Assembly: GCA_964016885.1 (NCBI GenBank)
Contig: OZ024750.1
Coordinates: 27,218,001 to 27,282,000, forward strand
Length of the DNA stretch: 64,000 nucleotides
From: Eledone cirrhosa
Taxonomy: Eukaryota
Direction: 5' to 3'
Position numbers and translations under genes: made by a program. How positions within the stretch are numbered: the stretch's first letter is position 1; each line of letters opens with the position of its first letter. Under the pieces are notes generated by a model, which saw nothing but the letters and a program-made list of their open reading frames with translations, was not told where the DNA came from and did no database searches. Below, one piece after another: positions 1-64,000 of the stretch.

Positions 1-480
1 ATTCTGTTAGCTGCTTCCAGTTCTTTCTTTTGCAGTGGTCAGAGGTGGCTCTGCTGTCCCAAAAACAGTGGAAGCATTGGAATTTGATAAAGCCTCTTTG
101 GAGTCCAAGTAGGAAACCCACCATCTTGAAGTCGCCAATGATTTCCCAATTGTACTGGTTGTATTGCAGAGCTTCCAAGAGGACTTTCACACTGTAGTAA
201 TCTTCCTTCGGGCAGACTGAATGAGCTATGGGGCAGTGTCGGGAACTTGTTTCCATTGTGGAGGAGGACAGCCTTCAAACTTGTGGTGGAGCTGTCTATA
301 AATAGCCGCCACTCCTTGGGCACAAACGGCACTCCAATAACGTCAAACAGTCCAGGCACGTCATGGCAGAAGCAGAGGCCATCCCTAAGTGTGTAAAAGC
401 CTGAGAAAGGTTCGTCTCGGCTTCTCTGACTTGTCACCTGCACTTCCTTCTTGACCATGTTCCATTGCTTCATCCTGGAG
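1..480 (-). mobile_element. DNA transposase remnant (probably Chapaev/CMC-like), frameshifted
   Basis: ORF 39..473 motif WRLFIDSSTTSLKAVLLHNGNKFPTLP, continuing in another frame as GDFKMVGFLLGLQ; a longer near-identical copy lies at 58390-59100. Superfamily assigned from memory of the motif. Confidence 0.55.
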
Positions 481-889
481 ACGAATGCTTACAACACAAT
501 TTACCCTTTATTCAGGTGAGTATCAGGTGAGTATCAATAAATCTCTTTAATCCACTTTTTAACAATTTTATACTTTATTGCACTTTTATAATTTTCTTTA
601 GGTATTACTCTTTATTTTATAATTTTAATTTAAACTGAAACATATACAAAAAAAATCATTTAATATAAGCAAATTAAACTTACATACAACGTAAAATTCA
701 GCATACAAATAATTCTAGTGAATATCTTAGAATTTTCACAAACCCCAACTTTTAACTGTTTAATAGCACTTTTTTTATTTATTTGGGACCTAAGCAACAC
801 AAAAAAGTGATTACCAGCCAGGAACCGAGAAAAAAAGATATTAACTATAGTTAATATCTTCTTCTATCATATGAATCAAAGCAAAACAA

Positions 890-1270
890 AAAGTTCTTCA
901 TCCTCAGTGTATACTGATTAATGTTCCGAGCGATCCTTAGCATTCTCGTATAGCGCCAATCCACCGTCTGAGTAAGTTTCTTGGTCAGTGTCCCAGTCTC
1001 AGTCCCATACAGTAGCTCAGACTCCACTACAGCAACGAAGAGACGGATCTTCAGGTCTTTACGAAGGTCCGACTTCCACACCGATCTCAAACTGTGGCAC
1101 GCCGCCAACGCTTTGCTCTACCACATCATCTTCTGTATTCCCAATTTGTCCCAGATACAGGAAGTCGTCAACCAATTCTAGCAGCTTCCCGTCTACATTA
1201 ATAATCTTCTCTGGTTTCTTAATATTCTCTCCCATATACTTCATCTTAATCTCATTCATTCAAAGCCCCA
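890..1270 (-). mobile_element. RTE-like LINE reverse transcriptase C-terminal fragment
   Basis: ORFs 1059..1259 (ELVDDFLYLG) and 851..1108 (KIRLFVAVVESELLYGTET..LTKK...YTRMLR), typical of the RT thumb region. Confidence 0.65.
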
Positions 1271-1280
1271 ACATTTTTTA

Positions 1281-1410
1281 TTTCTTGTCCAATTCTTTAA
1301 AGTTTTATCTTAGTTACTTGTCCTATTCTTTTAAAGTTTTATCTTAGTTTCTTGTCCTATTCTTTTAAAGTTTTATTTTAGTTTCTTGTCCTGTATTTTT
1401 AAAGGTTTAT
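1281..1410. repeat. ~34-bp minisatellite, ~4 copies
   Basis: Unit ttcttgtcctattcttttaaagttttatcttagt repeated. Confidence 0.8.
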
Positions 1411-2194
1411 ATTCCAACAATATTACTTTTTTTTGCTCTACGCATTTTTCTATCTGGTATATTTATATCGGTCACCTGCTCTGAGTCACTGGATCCCATT
1501 GTAATATAGAAACTGTACAAACAATCTTTTCCCGTCCTTAGTGTCTTATTATATCTAATTAGTGTCTTCATTTGCTTATTACTTCAATGACCGACCTGAA
1601 TTGAGCAATATGTCTGACCTTGACGTCAATGTTGTAATTCGGTTTGTGATCCTTCAGTATTATCCGCGTTTCTGTCGGTTGATAGTGTTCAATTCAATTT
1701 CTACATTGCGTCTGGTTACTATCTAATTCATCTCTTCAATTGCCCTATCCAGATTTCACTTTAAAGTCTCTTTTTATATTTCTTACTTAACTCCCTGTTT
1801 ATGATTTCGGTGATTCAACTTTATCCATGTTGTATAGGTTATTGGTTTCATCAGCGTTGACAAAGTTGTATCCAATTGTTTCAGTTTATTTATATTTTCC
1901 GTATGTTTACTTTGGTGATTTTGTTCTCTGCAAAGATACCTAGTTAATGTATGTTAGAAATGTATGTTAGAAATTTCTTTCAAATGTGTATTTTGTGTCA
2001 TGATATTGCTAGACTTAAATTGAAACGTCAATACATGCGCATTTAAAAGAACATCAAGGAACGGAAATTTTCACTAACATGAGGAAACTGGAATTTGGTA
2101 GCGTACAAACTGTGGTTTGAATTCAAATACAAAAACATACACATATAATCACACACAAACACACACACGCCCGCCCCCCCCCCCACACACATAT

Positions 2195-2226
<32 letters not shown>

Positions 2227-2314
2227 TGAAGTATTGAAGGTGTGGTAAGATTCCAAGTGGCGTTCAGTTCTAGCTGTCGAAGTGGCCCGAGCTCAGGCGT
2301 CGCACCCCTGACGC

Positions 2315-2349
<35 letters not shown>

Positions 2350-2353
<4 letters not shown>

Positions 2354-2530
2354 ATGTTCAAGACGCCCGACGGCAGAGCTAAGCCGTTTCGTCGGCTATT
2401 TCCGTCGAAACGGCCTGAGCTCTGCCGTCGGGGTCTTGAACATTTTCCTATTGCCCACTCTACTACACAAAGTATTGAGTATTCTGGTGCGTTATGACTC
2501 ACCTGGTTCCTTAACACACTTCCTTAGTTA
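2350..2530 (+). mobile_element. ~200-bp fold-back element with the 3' half of a hammerhead (family also at 44121, 44989, 60640)
   Basis: ~100-bp imperfect hairpin centred on tttcg...cgaaa plus a shared tail, between (TA)n tracts. Confidence 0.7.
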
Positions 2531-2553
2531 CATATATATATATATATAATAGC

Positions 2554-2625
<72 letters not shown>

Positions 2626-2627
<2 letters not shown>

Positions 2628-3377
2628 GGCTACAGAAGGAATGCTAATGGCTGCGCAGGAGCAGGCCCTCAAAACGAAGTGGTTGAAGCACCATATCTAC
2701 AAGGAGGAGACTAGCCCACTGTGCAGGATCTGTGGAGAGAGAGAGGAGACTGTGGCTCACATTGTGTCCGAGTGTAAACACCTAGCCCAGACCCACTATA
2801 AGGGCTGGAGACACGATGTGATGGGCAGGGTGATCCACTGGCACCTGTGCAAAGTAAACAATCTACCACATTCTGAGAAATGGTATGAGCATAGGCCAGA
2901 GGCGGTGATGGAGAACAGTCAGGTGAAGGTGCTGTGGGATTTTAGGATACAGACGGACAAAAAACTGGAACACAATAGACCTGACCTGGTGGTTGTGGAC
3001 AAAGAAAAAAGATCGTGTCTTATTGTGGATGTGGCCTGCCCGTTCGATACGAGAGTGCAAGAGAAGGAGAGGGAGAAAATTAACCGATACCAGGACCTAA
3101 AGTGGGAGGTGAAAAGGATTTGGAACTGCCATGAAGTCAAAGTGATCCCGATTGTCATAGGCGCACTGGGGACTATCTCCAAAAGTTTCCAGGGATGGTT
3201 AAAGAAAATCGGCCCCTTCACGCTTTTTGGAACGCTTCAAAAGGCATGCTTGCTTGGAACAGCAAGAAGCCTCCGATACGTCCTGAATATCTGAGGCTGC
3301 AGGTAGTGGCTTGATATTCAATCCAACGGACTTTCCAGTTAACCAACATCAATGACTGAGATTCAAGGAATAACAAC

Positions 3378-3420
<43 letters not shown>
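2626..3420 (+). mobile_element. 5'-truncated R4/Dong-like non-LTR retrotransposon (zinc knuckle + RLE endonuclease + 3'UTR)
   Basis: ORF 2641..3294 has CRICG..ETVAHIVSEC, RHD, RPDLV..D and GALG; near-identical to 7226-7970; embedded in (AAT)n on both sides. Confidence 0.9.
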
Positions 3421-3421
<1 letters not shown>

Positions 3422-4299
3422 GGGAAGAAGACGCACGAGGTGACGGAGGTCATGAAATCGCTCCCGTAAGTTTTGAATTTTTAACATATTTAAATCATTT
3501 GTGAAATAACAACTCTTAGTACAAATGCTACGTAAAGCACCCGGCTTGAGCCCCAAAAAATTCGGACCCAAAATATATTGTTATAAGGCTCAAATATTCA
3601 AATATTCAACTTTGTATTGTACACTGTATATCCAAAAAAAAAAAATGGCTATAAATGGAAGAAGAAGAACCCCCCCCCCTCCTCTCCTCTGGCTACACTA
3701 TATAGCACAGCTAAACTCACCAACACCAGAAACTAGATACACCACCCACCCCATCATCTGTGTACACTAAACACAACAGCATTTTTACCGCCACCGCCAC
3801 CGCTCACTACGGCCATCATTACCACCACTATCCCATCACCGCCGCCACCACCCCTTGACTCCTTCACTGCTGCTGCCACCGCTACAGCACCATCACTACA
3901 GTAATACGGTCGCATCATCGCCACCACTGCCTCGGTATCGACATCACCACCACCACTGTCTCAGTATCGCCAACGCCGCCCTCTCCCACTTCTCCCTGCT
4001 GGCTGCTACTACTTCCACATTATAGAATCCCTACTACTAACAAAGAGGAAGGCATCAAAATATATAGATAGACTCAAAAGAAAAAAGAAAAAACAAACAA
4101 CAAAACCAAAGCAGCACAGCAACAACAGCAAAAAACGAGAAAAACAAACAGAGAAAAACAAAAACAAAAAAAGAAACCCCAAAAACGTAAAGAAAATAAG
4201 AATGAAGAGAGAAGCAGGCGGACGGACAGAGAAGAGGGGGGGAAAAGTAAAACTTAAAAAACAAAAACTAAGTCAGACATTCGAATACTACATTACAAT

Positions 4300-7200
4300 G
4301 AAACTTATGCTTATTCATTTTTGGGGCCTTTTCTGCCCGTGTGTTTGTTTGTTTATGTGTGTTCGTATACAGCGTGGTGATAATGCCACACAAGGGCCAA
4401 GTGGGATGGCGGATCCACAGATGGCTATGTAAACATACATTCGCCAATCCTCGATAAGAGTGTTTAAATATCGAACATAAACAGTTCGAATAACGGTGAA
4501 ATGGAGACTAGAACGTCATGTGACAGACTCTCACCCAACAGGTGCCCCCTGGCTCAGCAGCAGGAACCTGACTGTCAACCAAATACTGCTGATGTTGGAG
4601 GAAGAAGAAGAAGGAAAGGGGCCAGAACCAACTGGACGAAAGAATTGAATAGAACTGTTATGCAATGCTACCTGAAAAGTAACCCCAAGGAGAGGGGCTA
4701 CAGGAGACGGATGCATAACATCTGGAACGAGATTGGTTTATTTAAATTAGATGAACAAAAATTGGCCGGGCAGGCTCGGGTAATAAGAACTAATGGGTGG
4801 ATAAGCGAGCTGGAACTGGAGGAACTGAGCAGAGAGAATGGCTTGGAGATGGCGGGTGTAGTATGCCAGACAAGCGAGCCGGTGGGAAATGAAGGTGAGG
4901 AGGTCCTGAGAACGGAGGAACCACCCGAAGCAGACAATGATCTGAATACTGAGATAAATAATACCTGGAACAGAGATACGGCCACTGAGGAGATGAATGC
5001 TGACGGGCTAGGACAAGATTCGGTTGACATCCTAAATCTAGTGGTAGATGAATTGAACAATGATAGTGGGAGACCTATGAACCTAAGATTTGTAGACAGG
5101 AAAAAGTTAAAAGAAACAACAGCTAAGGTAAACAAAGTCATCCCATACCTTGAGGCGAGGAGTCTTCACCAGTGCAACAATATCCTCAAAGCAACAGCAA
5201 ATACGGTGAGGAAACTACTTGGTATAAAAGCGAGAGGAAACAACAGACAAGAAAGAGCAGAGCCGTGGTGGAAGAAGCGACTGAGTGGGCAAATCGGGGA
5301 AATGAGAAATGACATAGGAAAGCTTGAGTCACTACTGAATGGGACACTAAAAAACATAGGCACTAAAAATAGACTGGAAATAAAATACAAAACTAGGAGT
5401 AAAAAGCTAAATATTATCATAGAGGAATTGAAGCAACGCATTGTAGCAAAGAGTGCCAAAATCAGGCGATACGAGAACAGAGTCAGTCAGTATAAACAGA
5501 ACCGCATGTTCGACAACAACCAGAAGATGCTGTTTGGACAGCTTGAGGGGAAAGAAAGAGGCAACGACTTGATCCCTGGGGCGGAACAAGCTAAAACATT
5601 CTGGAGAGGAATATGGGAGCAGGATGTTAGACACAATGCCCAGGCAGGGTGGATTGAGACAGTACAGAGGGAGATCGGTGAGAAGGCACAACAACAGACT
5701 GATTTGAGTATCACAGTTGAAACTCTTAAGGGGCAAGCCAAAAAACTAACCAACTGGAAATCACCAGGCCCAGATGGTGTGCAGGGGTATTGGATTAAAC
5801 ATTTAACATCCCTCCACCCGAAGCTGACGGCCATGTTCAATGACTGCTTGGTGTCGGGTGAGGTGCCAGAGTGGTTGACAAAAGGTACCACAGTTCTGAT
5901 AATGAAAGACCGAATCAAGGGTAATGATGTTACCAACTATAGACCTATCACATGTCTGCCCGTAATGTGGAAACTGTTGACGAGCATTGTGTCTGAGGAA
6001 ATCTACCATCACCTCCACACAAACAACTTGTTACCGGACGAACAGAAAGGATGCCGAAAGAAGTCACGTGGTACAAAGGACCAGTTGCTTATTGATAAGA
6101 TGGTAATGGGGAATTGCAGGAGGAGACACACTGATCTTGCCATGGGATGGATAGACTACAGAAAGGCATTTGACATGGTGCCTCATTCCTGGATCACCAA
6201 AAGCCTGGAGGTCTTCAGGGTGGCAGATAACATCAGACAGTTGCTGGGCAGGAGTATGGGGTCCTGGGAGACAGAGTTGACATCAACTGGAGTATCCTTG
6301 GGAAGCGTGAAGATCAAGAGAGGTATCTTCCAGGGAGATAGCCTGTCCCCTCTGTTGTTTGTCCTTGCCCTGATGCCCTTGACCATTATGCTGCGAAAAG
6401 TGAGAGCAGGATACAAGTTGGGAAGGGGAGAGCTTACCATCAATCACCTCCTCTTCATGGACGATCTTAAGCTCTTCGGGAAAAGTGAGAAGGAGTTGGA
6501 TGTGCTTGTTGACACTGTCCGTATTTTCAGCAGTGATATATGTATGCAGTTTGGTATTGGTAAATGTGGAGTCATTGTGATGAAGAGGGGTAGGTTGAGC
6601 AGAAGTAACGGGATCCAGATACCAACAGGTGAGATGATAAAGGAAATTGACTCTGAGGAAGGATACAAGTATTTGGGCGTTCTGGAGGCTGATGGCATAA
6701 AGAACAAAAAAATGAAGGAATTGTTAAGAACTGAATACATCCGGAGAGTAAGGAGCGTATTGAAGTCACATCTGAACAGCAGAAATGCCATAAGCGCAGT
6801 AAATTCCCGAGCTGTGTCTATTATTAGGTACAGTGCTGGAATTCTGAGATGGAATGTTGCTGAACAAAAAGAAATGGATAGGAAGACTAGGAAGCTATTG
6901 ACTATCTACAACATGTTCCACAAGAGGAGTGATGTCGATAGACTCTACCTAAGGAGATCTGAGGGTGGAAGAGGTCTTATCAGCATAGAGGACTGTGTTC
7001 AGATGGAGAAAAACAACCTATACAAATACGTGACCTATAGTAAGGAGCCAATGCTCAGAACTGTACTGAAGGAGGGGACAGTAGGCCAGGGGATATCCAA
7101 GGAGGAAATAACATCAAGGAGGAAGAGCAGCCTTAAGGGAAAATCCCTTCATAGTACCTTCTTTGAGAAAACTGAATTTAGAGATCCACAGACATGGAAC

Positions 7201-8020
7201 TGGTTGAGAAGAGGAGACCTCAAAAAGGCTACAGAAGGAATGCTAATGGCTGCGCAGGAGCAGGCCCTCAAAACGAAGTGGTTGAAGCACCATATCTACA
7301 AGGAGGAGGCTAGCCCACTGTGCAGGATCTGTGGAGAGAGAGAGGAGACTGTGGCTCACATTGTGTCCGAGTGTAAACACCTAGCCCAGACCCACTATAA
7401 GGGCTGGAGACACGATGTGATGGGCAGGGTGATCCACTGGCACCTGTGCAAAGTAAACAATCTACCACATTCTGAGAAATGGTATGAGCATAGGCCAGAG
7501 GCGGTGATGGAGAACAGTCAGGTGAAGGTGCTGTGGGATTTTAGGATACAGACGGACAAAAAACTGGAACACAATAGACCTGACCTGGTGGTTGTGGACA
7601 AAGAAAAAAGATCGTGCCTGATTGTGGATGTGGCCTGGCCGTTCGACACGAGAGTGCAAGAGAAGGAGAGGGAGAAAATTAACCGATACCAGGACCTAAA
7701 GTGGGAGGTGAAAAGGATTTGGAACTGCCATGAAGTCAAAGTGATTTAGCGATTGTCATAGGCGCACTGGGGACTATCTCCAAAGGTTTCCAGGGATGGT
7801 TAAAGAAAATCGGCCCCTTCACGCTCTTTGGAACGTTTCAAAAGGCATGCTTGCTTGGAACAGCAAGAACCCTCCGATACGTCCTGAATATCTGAGGCTG
7901 CAGGTAGTGGCTTGATATTCAATCCAACGGACTTTCCAGTTAACCAACATCAATGACTGAGATTCAAGGAATAACAATAACAATAATAATAATAATAATG
8001 ATAATAATGATAATAATAAT
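4300..8020 (+). mobile_element. Near full-length R4/Dong-like (RLE-type) non-LTR retrotransposon
   Basis: Single long RT+RLE ORF, 3'UTR 7896-7970, (AAC/AAT)n tail; 5' boundary approximate. Confidence 0.88.
4501..7749 (+). CDS. Non-LTR retrotransposon polyprotein (RT + CCHC knuckle + restriction-like endonuclease), prematurely stopped
   Basis: Motifs KSPGPDG, YRPITCL, WIDYRKAFD, RGIFQGDSLSPLLF, HLLFMDD, YKYLG, GGRGL, RHD, RPD. TAG plus a 2-nt gain at ~7746 relative to the 2641 copy; native stop at 7893-7895. Confidence 0.9.
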   Translation: METRTSCDRLSPNRCPLAQQQEPDCQPNTADVGGRRRRKGARTNWTKELNRTVMQCYLKSNPKERGYRRRMHNIWNEIGLFKLDEQKLAGQARVIRTNGWISELELEELSRENGLEMAGVVCQTSEPVGNEGEEVLRTEEPPEADNDLNTEINNTWNRDTATEEMNADGLGQDSVDILNLVVDELNNDSGRPMNLRFVDRKKLKETTAKVNKVIPYLEARSLHQCNNILKATANTVRKLLGIKARGNNRQERAEPWWKKRLSGQIGEMRNDIGKLESLLNGTLKNIGTKNRLEIKYKTRSKKLNIIIEELKQRIVAKSAKIRRYENRVSQYKQNRMFDNNQKMLFGQLEGKERGNDLIPGAEQAKTFWRGIWEQDVRHNAQAGWIETVQREIGEKAQQQTDLSITVETLKGQAKKLTNWKSPGPDGVQGYWIKHLTSLHPKLTAMFNDCLVSGEVPEWLTKGTTVLIMKDRIKGNDVTNYRPITCLPVMWKLLTSIVSEEIYHHLHTNNLLPDEQKGCRKKSRGTKDQLLIDKMVMGNCRRRHTDLAMGWIDYRKAFDMVPHSWITKSLEVFRVADNIRQLLGRSMGSWETELTSTGVSLGSVKIKRGIFQGDSLSPLLFVLALMPLTIMLRKVRAGYKLGRGELTINHLLFMDDLKLFGKSEKELDVLVDTVRIFSSDICMQFGIGKCGVIVMKRGRLSRSNGIQIPTGEMIKEIDSEEGYKYLGVLEADGIKNKKMKELLRTEYIRRVRSVLKSHLNSRNAISAVNSRAVSIIRYSAGILRWNVAEQKEMDRKTRKLLTIYNMFHKRSDVDRLYLRRSEGGRGLISIEDCVQMEKNNLYKYVTYSKEPMLRTVLKEGTVGQGISKEEITSRRKSSLKGKSLHSTFFEKTEFRDPQTWNWLRRGDLKKATEGMLMAAQEQALKTKWLKHHIYKEEASPLCRICGEREETVAHIVSECKHLAQTHYKGWRHDVMGRVIHWHLCKVNNLPHSEKWYEHRPEAVMENSQVKVLWDFRIQTDKKLEHNRPDLVVVDKEKRSCLIVDVAWPFDTRVQEKEREKINRYQDLKWEVKRIWNCHEVKVI

Positions 8021-8202
8021 TTATTTGTTGTTAAATGTAAGAATATCAGTTATAAATAACGCAAAAACTGATAAGTAGTGTTAAATGTTTTATATTTTTG
8101 AAAGTAATTTTGCTACTTATATTGATTGTTACGTCCATATGTTTTCGGATCTGTATCATGTAGTGATATCTCCAACAGTATTACCTATACTGATTATTTC
8201 CG

Positions 8203-8337
8203 CATGTCGACATGGAACATTTGGTATCGGTTGTAAAATGTCATGTCTTTGTTCGAACAACTCTTTCTGTGACAAGCAAGAGGGAACATGTTCAGATGGG
8301 TGTAGTGCAGGTTATCTTGGTGACGACTGCCAACTAA
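8203..8337 (+). CDS. Gene 1 EGF-like exon (CRHGTFGIGCKMSCLCSNNSFCDKQEGTCSDGCSAGYLGDDCQL), non-canonical acceptor
   Basis: 135 nt, 8 Cys, phase 1, GT donor at 8338; the acceptor reads tttccg instead of tttcag. Confidence 0.65.
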   Translation, partial: HVDMEHLVSVVKCHVFVRTTLSVTSKREHVQMGVVQVILVTTAN

Positions 8338-8554
8338 GTATTTCCTAAAGATGCTAGGTATTTACTATATATATATATATTGTTATATTTGGGGGAGAGT
8401 CATATTGTTATAATATTATTTAATTTATTTAAATAAATAAAATAAAAATGGCGTAGGAATTACAATACAACGGGAGGAAACATAATAGTACCACTTATGA
8501 TGTCACAGATATGTGACGAAAGAACTTTGATAGACTATATATATATATATATAT

Positions 8555-8940
8555 ATATACGATATTAAACAAATGGAAACTATATTTATAAAACCATATT
8601 TATTTCATTATACATATTTCGGGGATACCATATTAAAAATATGGCATGCCTTCGTCAGATAAAATACAATATATAAACAGTTTTATAAATAATGTTGACG
8701 TACCATAAATATGAGCGACCATTATGTAGGAAGCTGGTTTGGTAGTGGACTACCAAACCAGCTTCCTACATAATGGTCGCTCATATTTATGGTACGTCAA
8801 CATTATTTATAAAACTGTTTATATATTGTATTTTATCTGACGAAGGCATGCCATATTTTTAATATGGTATCCCCGAAATATGTATAATGAAATAAATATG
8901 GTTTTATAAATATAGTTTCCATTTGGTTAATATCGTATAT
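8555..8940. repeat. Near-perfect 386-bp palindrome (192-bp arms, 2-nt loop), Penelope-like terminal repeat
   Basis: Arms mirror about ggtagt-gg-actacc (8741-8754); one mismatch seen. Confidence 0.9.
8829..8894 (+). ncRNA. Minimal type-I hammerhead motif (mirror copy on - strand 8601-8666)
   Basis: tattttat-CTGACGA-stem II-GAAA-tatgt-ATA|atgaaata; 8-bp stem I; base of stem II mismatched. Confidence 0.6.
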
Positions 8941-9022
8941 CTACTCCAAAAACTTGTGGAGTGCTTTATATCTGTTATAAATTATTTACTTGTTGTAACC
9001 CAACAATTTTAAATAAAACTTT

Positions 9023-9085
<63 letters not shown>

Positions 9086-9259
9086 TTAACTGTTGGTCAA
9101 TCAATGATAAACATTGAGTGCCAGATAAATTAACTATGGAGATGTGTCAGTTTGTGGGTTCTGTGTACAAATAAGTGTAACATTAATAAAATAAATGTAA
9201 CAATTAGAATTAAACAAAGGGAAAGCCACAATAGTGTGGAGACGTTCGAGGCCTGCTTG

Positions 9260-11995
9260 TCGAAAATTCCTATGACACGTCATATCTCTATAAACTGATG
9301 TTTGGTTTCGTCTGAATCTTTTATTAAGCACATTTCTTTCATCTACCTTCTTCATGTATCGGCGTTCTTCGCTGACAGCTCTCAATTCTTGTTTGAGGGT
9401 GATCAGCTTATATTGAAGAATTCTGGCTCTACTCTTAACAAACATCGTCGCTATTTTATTTTTAGCACTTTGTTGGTGAGGAATGAAGTTTTGTTTGTGT
9501 TTGTTTGCATGTAAGGAGCATTTTCACATATCCTATGGTTTTTCGTAGGTCAGCAATCTCTTTTTCTATTTTAGTTATATATGATGGTATTTTGGCGATG
9601 TTTTCTTCTTGTTAATATCTCTGCTATCACCAAGATAATGCTTCACTGTCGTTGCTAAGGCATATAAACAGGTGTTGATTTGCCAAAATGTTGGGGGTTT
9701 TATCCGTCGTAAATATTCATCCTCTATTTCGTCAATAACACGTAATATTTCATTATTTGCTTTTTTCTGAGTTCAAATCCCGCCGAGGTTGACTTTGCCT
9801 TTCATCCTTACGGGGTCGATAAAATAAAGTAGCAGTAATGCACTGGGTAATTGCTGGCCTTGTGCATAAAGTAGAAACAATTATTTGCTTTTTTTATTAT
9901 TTTAGTAAATATTGTCGTTTTAATACGTTCAGCAAGAGAAATATTTATACCTGAATTAATTTCTCTCTGGCAGATTTCTTCGAGGGAAATTTTCAAGTCT
10001 TTATACTTATGATTATTATCATTATCGATAGCATTTTCCACAACAGTCGAGGTAGACATGAATGTTACACGTGGTGTCAGATTTTTTCGATTATCATTAT
10101 TATTTCTTCTAAGGTACCATTATTATCTATAGTGTTTTCCCCAGCATTCGAGGTAGACTTAGATGGTACACGTGGTGTCAAATTTCTTACAGACATAGTT
10201 GTTTCAAGGCATGTATGACCTGGCTACTAGGAAGTCTAGTAGCATGGCGACATGTAGCACGTGTTGTTGATAACATGTTTGTTGTGGGAGACATACAATT
10301 AATAATATTTATCTTCTTTATACGTTCAACAAACGTCGCTTGTTGGCGTAATTGTTTCACTGCGAAGTGATTTAGTTCTGGGTGTATTTCGTCCCAGTGT
10401 AGCCTCATTCCGTTCATATAGCCAATGTAGGGATTGTTTTTTGCCATTTTATAACAATTAAATAAATCATCATTAAGTTCGCAACTCCAAGAGAAATGCG
10501 ATTTATAATTTCGGTTTCTTCTGTGCCTACAACTGAATAAAATTTGTTTACCTTTCTCGTTTTTCTTCGATATTCCACTAATGTTGTTGTTGTTGATGTT
10601 GTGTTCAGTCATGCTGTTTGTAGCAAATCCTTGTAAAATGAATTATTTATTTAGTCGGATATCTCTACGAATTCGAAAATTTGTGTCTTCAGTGGATATA
10701 GTTAGAAGAATATTCAGTTATTCAACATAACTGGTAGTTGTGGCATTACAATCGTAGATAGTATTCTTCTTAAATTTAATGAATAGTCTCCCACATCAAA
10801 ATATACGATTGATTGCGTTGACTGACTATGTCTGCATGCATGTATGAATGTATGTTTCTTCTGGTTACATAATTTCAAATTTTTTTGCTAACATAAAAAG
10901 ATTCGGTTTCTAGCATAGTTACAAGACTCGAATTTACACAACTAGGTAGATATATATGTATGTCTATATGCATGCATGTATGTGTAGGTATGGATATTAA
11001 AGGATGTGTGGATGTTTTGAGTAGTATATGTGCATGTGCATACGCTTTCTGTGTGTACATATTTATATGCATTTATTAGATGAAAATGTTTGGAATGTTT
11101 TACATATTTTTACTGTTCCATTAATGGATTGTACTTGTAATTTCCTAACTAGTTGTGTTCTTTCTGTTCCTGTGACGCCCAGCTTCTCAAGATTTGTATT
11201 GAGGCAGTTACTAACATATCCCAGTGCCCCAATAATCACAGGCATAAATATGAAGGGATAGTCAGGGTGCAGTATTTGTAGATTTCTCATTAGTTCAGCA
11301 TAAATACTCTCCTTTTCGCTAATCTTTGATATTATATTGGCATCTGCTGGGCAGCTAATTTCCACTACTGTGCATGCCTTCTTTTCGCTGTCCCATATCA
11401 TTACATCTGGTCTGTTATAGCTGCAGTTTATTGGGGTTTTACTGAAACATTCCAGCGGTACTCTTTCATATTATGCATATGTATGTCTTCCACATTGCTG
11501 TAGCTTTTAATGTGCTTATTATCGGGGCTATCTTTTCCACGGACTGCATTGTAGTGTTTTTACCACTACATCATGCCTCATAGGTAGATAGTACCGCGAT
11601 GACATCTTTGGACAGTTATTCATGATATGGGTGACATCTTCCATGTTAATTCTGCAGAGTCTGCACTTGTGGTCACATCTAGGTGTTTTGCCTGCATCCC
11701 TATCTCTTTTGTGAATCAGGTATTTCGTGTTGATTTGCTGTTCTTCAATTGCAAATGTGTATTCTTCAAAGTGGGAGTCAATATAGCGGTTGTTGGTCCA
11801 AGATAGACTACTTTGTTTATCTATATTACTCTCACTCTGGAGCTTCATGGCAACATATCCATGATTGAATTTTTGCTGATAAGCATGGAGTTTTTCATCC
11901 ATGGATTTACTGCCGTACTGCTGAGCAACTTCCCTGGGTGTGAGGTTTTTGATTATCATACAGGGAATATCTTTTAAGGAGTTCCTTCCCAAATC
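9260..11995 (-). mobile_element. Decayed R4/Dong-like RLE non-LTR retrotransposon (different family)
   Basis: ORF pieces 11528..11992 (CRLC..EDVTHI..C, RHD) and 11063..11401 (VEISCPAD, IIGALG); N-terminal remnants at 9134-10612. Confidence 0.7.
9767..9879 (+). mobile_element. 5'-truncated tRNA-derived SINE with 15-bp TSD
   Basis: B-box gagttcaaatcc; TSD attatttgctttttt at 9752-9766 and 9880-9894. Confidence 0.85.
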
Positions 11996-12280
11996 TCATG
12001 ATCTTATCAGTTCCATGCAGATAGACTAGCTCGTGAGACGAGCTCCTACGCTTCGAGGTTCGTAGATGTTGTCATTTCTCACTCTTAGTACGGCTGTTAC
12101 TTAAATATAAGTATGCATACGTACATACATATATGTATCCAAACGTACAGTAGTATGTATATATATATACATATTACTGTACGTCTGTATACATATATGT
12201 ATGTACATATACATACTTATATTTAAGAAACAGCCGTACTAAGAGTGAGAAATGAAATTTCGTTTCATATTTTCCGTATA

Positions 12281-12392
<112 letters not shown>

Positions 12393-12585
12393 ACTGTATA
12401 TATAACTATATATATATATAACTATATATATATATATATAACTATATATATAACTATATATATATATAACTATATATATATATATATATATATATAATGG
12501 AAAATTTGAACAGGAACAAAACAGAGAGGCAGTACAACGAATGTTTATTAATTTCACGCTCTGGAGAGTGGGGTGGTGGTGGGGA

Positions 12586-12618
12586 ACGACGTTTCGGGCA
12601 TAAGCCCTTCTTCAGGTG
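12586..12618 (-). ncRNA. Minimal Penelope-type hammerhead within a PLE 3'-end remnant (~12500-13145)
   Basis: rc: cac-CTGAAGA-A-GGGC-ttat-GCCC-GAAA-C-GTC|gt, with AATAAA downstream on the same strand; stem I only 2 bp. Confidence 0.6.
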
Positions 12619-13164
12619 AAAAGTGTGTGGGAAGAGAGTTCAAAGTGTGTGTAGGGGAGTGGTGGAGAGACATATAGCGAAAAGAGGGTGGGAGGAAACG
12701 GTGCGAATGAAATTTAAAATAAAAGCATAATCAAAATAAAATTAAAATGAGGTAAAACAGGTGGTGGAAGGGTGTGGGGTGTGTAGGGGTGGTGGCGGGT
12801 GGAGTGGGGAGAGGGGGACGGGGTGTCCGAGCGGGGAGGGCTGAAGGTGGTGTGTGTGTGTAGGTGTACGTGTGTGTGTAGGTGTACGTGTGTGTGTGTG
12901 TGTGTGTATATGAAAGCAAGGGTTGGGGGAAGAACGTGGTTGCATGTTCAGGAAGAGGTGTGTGTGGGGTGGGGTGTAGGTCGGAGTGTGTGTGTGTGTG
13001 GATAGAGGGGTGGGGGGAGAGGAATCCGGAGGCTGAAGGTGTAAATATGTGGTGGAAAGCACGTGTGTGTGGAGTTTAAGGGGTGTAGGTGGCGTGTGGG
13101 AAAAAAATGTTTTGGGTGTGTGTGTGTGGGTGAGTTATAAAGGTGATTATATATATATATATAT

Positions 13165-13348
13165 ATATAAAAGACGTAAGATAAGAAAATAATTTAAAAA
13201 AAAATTTTTTACTTACTTACTTAAAGGAGTGAAAATTTAAGTAAATAAGTAAAAAATTTAAGTAAGTAAGTAAAAAATTTAAGTAAGTAAGTAAAAAATT
13301 TTTTTAAAAATTTTTTAAAAATTATTTTCTTATCTTACGTCTTTTATA
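13165..13348. repeat. AT-rich hairpin with internal 20-bp tandem (aaaaatttaagtaagtaagt)
   Basis: Arms ataaaagacgtaagataagaaaataat / attattttcttatcttacgtcttttat. Confidence 0.7.
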
Positions 13349-13460
13349 TTATTGTTCTGCACCCTCCTGCATTGAACCACCTAGGTACTACGACATAACC
13401 TGTGTATTTGCTGGCATGGACGTGCATCTGTGCGCCTATGTTAGTTGATATATTAAATTA

Positions 13461-13503
<43 letters not shown>

Positions 13504-13639
13504 GTTATATAGTAAGGTGCAATATTGGTTGTGTAAAATGGTCCAATAACTTTATGTTAGCAATATTAAGTTCCCCACGCTCTTGTATATCTCCAATTCC
13601 ATTCGAGGGAACAGCTAGATGATGTAAAACGGAGTATAA

Positions 13640-15186
13640 GTATCAAAATGAAAATCCGAAGGCAGGGTAAAATTCCAATCATTTAATCACGACACATGTT
13701 TCAATAAGAGATAGATCGATTGTGAAGCTATGATCGATAATCACTGATGTCATCAGGTGAAAATGAATTGTCTTCAAATTCTTGATATGAGGGAGAAAAA
13801 ATAACGATGTTCTCTCACATAATTCATTCCCTCATATGGAGACACACCAGTCAGTCAGAGACAAGGCGACTGCTATTAGCTTTAGTTGAGGTCATAAAAG
13901 TTTTCAGACTTCTATCGCTGCAAAAGACGCTGGACATCAAACAAATCCGTAGGGATACATTCAGTCACAGTTAGAAGTGAGTGGGTACACAAACGCCCCA
14001 CACCCGCAAACATCGGCTCGAGGTCAAAGAAAAATAAAAATAAATACATTTATACACACACATCAACACAGTATTAAACCCGCAGAATTAGCGTGGGTGG
14101 GTACACACACACTTTAACACACACCGAAGCGATATCCGAGAAAAGGCACATATAAGAATGTACCAACACAGCAATCACCGAAAGGTTCTATCAGGAGTGG
14201 AGACCTTACAGTCGTAGACTATGTTTTTGGTAAGGCATTTCCCAGCCAAGGGGCATGTGGCGGTGCTTCTGCAGTTGCATTTTTTGCTATCGATCTGTGT
14301 GGTTCCGGATGGACCACGGTACCTTTGGGGTCGGGTCTCAGTTCCAGTCTGCTCTATGGGTAAATTCCCTGGGGTAGGGGCGACCCGACTCGGCTCACGT
14401 GTATGAGTCAGTTCCTCAATAGAGCTGCCATTGTTCCTGCCATGCCTAATTCCCTCATTGGCTGTCCTAAGTCTACTATAATTCATCTAAGCTATATTCT
14501 GAGCTATGTTACTAGTTGTGGAGTAGGACAGCTTTATAGTATTTCTTTTGAATATTTTATAATATCTGTGATATCCAGGGAAGCATTTGTCTAAGGCCCT
14601 AAAGAAAAGCTTAGTTATACTAGTGGTCATGCCAGTGGAGTAAGGGGGATTATACCACAGGACTTTTCTGGTCCGATGCTTCTTGTCCCTACTAACTATA
14701 TTAGAATTACCTGTCTCCCTAGTAGTTACTAGTCTATTGTAACTGGAAATTACCTGTGGGTCGGTGGTGTCCTGGGGTGTCACGATTGTGTTCGGAATCG
14801 TCCCAAGTCTCCAGAGCGGTGTACCCTCCGTGCGGCTATTGGGGTTACCTTCGATAGTTAGGGTTGTATCAGCTATGCGTCTGATACACCTGTCCCAAAT
14901 CCCCCTACTCGACCCTCTTTCCATACTGCGTTCAACGGTAGTTCTATCGGTTCCACAATTAAGGGTACTATTAGAGTGTCCGCTGGCGTTACGTTGCTCA
15001 GACCCAGTCTTAGTACCTGAATTATTTTTTCTCCCTCATATCAGGAATTTGAAGACAATTCATTTTCACCTGATGAGATCAGTGATAATCGATCATGGCT
15101 TCACAATCGATCTATCTCTTATTGAAACATGTGTCGTGATTAAATGATTGGAATTTTACCTTGCCTTCGGATTTTCATTTTGATAT
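13640..15186 (-). mobile_element. Penelope-like element fragment with ~165-bp inverted terminal repeats
   Basis: ORFs 14487..14924 (VLWYNPPYS...YYKIF..NTIKLSYS) and 14175..14486 (CNCR....CPL.GKCL..NIVY); IRs at 13640-13804 and 15021-15186. Confidence 0.8.
15066..15139 (+). ncRNA. Type-I hammerhead in the PLE inverted repeat (mirror copy on - strand 13687-13760)
   Basis: tcac-CTGATGA-long imperfect stem II-GAAA-catgt-GTC|gtga. Confidence 0.7.
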
Positions 15187-15382
15187 ATATATATATATAT
15201 ATATATCTTTTCCTATATATATTTTCGTTGCTCTAGTGATACAGCTAGAGTGCCGACAGCTATATCTGATTTGCTAAGCTGTCTGAACGTAATGTTATTA
15301 CTCTGGGGTCTTTCCTCAACAGAGTGCTCAAGCTACAGACCGATTATGCATATACGTTAGCTTGGCCATATTCTAAAGCTTC

Positions 15383-15442
<60 letters not shown>

Positions 15443-15606
15443 CAAGGAAATATGTTTTGAAACAGTGAGCTGGTTTGAAATTAGAAAATAGAATAGCTTT
15501 CACCGTACTTTTCAACTAAAGAAATTTTAGTCAGATGATGGGGTTTAGAACCCTCAGATAAATGGAAAAAGATGAGTATTGACGTACATATATATATTTA
15601 TTTATT

Positions 15607-15678
<72 letters not shown>

Positions 15679-15817
15679 ATAGATAGATATATATATATAA
15701 TAAATACATTAAATAAATATATATATATATATAAATTTATATATATATATAAGTATGTATACATATATGCATATATGTATACAATCGTACAGTAGTATGT
15801 ATATAGATACATACATG

Positions 15818-16760
<943 letters not shown>

Positions 16761-16799
16761 TTTCCATTCAATGTATATATATATATATATATATATATT

Positions 16800-17275
16800 T
16801 CGTTTCTGAATTTGTTTAGTAAGATTCTTTATCTGAAAACGTGTGTTGAAACCGATATTGTTATGCTTTGGGAGGGTTATGTTGCAAATAAGAAATACAC
16901 GCACCAGTTGCGTTCACTTCAATTTATTATAAATTAGATTTATAAATTAAAGAATTTATAAATTTCCGGTTGGTTGGTGGGTTCCACAACCAGACGATTG
17001 TTCATATATTGTCAAAGTTCTTTCGTCACACATTCTGTGATCTCTTCAGTGACTGGGGATTCTTTTCTTTGTTTGTGTTCCTCTCCTTTGTTCTGTCCTA
17101 CACCATCTTGTTTTTGTTTGTGTTGTGTGCTTAGTTTGTGCATGTGTTATATGAACAATCGTCTGTTTGTGGAACTAACCAACCAACCAGAAATTTATAA
17201 AATTAATTTATAATAAATTGAAGTGAAAGCAACTGGTGCGTGTGTTTCTTATTGGCAACGTGACCCTCCCGAAGC

Positions 17276-17280
<5 letters not shown>
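16800..17280 (-). mobile_element. Non-autonomous PLE-like element with inverted arms and a hammerhead (17011-17053); family also at ~8385-8535, 38110-38450, 50045-50240
   Basis: rc gtca-CTGAAGA-gatcacagaatgtgtgac-GAAA-gaaCTT|tgac; arms of ~130 bp are inverted. Confidence 0.65.
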
Positions 17281-17322
<42 letters not shown>

Positions 17323-17474
17323 ATGTATGTATGTATGTAAATGTAATCTGAGTTTTTCGAATATTAATAATAACACTTGATTCGCTTGCTATTATGCAAA
17401 CAAGCCTCAATTTTATAGCCATGTCAGCAGAATGAACACTTCATTCCTGCTCCTGTGTTGATATACGAAGAGAA

Positions 17475-17518
17475 CTGCAGACACTAATGTTTCTGGGTAT
17501 CACCCTTCATCAGTACAG
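17475..17518 (-). ncRNA. Type-I hammerhead motif
   Basis: rc ctgta-CTGATGA-agggt-gat-accca-GAAA-cattagt-GTC|tgcag; stems I and III pair; A-A at the base of stem II. Confidence 0.6.
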
Positions 17519-17979
17519 CCCACTGTTTTCCTGCAAAATGTCAGAGCCAATGAAAATATATACTATTTTCAAATATACACAGTGACACATCAGCCTGATT
17601 TGCATATCAGCAGACTGGCTGATCAGTCAGATCTGCATATTAGCCAAATTTGCATATCAGCAGACTGGCCAGTCAGTTTCCTGTATACGAGCGATAAATG
17701 GGCGGCTTTGCCAAATTTAAATAAGAGAGACAATTTATATATACAAATATATACACAACAAAGCCTGCAGCTCCATTCTACTTCGCTGTCTCCTCTCCCT
17801 CTCTCTATGTCCCTCTTTCAATCTACTCTCTTACCACCACTATCTCTTTCTCTCTATATTTCACTCTCTCGTGTGTCTGTGGGTGTGTGCTGGGTGCAAG
17901 TGTGTGCGTGCAGGTGTGTATGTGCATGTGTGTGTGTGTAAATATGTTTTTTAATATTGAAATCTTATATATATTTCAG

Positions 17980-18114
17980 AATGCCGTATAGGAAAGTTTG
18001 GTGTTAATTGTAAAGAGACATGCCATTGTATCAACAACACAAACTGTGACCAGCGAAATGGAAGTTGTGCAGATGGATGTTCTGCAGGTTATGTTGGTGA
18101 CAATTGCCAAGAAG
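17980..18114 (+). CDS. Gene 1 EGF exon (CRIGKFGVNCKETCHCINNTNCDQRNGSCADGCSAGYVGDNCQE)
   Basis: tttcag acceptor, GT donor, 135 nt, phase 1, 8 Cys. Confidence 0.9.
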
Positions 18115-18311
18115 GTATATCATAAACTTGTTACATAATTACTATAATTACTATATACAAACACACATATATATATGTATGTGTGTGTATGTGTGTGTTT
18201 ATGTGTGGGTGTTTATGTGTGTGGGTATGTGGTGGGTGCAGGTGTGTGCGTGCATGTGTTTGTGTGTGTGTAAATATGATGTTTAATATAGAAATCTTAT
18301 ATATATTTCAG

Positions 18312-18446
18312 ATTGCCCAGTAGGATGGTTTGGTGTTAATTGTAACGAGACATGCCATTGCAACGACAACATTAACTGTGACATCTTTAATGGAAGATGT
18401 TCAGATGGATGTACTGCAGGTTATATTGGTGACAATTGCCAAGAAG
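18312..18446 (+). CDS. Gene 1 EGF exon (CPVGWFGVNCNETCHCNDNINCDIFNGRCSDGCTAGYIGDNCQE)
   Basis: tttcag/GT, 135 nt, phase 1, 8 Cys. Confidence 0.9.
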
Positions 18447-18475
18447 GTATATCATAAACTTGTTACGTACTTACT

Positions 18476-18545
<70 letters not shown>

Positions 18546-18573
18546 ACACACACACACTAACACACACACACAC

Positions 18574-18644
<71 letters not shown>

Positions 18645-19111
18645 TATGTATATGTATGCTTGAGATTGTGTGTGTGTGCGTGTGCTTCCGTGTGTGTGTG
18701 GAAATATGATGTTTAATATAGAAATCGCTTCTACAGGACTAGAATAGTTTCATCCAAAGAAATCAACAGGAAACGGCTTTCCTGATTATTACTTTTGAAT
18801 GAAATAGTTCTAACAGTTCTAAATGTAAATATATATATAATTATAACTGAATATAAAAGACAAACGAACACAGACATTATACATATATGTGTTCAAATCG
18901 CAATGGAGTTTCTAACACAATATATACCTTTGATATATTTGGCTCCGTTAATTTGTTTAGCTAATTCAAATGTCGAGTAAACCTGGCTGTTATTTTTAGT
19001 GGTGTTATTTTGTGATACACGCAAAGTTCGGATACCATGTGCGTTATTATATATACGCACACTATTCATTTTTTTAATATGCTTAGAAGTGACCAGAATA
19101 CTAATATTTCT

Positions 19112-19191
19112 TCACCCGTTGATGAGCAAGAATTGGTATTCCTCTTCACAATTAATATCGCGAAACATCATTATCAAAGCTGTCCGGGTGA
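19112..19191 (+). ncRNA. Array hammerhead, unit 1 (core C3>U)
   Basis: tcacccg-TTGATGA-gc..gc-GAAA-ca..t-GTC|cgggtga; perfect 7-bp stem I but a mutated core. Confidence 0.65.
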
Positions 19192-19355
19192 TTGGAAGTT
19201 ACCACAATTCCGGTTCGTATTTATTTTCTTGATTTATTCTTAAATTGAGTCTGGCAAACTCTATTGTCTACAGTTAGTATTCTTTTCACCTTAGTGAATC
19301 TGGTCCCTTGCGATTTGAACACATATATGTATATGTCTGTGTTCGTTTTTGTTTT

Positions 19356-20405
19356 GTAGAATGGTGTTCCACGAGAACTTGAAATCTATTTTTTTCTTTT
19401 TATAATTATTTAGCGCTTCAGCTAAAGATGTTGTGTTAGCTAGTTTAGTATTGTCGAAACTACTAGAGTGTGCGTTAAATCTTTTCTTAAATGTGTTTGA
19501 TGTAGATCCTATGTATGTTTTGTTGACACAGTGCATTTATATATTACATTATTAATCAAACAGCTTCCATTTAAGGGGCAAATGCTTCTATTTCTGCAAT
19601 TACAGTCATACGTAACATGGTTGTTGGGGGTGCTTATACTTTTCTCATTAATCCTTGAACTATTCCTATTGTAATTATTGATAGCAGGAGAATGAAGGTT
19701 GCTTTGTGGGTGGTTTGGTGCTAGGGTTGTATTGTGATTTTGTGTTCTGTTACATTTGTGTGGGATATTTGGGTGGTTGTGTTTTCTAGGTTGAAGGATT
19801 GTATTATTTGCCTTTTTAAAAGGTGCAGTCCTATTTAAATTATGTTGTGGTGGTGTAGTCATATTATTTTTAAGTTTATAAATGTTGTAGTTGATTATAT
19901 TTTGCTGGAGATTGTTTGATGTAGAGTATGAGAATTTAACAGTATATTTGTTAAATATTTGGTGGTATCTGTGGTTTGGTGGAAAATGTTTATGTAGAAT
20001 TTCAAAGAATTTTTGGGGGATTTGTCCAATAGTTTGCAGGTTGAAGGGTGCGTTGTACCATATTATGTTTCTTTTACGGTTTTTAGTTAAGTTCTTATAC
20101 CACTTATATTATTGTGTTGTGTTCTCGAATAATTCCTATGTTTAGTATCCTTATTTGTGGAATTTGCTGAATTATCGTGGTTACATTTGGTGTTATTATT
20201 GGATAGAATATGAGATTTTGAGTGCTTGGAATTCATATGTGGGTTGATAACGTTGGTCATAGATTGTGTAGTAATAGTTGTTGTGGTTTTTCGGTTGTTT
20301 GGTGTAATGGGAATAACCACTTTAGGTATTTGTTTCAATGGTATTTTTTGGAGTTTGTAGTTTTTTGGTAGGTTTTATATTTTGGTCCATAGTAGTGTTA
20401 GGGAT
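19356..20405 (-). mobile_element. Penelope-like linker/GIY-YIG fragment at array junctions (copies 21923-22972, 24487-25536, 27057-28106, 29621-30670, 32180-33229)
   Basis: CNCRNRSICPLNGSCLINNVIYKC plus frameshifted KTYIGSTSNTFKKRFNAHSSSF; upstream IIWYNAPF..HFPPNHRYHQIFNKYTVKFSYS. Confidence 0.85.
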
Positions 20406-20676
20406 ATAAGAGAAAATTTATATATACAAATATGTACACAACAAAGCCTGCAGCTCCATTATCCGTCGCTGTCACTTCTCCCTCTCTCATTGTCCCTCTC
20501 TCTATGTCCCTCTTTCAATCTACTCTCTTACAACCACTATCTCTTTCTCTCTATCTTTCACTCTCTCTCGTGTCTGTGGGTGTGTGCTGGGTGCAAGTGT
20601 GTGCTTGCAGGTGTGTATGTGCATGTGTGTGTGTGTAAATATGATGTTTAATATAGAAATCTTATATATATTTCAG

Positions 20677-20811
20677 AATGCCGAATAGGAAGGTTTGGTG
20701 TTAATTGTAAAGGGACATGCCTTTGTATCAACAACAAAAACTGTGACCATCGAAATGGAAGTTGTTCAGATGGATGTATTGCAGGTCATACTGGTGACAA
20801 TTGCCAAGAAG
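20677..20811 (+). CDS. Gene 1 EGF exon type A (CRIGRFGVNCKGTCLCINNKNCDHRNGSCSDGCIAGHTGDNCQE)
   Basis: tttcag/GT, 135 nt, phase 1. Confidence 0.9.
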
Positions 20812-20993
20812 GTATATCATAAACTTGTTACATAATTACTATAATTACTATATACACACACACACACACACAGATATATGTATGTGAATGTGCGTTTGTG
20901 TGAGGGGTGTATGTGGGGGTGGCAGGTGTGTGCGTGCATGTGTTTGTGTGTGTAAATATGATGTTTAATATAGAAATCTTATATATATTTCAG

Positions 20994-21128
20994 AATGCCA
21001 AGCAGGAGAGTTTGGTGTTAATTGTAGAGAGACATGCCATTGTATCAACAAGAAAAACTGTGACACTCGAAATGGAAGTTGTTCAGATGGATGTACTGCA
21101 GGTCATATTGGTGACAATTGCCAAGAAA
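20994..21128 (+). CDS. Gene 1 EGF exon type B (CQAGEFGVNCRETCHCINKKNCDTRNGSCSDGCTAGHIGDNCQE)
   Basis: tttcag/GT, 135 nt, phase 1. Confidence 0.88.
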
Positions 21129-21155
21129 GTATATGATATACGTGTTAAGTATTTA

Positions 21156-21193
<38 letters not shown>

Positions 21194-21355
21194 ATGTATA
21201 TGTATGCTTGAGATTGTGTGTGTGTGCATGTGCTTCCGTGTGTTTGTGGAAATATGATGTTTAATATAGAAATCGCTTCTACGGGACTAGAATAGTTTCA
21301 TTCAAAGAAATCAACAGGAAACGACTTTTGAATGAAATAGTTCCAATAGTTTTAA

Positions 21356-21410
<55 letters not shown>

Positions 21411-21678
21411 TAACTGAATATAAAAGAAAAACGAACACAGACATTATACATATATGTGTACAGATCGCAATGGAGTTTCTAACTATATATATACCTTTGA
21501 TATACTCGGCTCCGTTATTTTGTTTAGCTAATTCAAATGTCGAATAAACCCTGCTGCTATTTTTAGTGGTGTAAGTTTGCGATACACGCAAAGTTCGGAT
21601 ACCATGGGCGTTTATTATATATACGCACACTATTCCGTTTTTAAAAAAAGTAGAAGTGACTCGGATACTAATAATTCT

Positions 21679-21758
21679 TCACCCGCTGATGAGCAAGAAT
21701 TGGTATTGCTCTTCACAATTAATATTGCGAAACATCATTATCAAAGCTGTCCGCGTGA
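21679..21758 (+). ncRNA. Type-I hammerhead ribozyme, array unit 2
   Basis: tcacccg-CTGATGA-GCAA..TTGC-GAAA-CA..T-GTC|cgcgtga; all core nucleotides present; predicted cut after 21751. Confidence 0.8.
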
Positions 21759-23243
21759 TTGGAAGTTACCACAATTCCGGTTCGTATTTACCTTCTTGAT
21801 TTATTCTTAAATTGAGTCTGGCATACTCTATTGTCTATAGTTAGTATTCTTTTCACCTTAGAGAATCTGGTCCCTTGCGATTTGAACACATATATGTATA
21901 TGTCTGTGTTCGTTTTTGTTTTGTAGAATGGTGTTCCACGAGAACTTGAAATCTATTTTTTTCTTTTTATAATTATTTAGCGCTTCAGCTAAAGATGTTG
22001 TGTTAGCTAGATTAGTATTGTCGAAACTACTAGAGTGTGCGTTAAATCTTTTCTTAAATGTGTTTGATGTAGATCCTATGTATGTTTTGTTGACACAGTG
22101 CATTTATATATTACATTATTAATCAAACAGCTTCCATTTAAGGGGCAAATGCTTCTATTTCTGCAATTACAGTCATACGTAACATGGTTGTTGGGGGTGC
22201 TTATACTTTTCTCATTAATCCTTGAACTATTCCTATTGTAATTATTGATAGCAGGAGAATGAAGGTTGCTTTGTGGGTGGTTTGGTGCTAGGGTTGTATT
22301 GTGATTTTGTGTTCTGTTACATTTGTGTGGGATATTTGGGTGGTTGTGTTTTCTAGGTTGAAGGATTGTATTATTTGCCTTTTTAAAAGGTGCAGTCCTA
22401 TTTAAATTATGTTGTGGTGGTGTAGTCATATTATTTTTAAGTTTATAAATGTTGTAGTTGATTATATTTTGCTGGAGATTGTTTGATGTAGAGTATGAGA
22501 ATTTAACAGTATATTTGTTAAATATTTGGTGGTATCTGTGGTTTGGTGGAAAATGTTTATGTAGAATTTCAAAGAATTTTTGGGGGATTTGTCCAATAGT
22601 TTGCAGGTTGAAGGGTGCGTTGTACCATATTATGTTTCTTTTGCGGTTTTTAGTTAAGTTCTTATACCACTTATATTATTGTGTTGTGTTCTCGAATAAT
22701 TCCTATGTTTAGTATCCTTATTTGTGGAATTTGCTGAATTATCGTGGTTACATTTGGTGTTATTATTGGATAGAATATGAGATTTTGAGTGCTTGGAATT
22801 CATATGTGGGTTGATAACGTTGGTCATAGATTGTGTAGTAATAGTTGTTGTGGTTTTTCGGTTGTTTGGTGTAATGGGAATAACCACTTTAGGTATTTGT
22901 TTCAATGGTATTTTTTGGAGTTTGTAGTTTTTTGGTAGGTTTTATATTTTGGTCCATAGTAGTGTTAGGGATATAAGAGAAAATTTATATATACAAATAT
23001 ATACACAACAAAGCCTGCAGCTCCATTATCCGTCGCTGTCACCTCTCCCTCTCTCATTGTCCCTCTCTCTATGTCCCTCTTTCAATCTACTCTCTTACAA
23101 CCACTATCTCTTTCTCTCTATCTTTCACTCTCTCTCGTGTCTGTGGGTGTGTGCTGGGTGCAAGTGTGTGCTTGCAGGTGTGTATGTGCATGTGTGTGTG
23201 TGTAAATATGATGTTTAATATAGAAATTTTATATATATTTCAG

Positions 23244-23378
23244 AATGCCGAATAGGAAGGTTTGGTGTTAATTGTAAAGGGACATGCCTTTGTATCAACA
23301 ACAAAAACTGTGACCATCGAAATGGAAGTTGTTCAGATGGATGTATTGCAGGTCATACTGGTGACAATTGCCAAGAAG
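23244..23378 (+). CDS. Gene 1 EGF exon type A
   Basis: As 20677. Confidence 0.9.
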
Positions 23379-23560
23379 GTATATCATAAACTTGTTACAT
23401 AATTACTATAATTACTATATACACACACACACACACACAGATATATGTATGTGCATGTGCGTTTGTGTGAGGGGTGTATGTGGGGGTGGCAGGTGTGTGC
23501 GTGCATGTGTTTGTGTGTGTAAATATGATGTTTAATATAGAAATCTTATATATATTTCAG

Positions 23561-23695
23561 AATGCCAAGCAGGAGAGTTTGGTGTTAATTGTAGAGAGAC
23601 ATGCCATTGTATCAACAAGAAAAACTGTGACACTCGAAATGGAAGTTGTTCAGATGGATGTACTGCAGGTCATATTGGTGACAATTGCCAAGAAA
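23561..23695 (+). CDS. Gene 1 EGF exon type B
   Basis: As 20994. Confidence 0.88.
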
Positions 23696-23722
23696 GTATA
23701 TGATATACGTGTTAAGTATTTA

Positions 23723-23758
<36 letters not shown>

Positions 23759-23920
23759 ATGTATATGTATGCTTGAGATTGTGTGTGTGTGCATGTGCTT
23801 CCGTGTGTTTGTGGAAATATGATGTTTAATATAGAAATCGCTTCTACGGGACTAGAATAGTTTCATTCAAAGAAATCAACAGGAAACGACTTTTGAATGA
23901 AATAGTTCCAATAGTTTTAA

Positions 23921-23975
<55 letters not shown>

Positions 23976-24243
23976 TAACTGAATATAAAAGAAAAACGAA
24001 CACAGACATTATACATATATGTGTACAGATCGCAATGGAGTTTCTAACTATATATATACCTTTGATATACTCGGCTCCGTTATTTTGTTTAGCTAATTCA
24101 AATGTCGAATAAACCCTGCTGCTATTTTTAGTGGTGTAAGTTTGCGATACACGCAAAGTTCGGATACCATGGGCGTTTATTATATATACGCACACTATTC
24201 CGTTTTTAAAAAAAGTAGAAGTGACTCGGATACTAATAATTCT

Positions 24244-24323
24244 TCACCCGCTGATGAGCAAGAATTGGTATTGCTCTTCACAATTAATATTGCGAAACAT
24301 CATTATCAAAGCTGTCCGCGTGA
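24244..24323 (+). ncRNA. Type-I hammerhead ribozyme, array unit 3
   Basis: Same motif; predicted cut after 24316. Confidence 0.8.
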
Positions 24324-25807
24324 TTGGAAGTTACCACAATTCCGGTTCGTATTTACCTTCTTGATTTATTCTTAAATTGAGTCTGGCTACTCTATTGTCT
24401 ATAGTTAGTATTCTTTTCACCTTAGCGAATCTGGTCCCTTGCGATTTGAACACATATATGTATATGTCTGTGTTCGTTTTTGTTTTGTAGAATGGTGTTC
24501 CACGAGAACTTGAAATCTATTTTTTTCTTTTTATAATTATTTAGCGCTTCAGCTAAAGATGTTGTGTTAGCTAGATTAGTATTGTCGAAACTACTAGAGT
24601 GTGCGTTAAATCTTTTCTTAAATGTGTTTGATGTAGATCCTATGTATGTTTTGTTGACACAGTGCATTTATATATTACATTATTAATCAAACAGCTTCCA
24701 TTTAAGGGGCAAATGCTTCTATTTCTGCAATTACAGTCATACGTAACATGGTTGTTGGGGGTGCTTATACTTTTCTCATTAATCCTTGAACTATTCCTAT
24801 TGTAATTATTGATAGCAGGAGAATGAAGGTTGCTTTGTGGGTGGTTTGGTGCTAGGGTTGTATTGTGATTTTGTGTTCTGTTACATTTGTGTGGGATATT
24901 TGGGTGGTTGTGTTTTCTAGGTTGAAGGATTGTATTATTTGCCTTTTTAAAAGGTGCAGTCCTATTTAAATTATGTTGTGGTGGTGTAGTCATATTATTT
25001 TTAAGTTTATAAATGTTGTAGTTGATTATATTTTGCTGGAGATTGTTTGATGTAGAGTATGAGAATTTAACAGTATATTTGTTAAATATTTGGTGGTATC
25101 TGTGGTTTGGTGGAAAATGTTTATGTAGAATTTCAAAGAATTTTTGGGGGATTTGTCCAATAGTTTGCAGGTTGAAGGGTGCGTTGTACCATATTATGTT
25201 TCTTTTGCGGTTTTTAGTTAAGTTCTTATACCACTTATATTATTGTGTTGTGTTCTCGAATAATTCCTATGTTTAGTATCCTTATTTGTGGAATTTGCTG
25301 AATTATCGTGGTTACATTTGGTGTTATTATTGGATAGAATATGAGATTTTGAGTGCTTGGAATTCATATGTGGGTTGATAACGTTGGTCATAGATTGTGT
25401 AGTAATAGTTGTTGTGGTTTTTCGGTTGTTTGGTGTAATGGGAATAACCACTTTAGGTATTTGTTTCAATGGTATTTTTTGGAGTTTGTAGTTTTTTGGT
25501 AGGTTTTATATTTTGGTCGATTGTAGTGTTAGGGATATAAGAGAAAATTTATATATACAAATATATACACAACAAAGCCTGCAGCTCCATTATCCGTCGC
25601 TGTCACCTCTCCCTCTCTCATTGTCCCTCTCTCTATGTCCCTCTTTCAATCTACTCTCTTACAACCACTATCTCTTTCTCTCTATCTTTCACTCTCTCTC
25701 GTGTCTGTGGGTGTGTGCTGGGTGCAAGTGTGTGCTTGCAGGTGTGTATGTGCATGTGTGTGTGTGTAAATATGATGTTTAATATAGAAATCTTATATAT
25801 ATTTCAG

Positions 25808-25942
25808 AATGCCGAATAGGAAGGTTTGGTGTTAATTGTAAAGGGACATGCCTTTGTATCAACAACAAAAACTGTGACCATCGAAATGGAAGTTGTTCAG
25901 ATGGATGTATTGCAGGTCATACTGGTGACAATTGCCAAGAAG
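25808..25942 (+). CDS. Gene 1 EGF exon type A
   Basis: As 20677. Confidence 0.9.
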
Positions 25943-26124
25943 GTATATCATAAACTTGTTACATAATTACTATAATTACTATATACACACACACACACAC
26001 ACAGATATATGTATGTGCATGTGCGTTTGTGTGAGGGGTGTATGTGGGGGTGGCAGGTGTGTGCGTGCATGTGTTTGTGTGTGTAAATATGATGTTTAAT
26101 ATAGAAATCTTATATATATTTCAG

Positions 26125-26259
26125 AATGCCAAGCAGGAGAGTTTGGTGTTAATTGTAGAGAGACATGCCATTGTATCAACAAGAAAAACTGTGACACTCG
26201 AAATGGAAGTTGTTCAGATGGATGTACTGCAGGTCATATTGGTGACAATTGCCAAGAAA
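26125..26259 (+). CDS. Gene 1 EGF exon type B
   Basis: As 20994. Confidence 0.88.
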
Positions 26260-26286
26260 GTATATGATATACGTGTTAAGTATTTA

Positions 26287-26330
<44 letters not shown>

Positions 26331-26492
26331 ATGTATATGTATGCTTGAGATTGTGTGTGTGTGCATGTGCTTCCGTGTGTTTGTGGAAATATGATGTTTA
26401 ATATAGAAATCGCTTCTACGGGACTAGAATAGTTTCATTCAAAGAAATCAACGGGAAACGACTTTTGAAAGAAATAGTTCCAATAGTTTTAA

Positions 26493-26545
<53 letters not shown>

Positions 26546-26813
26546 TAACTGAATATAAAAGAAAAACGAACACAGACATTATACATATATGTGTACAGAT
26601 CGCAATGGAGTTTCTAACTATATATATACCTTTGATATACTCGGCTCCGTTATTTTGTTTAGCTAATTCAAATGTCGAATAAACCCTGCTGCTATTTTTA
26701 GTGGTGTAAGTTTGCGATACACGCAAAGTTCGGATACCATGGGCGTTTATTATATATACGCACACTATTCCGTTTTTAAAAAAAGTAGAAGTGACTCGGA
26801 TACTAATAATTCT

Positions 26814-26893
26814 TCACCCGCTGATGAGCAAGAATTGGTATTGCTCTTCACAATTAATATTGCGAAACATCATTATCAAAGCTGTCCGCGTGA
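26814..26893 (+). ncRNA. Type-I hammerhead ribozyme, array unit 4
   Basis: Same motif; predicted cut after 26886. Confidence 0.8.
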
Positions 26894-28377
26894 TTGGAAG
26901 TTACCACAATTCCGGTTCGTATTTACCTTCTTGATTTATTCTTAAATTGAGTCTGGCTACTCTATTGTCTATAGTTAGTATTCTTTTCACCTTAGCGAAT
27001 CTGGTCCCTTGCGATTTGAACACATATATGTATATGTCTGTGTTCGTTTTTGTTTTGTAGAATGGTGTTCCACGAGAACTTGAAATCTATTTTTTTCTTT
27101 TTATAATTATTTAGCGCTTCAGCTAAAGATGTTGTGTTAGCTAGATTAGTATTGTCGAAACTACTAGAGTGTGCGTTAAATCTTTTCTTAAATGTGTTTG
27201 ATGTAGATCCTATGTATGTTTTGTTGACACAGTGCATTTATATATTACATTATTAATCAAACAGCTTCCATTTAAGGGGCAAATGCTTCTATTTCTGCAA
27301 TTACAGTCATACGTAACATGGTTGTTGGGGGTGCTTATACTTTTCTCATTAATCCTTGAACTATTCCTATTGTAATTATTGATAGCAGGAGAATGAAGGT
27401 TGCTTTGTGGGTGGTTTGGTGCTAGGGTTGTATTGTGATTTTGTGTTCTGTTACATTTGTGTGGGATATTTGGGTGGTTGTGTTTTCTAGGTTGAAGGAT
27501 TGTATTATTTGCCTTTTTAAAAGGTGCAGTCCTATTTAAATTATGTTGTGGTGGTGTAGTCATATTATTTTTAAGTTTATAAATGTTGTAGTTGATTATA
27601 TTTTGCTGGAGATTGTTTGATGTAGAGTATGAGAATTTAACAGTATATTTGTTAAATATTTGGTGGTATCTGTGGTTTGGTGGAAAATGTTTATGTAGAA
27701 TTTCAAAGAATTTTTGGGGGATTTGTCCAATAGTTTGCAGGTTGAAGGGTGCGTTGTACCATATTATGTTTCTTTTGCGGTTTTTAGTTAAGTTCTTATA
27801 CCACTTATATTATTGTGTTGTGTTCTCGAATAATTCCTATGTTTAGTATCCTTATTTGTGGAATTTGCTGAATTATCGTGGTTACATTTGGTGTTATTAT
27901 TGGATAGAATATGAGATTTTGAGTGCTTGGAATTCATATGTGGGTTGATAACGTTGGTCATAGATTGTGTAGTAATAGTTGTTGTGGTTTTTCGGTTGTT
28001 TGGTGTAATGGGAATAACCACTTTAGGTATTTGTTTCAATGGTATTTTTTGGAGTTTGTAGTTTTTTGGTAGGTTTTATATTTTGGTCGATTGTAGTGTT
28101 AGGGATATAAGAGAAAATTTATATATACAAATATATACACAACAAAGCCTGCAGCTCCATTATCCGTCGCTGTCACCTCTCCCTCTCTCATTGTCCCTCT
28201 CTCTATGTCCCTCTTTCAATCTACTCTCTTACAACCACTATCTCTTTCTCTCTATCTTTCACTCTCTCTCGTGTCTGTGGGTGTGTGCTGGGTGCAAGTG
28301 TGTGCTTGCAGGTGTGTATGTGCATGTGTGTGTGTGTAAATATGATGTTTAATATAGAAATCTTATATATATTTCAG

Positions 28378-28512
28378 AATGCCGAATAGGAAGGTTTGGT
28401 GTTAATTGTAAAGGGACATGCCTTTGTATCAACAACAAAAACTGTGACCATCGAAATGGAAGTTGTTCAGATGGATGTATTGCAGGTCATACTGGTGACA
28501 ATTGCCAAGAAG
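28378..28512 (+). CDS. Gene 1 EGF exon type A
   Basis: As 20677. Confidence 0.9.
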
Positions 28513-28694
28513 GTATATCATAAACTTGTTACATAATTACTATAATTACTATATACACACACACACACACACAGATATATGTATGTGCATGTGCGTTTGT
28601 GTGAGGGGTGTATGTGGGGGTGGCAGGTGTGTGCGTGCATGTGTTTGTGTGTGTAAATATGATGTTTAATATAGAAATCTTATATATATTTCAG

Positions 28695-28829
28695 AATGCC
28701 AAGCAGGAGAGTTTGGTGTTAATTGTAGAGAGACATGCCATTGTATCAACAAGAAAAACTGTGACACTCGAAATGGAAGTTGTTCAGATGGATGTACTGC
28801 AGGTCATATTGGTGACAATTGCCAAGAAA
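28695..28829 (+). CDS. Gene 1 EGF exon type B
   Basis: As 20994. Confidence 0.88.
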
Positions 28830-28856
28830 GTATATGATATACGTGTTAAGTATTTA

Positions 28857-28898
<42 letters not shown>

Positions 28899-29060
28899 AT
28901 GTATATGTATGCTTGAGATTGTGTGTGTGTGCATGTGCTTCCGTGTGTTTGTGGAAATATGATGTTTAATATAGAAATCGCTTCTACGGGACTAGAATAG
29001 TTTCATTCAAAGAAATCAACGGGAAACGACTTTTGAAAGAAATAGTTCCAATAGTTTTAA

Positions 29061-29109
<49 letters not shown>

Positions 29110-29377
29110 TAACTGAATATAAAAGAAAAACGAACACAGACATTATACATATATGTGTACAGATCGCAATGGAGTTTCTAACTATATATATACCTTTGAT
29201 ATACTCGGCTCCGTTATTTTGTTTAGCTAATTCAAATGTCGAATAAACCCTGCTGCTATTTTTAGTGGTGTAAGTTTGCGATACACGCAAAGTTCGGATA
29301 CCATGGGCGTTTATTATATATACGCACACTATTCCGTTTTTAAAAAAAGTAGAAGTGACTCGGATACTAATAATTCT

Positions 29378-29457
29378 TCACCCGCTGATGAGCAAGAATT
29401 GGTATTGCTCTTCACAATTAATATTGCGAAACATCATTATCAAAGCTGTCCGCGTGA
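29378..29457 (+). ncRNA. Type-I hammerhead ribozyme, array unit 5
   Basis: Same motif; predicted cut after 29450. Confidence 0.8.
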
Positions 29458-30941
29458 TTGGAAGTTACCACAATTCCGGTTCGTATTTACCTTCTTGATT
29501 TATTCTTAAATTGAGTCTGGCTACTCTATTGTCTATAGTTAGTATTCTTTTCACCTTAGCGAATCTGGTCCCTTGCGATTTGAACACATATATGTATATG
29601 TCTGTGTTCGTTTTTGTTTTGTAGAATGGTGTTCCACGAGAACTTGAAATCTATTTTTTTCTTTTTATAATTATTTAGCGCTTCAGCTAAAGATGTTGTG
29701 TTAGCTAGATTAGTATTGTCGAAACTACTAGAGTGTGCGTTAAATCTTTTCTTAAATGTGTTTGATGTAGATCCTATGTATGTTTTGTTGACACAGTGCA
29801 TTTATATATTACATTATTAATCAAACAGCTTCCATTTAAGGGGCAAATGCTTCTATTTCTGCAATTACAGTCATACGTAACATGGTTGTTGGGGGTGCTT
29901 ATACTTTTCTCATTAATCCTTGAACTATTCCTATTGTAATTATTGATAGCAGGAGAATGAAGGTTGCTTTGTGGGTGGTTTGGTGCTAGGGTTGTATTGT
30001 GATTTTGTGTTCTGTTACATTTGTGTGGGATATTTGGGTGGTTGTGTTTTCTAGGTTGAAGGATTGTATTATTTGCCTTTTTAAAAGGTGCAGTCCTATT
30101 TAAATTATGTTGTGGTGGTGTAGTCATATTATTTTTAAGTTTATAAATGTTGTAGTTGATTATATTTTGCTGGAGATTGTTTGATGTAGAGTATGAGAAT
30201 TTAACAGTATATTTGTTAAATATTTGGTGGTATCTGTGGTTTGGTGGAAAATGTTTATGTAGAATTTCAAAGAATTTTTGGGGGATTTGTCCAATAGTTT
30301 GCAGGTTGAAGGGTGCGTTGTACCATATTATGTTTCTTTTGCGGTTTTTAGTTAAGTTCTTATACCACTTATATTATTGTGTTGTGTTCTCGAATAATTC
30401 CTATGTTTAGTATCCTTATTTGTGGAATTTGCTGAATTATCGTGGTTACATTTGGTGTTATTATTGGATAGAATATGAGATTTTGAGTGCTTGGAATTCA
30501 TATGTGGGTTGATAACGTTGGTCATAGATTGTGTAGTAATAGTTGTTGTGGTTTTTCGGTTGTTTGGTGTAATGGGAATAACCACTTTAGGTATTTGTTT
30601 CAATGGTATTTTTTGGAGTTTGTAGTTTTTTGGTAGGTTTTATATTTTGGTCGATTGTAGTGTTAGGGATATAAGAGAAAATTTATATATACAAATATAT
30701 ACACAACAAAGCCTGCAGCTCCATTATCCGTCGCTGTCACCTCTCCCTCTCTCATTGTCCCTCTCTCTATGTCCCTCTTTCAATCTACTCTCTTACAACC
30801 ACTATCTCTTTCTCTCTATCTTTCACTCTCTCTCGTGTCTGTGGGTGTGTGCTGGGTGCAAGTGTGTGCTTGCAGGTGTGTATGTGCATGTGTGTGTGTG
30901 TAAATATGATGTTTAATATAGAAATCTTATATATATTTCAG

Positions 30942-31076
30942 AATGCCGAATAGGAAGGTTTGGTGTTAATTGTAAAGGGACATGCCTTTGTATCAACAAC
31001 AAAAACTGTGACCATCGAAATGGAAGTTGTTCAGATGGATGTATTGCAGGTCATACTGGTGACAATTGCCAAGAAG
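30942..31076 (+). CDS. Gene 1 EGF exon type A
   Basis: As 20677. Confidence 0.9.
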
Positions 31077-31252
31077 GTATATCATAAACTTGTTACATAA
31101 TTACTATAATTACTATATACACACACACACACAGATATATGTATGTGCATGTGCGTTTGTGTGAGGGGTGTATGTGGGGGTGGCAGGTGTGTGCGTGCAT
31201 GTGTTTGTGTGTGTAAATATGATGTTTAATATAGAAATCATATATATTTCAG

Positions 31253-31387
31253 AATGCCAAGCAGGAGAGTTTGGTGTTAATTGTAGAGAGACATGCCATT
31301 GTATCAACAAGAAAAACTGTGACACTCGAAATGGAAGTTGTTCAGATGGATGTACTGCAGGTCATATTGGTGACAATTGCCAAGAAA
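31253..31387 (+). CDS. Gene 1 EGF exon type B
   Basis: As 20994; visible in ORF 31168..31395. Confidence 0.88.
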
Positions 31388-31414
31388 GTATATGATATAT
31401 GTGTTAAGTATTTA

Positions 31415-31458
<44 letters not shown>

Positions 31459-31620
31459 ATGTATATGTATGCTTGAGATTGTGTGTGTGTGCATGTGCTT
31501 CCGTGTGTTTGTGGAAATATGATGTTTAATATAGAAATCGCTTCTACGGGACTAGAATAGTTTCATTCAAAGAAATCAACGGGAAACGACTTTTGAAAGA
31601 AATAGTTCCAATAGTTTTAA

Positions 31621-31667
<47 letters not shown>

Positions 31668-31935
31668 TAACTGAATATAAAAGAAAAACGAACACAGACA
31701 TTATACATATATGTGTACAGATCGCAATGGAGTTTCTAACTATATATATACCTTTGATATACTCGGCTCCGTTATTTTGTTTAGCTAATTCAAATGTCGA
31801 ATAAACCCTGCTGCTATTTTTAGTGGTGTAAGTTTGCGATACACGCAAAGTTCGGATACCATGGGCGTTTATTATATATACGCACACTATTCCGTTTTTA
31901 AAAAAAGTAGAAGTGACTCGGATACTAATAATTCT

Positions 31936-32015
31936 TCACCCGCTGATGAGCAAGAATTGGTATTGCTCTTCACAATTAATATTGCGAAACATCATTATCA
32001 AAGCTGTCCGCGTGA
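31936..32015 (+). ncRNA. Type-I hammerhead ribozyme, array unit 6
   Basis: Same motif; predicted cut after 32008. Confidence 0.8.
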
Positions 32016-33500
32016 TTGGAAGTTACCACAATTCCGGTTCGTATTTACCTTCTTGATTTATTCTTAAATTGAGTCTGGCATACTCTATTGTCTATAGTTA
32101 GTATTCTTTTCACCTTAGCGAATCTGGTCCCTTGCGATTTGAACACATATATGTATATGTCTGTGTTCGTTTTTGTTTTGTAGAATGGTGTTCCACGAGA
32201 ACTTGAAATCTATTTTTTTCTTTTTATAATTATTTAGCGCTTCAGCTAAAGATGTTGTGTTAGCTAGATTAGTATTGTCGAAACTACTAGAGTGTGCGTT
32301 AAATCTTTTCTTAAATGTGTTTGATGTAGATCCTATGTATGTTTTGTTGACACAGTGCATTTATATATTACATTATTAATCAAACAGCTTCCATTTAAGG
32401 GGCAAATGCTTCTATTTCTGCAATTACAGTCATACGTAACATGGTTGTTGGGGGTGCTTATACTTTTCTCATTAATCCTTGAACTATTCCTATTGTAATT
32501 ATTGATAGCAGGAGAATGAAGGTTGCTTTGTGGGTGGTTTGGTGCTAGGGTTGTATTGTGATTTTGTGTTCTGTTACATTTGTGTGGGATATTTGGGTGG
32601 TTGTGTTTTCTAGGTTGAAGGATTGTATTATTTGCCTTTTTAAAAGGTGCAGTCCTATTTAAATTATGTTGTGGTGGTGTAGTCATATTATTTTTAAGTT
32701 TATAAATGTTGTAGTTGATTATATTTTGCTGGAGATTGTTTGATGTAGAGTATGAGAATTTAACAGTATATTTGTTAAATATTTGGTGGTATCTGTGGTT
32801 TGGTGGAAAATGTTTATGTAGAATTTCAAAGAATTTTTGGGGGATTTGTCCAATAGTTTGCAGGTTGAAGGGTGCGTTGTACCATATTATGTTTCTTTTG
32901 CGGTTTTTAGTTAAGTTCTTATACCACTTATATTATTGTGTTGTGTTCTCGAATAATTCCTATGTTTAGTATCCTTATTTGTGGAATTTGCTGAATTATC
33001 GTGGTTACATTTGGTGTTATTATTGGATAGAATATGAGATTTTGAGTGCTTGGAATTCATATGTGGGTTGATAACGTTGGTCATAGATTGTGTAGTAATA
33101 GTTGTTGTGGTTTTTCGGTTGTTTGGTGTAATGGGAATAACCACTTTAGGTATTTGTTTCAATGGTATTTTTTGGAGTTTGTAGTTTTTTGGTAGGTTTT
33201 ATATTTTGGTCCATAGTAGTGTTAGGGATATAAGAGAAAATTTATATATACAAATATATACACAACAAAGCCTGCAGCTCCATTATCCGTCGCTGTCACC
33301 TCTCCCTCTCTCATTGTCCCTCTCTCTATGTCCCTCTTTCAATCTACTCTCTTACAACCACTATCTCTTTCTCTCTATCTTTCACTCTCTCTCGTGTCTG
33401 TGGGTGTGTGCTGGGTGCAAGTGTGTGCTTGCAGGTGTGTATGTGCATGTGTGTGTGTGTAAATATGATGTTTAATATAGAAATCTTATATATATTTCAG

Positions 33501-33635
33501 AATGCCGAATAGGAAGGTTTGGTGTTAATTGTAAAGGGACATGCCTTTGTATCAACAACAAAAACTGTGACCATCGAAATGGAAGTTGTTCAGATGGATG
33601 TATTGCAGGTCATACTGGTGACAATTGCCAAGAAA
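33501..33635 (+). CDS. Gene 1 EGF exon, A body with B-type donor (hybrid)
   Basis: A coding sequence ending GAA A|gtatatgatatacgt, as in the B exons. Confidence 0.88.
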
Positions 33636-33662
33636 GTATATGATATACGTGTTAAGTATTTA

Positions 33663-33702
<40 letters not shown>

Positions 33703-34163
33703 ATGTATATGTATGCTTGAGATTGTGTGTGTGTGTGCATGTGCTTCCGTGTGTTTGTGGAAATATGATGTTTAATATAGAAATCGCTTCTACGGGACTA
33801 GAATAGTTTCATTCAAAGAAATCAACAGGAAACGACTTTTGAATGAAATAGTTCCAATAGTTCTAAATGTATATATATATATATATATATAATTATAACT
33901 GAATATAAAAGAAAAACGAACACAGACATTATACATATATGTGTACAGATCGCAATGGAGTTTCTAACTATATATATACCTTTGATATACTCGGCTCCGT
34001 TATTTTGTTTAGCTAATTCAAATGTCGAATAAACCCTGCTGCTATTTTTAGTGTTGTAAGTTTGCGATACACGCAAAGTTCGGATACCATGGGCGTTTAT
34101 TATATATACGCACACTATTCCGTTTTTAAAAAAAGTAGAAGTGACTCGGATACTAATAATTCT

Positions 34164-34243
34164 TCACCCGCTGATGAGCAAGAATTGGTATTGCTCTTCA
34201 CAATTAATATTGCGAAACATCATTATCAAAGCTGTCCGCGTGA
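34164..34243 (+). ncRNA. Type-I hammerhead ribozyme, array unit 7
   Basis: Same motif; predicted cut after 34236; the carrier element is complete here with inverted ends at ~33892-33955 and ~34362-34427. Confidence 0.8.
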
Positions 34244-34539
34244 TTGGAAGTTACCACAATTCCGGTTCGTATTTACCTTCTTGATTTATTCTTAAATTGA
34301 GTCTGGCATACTCTATTGTCTATAGTTAGTATTCTTTTCACCTTAGCGAATCTGGTCCAGTGCTATTTGAACACATATATGTATATGTCTCTGTTCGTTT
34401 TTTTTTTCTTTTATATTCAGTTATAATGTACGGCTCGGAAAAATCTCTTTCCTAGCGTTATTTTATTGTAAGAGACAATTTTGGGTTTCTAACTCAATAT
34501 ATACATTTGATATATATATGTATGTATATATATAAATAC

Positions 34540-34613
<74 letters not shown>

Positions 34614-35353
34614 AAACAGGAGAAGAAAGAATACTGCGTGGTTGCACATTGGTTACATATGATAAAAATAGTCCTTCATCGGTGATTTTCCAACCTTCAT
34701 TGGTATTTCATCACTTTAAAAATCATATACCTCCAGTTAGTGCGAGCAATAGCTAAATAAAGCTAATGGGACAAGTAAATCGCGTAAAGCGAGCGAGACA
34801 GTAAACAAACATAGAAGGAGAGCAACGCAAAGATAGGAAAAAACAAGCACACGGGAGTCCGATCAGCTTTAGCTGTGTGGATTTCATGGGCGAGAGACTA
34901 CAGACCGTCCGACGCGAGTGAGGTGTGAGCAGAAAAGACCCCCACTACAGGCCAAACGGGAGGAAGTGAGAAGGGGAGAAGCAGAGAGTGAGTGAGTGGA
35001 AGTTCGAGGAAGAGGCCAGTCGAGAGACAGTGTAACTGACAGAGGGGGCAAAAGAGGTTGAGAGAAACAGAGCTATCAGGGAAGCAGTTAGAGAAAAACA
35101 GACAAACACAGTTGGGGAAAATATATATAAAAAACATGAGAAGAAAGAACACTGCGTGTTTGCACATGGGTTACATATGATAAAAATAGTCCTACATATG
35201 ATAAAAACAGTCCGACATATATATATAAGAAATATGGGGAGAAGAATACTGCATGGTTGCACATGGATTACATGTTATAAAATGAGTCCCTCATCAGTGA
35301 TTTGCCAACGATCATTGGTATTTCATCGCATTAAAAATCATATAGATATATAC

Positions 35354-35457
<104 letters not shown>

Positions 35458-35618
35458 CGAGAGAGAGAGAGCAAGAATGAAGTGTTCATTCTAATGATAT
35501 GGCTATGAAATTGAGGCTTGTTTGCATAATTGCAAACTAATCGATTGTTACTATTAATATTCGACAAACTCAGATTACATTCATATGCATACTTATATAT
35601 ATATATATATATATATAC

Positions 35619-35695
<77 letters not shown>

Positions 35696-35806
35696 TGAGG
35701 CTTGTTTGCATACTTGCAAGCGAATCGAATATTATTATTAATATTCGATAAACTCAGAGTACATTTATATACATATATATATATGTATATAGATATATAT
35801 ACACAA

Positions 35807-36876
35807 ACTGCAACGTCACAGTTCTTAGCCATTTTGAATTCGTTTCTGGCTGGGATCACTTAAGAAAATTCTTTGTCCAAATGAGTTTGTCTCCTGTTGA
35901 GTTCGAAGCTCGAGAATTTATCCTTGGTAGGATATTTCCGAAAGCGACGAAACCCTAAGGGTAGAAACATAATCCTGGTATGTGTATATGCATTTTTTCT
36001 TCTAACTCTAATTTTATACCTAATTGTGTATAGTTGACGGTATATTTAAACGATTTCCACATGCTATTGAAATGTTGGGTAAATGTTCTATAGCGGTTGA
36101 TCGCGAATAAATTGCTGTCGTTTATTTATCTACTATTTCTTCATATGTGCCTTTTAATCTTATAGCCCGGTTTAATTGTTTTTATGTGTTGTTGATTATG
36201 CTAATTGGGACAGGAAATGGTGTATATATATTATCAAATGATTCTATGGACATACTTTATAGCATATTACTCTGATGACTTTGTCTAGTTTGTGTATATG
36301 TAAATCTTTATATTTGATAATCTCCTATAAGGTTGAGATGCAATTTGGGCAATATTGGACTGCGCTTTCTAGCAACCAGCCCACTCGCCGTAACCCAACA
36401 ATCACATTATTTCTGACTTGACCACTGCCACGTCACAATTCTTAGCCATTTTGAATTCGTTTCTGGCTGGGGTCACTAAAAGAAAATTCTTTGTCCAAAT
36501 GAGTGTGTTTCCTGATGAGTTCGAAGCTCGAGAATTTACCCTTGATAGGATATTTCCGAAAGCCAACGAAACGCTAAGGGTAGAAACTTAATCCTGGTAT
36601 GTGTATACGCATTTTTTCTTCTAACTTTAATTTCATACCTAATTGTGTATGGTTGACGGTATATTTAATCGATTTCCACGTGCTATTGAAATGTTGGGTA
36701 AATATTCTATAGCGGTTGATCGCGAATAGATGGCTGTCCTTTATTTATCTACTATTTCTTCATAGGTGCCTTTTAATCTTATAGCCTGGTTTAATTGGTT
36801 TTTTGTGTGGTTGATTATGCTAATTGGGATAGGAAATGGTGTATATATATTATCAAATGATTCTATGGACATACTT
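35807..36876 (+). mobile_element. Retrozyme/PLE-like partial tandem: ~450-bp direct repeats, each with a hammerhead
   Basis: Repeats at 35807-36257 and 36424-36876; motifs at 35889-35968 (CTGTTGA, mutated) and 36507-36587 (gtttc-CTGATGA-gtt..aac-GAAA-c..GTA|gaaac). Confidence 0.7.
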
Positions 36877-37028
36877 CATAATATATACATATATATATAT
36901 ATTCAGTAATTAGGAGTATTCCAAAGCTTGGTAGAACAAGTTGTCAGGAAAGTTATCAACATACGTTAAGGTGACTCGACAGGTTGGTAGGGATTCTGTA
37001 GTGGAAACACGAACAAACGAGGAGTGTA

Positions 37029-37360
37029 ATCAAAAAAGAGAAATAGGACGAAGGTAAACAGTTACAAAGGATTTAATCCAAGTATTAACAATTATTTCAT
37101 CAGAATTTCAGTCCATTATTGCTACACTATGTGATAATAGGCAATCAAGAAAGATACTGTGACATCCGAATTTTCAAAATACAAAGTTGGAATGCATTCC
37201 AACTTTGTATTTTGAAAATTCGGATGTCACAGTATCTTTCTTGATTGCCTATTATCACATAGTGTAGCAATAATGGACTGAAATTCTGATGAAATAATTG
37301 TTAATACTTGGATTAAATCCTTTGTAACTGTTTACCTTCGTCCTATTTCTCTTTTTTGAT
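37029..37360. repeat. 332-bp spacerless palindrome (166-bp arms)
   Basis: Centre ggaatg|cattcc at 37194/37195; no mismatch seen by eye. Confidence 0.9.
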
Positions 37361-37689
37361 ATATATATATATATATGGAAAAGAATGAAACCAAATGTCA
37401 TTTCTCACTCTTAGTACGGCTGATACTTAAATATAAGTATGTATACGTACATACATATATGTGTAAAGAGGCACAGTAGTATGTATATATACATACATGC
37501 ACTCATATATGTATATATATACGCATGGGTTTACCGAACATTTATTATAATGTTCGGTTCGTTTGTAAACAAACAGCCCGAATTACGCCGCACAGTGCTC
37601 GGCAACCATCGTCGACCTTTTGTTCAACACTGACACAGGTCCGTTACCTGAGCTGAGTCTGATGATCCCATAGTTATGTCGAAATTATT

Positions 37690-38085
37690 ATTTCTATCTG
37701 CCCTAGTCCAGAGTTGGTTATTAAATTCTATCAATATTTTCCTTGCCGATAATATAATGTGATTTCATTGCTAGTTAGGTCAGTATGTTTAAATGCGTAA
37801 TTTAGTGCCTTATTCAGTAGATTAGGAGGGATAGATGAATAGTAGTTAGCAATATCCAGCTGAATAAACTTATTATTATAGTTATATTTAATTTCTTTAA
37901 ACCAATCAATAACCTCACTAGTCCCTTTCCATAATTTTAAGTTAGATAAATTAGGTAAGTTTATAATTTGTTGTATTACCCTGTCTAGAATATTTTTGCT
38001 AAGTTTTCCCAAGACGAGTGCTTTATATCAGTTATAAAAATATTTACTTGTTGTATCCCAACAACTTTAAATAGAACTTTTGCAT
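37690..38085 (-). mobile_element. Penelope-like RT fragment
   Basis: ORF 37731..38012 GKLSKNILD..LWKGTSEVIDWF..FIQLDIANYYSSI; the right end matches 8959-9025. Confidence 0.7.
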
Positions 38086-38450
38086 ATATATATATATATA
38101 TGTATATATTGTTATTCTTTGGGATGGTCATTTTGCCAATAAGATGGCGTAGGACAGAACAAAGGAGAGGCACAAAAATAAAGAAAAGAATCCCCAGTCA
38201 CTAAAGAGGTCATAGAATGTGTGACGAAAGAACTTTGACAATATACGAACAACCGCTCGGTTGTGGAGTCAACCAACCAACCGGAAATATATAAATTCTT
38301 AAATTTATAAATTTTATTTATAATAAATTGGAGTGAATGCATTGGTGCGTGTGTTCCTTATTGGTAACATGACCCTCCCAAAGCAAAACAATATCGGTTT
38401 CAACACACGTTTTCAGATAAATAATCTTGCTAAACAAATTCAGAAACGAA

Positions 38451-38613
<163 letters not shown>

Positions 38614-38803
38614 TAGATATATATATAGATAGATAGATTTTGAGTTTATGTTGGTTGTATACCAACACCACAGTATGCAGGCTGGAGCACTCGACGAAGT
38701 GCGCAGGTTGGTTTGGTTACTCCGGAGTAGTGTAAAATAAAGTTAAATAAAAGTCAAATGATAAAAATTTAGCTTCGTTTATTACTGCTATATATATTTC
38801 AGT

Positions 38804-38858
<55 letters not shown>

Positions 38859-39193
38859 TATTTTCCGTTGTGTTGTAATATAAATATTACACACAGTAGA
38901 TTATCAGCTCACGTAGAGTTTGCTCGACGGTTCCAGTTGTAGTTCCAAAAGTAATCCGGAGAAAAATAGAACATACTAATAATGAAAAGATATGCTGATG
39001 AGAATAGGTACAAATATGCGATAATGAATGTGTCTAAAAACGTCCATAAGTATGTGTATATATGTGAAAATGTATATAAATAAGTAAATATATATATATG
39101 TTTGATGTGTATAGTTAGATGTAAGTGTATTCATGTATTAAAGTGCTTATATATATATATATATGTATATGTGTGTATGTGTGTGTATGTGTA

Positions 39194-39259
<66 letters not shown>

Positions 39260-40001
39260 TATATATATATATATGTATGTATATATGTGTATGTATATAT
39301 GTGTATATGGATGTGTATGTATGTGTATGTGTGTACACATGGACTAGAGTATGTATGTATATATGTGTGTGTCTATACGTGTGTATATAAAGATACGTTG
39401 AGTATGAAAATGTATACACATGAGCGCGTATGTATGTACATAAATACATGTGTGTATATATGTGTATGCATGTGTATATGTATGTAAGTATGAATATGTG
39501 AATTGTGTGTATATGTATTTTGTAGAGGTGTGCAAATATATTTGTGTGTGAATGCGTGGGTGAAAGGATACGTACACTTGAAAGAAAAATTTAAGTCTGA
39601 ATGTTAATTAAGTGCAAACACAAAACCAACCACGCATATCTTCACTATCTCTAATCCTTCTATAGATTTAGAAAAATAACCAATAATATATTCTATAAAA
39701 AATGTCAAAACAACAGATGGTAATCTAATTACTCACTGCCACCAAGAATTCTCACTGCTATCGAAAAACCACTCCTTCAACTATTCTTCTAACAACTTCA
39801 CCCCTCCCTCCTAATATTCTCTATAAAAACTAAATAGGTCCTCAGTAATATTATTCTGATGAAATGACAGTAAATAATAACATTGAAATATTGAATGTCT
39901 GCATAACTAAAAGTTTGTAGATAGTTGTTTTAGGTTATGTAACTGTTATAGAAACACGTGTCAATAAATTCCTTTCAACTAAACTGTATCCATTCAAATC
40001 T

Positions 40002-40059
<58 letters not shown>

Positions 40060-40080
40060 TTGCGTGTGTATGTGTGTGTG

Positions 40081-40403
<323 letters not shown>

Positions 40404-40461
40404 GTTAATTATTATAGAATAACAGGAGGCTGGACTGGGGTAATTCCTTGAAAGGTTTATT

Positions 40462-40519
40462 ATACTATGATCATTTCAATGACCGGGTTCAGTATGAATC
40501 CGGTGACATCATCAGGTAT
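40462..40519 (-). ncRNA. Minimal type-I hammerhead with palindromic stem III
   Basis: rc atac-CTGATGA-..accggattca/tgaacccggt..-GAA-ATGATCAT-A|gtat followed directly by aataaa. Confidence 0.7.
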
Positions 40520-41032
40520 TCAGAATATAACAAAGGAATATATTAGACAAAATCCATGGGGCTGAAAATCAGAGACATGAGGACGACCGAACATTCAGCA
40601 GCTTCTATCTCGGTCGACCGCCCACAATTATTTCTGTACAAATGAGAGACGTGTATTTACGCTTAAACAATGAATCAATCTGTTACAATTAATAATTATT
40701 CGCAGAGTATTAATATTGAAATGCATTTATTCGGAAGTGTGAATATAAATTATTTCTTCACAAGTAGCAAGATTATAAGCAAGCCGAGGGAGATTCAAGA
40801 GAAACAATGGAAGTAGATAAATGGGAAATATAGTGAAATATTATTTTCAGGCTTGAGACTTATAGCCATAAAACTTATAGGCATATATTTGTATAGCAGC
40901 TGTATCATGTTTTAAAAGACTGATTGAGAGAAACTTTTGTCATGCGATAATCAAAGATCGCACTCTAGAATTTGAAATCATTAAACTAAGCATGAAGACT
41001 TCTGCAAAAGAAGGCTCATTATTGTTACTCAG

Positions 41033-41217
41033 GCGGTGGATTGTCAGTATCGGTAGAGGGTCGGATGCCATGCTTTGACGTATAGAGTTACGGCCCTTGC
41101 CATTCTGAGTTCAAATCCCGCCGAGGTTAACTTTGCCTTTCATCCTTACGGGGTCGATAAAATAAAGTACCAGTAATGCTCTGGATAATTGCTGGCCTTG
41201 TGCCAAAAGTAGAAACA
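41033..41217 (+). mobile_element. Full-length tRNA-derived SINE with 15-bp TSD
   Basis: B-box gagttcaaatcc; TSD attattgttactcag at 41018-41032 and 41218-41232. Confidence 0.9.
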
Positions 41218-42806
41218 ATTATTGTTACTCAGAGATAAACGAAAATCTGAAGTTGAAATCATTTTCACCATGGTAGGAATAGCAGTTGTTATTATAACAG
41301 TATGGGATTAATGAATTCAAATATAGCTACCCTTAAGTGATCTGTTAAATTTATGTCCGGTGTTACTACGTTAGCATAGCAAATTGCATTACTAATGGTT
41401 TAGAATAGTGATACTTTTACTATTATGAGTGGGAATTGCAGCTGTTGAAAGATGTAGTGAACACTTAAGTTGATATAATAGACTTAAACATGCTTAAGTT
41501 CAATTATATCATATCATATATAAACGCAAGCCTCTCCGAGATGTTACCATACCAAGCAAGTTAGAGGTGTAATATCTTAGACGGTTAACATAAGACCATA
41601 CGTTAGGAAGACCGTCTGTAGACGCATAGGATAGGTGTACATGCACACATGTTAATACGAGGTATGCAATTTATTTAGTACTAGTCATAAGACACAAACC
41701 CGTATTCACACGGCGTAGTGCATTTTGATAGAATTCTTTATATTTCCGGAAATATTCGTTGTCAGACGTTAAAGAAGGGAAAAATTGTGAATTTTCCCTT
41801 CCCGCATGATACGAAGTTTTATCTGCATGTGGTGTTTCTGACAGAGGGATCTCTAATTTATTTTTTATGGACACGAACCCTGTCATGTAGACCCGTTCTC
41901 AAAAGTAGTATTCTTCAAGTTGTGGGTAGGTCACACGATAAATTAAGGTTTTTGTTTTGCAATTCACGCTTGCCTTAAATTTGAAAACGTCATTGATTCA
42001 AAAGGAGATTTGTCCTCTCACTTCAATAATGAACAAGTTCCGTATCAAGGGTTCCCGCATTTCTTAACTTGCATTGATTCATTGTCAGACGTAAATTTCG
42101 CCTTAATAAACGGTATTTTTAAAGTTAGGTGCTTGGCGTCTACTATATATTATTTGTGAGTCTTTTATGAGTGCTTTCATTTTGGAGGACTGCTTGAGAA
42201 TCGGGAGATATTGTTTAGCGTCTTTCATGATGTTGAAGTTCCATGGATTGTAAGTGACGATAAAAGGGATAACTGCTATTTCCCTTTTATTTTGTTGGTT
42301 TTTTTTCTCAGTTTTGTCACTGGGCTTTGTCATATTAAAGGGAATGTTCCTTTTGGTATGTGAGTTGTGTGCTGACCGGAAATTCAAGTACTTGTGTGTG
42401 TCTGTTCGTTTGTAAAATAGGTCTTTTTTAATACTTTCCCCTTCTTTAATGATAGTGATATCCCAAAACGGTCGTTCCTTTTTGTTTCAATCCATGGTAA
42501 ATTGTCTTGCTTCATGAAGCCTGTTTATGATGGAATGGAGTCTTTGTAGGTCTCCTTGGCTTCTATTAAAGAAGATGAAGCAGTCGTCTAGGTAACATTT
42601 CCAGTTGTTATTAATGTAGGTGGCAAAGTCGTGACTGAAAGCTTCTTGCAGCTGGGAATATAATTTCACCTCTAGGTGACCCAAGACGAGTGTTGCATAT
42701 GTTGGGGCTACTTTGGTGCCCATGGCTGTTCCTTTTCTGTATGTATGTATATATATATTCCTACGATTGTCTTTTTTTTCTTTTTTGCTCTCTGTTATTC
42801 CGAACT

Positions 42807-42872
<66 letters not shown>

Positions 42873-42886
42873 TTACCTTTGAACAG

Positions 42887-42983
42887 AAATACAGGCACAA
42901 CCACCAGATGCCACTTATGTCCTGTTAGTTACGGTGTTACCTTTTCTGGTAATTGTAGCTGCGTCTACATTATTCATTTACAG
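42887..42983 (+). CDS. Gene 1 transmembrane exon (IQAQPPDATYVLLVTVLPFLVIVAASTLFIY)
   Basis: ttttacctttgaacag acceptor and cag|gtatgt donor; phase-1 entry matches the EGF exons; ~21 hydrophobic residues; phase-2 exit. Confidence 0.8.
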
Positions 42984-43984
42984 GTATGTGATTTATTGTA
43001 TCAATACAATTGTTAGCAGTAATTGGTGAATTTCAATCTGTCTGATGTTTAGATTTAGAATCAATAAAATTGTATTTTTCTTTTATAATTGTATATTGTG
43101 TAATTGACCTCCGTATGTTTCAGCGATGAGTTTTCAATATGAAAACTTATTTTCCCAGTTAGGTTGTTCGGTGAATATTAATGACCACGTATAATATTAA
43201 ATGTACTAATTGCAGTCGTTTGACTAATTATTGCCTCATAATTTGACCAGGACATTTAACAAATTTCTTTTTCATACAAACATAGTAATTGTGTTTGATG
43301 GGCTAAAACAAGCTTTGCCTTGATGTTATTTTAATAGAGATACATCAGGCATAAAGTTGGAAACTGTAAAGTATTACATCATGTTCTCAATATTGTGAAT
43401 TTCCTATATATTTCATATTAGTATTTTATTGTTTTGACTAGAAATATTTTGATTAGCTAATTACATTTTCTATAGCCCAAGCAATATTAAGTTTATTTTT
43501 TATACCGTTACAAGTACAAAATGTCACGAATCATAGGCATACTTATTGAAACAGTTTATAATTGAGTCTAATATGCTAGAATCTTTTAAAAAAATCCTTT
43601 AAAAATACTCGTACGAATTAAATACAAAAGTTTCAGTCGAAAACAAAAGCAAATTATTTCAAATTATATAATTTTGAAAAATAGACGTGAATGTTCTCAA
43701 AGACTTGATTTCAGTCGAATAATCTTTTTTTTAATTTTTATTTCTTTATTTCACTTTTAGCTGTTGCCATATTTGAGTGGATAGACAATTCTACAATTCA
43801 AACTGTAAAGTCAAAACATAAAAGATACAAAATGTGAAGGATTTCTTACCTTTCTCTGGAATCACAAACTCAAGGGAAAACTAGTACCTTACAAAATAAA
43901 GTGCTTCGATCACAAACTTAGTTGCAACGAATAAATTGAGATGCTTGATGACAGTGAGCAAGCAATACCTGTAACCCTTATATA

Positions 43985-44042
<58 letters not shown>

Positions 44043-44120
44043 TAGATACACACACACACACGTATATATATATATGCACACACACAAACACACACACACA
44101 TATGTATATATATATATATA

Positions 44121-44318
44121 TAACGAAGGAGGTGTGGTACGGAACCAGATGGAACATAACGCACCAGAGTACTCAGAACTTAGGGTAGTAGAGTGGGTAA
44201 TAGGAAAATGTTTAACCCCGACGGCAGAGCTCAAACCGTTTCGACGGCTATTTCTGGACTCCAAAAATAGCCGTCGAAACGGCTTGAGCTCTGCCGTTGG
44301 GGTTAAACATTTTCCTAT
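44121..44318 (-). mobile_element. Fold-back half-hammerhead element
   Basis: Hairpin at ~44199-44318 plus a tail, within (TA)n. Confidence 0.7.
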
Positions 44319-44938
44319 ATATATATATATATAAATTTATATATATATATATCTATATATATATATATACAGCAGCATCCCAAACCACCAAAATGTTATC
44401 TCGACAGCATAATACATGTGTCCCTATATGTATTTTGCATGTAGGGATATATACTTTATTATTATTAATCTCCCCTGGTCGAGATAACATTTTGGTCGTT
44501 TTGATTGCTGCTATTTTTAGTGGCAGTGGTTTGACCTTTCTGCCTCTGCCTTCTATCTTTGCACACGGCACTGGACAGAATTGCTTCCACATCATTCATT
44601 CTCATCTCGGGAACAATTTTGAATAGCGCCAGTTCGTAATTTGAACTCGGGAATTTTATATTCTCCAAGTGAAAAGAACCTTCTGACGAGAGTTTTTCTT
44701 TTCAATGGATGTCCGTAAGGACTATCCATGTAACTTTGAGACTTTAAACCGTACGGTAAAGGTAACTACAGCAGGTACAGTGAATTTTTTAAAATTTATT
44801 TTAAAACTATTTCTTATTTGCTAAACCTTGAATATATATGTTCTGGCTCGTTAATTTATTAACCTGCCATAGAACCACATTGGCAAATGGTTGGATAATA
44901 CATGTGTCCCTATATGTATTTTGCGTGTAGGCATATAT

Positions 44939-44988
<50 letters not shown>

Positions 44989-44991
<3 letters not shown>

Positions 44992-45198
44992 CGAAGGAAA
45001 TGTGGTAAGGAACCAGGTGGACCATAACGCACCAAAGTACTCAATACTTGAGGTAGTAGAGTGGGTAATAGGAACCAGTAAGACCCCGACAGCTGAGCTC
45101 AAGCCGTTTCGACGGCTAATTCTGGACCGGCTAATTGAGTCCAGAATTAGCCGTCGAAACGGCTTGAGCTCAGCTGTCGGGGTCTTACTGGTTCCTAT
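44989..45198 (-). mobile_element. Fold-back half-hammerhead element
   Basis: Hairpin at ~45068-45198 plus a tail, within (TA)n. Confidence 0.7.
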
Positions 45199-46242
45199 AT
45201 ATATATATATATATATATATAAAACTACATACATATGTACATACATTTACGTATGTGTATAACTATAGATTTATAGATTTGTATATATGCATGCATTTAT
45301 GTTTAAGTGTGTGTATATGTGAGTTGATTTATATTTTTTGGGATAAGGAGAACATTTTGACTCCAGATTTTATTACATAGGGAGATTAACTACAACAGTT
45401 TTTCCTCCTCATCAAACACCAACGCCGGCCTGTATCTGTATACATGCGTGTGTATGTTCGTATGTATGTATAAGTATTTACCCACACCTTTCATCACCAT
45501 TGCTACATTTTCCTGTCATTTCTGTTCATGTTGTTCTTGTAACTGTTGTCATAGTTGAGTAGCCCTTAGTTTCATTTTCTTTGATTTCTTTCGTTTTTTC
45601 TTTTATCTCTCTAAGGAATTCGTTGACAAGCTTCTTTTATTTATTTTCTTCGTTTTCTTCATTCAAATGCGTCCACACTGGTTGTCTCAGAGACGTACAA
45701 ATATGGCTTATAAATGTTCCAAAGTAAAGAGACTTCCAGCGCCCCCAAAGCTTCAAACTCCTACCTAACGGCCCTTGCTCCCTAATGACCCCTTGCTCCG
45801 AAACGCCCCCGAGAGTTCATATGCCCCCTGTTGAGAACCTTTTGGTTTAGACAGATAGCATATTGTATTGTATAATAAAAATCATCGATTTGGCCGAAGA
45901 CCAAACAATTCCAATGGGGATGTAATTGTTTAAAACTAACGCAGGATAAACAGATAATTTGAGCACAATTCAAGGACATATTTTAGGGCGAGCTAGATGT
46001 AAATATATCAAGGTCACAACATGTCATTAAGAAAAGCTCGCTACCGCCTCTGCTAACCAAAACCTTTCGGAAATTAAATAATATCCTAATTATGAAGAAA
46101 CCAAATGTAATATACTATTATAGCTTTTCACTACTACATTAGTCCATCTCAAACCCATCTGGAGATAATTTCCTGTTTAATAACTGTATAATTTACTGGA
46201 GTTGTGGTTTACTAATTGTATTCCTTTTCTGTTGTTGTTTAG

Positions 46243-46462
46243 GATGAGGTTAAACAAAGATTACAGTCATCACGATGATAATAATGAAGACGACGGCATT
46301 GTTAATGATGGCAATAATGTTGATGCTGATGACGATAATGATGATGAGGATAAAGATGAATCCGATAATGATGAATCCGATAATGATGATAATGATGATA
46401 ATGATGATGCCGATAATAATGATAATGTTGATGGCGAAAAAGTTAAACAATTCCAAGGTTAA
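46243..46462 (+). CDS. Probable gene 1 cytoplasmic tail exon, Asp/Asn-rich
   Basis: Branch-like tactaat, pyrimidine tract and tttag acceptor; phase-2 entry (AG+G=Arg) continues in frame as RMRLNKDYSHHDDNNEDD...KQFQG*. Confidence 0.6.
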
Positions 46463-46650
46463 ATATTCTATGGACATAGAAAATGAGATGTGATGTTGAT
46501 TGTGGTCTTAGCAAATGGTGTGTTGTTGTTGGTGAACTAACAAATTTCCTTTTCGTTTGGAAAATTGGTCATAACTCAGAAATATGAAATATATGGCAAA
46601 AGTATAGACATTATTTTGTTTTAGTCTTAATTTTGAACAAAAAGGATATA

Positions 46651-46820
46651 CCATATTTCCCGGCGTCGAAGACGGTACTTTTTTTCCCAAAATAAGTCTC
46701 AAAAATTTACCATGCGTCCTGTAGGCCGAAGGCTGCTTATTATTTATTATTCAAATTTTTGGTTGTCAAAATTAGGGTGCGTACTCGAGGACGAAGCGTC
46801 TCCGGCGCCGAGAAATATGG
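46651..46820. mobile_element. Tc1/pogo-like MITE
   Basis: ~24-bp TIRs ccatatttcccggcgtcgaagacg / cgtctccggcgccgagaaatatgg flanked by TA. Confidence 0.7.
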
Positions 46821-46869
46821 TAATTCAAGCCCTTTAAATATACCATATTGTTGTGAATTATTTTCTCTG

Positions 46870-46991
<122 letters not shown>

Positions 46992-47049
46992 GTATATATC
47001 TATATATATATATGTATATATATATATAGATATATAATACATATATATT

Positions 47050-47171
<122 letters not shown>

Positions 47172-47804
47172 ATAATAAGTTACCATTTAAGGTAATCCAG
47201 TTAGAGGTTGTTAATACTGTAAATAAAACCCTTTTTGTACAGCCAACCATGTAATTCTTTACTCTTTCCCTATATATATATATATATTTATGTAGCGAGT
47301 ATAATCAAAATTCTAACTTTTAAGTACAAAAATTAGGGTTATTTATACAGCTATCCACCTTCCATACCAACATATACGGTACACCTTTTAACTACAATAT
47401 ATTGGTATCAATATTATAGAGATATCGAGGGATAGTGATTGGTAGAATTAGTAAAGCACCGTATAAGATGCCATTGCGGGATTATTCTGGCCCTTTACAG
47501 TCAGATCTTAAGGTAAACTTTCCTTCTTCCTACTGGAGTCGAGAAAATTAGGTACCAGGTATGGGTTTATTTAATCAACGTTACATTTCTCTCCTTCATT
47601 CGGATTCGGTAAACAACTGCTGTTTATTTCATTAACTTTCTTCTTCCCTAAATATGCAGGTCTTGTGCCTAAATTAGAGATACATTTAAAAGTCATGACT
47701 CACTGTAACTTAACCCTTTAGCGTTTAAACATGCCATATCCGGCTAGAATTCTCTCACTTCTTTCTGTTCAAACCGGCCATAACCGGCCACTGATATCGG
47801 AGGT

Positions 47805-48160
47805 TAAGGCCACCATATCTAATAGGTAAAATGGTCTATTGCCATCCAATGTCATCAAACCTGCCGCTCGGATACAAGTATCGAGGTCAGCGAGGAGAGA
47901 TTCGTGGCTGTAACACGGAGCATTGCGAAGGGTATAGAGGAGCTTCGGAATGGAGAAGCAGTTCCTTAATAGGAAGAGGGCTGGGTGGCCGTCAATCAAG
48001 CCCAGTCGGCTCGTGAGGGTCTTGAGTTGCTGGAGCCTGGACCTGATGGTGGAGTTGATGGCCGGCGGGTGGTTCGGTGACCCGAGGATGAGGACATCCT
48101 CTTTGGGGGTCACCTGTACCTGGTGGAGAATGGACCGCACGTCCGAGACGGAGGCTGTTA
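47805..48160 (-). mobile_element. Fragment of the CRE-like retrotransposon at 51350
   Basis: ORF 47769..48140 matches 52199..52561 (TPKEDVLILGS, LFLLRNCF.IPKL). Confidence 0.8.
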
Positions 48161-49084
48161 AGGTATTGTTCTCAAAATAGATAATATCAAAATCTCATAG
48201 ATTCGATATTATGTGAGATAATCATGTGAGGTAAAGCCTTTATTGCGACAATACAATAGTAAATATAGAGAAATGCAAATGCTTAAGGTTTAACAAAGAT
48301 GCTGATAGTGGGGAAAGAGTCATTCTCTCTTATATACACATATATACACCATGTCCGAACAGAAAAGGACCAAACTTCTTCCGCTGTCTCTGTCTTCATA
48401 TATCCCGATCTTCCCATCTCTCATTATTGTGAACAAATGGGGGCCCAGGCGCTGGCCGCCCCGTGGCCCCGGCTGACAGAACAGAGAAGGCATTTCCGCG
48501 GAGGATGGTCTGGGAGAAGCGCTGAAAAAGTTGATCTAGAGAATACACGAGACCAAATAACTTCCTCTCTTCTTAATATTTATATTTAATGGAATCATTC
48601 TTCCAGAAGATTGGCTGGACACGCTTGGGGATGCAGTCGGATCAGTTGGAGAGAGTTGCTTCTGACACGACCCACTGGAAGGAGTGTTTGAGAACTCTGC
48701 CTCCACGACCCTCTCAGGAATAAGTGTGTTGAGGAGGAGGAGAGGATTCTCATTGAATATAAAGTAGTTGAACATCCTACAGACATATGTAAAATATTCT
48801 TAATTCTCAGGGAGATTCAGCGTGATTCAGTGTGGGACAAGACTGGTTCTTTGATTTACAGGTATCATAGGTACAAATCACCTTCATGAGTTTCCTAACC
48901 ATTTCCAACTCCCCATTTTTACTCACAAGGCATGGGTTCACACGAGGCTATGTTCACTGATATTTGCTTAAATTGCTACGTGGGTGGTATTGAAACAACG
49001 ACTTAATGGTTGCAAAGCGAACGTTTTAACTATACGTCCATTTGTTATGACCACTTAGGCCATATATGGTTTTTTATATAGGAG

Positions 49085-49485
49085 ACAAGGCCAGCAATTT
49101 TTGGGGAGGGAAAAGTCGATTAAATCGAACCAGTGCTTGACTGGTACTTTATTTCTATCGACCCCGTAAGGATGAAAGGCAACGTTTACCTCGGTGGGAT
49201 TTGAACTCAGATAATGAAGGACCGTAACTTTATGCTGCAGAGCATGGTGTCCGACGCTCTACCGATACAGCCAAACAACCACCCTTCAATTATGCCAACT
49301 TTTATGCCTCTTACACTCCAAGGATTGGTGGTGAATTGGCAAAGTCGTCAGAACGTCGGATAGAATTCTTTATAATATTCATTTCGGGTCTCTGCTCTCT
49401 GAGTTCCAATCCCGCCGAGGTCAACTATGCCTTTCATCTATTCAAGGTCAATAAAAAATGTACCAGTAAAGTACTGCGGTCAATC
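49085..49485. mobile_element. Two divergently oriented, decayed SINE copies
   Basis: - strand copy ~49085-49285 (gggatttgaactcag); + strand copy ~49325-49485 (ctgagttccaatcccgccgaggtcaac). Confidence 0.7.
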
Positions 49486-50281
49486 CCTCCTCTATATCTA
49501 TTTCTCACTTCCCATTCTCTCACTCTCTATCCTTTTCTGTAAGGAAGCTACTGTATTCAGGCCTGGGGAGAAGATGGGAGCCGCCAAGTATTAAAAAAAT
49601 GCCCTTGAAACGCCGTCCGTCGATATACCGCCCCTACGACTTCCATACCATATATACCATACACTCTAGGGAGGCTATACTGTTCTATAATATTTCTAAG
49701 TTTAGATCTAGCTATACTTCTGTTTGTTCATCGACCTGCGACGGCAATTGCGTGCGTTTATTAAAAGCTAAAGTCGTGGCGTGGACTCGTCGCCGGTCGA
49801 ACGACTTATCGGAGGGATTATAAAAAGTAGAGTTCCAGGCTGCTGCTTTATGTGTACTAGTGCTATTGTTATTGTTAGTTGTGTTGTTTCTATTTCTATT
49901 TCCACCAACAGCCTCATGGTTGTTTCTATGTCCCTCATTATTACTCCTGTCTCTTTCCTCTAGCTCATTGTTATTATCTACTCTATTTTCTGTGTCTGTG
50001 TGTTCGTCTTGTTTATTTTCTCTGTCCATAGTCTCCCTTCTCCTTCACTGAAGAGGTCACAGAATGTGTGACGAAAGAACTTTGACAATGTATAAACAAC
50101 CATCTGATTGTGGAACCAACTAACCAACCGGAAATTTATAAATTCCTAAATTTATAAGTTTATTATAATAAATTGAAGTGAAAGCAACTGGTGCGTGTGT
50201 TTCTTATTGGCAACATGACCCTCCCAAAGTATAACAATATATATATATATATATGTGTGTGTGTGTATTTGTGTGTGTGTG

Positions 50282-50385
<104 letters not shown>

Positions 50386-50671
50386 CAAATAGTAACAAAG
50401 AAAAGAATTCAGTAGAAATTGGTGGAGAGATTTTTTTTCAGTATAATATCAAAACACTTAATTATAAAGTGGGTATTTTCGCTTTTAATAGTGGTACCGA
50501 TTTCAGCATTAAATGCTTTTTCAACTGCGGATGTGCATAATGCAGTTAAGTTGCATATTCATATGAATGATAAAAAGGGGAAGAAAAATTAATACTTTTT
50601 ACATAAATATGGAGAGGAGAGTTTATATTTCTCTCCGTGGTTGTCCTTCGTTCTTCCCCCATCTCTCTCTC

Positions 50672-50780
<109 letters not shown>

Positions 50781-51349
50781 AAGTGTTGTAGTTTTACCAG
50801 ATTTAAGTCGTTTGGATCTATTCGGGACATGTCAGGAAAATACATCTCTTCTCTTTCTTCCCCTCGGTTTCATCTGCCACGACAGAACTGAAAATGCCAC
50901 GATTATTTCTCTTCCCATTCTGTATCAATAAATAAATGAATTTATAATACTAAATCAAGAAGCTGATTCATAGCCAGCTTGACAGCCGAAATAGGTAGCA
51001 CCAACAATTATTACTAGCATTAACAACAGAAAGGCAACGACAGCAACAGAGACAATAACAACCACCCGCATCTTCGCTGTAAAAAGCCATTCGAACCCCA
51101 GCAGCCAGGCTGGCAGCCGAAATAGGAATCAGTATCAACTACCATTGCCATTAACAAGAGGAGACATACGATAGCAGAAGTGACAATAACAACAACAACA
51201 TATATGTGTATACACCAACACCATAGCAGCAATCACTACCACTACCATTAACAAGAGGAAGCCAACTCCAGCATCAGTGACAATAACAATGTTTGGGTAT
51301 TACCACTCGCAACAACCCTTCCATTCATTCATTTATTTATTTCTACTTT

Positions 51350-53480
51350 CTAGTGTGCCCCCTCCGTGCACCCCCTTCTCTTCGATCTTCTCTTCTGTTG
51401 CCTCCATATCTGGTGAGCTCCTGGCTGTCCTGTGACACAAGCTCCCTGAGCCACCTGTTGACCTACCTCCACTCGACCCCCACCTGCCTCTTTCCAGCTA
51501 GCTGTAGCGTAGGTGCTGATGGTCTCCGACCTAGCCACCTCAAGGAGTTGCTATCCCCACTCTCCGCTGAGGCCGGCCACCGCCTTCTGAGTGCAATTGT
51601 GTCACCAATAGGCGTCCTGGATCCTCACGCCCGAGGCCTATTTTTTTCGGCTTGCCTGACTGCTCCCAAGAAGAAAGGGGGTTGTATACGCCCCATTGCT
51701 CTGGGTAATTTCTTCCGGAGGCTGGGTGCTAAGGTAATCTGCAGGTTCATAACACCTGAACTGGATGAGGAGTTCAGTCCGGTGCATCTGAGTGTCGGCG
51801 TGTCCGGTGGCTGTGAGGGGGCGCACATGCAACCTGGCAGTTTTCTACTGGAATCGGCATCCAGGGACTCCAGGCACCTCATTATCAAGCTTGACATGAG
51901 GGACCATCTGCTCGATGACTGTCTCAGCCGAACCCTCTCCGGCTACCGGCTGGCCTACCTGTCATATGGAGACCCGAGCATGCTCCTTGCTGCTGATACG
52001 GTTACCTTCGGCCACTGGAGGCCTACAGGGTGACCTTTTGATCCCCCTCCTGTTTGCGCTAGGTATAAACCACATTGCCTGTAGTATCACGGTCCCTCTC
52101 AACGTTTGGTACCTGGATGATGCTACCCTGGAAGACGCCGGAGAGACTGTCTGCCATGACCTTCAATCGGCCTCCAGGTCAACTCGTCCAAGTCGGATGT
52201 GGTGACTGTCAGCCATGATGCTGAGAGCTTTGCAGCCTCCGTCTCGGACGTGTGGTCCATTCTCCACCAGGTAGAGGTGACTCCCAAAGAGGATGTCCTC
52301 ATCCTCGGGTCGCAGATCCACCCGCCGACCATATGCTCCACCATCAGATCCAGGCTCCAACAACTCTCAACAGCTCTGTTCCTGTTGAGGAACTGCTTCG
52401 CCATGCCTAAGCTCCTCTGCACGCTTCGCAGCGCTCGGTGCTACAGCCACGCATCTCTCCTCGCTGACCTCGATACTTGTATCCGAGCGGCAGCCGAGGA
52501 GATATTCAACGTCAGGTTTGTTGATATTGGATGGCAACAGGCCACTTTACTTGTCAGATAGGGTGGCCTTGGCCTCCGGTCCCCGATCTCGCTGGCTTTG
52601 CCGGCGTTTCTTTCATCGGTAACCTCATGCCACGTCCTCATCAACAGGGTTCTCCAAAACAATGGATCCCTATATGATCAAGGAACGTGACGTCGCCTTT
52701 GAGACGTGGAACCGGCTGGAACTTAGCACAGTAGACGTCCTTCTTCCTTCTCCCCCTGATGTAGTTATGTCCCCCCAAAGCATTTGGCATGCCATCCAGT
52801 GCAGCCTGGCCTCAGACATGCTTATGCGCCAGCTCGACCAGTACCGCCTTGCTTGTTTTCACGCGGCCTCCAAAACCCACTGTGGTGCCTGGCTCCATGC
52901 CTGGCTCTCCTTTCACCACAGGCACGCATGTGGAAAACGATAACGTGCGTATCGGCGTTTGCTTAAGCTTGCCCTCCGGATCTACGAGCCACAAAAATGT
53001 CGTTGTGGATCCATCATGGACACTTTCGGCCTACAACCACTTTCCTGTCACCACAGTTCCAGCCGCCTTCCATGCTATGCTGTCCTCAACGAACTCATAA
53101 AGACTGGTTTGCACGCTGCAGGCTTCCCTTCCCAACTCGAGCCGGTGGGGCTGGACCGAGGGGACGGCAAAAGGCCAGACGGTATGACCATCTTCCCGTT
53201 CCACGGAGGCAAAACCCTCGTCTGGGTTGTCAGGTAGTGCTGCCCGTCGCTCTGAGGAGGTCAAACTCACCAAGTACTAGTCGCCTTCCGACAAAAGAAA
53301 CTTCTGGTGTCCTTGGCCCTAGGGCTACCTCTCTATTCACCACCTTAGGCGGTGTGTGCCTCTCGAGTTGGAATGGCTCTTCCAGAACATCTCCGTCACC
53401 ATCCTCCGGGGAAACGCCTTCTCCATTCTGTCCGCCGGGGCTGTGTGTGTGGGGGGGGGGGCAGCTCTTTGGAGCCCATT
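51350..53480 (+). mobile_element. Decayed CRE-clade non-LTR retrotransposon (RT + RLE)
   Basis: Frameshifted motifs GADGLRPSHL, IRPIALG..RRL.AK, GVSGGCE, WYLDD, GAWL, CRCG..D.FG..LSC, EPVGLDRGDGKRPDG. Confidence 0.8.
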
Positions 53481-53767
53481 TGCTCACCGTACGGATTAAG
53501 ACATATAAGCTCTCTTTTTCTTTTATTTACTCTTTTACAATTAAAAGGTTAGTCTTATATAATACTGAAGTAAAAATAAATGCAAGCAAATTATATAGTG
53601 AAATAGAACATGAGTAATCTACTGATGTTTAGCACAAAGAGTGCACACGTCGTCTCGAGACACTGAACGCTAACGATAATTCCGTTAGCATCGTCGTGAG
53701 GAACGCCACTCAGACAAATTCTTCGGAGTTTTCCTCACTTTCGATTTATAATTTAACCGGGCTTGCA

Positions 53768-53831
53768 ATGTCCTCCATTTCTATTGCTGGATTTATTATA
53801 TTATTAACATGGCAGAACACTTTAGCAGATG
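53768..53831 (+). CDS. Gene 2 signal-peptide exon (MSSISIAGFIILLTWQNTLAD)
   Basis: gcaATG start, hydrophobic core, T-L-A cleavage-like site, strong phase-1 donor G|gtaaga that joins the 56031 exon in frame. Confidence 0.75.
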
Positions 53832-54006
53832 GTAAGATAATAACTCATTTGTTATTCTATTCACTTATTTTATACTTTGATTTCTTGTCTGTCCTCAAAT
53901 ATTTTTCTCATTTTCATTAATACTGTCATGTTGTCACCTGATCCTCCAACCTAACAGGAGCGGGCACATTAATAGTTGACATGGAGTTAATAACCGTTGT
54001 AGTCGG

Positions 54007-54080
<74 letters not shown>

Positions 54081-54949
54081 ACTTACTCCACTATATATCG
54101 GGTCTTCGTTAACACAGCATAGCGCCACCCACATCCGCCACATCTCTTGTGTGTCCATCGATTTCACTCTGTGCACCTTATAGAAAACCTGCCCACCATT
54201 TTCTGGCATATCGAACACAGCCATTTCCCTGATTGTATCTCCATCTTGTCTTCTTTCGTGCTTAGCCCTTTTGCCTCTGATGCCATTAGTTTTAAGCTTT
54301 TCAACTCTAGTTTCTTGCATGTTTGAAGTTTTGTCCCTTACCATCCTACTGATTCAGTTGAAGTACTCAGTACAGTTTTGAAATACTTAGTGTCGTTTTC
54401 TTGATTCAAATGCATTCAGACTGGCTGCCTAAGAGACGTACAAATATGACTTATTAAACTTACCAAACTAAAGGAGCTTCCAGCGCCCCTATAGCGCCCC
54501 TCTAGCCCCCCTCAAAATCTTCAAACGCCCCGCTAAAGTCACCTTGCTCCAAAATGCCCCCCCCCCCTGGAGCTCGAACGGCCCCCCAGGAGTGCATATG
54601 CCTCCCGTTGAGAACCTTTGATCTACATCTAGCTTCCTAAGTGTCCACCATACTACGGAGAATGGGACCCTATTAAAGGGTTCTCCCTGTCTACAAAATC
54701 TAGATACAATAACTTACACTTCGCTAAGTACCTCTCAAGCAGTCGTCGTACTATAAAGGGGGAATCAATGGCACTCTTCTTCTTCTTCTTCTTCTTCTTG
54801 CTAAAATGGTAGTGGGTGGGGGAAGAGTCTTCAACCATTCGTTCCAGTGGGTTTGTCAGAAGCAGCCGTCTCCAAATAATCCGGCTGGATCCCCAATCTA
54901 GACCAAATATACTCATGGATGTTATCCAATCATCTTGCGCGGTCTCTGT

Positions 54950-55730
54950 CTCTGGGCTTCCTTCCGGTTGCGTTTACCCGTAAAAACTTTCTAGCGAATT
55001 TTCCCCGAGACATTCTAAACGCAGGGATATAGTATCGTATCTGTAATCTCTCAATTCGGAGAAGTAGCGTCTCTCCCTGGAGGGAGACCTGATCTCCAAG
55101 CTACGCACCCTACTGAGTAACGTTACTCAAAATACCCTTTGGAGGATCCCTATTGCTGACGCTTGTATTGACGATCATGTTCGTTTCGTCATTACCCAGG
55201 TTCATGACCATAATAAGTGTTGACACGAACACCGTACTGAAGATAACCAGTTTGGATTCTTCACCTACATCCCTTCTTCTAAATAACAACAGCTGAAGCT
55301 GGCGCATTACAGCACCAGCTCCTGCAATTCTTGAACTTAATTCAGCCCCATGCGTTCCATCACTTGTGAATATTGCCCCGAGATACATAAATTTCTCCAC
55401 CTGTTTCAGTGGAACGCCATTCATATATAGATTGCAAGGCACAATATTCCTTGAGACGACGAGTATCTCAGTTTTCGCAGCATTGATTTACATTCTAGCC
55501 ATGCAGAACTCGATATCAAACCTACAGAGTGCAATTCGGTGATTACCTTCTGCCGAATTAAGGAATACCGAGTCGTCTAAAAATTCTAGCCGACTGATTT
55601 TACACTTGCCTGTCGTAATACAACTTCTAGCCCGACTGCCCATGTCAATCATTTTCATGTAAATAATGAACACGATAGTTGAAAGGCGCATCCTTGGCAG
55701 AATCCGCCTCCCATATTGAATGGTTTCCAT
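54950..55730 (-). mobile_element. RTE-like LINE RT fragment
   Basis: LEFLDD and LKQVEKFMYLGAIFTSDG in ORFs 55488..55730 and 55110..55442. Confidence 0.7.
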
Positions 55731-56030
55731 TTAGCACCATTTATCCAGTTGTAGTCCTGCCTATCATAAATTCAAACGTCAACTTATCTTTGATTATCTC
55801 CCGAATTAATCATGCTATAACACTTTCAACAAATTTCATTCAATTTACCATGGCTATCCCAGTAATTTGTTGGTAATACTTTCCCGAAATCGTTGAGGTT
55901 GAGAACAACTGAATCTTTTATCACCACTTTAATCTTATAATAATTGATATGGTATATAATTGATACCTCATTTATAACTGTATTTAATTAATGGTATCTT
56001 CAACATTGTCATGTATATTGATATTTTCAG

Positions 56031-56165
56031 AATGCCCAGCAGGAAAGTATGGTGAGTTTTGTCGATTGACATGCCATTGTTTCAAAGACAGTAAGTGTGA
56101 CAATCTAACCGGAAGGTGTCCAACTGGATGTCTTGCAGGTTATATGGGAGACAGCTGCAACACAG
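56031..56165 (+). CDS. Gene 2 first EGF exon (CPAGKYGEFCRLTCHCFKDSKCDNLTGRCPTGCLAGYMGDSCNT)
   Basis: ttttcag acceptor, cag|gtattt donor, 135 nt, phase 1, 8 Cys. Confidence 0.9.
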
Positions 56166-56191
56166 GTATTTCCTAATGATGCTAAGTATTT

Positions 56192-56322
<131 letters not shown>

Positions 56323-56928
56323 AGAAAATGCGAAGTAGTTTCAGATGTCCTTTAATGATAATGTTGTGATACATCTTTCAATGACGACATTGGCCACATG
56401 CTTCCGTGTACCCAGTGCCATGACATCATCAGACAGCTTCTTACATAATGAGGTTATGTTCCCGAGGCAATCCAAATTGAATCGACAAGGGAACGGACAA
56501 AGCCACTGTTCTTGAATCCTGCCGCCGACCCCTTGTGTGTCCCAATTCCCCCCCACCGGTTTGCGCAGGCACAAGTCCGAAGGAAATTGACCATACACCA
56601 TCCCACAACTCTACGAAACTCACCTAGGCCGGTCCCCTCACACCCCAACCATGTCTGTAATATGACATGGTTATAGTTTACTGCTAGTCGCCCTGCCAGT
56701 GGCAGTTGACCGACACCTAGTGGTAGTGGTAGAGTATGAGTTTCAATAGGCCTCGATACTACCCCTAAATTATGCTTGGACAATAGAATTAACCATCACC
56801 CGTTAAGAGAATATAAACTTAACTTTAGATATGGTTTCACAGTGGAAATTATGATTGAAAATTAGAAATTAAAAATTCACAAGCTAAAATCTTGATTGAA
56901 GTAATATATATATATATACATACACACG

Positions 56929-57935
<1,007 letters not shown>

Positions 57936-58389
57936 ATATATATATATAATAAATAGGGAGATGTTTAAATTATAGTAAGAAGTTTTGAAATGGGATCAAT
58001 ATTACAGATATATTATCCATTTATTGAACGTACAGTAGACCGGAGTTTAAATTACAGTATGAAACGTAGTAATTAGGGAAATAACACCGTGTAACATATG
58101 TTTTGTCCCCGGTTCTAAGTGTCATTTCATGGTTTGTTATATCCCATTATTATTTAAAAAAATACTACTATTTAATCAGAAGTTTGTGTTTGTGGTCAGG
58201 AGTTTGATATTTCGAAATTTTCATATTTTTCAAGAAAAAAGACATTTAAAAAAATTTATCAGTTCATATAATTAAATCAACAGAGTATATATTTATTTTA
58301 TTACACAAGCTTATCAAAAGCAAACAAGTAAAAACAAATAACACTTATAAAGCAACTTATACACGTCAGAAATGACTGGATTTCTTGGA

Positions 58390-60020
58390 TATGATGAAAC
58401 ACCTTCTTTATCTGAGGTCCAACACAAATTACACCTTTGATTTTGGCCTCAGTTATCTTGGGGAAGAACTCAAGAAGGTACTTAAAAGCGGCTGATTCTT
58501 GGTCGAGAGCCTTCACAAACTGCTTCATCAACCCCAACTTAATGTGCAGTCGCGGCATGAGCACAATCCTGGGATCAACCAGTGGCTCCACATGACGTTC
58601 CAGGTCCCAACTACAAATTCTGTTAGCTGTTCCCAGTTCTTTCTTTTGCAGTGGTCAGAGGTGGCTCTGCTGTCTCAAAAGCAGTCGAAGCATTGGAATT
58701 TGATAAAGCCTCTTTGGAGTCCAAGCAGGAAACCCACCATCTTGAAGTCGCCAATGATTTCCCAATTGTACTGGTTGTATTGCAGAGCTTCCAAGAGGAC
58801 ATTCACACTGTAGTAATCTTCCTTCGGGCAGACTGAATGAGCTAGGGGCAGTGTCGGGAATTTGTTTCCATTGTGGAGGAGGACAGCCTTCAAACTTGTG
58901 GTGGAGCTGTCTATAAATATCCGCCACTCCTTGGGCACAAACGGCACTCCAATAACGTCAAACAGTCCAGGTACGTCATGGCAGAAGCAGAGGCCATCCC
59001 TAAGTGTGTAAAAGCCTGAGAAAGGTTCGTCTCGGCTTCTCTGACTTGTCAGCTGCACTTCCTCCTTGACCAAGTTCCACTGCTTCATCCTGGAGACGAA
59101 TGCTTAAAACACAACTTACCCTTTATTCAGGGTGCAAAAATCCAGTATCAATAAATCTCTTTAATCCACTTTTTAACAATTTTATACTTTATTGCACTTT
59201 TATAATTTTCTTTAGGTATTATTCTTTATTTTATAATTTTAATTTAAAATGAAACATATATAAAAAAATCATTTAATATAAGCAAATTAAACTTACATAC
59301 AACGTAAAATCCAGCATAAAAATAATTCTAGTAAAAAGCTTAGAATTTTCACAAACCCCAACTTTTAACTGTTTAATAGCACTTTTTTTATTTATTTGGG
59401 ACCTAAGCAACACAAAAAAAAGTGATTACCAGCCAGAAACAGAGAAAAAAAGATATTAACTATAGTTAATATCTTCTTCTATCATATGAATCAAAACAAA
59501 ACAAAAAGTTCTTCATCCTCAGTGTATACTGATTAATGTTCCGAGCGATCCTTAGCATTCTCGTGTATCGCCCATCCACCGTCTGAGTAAGTTTCTTGGT
59601 CAGTGCCCCAGTCTCAGACCCATACAGTAGCCCAGACTCCACTACAGCAACGAAGAGACGGATCTTCAGGTCTTTACGAAGGTCCGACTTCCAAACCTAT
59701 CTCAAACTGTGGCACGCTGCCAACGCTTTGCTCTTCCTCTCTACCACATCATCTTCTGTATTTCCAATTTGTCCCAGATACAGGAAGTCGTCAACCAATT
59801 CTAGCGGTTTCCCCCCTACATTAATAATCTTCTCTGGCTTCTTAATATTCTCTACCATATACTTCATCTTAATCTCATTCATTCAAAGCCCCATACTCAT
59901 CGACACAGTCTCCACCTCCTGAATTAAATCCTCTGCCTCCTTCACTGTGTTTGTCACCAGAACTATGTCATCGACAAATTCACCATTCGATATCTTTTTC
60001 GCCTCAACACTGCTGCTCTG
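58390..60020 (-). mobile_element. Transposase remnant (58390-59100) plus RTE-like fragment (59510-60020); paralogous to 1-1270
   Basis: LHIKLGLMKQFVKALD and FIDSSTTSLKAVLLHNGN; 58616-59892 aligns with 1-1270. Confidence 0.75.
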
Positions 60021-60600
60021 GGCAAATGTTACAGTAAAATGCAAATAAGCTAATCCGGAGAAGACAAAGGTGATTAGTTATGCAGATTTCTAGCCAGTAT
60101 AGAGAAGGTTAATGTGCTCAGTGCATATAGGTTGTTAGACTAGCGAACCATGTGATTAAATGAGAGATAGCTTAACAATCGTATAATAAGCAGAGTAAAA
60201 ACCATTTTTTTAAATTCTGGAGAGAATAACAAAGATGTATGAATACATGTATATATTTAATGGCTGACAAGTATGGCAGTGAAAAAACTTTATAACAGCC
60301 ATTTTGCGTGGCTGCTATAGCGTCCTTTCACATCTAACCTTTTAATATCAATATTCCACATTTAAAGAAGGTTTTTCACTTGGGAGATATAATTTAATTT
60401 CTGAATTAATATATTATGAACAATTTATTTTTGGTAGGCTCTGATGATAATAGTAATTTCTAATGGAGTAATATCTATTTATATTCGATATCCCAACATG
60501 TATGTCCATCCTTACTGTGCAATATTTGAAAAAACTTGTCAGCCATTAAATATATACATATATTTATAAATCTTTGTTATTCTCTCCACCATTTTCAATA

Positions 60601-60639
<39 letters not shown>

Positions 60640-60643
<4 letters not shown>

Positions 60644-60831
60644 AACCAGTAAGACCCCGACAGCTGAGCTCAAGCCGTTTCGACGGCTAATTCGGGTCCA
60701 GAATTAGCCGTCGAAACGGCTTGAGCTCAGCTGTCGGGGTCTTACTGGTTCCTATTACCCACTCTACTACCTCAAGTATTGAGTACTTTGGTGCGTTATG
60801 GTCCACCTGGTTCCTTACCACATTTCCTTCG

Positions 60832-60833
<2 letters not shown>
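60640..60833 (+). mobile_element. Fold-back half-hammerhead element
   Basis: Reverse complement of 44989-45198 with a different loop. Confidence 0.7.
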
Positions 60834-60896
<63 letters not shown>

Positions 60897-61116
60897 TCAT
60901 TAAATTGACTTGACAAACCATAATTATTTAACAGCTTATAACAAGAAATATAATTTTTTAATAGCGGTGATTAATCAAACAGATAATTTTAACATGCACC
61001 GGAATTACCTCCCTTAGTACACAAAATCTTTACTCCATTTAGTAACACGAAGTAATGGATTTCGATGTTAACATTTTGCTCGTAACCTTACAGGGTTCAT
61101 TATTAATTTCTTTGCC

Positions 61117-61162
61117 AGTAATGCACTGGGTCAGTACTGGCCTTGTGCCTAAAGTAGAAACA
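61117..61162 (+). mobile_element. 46-bp SINE 3'-end stub with 18-bp TSD
   Basis: TSD attattaatttctttgcc at 61099-61116 and 61163-61180. Confidence 0.8.
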
Positions 61163-61999
61163 ATTATTAATTTCTTTGCCTATTTAACCGCCTCAGACGA
61201 GCCCCATTGGGCGAAACATATGTAAGAGATTTTTATAAATGTGTTTTAACGGCTTGCTTCTCTTTCATCAATTTTTTCGATTATATAAATATACATGTAT
61301 ATATACATATATATAAACGGAAAAAATGAAACGAAATTTCATTTCTCACTCTTAGTACGGCTGTTACTTAAATATAAGTATATTTACAAACACACCGAGC
61401 ATTATAATAAATGTTCGGTGAATCCATACGTACATATATGTATGTGTGCATGTATGTATAAATATATACATATTACTGTACGTCTGTATACATATATGTA
61501 TGTACGTATACATACTTATACATATATATATACATGTAATTGTTCTCATTGTACAACATAATGACGTATTATCTTCGTTTTTTTTCGTTCATTACCAGAG
61601 AACGTCTCCATGAACCACCTAATAGAATATTAGTCTACGACTTCTTTTATACCATAAACGTGGTTTTGTCTTTGCGTGTAATTGTTTTTCCACGCTCCAA
61701 ATAATGACGTATTATCTTCGTTTTTTTTCGATCTTTGCCCGGGAACGTTTTTACGAACCAAAGTATCGTCTTCCTGTCTTCCTTCAGTTGCAGCGTTTTT
61801 TGAAATATTTACTTCTGCGTTCACAGATTGACTTTGTTAGTTTCAGAAGATCCAGTTAAGGGTGAAAGCAGCGATTATTTGCTTAAACTTTAATCTGTTA
61901 TTTTAATAAATATTTGCTCTACGGTTCTTTTATATCTGATATATATTTATCCTTATCGAGCCCTCTTTGGATTTTAGTCTTCAAATTTATATTTTATTG

Positions 62000-62050
<51 letters not shown>

Positions 62051-62106
62051 TTTATAGAAGGAACTTCTACAGGACAAGTACCGTTTCATTCAGATGTAAT
62101 CTTCAT

Positions 62107-62159
62107 GAGCTTCCTGAAGATTTCATCTGAATGAAACAGTACTAGTCCTGTAGAAGTTC
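62107..62159 (+). ncRNA. Type-I hammerhead motif within hairpin 62053-62168
   Basis: gagcttc-CTGAAGA-tttcatctgaat-GAAA-cag..ct-GTA|gaagttc; a related degenerate motif is on the - strand of each array unit (e.g. 18727-18775). Confidence 0.6.
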
Positions 62160-62910
62160 CTTCTATAAAATAAAAAAATTTTACTCTGCCATGTATTGAG
62201 TACCTTACTTACTGTGGTTATCCCCGACTCAACCCGGGACCTACGTATATATATATATATATGTATTATATATATATATATATTATATATCCCCATTTTT
62301 TGGACGATTCGGATGTGTATATACCATTGACCATAACACACACTTGAGGATATGGATGTTACAATTGGATCTATACACGTACAGCAGAACACTGAACTGA
62401 ACTTACTTGCGCGCACGCGCGCGTGTGTGTATGTGTGTGTAGCGTTGGTTATCCCCATAATTTCCGATTTACATCGTGAAATTGAGATTTGACCGACATA
62501 GTTTCTGTTGCTTTGCGAACTAACTTTTCGGTGATTGCTGTGTTGTTACATTCTTATATGTGCCTTTTCTCGGATATCGCTTCGGTGTGTGTTAAAGTTT
62601 GTGTGTACCCACCCACGCTAATTCTGCGGGTTTAATATTGTGTTGATGTGTGTGTATAAATGTATTTATTTTTATTTTTATTTGACCTCGAGCCGATGTT
62701 TGCGGGTGTGGGGCGTTTGTGTACCCACTCACTTCTAATGTATCCCTACGGATTTGTTTGATGTCCAGCGTCTTTTGCAGCGATAGAAGTCTGGAAACTT
62801 TTATGACCTCAACTAAAGCTAATAGCAGTCGCCTTGTCTCTGACTGACTGGTGTGCCTCCATATGAGGGAATGAATTATGTGAGAGAACATCGTTATTTT
62901 TTCTCCCTCA

Positions 62911-63095
62911 GGGCAGTGGATTGGCAGTATCGGTAGAGGGTCGGACGCCAAGCCTTCCAGCATAGTTACGTCCCTTTACGATCTGAGTTCAAATCCCGCC
63001 GAGGTTGACTTTGCCTTTCATCCTTACGGGGTCGATAAAATAAAGTACCAGTAATGCACTGGGTAATTGCTGGCCTTGTGCCTAAAGTAGAAACA
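62911..63095 (+). mobile_element. Full-length SINE with 18-bp TSD, inserted into a PLE repeat
   Basis: TSD gttattttttctccctca at 62893-62910 and 63096-63113; the empty site is present (rc) at ~13785-13815. Confidence 0.9.
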
Positions 63096-63309
63096 GTTAT
63101 TTTTTCTCCCTCATATCAAGAATTTGAAGACAATTCATTTTCACAAGATGACAAGAAAGTATGTTTTGAAACAGTGAGCAGGTTTGAAATTAGAAAATAG
63201 AATAGCTTTCACCGTACTTTTCAACTAAAGAAATTTTAGTCAGATGATGGGGTTTAGAACCCTCAGATAAATGGAAAAAGATGAGTATTGACGTACATAT
63301 ATATATTTA

Positions 63310-63342
<33 letters not shown>

Positions 63343-63484
63343 CAGATATATATATATAATAAATACATATAAATAAATATATATATATATATAAATTTAT
63401 ATATATATAAGTATGTATACGTATATGCATATATGTATACAAGCGTACAGTAGTATGTATATACATACATACATGCACACTCAC

Positions 63485-63532
<48 letters not shown>

Positions 63533-64000
63533 ACGTATGGGTTTACCGAACATTTATTATAATACACGGTTTGTTTGTAAACTAACAGTCCGAATTATTA
63601 GACGTACAGTGTTCGGCAACCATCGTTACCATTTTGTTCAACACTGACAAAGGAACGGTGAAATAGTTTCTAACTTATTAGCTGTCACCAGCAACGTATA
63701 CCTTAATATCAGTTGATTGAACGTTTGAAAGTATATACTTTGCTTTTGCATATCGAGTGAGTACATATATATATATAAATGTGCATATATGTATATATGT
63801 ACTACTCTACGTCTGTATATATACATGTATGTACGTATACATACTTATATTTAAGTATCAGCCGTACTAAGAATGAGAAATAAAATTTCATTTTTTTCCA
63901 TTTATCGTTTACGGTAGGCCCGGCCGACTAACTCACTCGATATGCAAATTAGGCTGCTCAGTCGTAACTATGCATAACGAAAGTATATACTTTCAAACGT

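Follow-up and report, generated by a model that had tools for sequence, protein, structure and literature searches.

With a probability of roughly three in four, the hammerhead ribozymes in the introns of an EGF-repeat receptor gene of Eledone cirrhosa belong to a decaying retrozyme that was inserted once, was copied together with the exons by unequal crossover, and is a passenger rather than a regulator. The copies belong to one repeat family and to a single clade, share a lesion and include chimeras, and the position of the junction in these was located. The window, which is the whole stretch of DNA analyzed, comprises 64,000 nt of contig OZ024750.1 (positions 27,218,001 to 27,282,000, forward strand), and all coordinates count from its first base.

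The predicted product of the host gene consists of a signal peptide, 13-14 EGF-like exons, a membrane helix and a short acidic tail, and the reading frame is open both with and without exon Y.

8179-8337, plus strand: EGF-like exon Y, with the usual acceptor changed to CG and an in-frame AG available upstream
17980-18114 and 18312-18446, plus strand: first EGF exon pair, 135 nt each, phase 1-1
20677-21128, plus strand: EGF exons A (20677-20811) and B (20994-21128)
23244/23561, 25808/26125, 28378/28695 and 30942/31253, plus strand: repeats of exons A/B
33501-33635, plus strand: single hybrid exon, 5′ part from A, 3′ end and intron from B
42887-42983, plus strand: predicted transmembrane exon
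46243-46462, plus strand: predicted last coding exon, with the Asp/Asn-rich cytoplasmic tail and the stop

HMMER and profile searches matched exon A to Octopus MEGF/draper-like EGF receptors with 51-53% identity, a word-indexed protein search found no match for it, and another array exon reached up to 66-75% identity with Octopus proteins. Pfam returned only sub-cutoff EGF matches, for three of four exons. The repeats have 44 residues and eight cysteines, as in the Octopus receptors (XP_029644740.2, CAI9733299.1); unlike in those proteins, F5/8 and phosphatase exons were not found in 264 kb.

Seven type I hammerheads in the same orientation as the EGF exons had been reported in the first-pass annotation. 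They are real and sit where it placed them, in introns of the open reading frame, 0.55-0.67 kb after the preceding exon.

19112-19191, plus strand: hammerhead 1, with C3U and mismatches in stems II and III, predicted inactive
21679-21758, plus strand: hammerhead 2, with full core, 4-bp stem II and C17 at 21751; stem I is mismatched at C.C and stem III at U.C
24244-24323, plus strand: hammerhead 3, identical to hammerhead 2
26814-26893, plus strand: hammerhead 4, identical to hammerhead 2
29378-29457, plus strand: hammerhead 5, identical to hammerhead 2
31936-32015, plus strand: hammerhead 6, identical to hammerhead 2
34164-34243, plus strand: hammerhead 7, identical to hammerhead 2

C17 lies at 19184, 21751, 24316, 26886, 29450, 32008 and 34236, and the last six agree with the cut sites given earlier. 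As described, the core of units 2-7 is complete (CUGANGA / GAAA / UH with G10.1-C11.1), with CTGATGA starting at 21686, 24251, 26821, 29385, 31943 and 34171, and unit 1 has TTGATGA (C3U) from 19119. While this C3-to-U change had been read correctly, the additional stem II mismatch in unit 1 had been overlooked. Similarly, the 3-bp stem III and the 6/7-bp stem I are present as seen, yet they are damaged forms of the 5-bp and 7-bp stems of the family. A ribozyme had been placed after each EGF exon pair, but the last one follows the single hybrid A/B exon.

An Rfam search, the check suggested at that stage, gave no match in the window at the gathering score, and no hammerhead family was found at E ≤ 10 in 18600-22500. 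The Rfam models likely miss this hammerhead because of its long loop II, in which it differs from known retrozymes. The motifs are not a product of chance, since the family core pattern had 204 exact-core matches genome-wide and the reversed control had none, and since compensatory changes were found at two of the seven stem I pairs in a 31-row alignment. This family alignment forms three helices around the core, with stem I open and 96.8% of cells paired; its rows were mostly chosen by the core pattern, and the invariance of stems II and III therefore carries no weight.

The ribozymes are parts of an approximately 526-nt ORF-less Penelope-type repeat, a non-LTR retrozyme.

18839-19355, plus strand: retrozyme copy 1, an inverted 5′ piece of ~67 nt, then the monomer, ended early by a Penelope-like fragment
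21406-21922, plus strand: retrozyme copy 2, a chimera with a 5′ part of copy 7 type and a 3′ part of copy 1 type
Starting at 23971, 26541, 29105 and 31663, plus strand: chimeric retrozyme copies like copy 2
33891-34515, plus strand: retrozyme copy 7, complete, set in a (TA)n run, with inverted 5′ piece, ~526-nt monomer and ~33-nt tail

In the 46 loci sampled, the monomer had a period of ~526 nt and carried a single type I hammerhead, and the loci had no ORF in common. A 3′-terminal (TA)n run was found in 41 of 45 loci, a 5′ inverted piece in 32, a partial tandem in 23 and a tail repeat in 18; long multimers were not among the loci seen, and one locus held two hammerhead cores head to tail, 517 bp apart (L094). 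These Penelope-type insertion marks on dispersed copies bear out the proposed link to Penelope-like elements and retrozymes. The 13 local copies form one clade with 100/99 support, in a bootstrap that was not fully settled.

The non-LTR retrozymes of metazoans (Cervera and de la Pena, 2020; PMC7229834) are likewise non-coding low-GC repeats in which each monomer holds a single type I hammerhead, and they occur as dispersed monomers and partial tandems with Penelope-like insertion marks. The monomer is longer here (~526 nt vs. 150-450 bp), full dimers were seldom seen among the loci, and the repeats of the array are spaced by exons and copied at the DNA level. The pseudo-LTRs of Penelope-like elements, as described by Craig et al. 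(2021; PMC8557442), also share the partial tandems, inverted 5′-truncated piece, hammerhead, 30-40 bp tail and (TA)n targets. Unlike in pseudo-LTRs, an ORF at a constant position was joined to the repeat in none of the 46 loci, and the RT/GIY-YIG ORF expected so placed in the pseudo-LTR of an autonomous element was not found in this sample of the copies. Other Penelope ORF pieces occurred in four of the 46 loci, at differing positions. A pair of copies 2.7 kb apart on the same strand is the product of a local duplication, and its members are not separated by an ORF.

A Penelope ORF on the opposite strand adjoins the retrozyme and belongs to a different family.

19356-20408, minus strand: broken Hydra-clade-like Penelope ORF fragment, with thumb, CxCX5C linker and most of GIY-YIG
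21923-22975, 24487-25539, 27057-28109, 29621-30673 and 32180-33232, minus strand: repeats of this fragment

Pfam returned nothing for the fragment. Its relatives L058 and L060 have the Hydra-clade marks (C-terminal GIY-YIG, CxCX5C linker, CxxC and CxH), in a motif comparison made by eye against PMC8557442. The Hydra-like protein matched none of the 46 retrozyme loci, which are a sample of the copies, and the retrozyme was absent within 1.5 kb of all six Hydra-like loci, where a relaxed scan found no hammerhead. This ORF was rejected as the parent of the retrozyme, as its intact relatives differ from it at the 3′ end and lack the element.

The mosaic structure of the retrozymes points to how the array grew. 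Units 1 and 2 differ at 37 of 516 positions in the retrozyme and at only 2 of 1053 and 4 of 995 elsewhere. Of the 39 informative sites up to element position 433, 38 show the unit 7 state in unit 2; past that position, unit 2 agrees with unit 1 at all five sites and in the Penelope junction. The retrozymes of units 2-6 are thus chimeras of those of units 7 and 1, with the switch 88-166 nt 3′ of C17 and five unit-7-type sites persisting beyond the cut. At four of the five sites past the switch that are of unit 1 type, the difference is a change private to unit 7, and the 3′ limit of the interval therefore depends on site 513 together with the Penelope junction.

21839-21917, plus strand: interval inferred for the crossover behind the founding duplication, with 21839-21873 as its most likely part

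Since the copies are chimeric and the switch lies 3′ of C17, the array most likely arose by unequal crossover inside the retrozyme and not from ribozyme-cut RNA. Unequal crossover mediated by repeats is well known. One non-autonomous Penelope-type retrozyme would have landed in an intronic (TA)n run of the octopus-type receptor gene, and two diverged copies would then have flanked one exon pair. A crossover in the 3′ part of the retrozyme would have duplicated the block of Penelope fragment, exon A, exon B and retrozyme, and more crossovers between near-identical units would have led to six units and one hybrid exon. Gene conversion can produce the same mosaic, and expansion among near-identical units after the founding event leaves no traceable junction.

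The first-pass annotation had also proposed that the ribozymes could free exon-bearing unit RNAs or circles, which a Penelope reverse transcriptase could re-insert; the array might have been built in this way. Retrozymes make monomers and circles (PMC7229834), and Penelope-like elements are able to keep introns and to mobilise host genes in trans (PMC8557442). Such a route is nevertheless very improbable for this array: the junction is displaced from C17 and leaves unit-7-type sites past the cut, hammerhead 1, which the founding event required, has C3U, and no near-identical unit lay outside the array among the scored candidates, where copies of 99-100% identity occurred only within it. Re-integrated monomers are accordingly not supported for the founding duplication. 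Moreover, sister arrays expanded without the retrozyme. Their 200 kb contain 101 EGF exon matches and one retrozyme, and of the 34 places there with the upstream intron segment of this locus, counted from matches of at least 38 nt, 33 have no retrozyme.

An assembly artefact in part of the array, with fewer than six units in the animal, is improbable. Outside microsatellites, units 3 and 4 show 100% identity along 2318 bp, and no contig or long read was seen to span the array. Against this, SNPs among the units form nested patterns, (AC)n and (TA)n lengths also vary, and paralogous genes carry the same kind of unit duplication. A contig identical to 21487-21612 had a depth of 48.6 compared with 6-22 for the seven other pieces listed, which argues weakly in the same direction.

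On the best reading, these repeats are a cephalopod family of non-LTR retrozymes and show clearly how a repeat with a ribozyme can hold the breakpoint where exons of a fast-evolving receptor cluster were duplicated. A literature search covering few subscription papers found no retrozyme tied to exon duplication, and a single listed work that mentions hammerheads and retrozymes along with cephalopods; the same work was the one match for hammerheads with Penelope-like elements and octopus. In Xenopus, approximately 43% of retrozyme copies are intronic (Li et al., 2026, bioRxiv 10.64898/2026.07.22.740005), and a cephalopod family could be among those that the preprint sampled.

Further evidence for a passenger comes from the lesions. 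While the stems of the family are otherwise mostly paired, stems I and III of the array hammerheads are interrupted by mismatches. The G-to-U change in stem III was found in 13 of 13 local copies and 0 of 39 dispersed copies, and a 14th copy, which lies in an inverted paralog, shares it; units 2-7 carry the stem I mismatch in addition to this common lesion. Genomic contigs had the family base in 97% (21735) and 98% (21754) of depth. Against a passenger, no local lineage other than units 2-7 combines a full core with a 4-bp stem II, and this lineage expanded; among the remaining seven local copies, five have core lesions and two a broken stem II. In a folding model that leaves aside tertiary contacts and co-transcriptional folding, the array copies paid a predicted penalty of 11.5-11.7 kcal/mol for the hammerhead shape, compared with a family median of 4.7-5.1 (37°C), i.e., ~6-7 kcal/mol more. 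By the same model, however, 4-6 of 37 core-intact family copies fold equally badly or worse. A competing rod fold is predicted to bury the core. The array copies are thus expected to fold poorly as hammerheads, though units 2-7 retain the full core, and the weakened ribozymes are predicted to be slow or dead. Multiplied with the exons by unequal DNA crossover, the retrozymes would have decayed into slow or dead passengers whose cleavage is predicted to be too slow to outrun splicing.

Slow cutting by units 2-7 might instead cost pre-mRNA before splicing with each added unit, so that receptor output falls as the array grows; this would be a CPEB3-like intronic brake, accidental in origin and perhaps now used. 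Six of the seven window copies retain the full catalytic core and the 4-bp stem II, the orientation is sense in a host gene with an open frame, and ~1.5 kb separates every cut site from the next exon. A slow intronic ribozyme reduces Cpeb3 mRNA (PMC10919898). Against the brake, slow synthetic intronic ribozymes left splicing unaffected (Fong 2009, per the summary in PMC10919898). We consider the brake unlikely in view of the two stem mismatches adjoining the core, the rod fold, the lesions in the other seven local copies and the lack of conservation in the clade. Equally doubtful is the combined view that the retrozyme seeds the exon array as a crossover substrate and also taxes it with one slow cut site per added EGF pair, the sole lineage with an intact core having undergone six-fold amplification. 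If true, receptor output would drop with ectodomain length as a built-in brake on repeat expansion, and a link between mRNA yield and exon copy number would be new. Irrespective of this, the 14 related intronic copies, with varied lesions and 0-7 per gene, form a natural series for gauging tolerated intronic self-cleavage.

Cleavage had further been suggested to yield secreted receptors of variable length without the transmembrane exon. Read-through of the exon B donor reaches a stop within two codons, and a single AATAAA lies upstream of the cut at 21543; by our estimate, however, chance alone would place about one such motif in 620 AT-rich bases. The 5′ product of ribozyme cleavage carries a terminal cyclic phosphate and no poly(A). 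Secreted isoforms require a poly(A) step that this cleavage does not provide, and would arise by intronic polyadenylation, which makes a ribozyme-dependent origin extremely improbable.

The intronic CPEB3 HDV-like (PMC10919898) and RECK and C10orf118 hammerhead (PMC10761166) ribozymes are also sense-strand self-cleaving motifs, as is predicted here. Unlike these single, strongly conserved ribozymes with measured cleavage, the array hammerheads are young, repeat-derived and unconserved, and are gathering lesions. Within the clade, 15 derived alleles were found at 42 ribozyme sites and 87 at 401 other sites (0.36 vs. 0.22 per site, p =.09 towards excess). The ribozyme positions are thus not conserved above their flanks, contrary to a domesticated ribozyme of the CPEB3/RECK type; together with the poor predicted fold, this favors the passive passenger that had been listed as one option. 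Selection for extra ribozyme damage in the intron is not demonstrated, as the dispersed copies show a similar 1.5-fold excess at ribozyme sites.

A motif scan of the window found seven plus-strand hammerheads in the array: six are identical (CUGAUGA...GAAA...GUC) and the seventh carries C3U. Their cut-site coordinates agreed with those of the first-pass annotation. The Rfam models, which that annotation had proposed as a check, recovered none of these seven hammerheads in the window, and folding prediction paired the core of the free RNA within a rod, the preferred fold. In the 3.0-Gb genome, the family core pattern had 204 matches versus none for the control (match positions were those of the first 100 of 204), and the family alignment contained compensatory changes in stem I (U-A/A-U and A-U/G-C). 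Thus, despite the silence of Rfam, sequence comparison indicates that the array motif is a member of a genuine hammerhead family. We put at about three in four the reading that these are real hammerheads in a known kind of element, amplified at the DNA level with a breakpoint inside the element, and most likely without function.

The query 33891–34430 gave 2002 candidates, 40 of which were scored and were spread over many contigs, and the element period was ~526 nt. Among 45 dispersed non-redundant loci, a 5′ inverted piece was present in 32, a partial head-to-tail copy in 23, a ~33-nt tail repeat in 18, and a (TA)n run at the 3′ end of the element in 41; the excerpted text of PMC8557442 gives such features as Penelope-like insertion marks. 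No ORF joined to the repeat at a constant position was found in 46 loci, and one locus carried two hammerheads 517 bp apart. With these properties, the ribozyme-bearing repeat fits a non-LTR retrozyme, agreeing with the descriptions in the excerpts of PMC7229834 and bioRxiv 10.64898/2026.07.22.740005, and bearing out the link to Penelope-like elements and retrozymes suggested earlier. Judging from its sequence, the 1053-bp piece that each unit carries on the minus strand is a broken Hydra-like Penelope fragment separate from the retrozyme. A second repeat family is represented by palindromic fragments (2350–2447, 44122–44316, 44990–45196, and 60641–60833), which carry an apparent hammerhead 3′ half with a self-complementary loop III and lack the CUGANGA half, which was probably lost at a 5′ inversion.

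Units 1 and 2 differed by 7% in the retrozyme and by 0.2%–0.4% across the remaining unit. In a site-by-site alignment, units 2, 3, and 6 shared the state of unit 7 at 38 of the 39 informative sites up to element position 433, and beyond the switch they were of the unit 1 type, on into the Penelope fragment; units 4 and 5 matched unit 3. Re-integration of ribozyme-cut monomers had been suggested, but RNA re-integrated after cleavage at C17 would place the switch at the cut site, position 346, so the observed interval (434–512) speaks against it, as do three unit-7-derived alleles kept past the cut site (349, 387, and 419). Unequal crossover or conversion between two introns, each with a retrozyme, would explain the mosaic units, every unit thereby gaining a ribozyme. 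Since homology between units continued upstream through the intron and exons, the retrozyme would have lengthened the recombination target rather than created it. The claim that a ribozyme follows every EGF exon pair holds for the earlier units and fails for the last, where an A/B crossover probably removed one exon.

All 13 retrozyme copies in 264 kb were in sense orientation and formed one clade (support 100/99, a rough bootstrap), and a 14th, in an inverted paralogue, was also sense and carried the same diagnostic stem III change; the local retrozymes therefore probably stem from one insertion. Across 200 kb of sister arrays, the intron segment directly upstream of the retrozyme was found at 34 places, only one of which had the element, which indicates that the exon arrays are older than the ribozyme and grow without it.

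In the predicted gene of the window, a signal-peptide exon located ~7.25 kb beyond the left edge precedes 13 EGF exons, which are symmetrical, 135 nt long and bounded by AG/GT; a membrane exon and an acidic tail follow. Its predicted frame is open and codes for 711 aa (764 aa when exon Y is included), and the closest named relatives of the product are Octopus draper/MEGF-like proteins. The gene is one of four tandem paralogues within 264 kb, whose membrane exons are located as follows:

42887–42983, membrane exon of the window; paralogous membrane exons at −25319, 74164, and 116958 (window-relative)

Between paralogues, 13–21 of 31 membrane exon residues differed with 0–1 synonymous codon changes, and the following 200 bases of intron had 6–11 differing sites in three ungapped comparisons, so the membrane helix is likely under strong positive selection.

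A U·C mismatch at the fourth stem III pair was present in all local copies, with the third stem I pair also mismatched (C·C) in units 2–7. Among the other seven local copies (including that of locus L104), five carried lesions in the core and stem II was broken in two. The copy at window-relative 93869 (L042/L043) regained the fourth stem III pair through a second change, and its core carried G8C. In a folding model without tertiary contacts, the array hammerhead fold at 37°C cost 11.5–11.7 kcal/mol relative to the ensemble, compared with a family median of 4.7–5.1 kcal/mol (37 core-intact matches, a few from overlapping loci), with 4–5 of the 37 folding as badly as the array copies and a similar gap at 15 and 25°C. 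Derived alleles numbered 15 at 42 ribozyme sites versus 87 at 401 other sites (p =.09), and dispersed copies had a similar excess at ribozyme positions; thus selected inactivation is not supported, nor is conservation of ribozyme positions, by these comparisons. An intact coral retrozyme cleaves at about 0.8 per minute (excerpt of PMC7229834), and fast intronic ribozymes abort splicing while slow ones leave it unaffected (summarized in an excerpt of PMC10919898). An open, apparently selected gene carrying six sense ribozymes would fit best with slow or dead ones. Two points speak against this reading: among the local lineages, only the one that expanded keeps a full core together with stem II, and tertiary contacts are left out of folding models. 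The array ribozymes might act as a copy-number-dependent brake, although this is improbable. The passive-passenger option raised in the first-pass annotation is favored by the stem mismatches, the costly predicted fold and the lack of conservation.

The cluster belongs to a larger family at C10:25.85–27.33 Mb and C2:310–315 Mb (contigs of genome G000), both regions being very large EGF-repeat receptor gene clusters with many independent tandem exon arrays; phosphatase and F5/8 domains were seemingly absent from the four paralogues examined. The predicted cytoplasmic tail (46243–46462) is an Asp/Asn low-complexity tract with a single Tyr, composed of 9-, 15-, and 24-nt repeats. In the paralogue at locus L039, the first EGF exon (window-relative −1783 to −1690) lacks its 5′ part and the second (exon Y, 8179–8337) lacks the usual acceptor; both are phase 1-1, and therefore the reading frame survives. 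The predicted gene of the window also has an intron that holds a non-LTR retrotransposon, whose open frame spans 1093 codons (4468–7749, plus strand) and has reverse transcriptase and restriction-like endonuclease motifs, as read by eye; the segment 2626–3376 recurs at 7225–7977.
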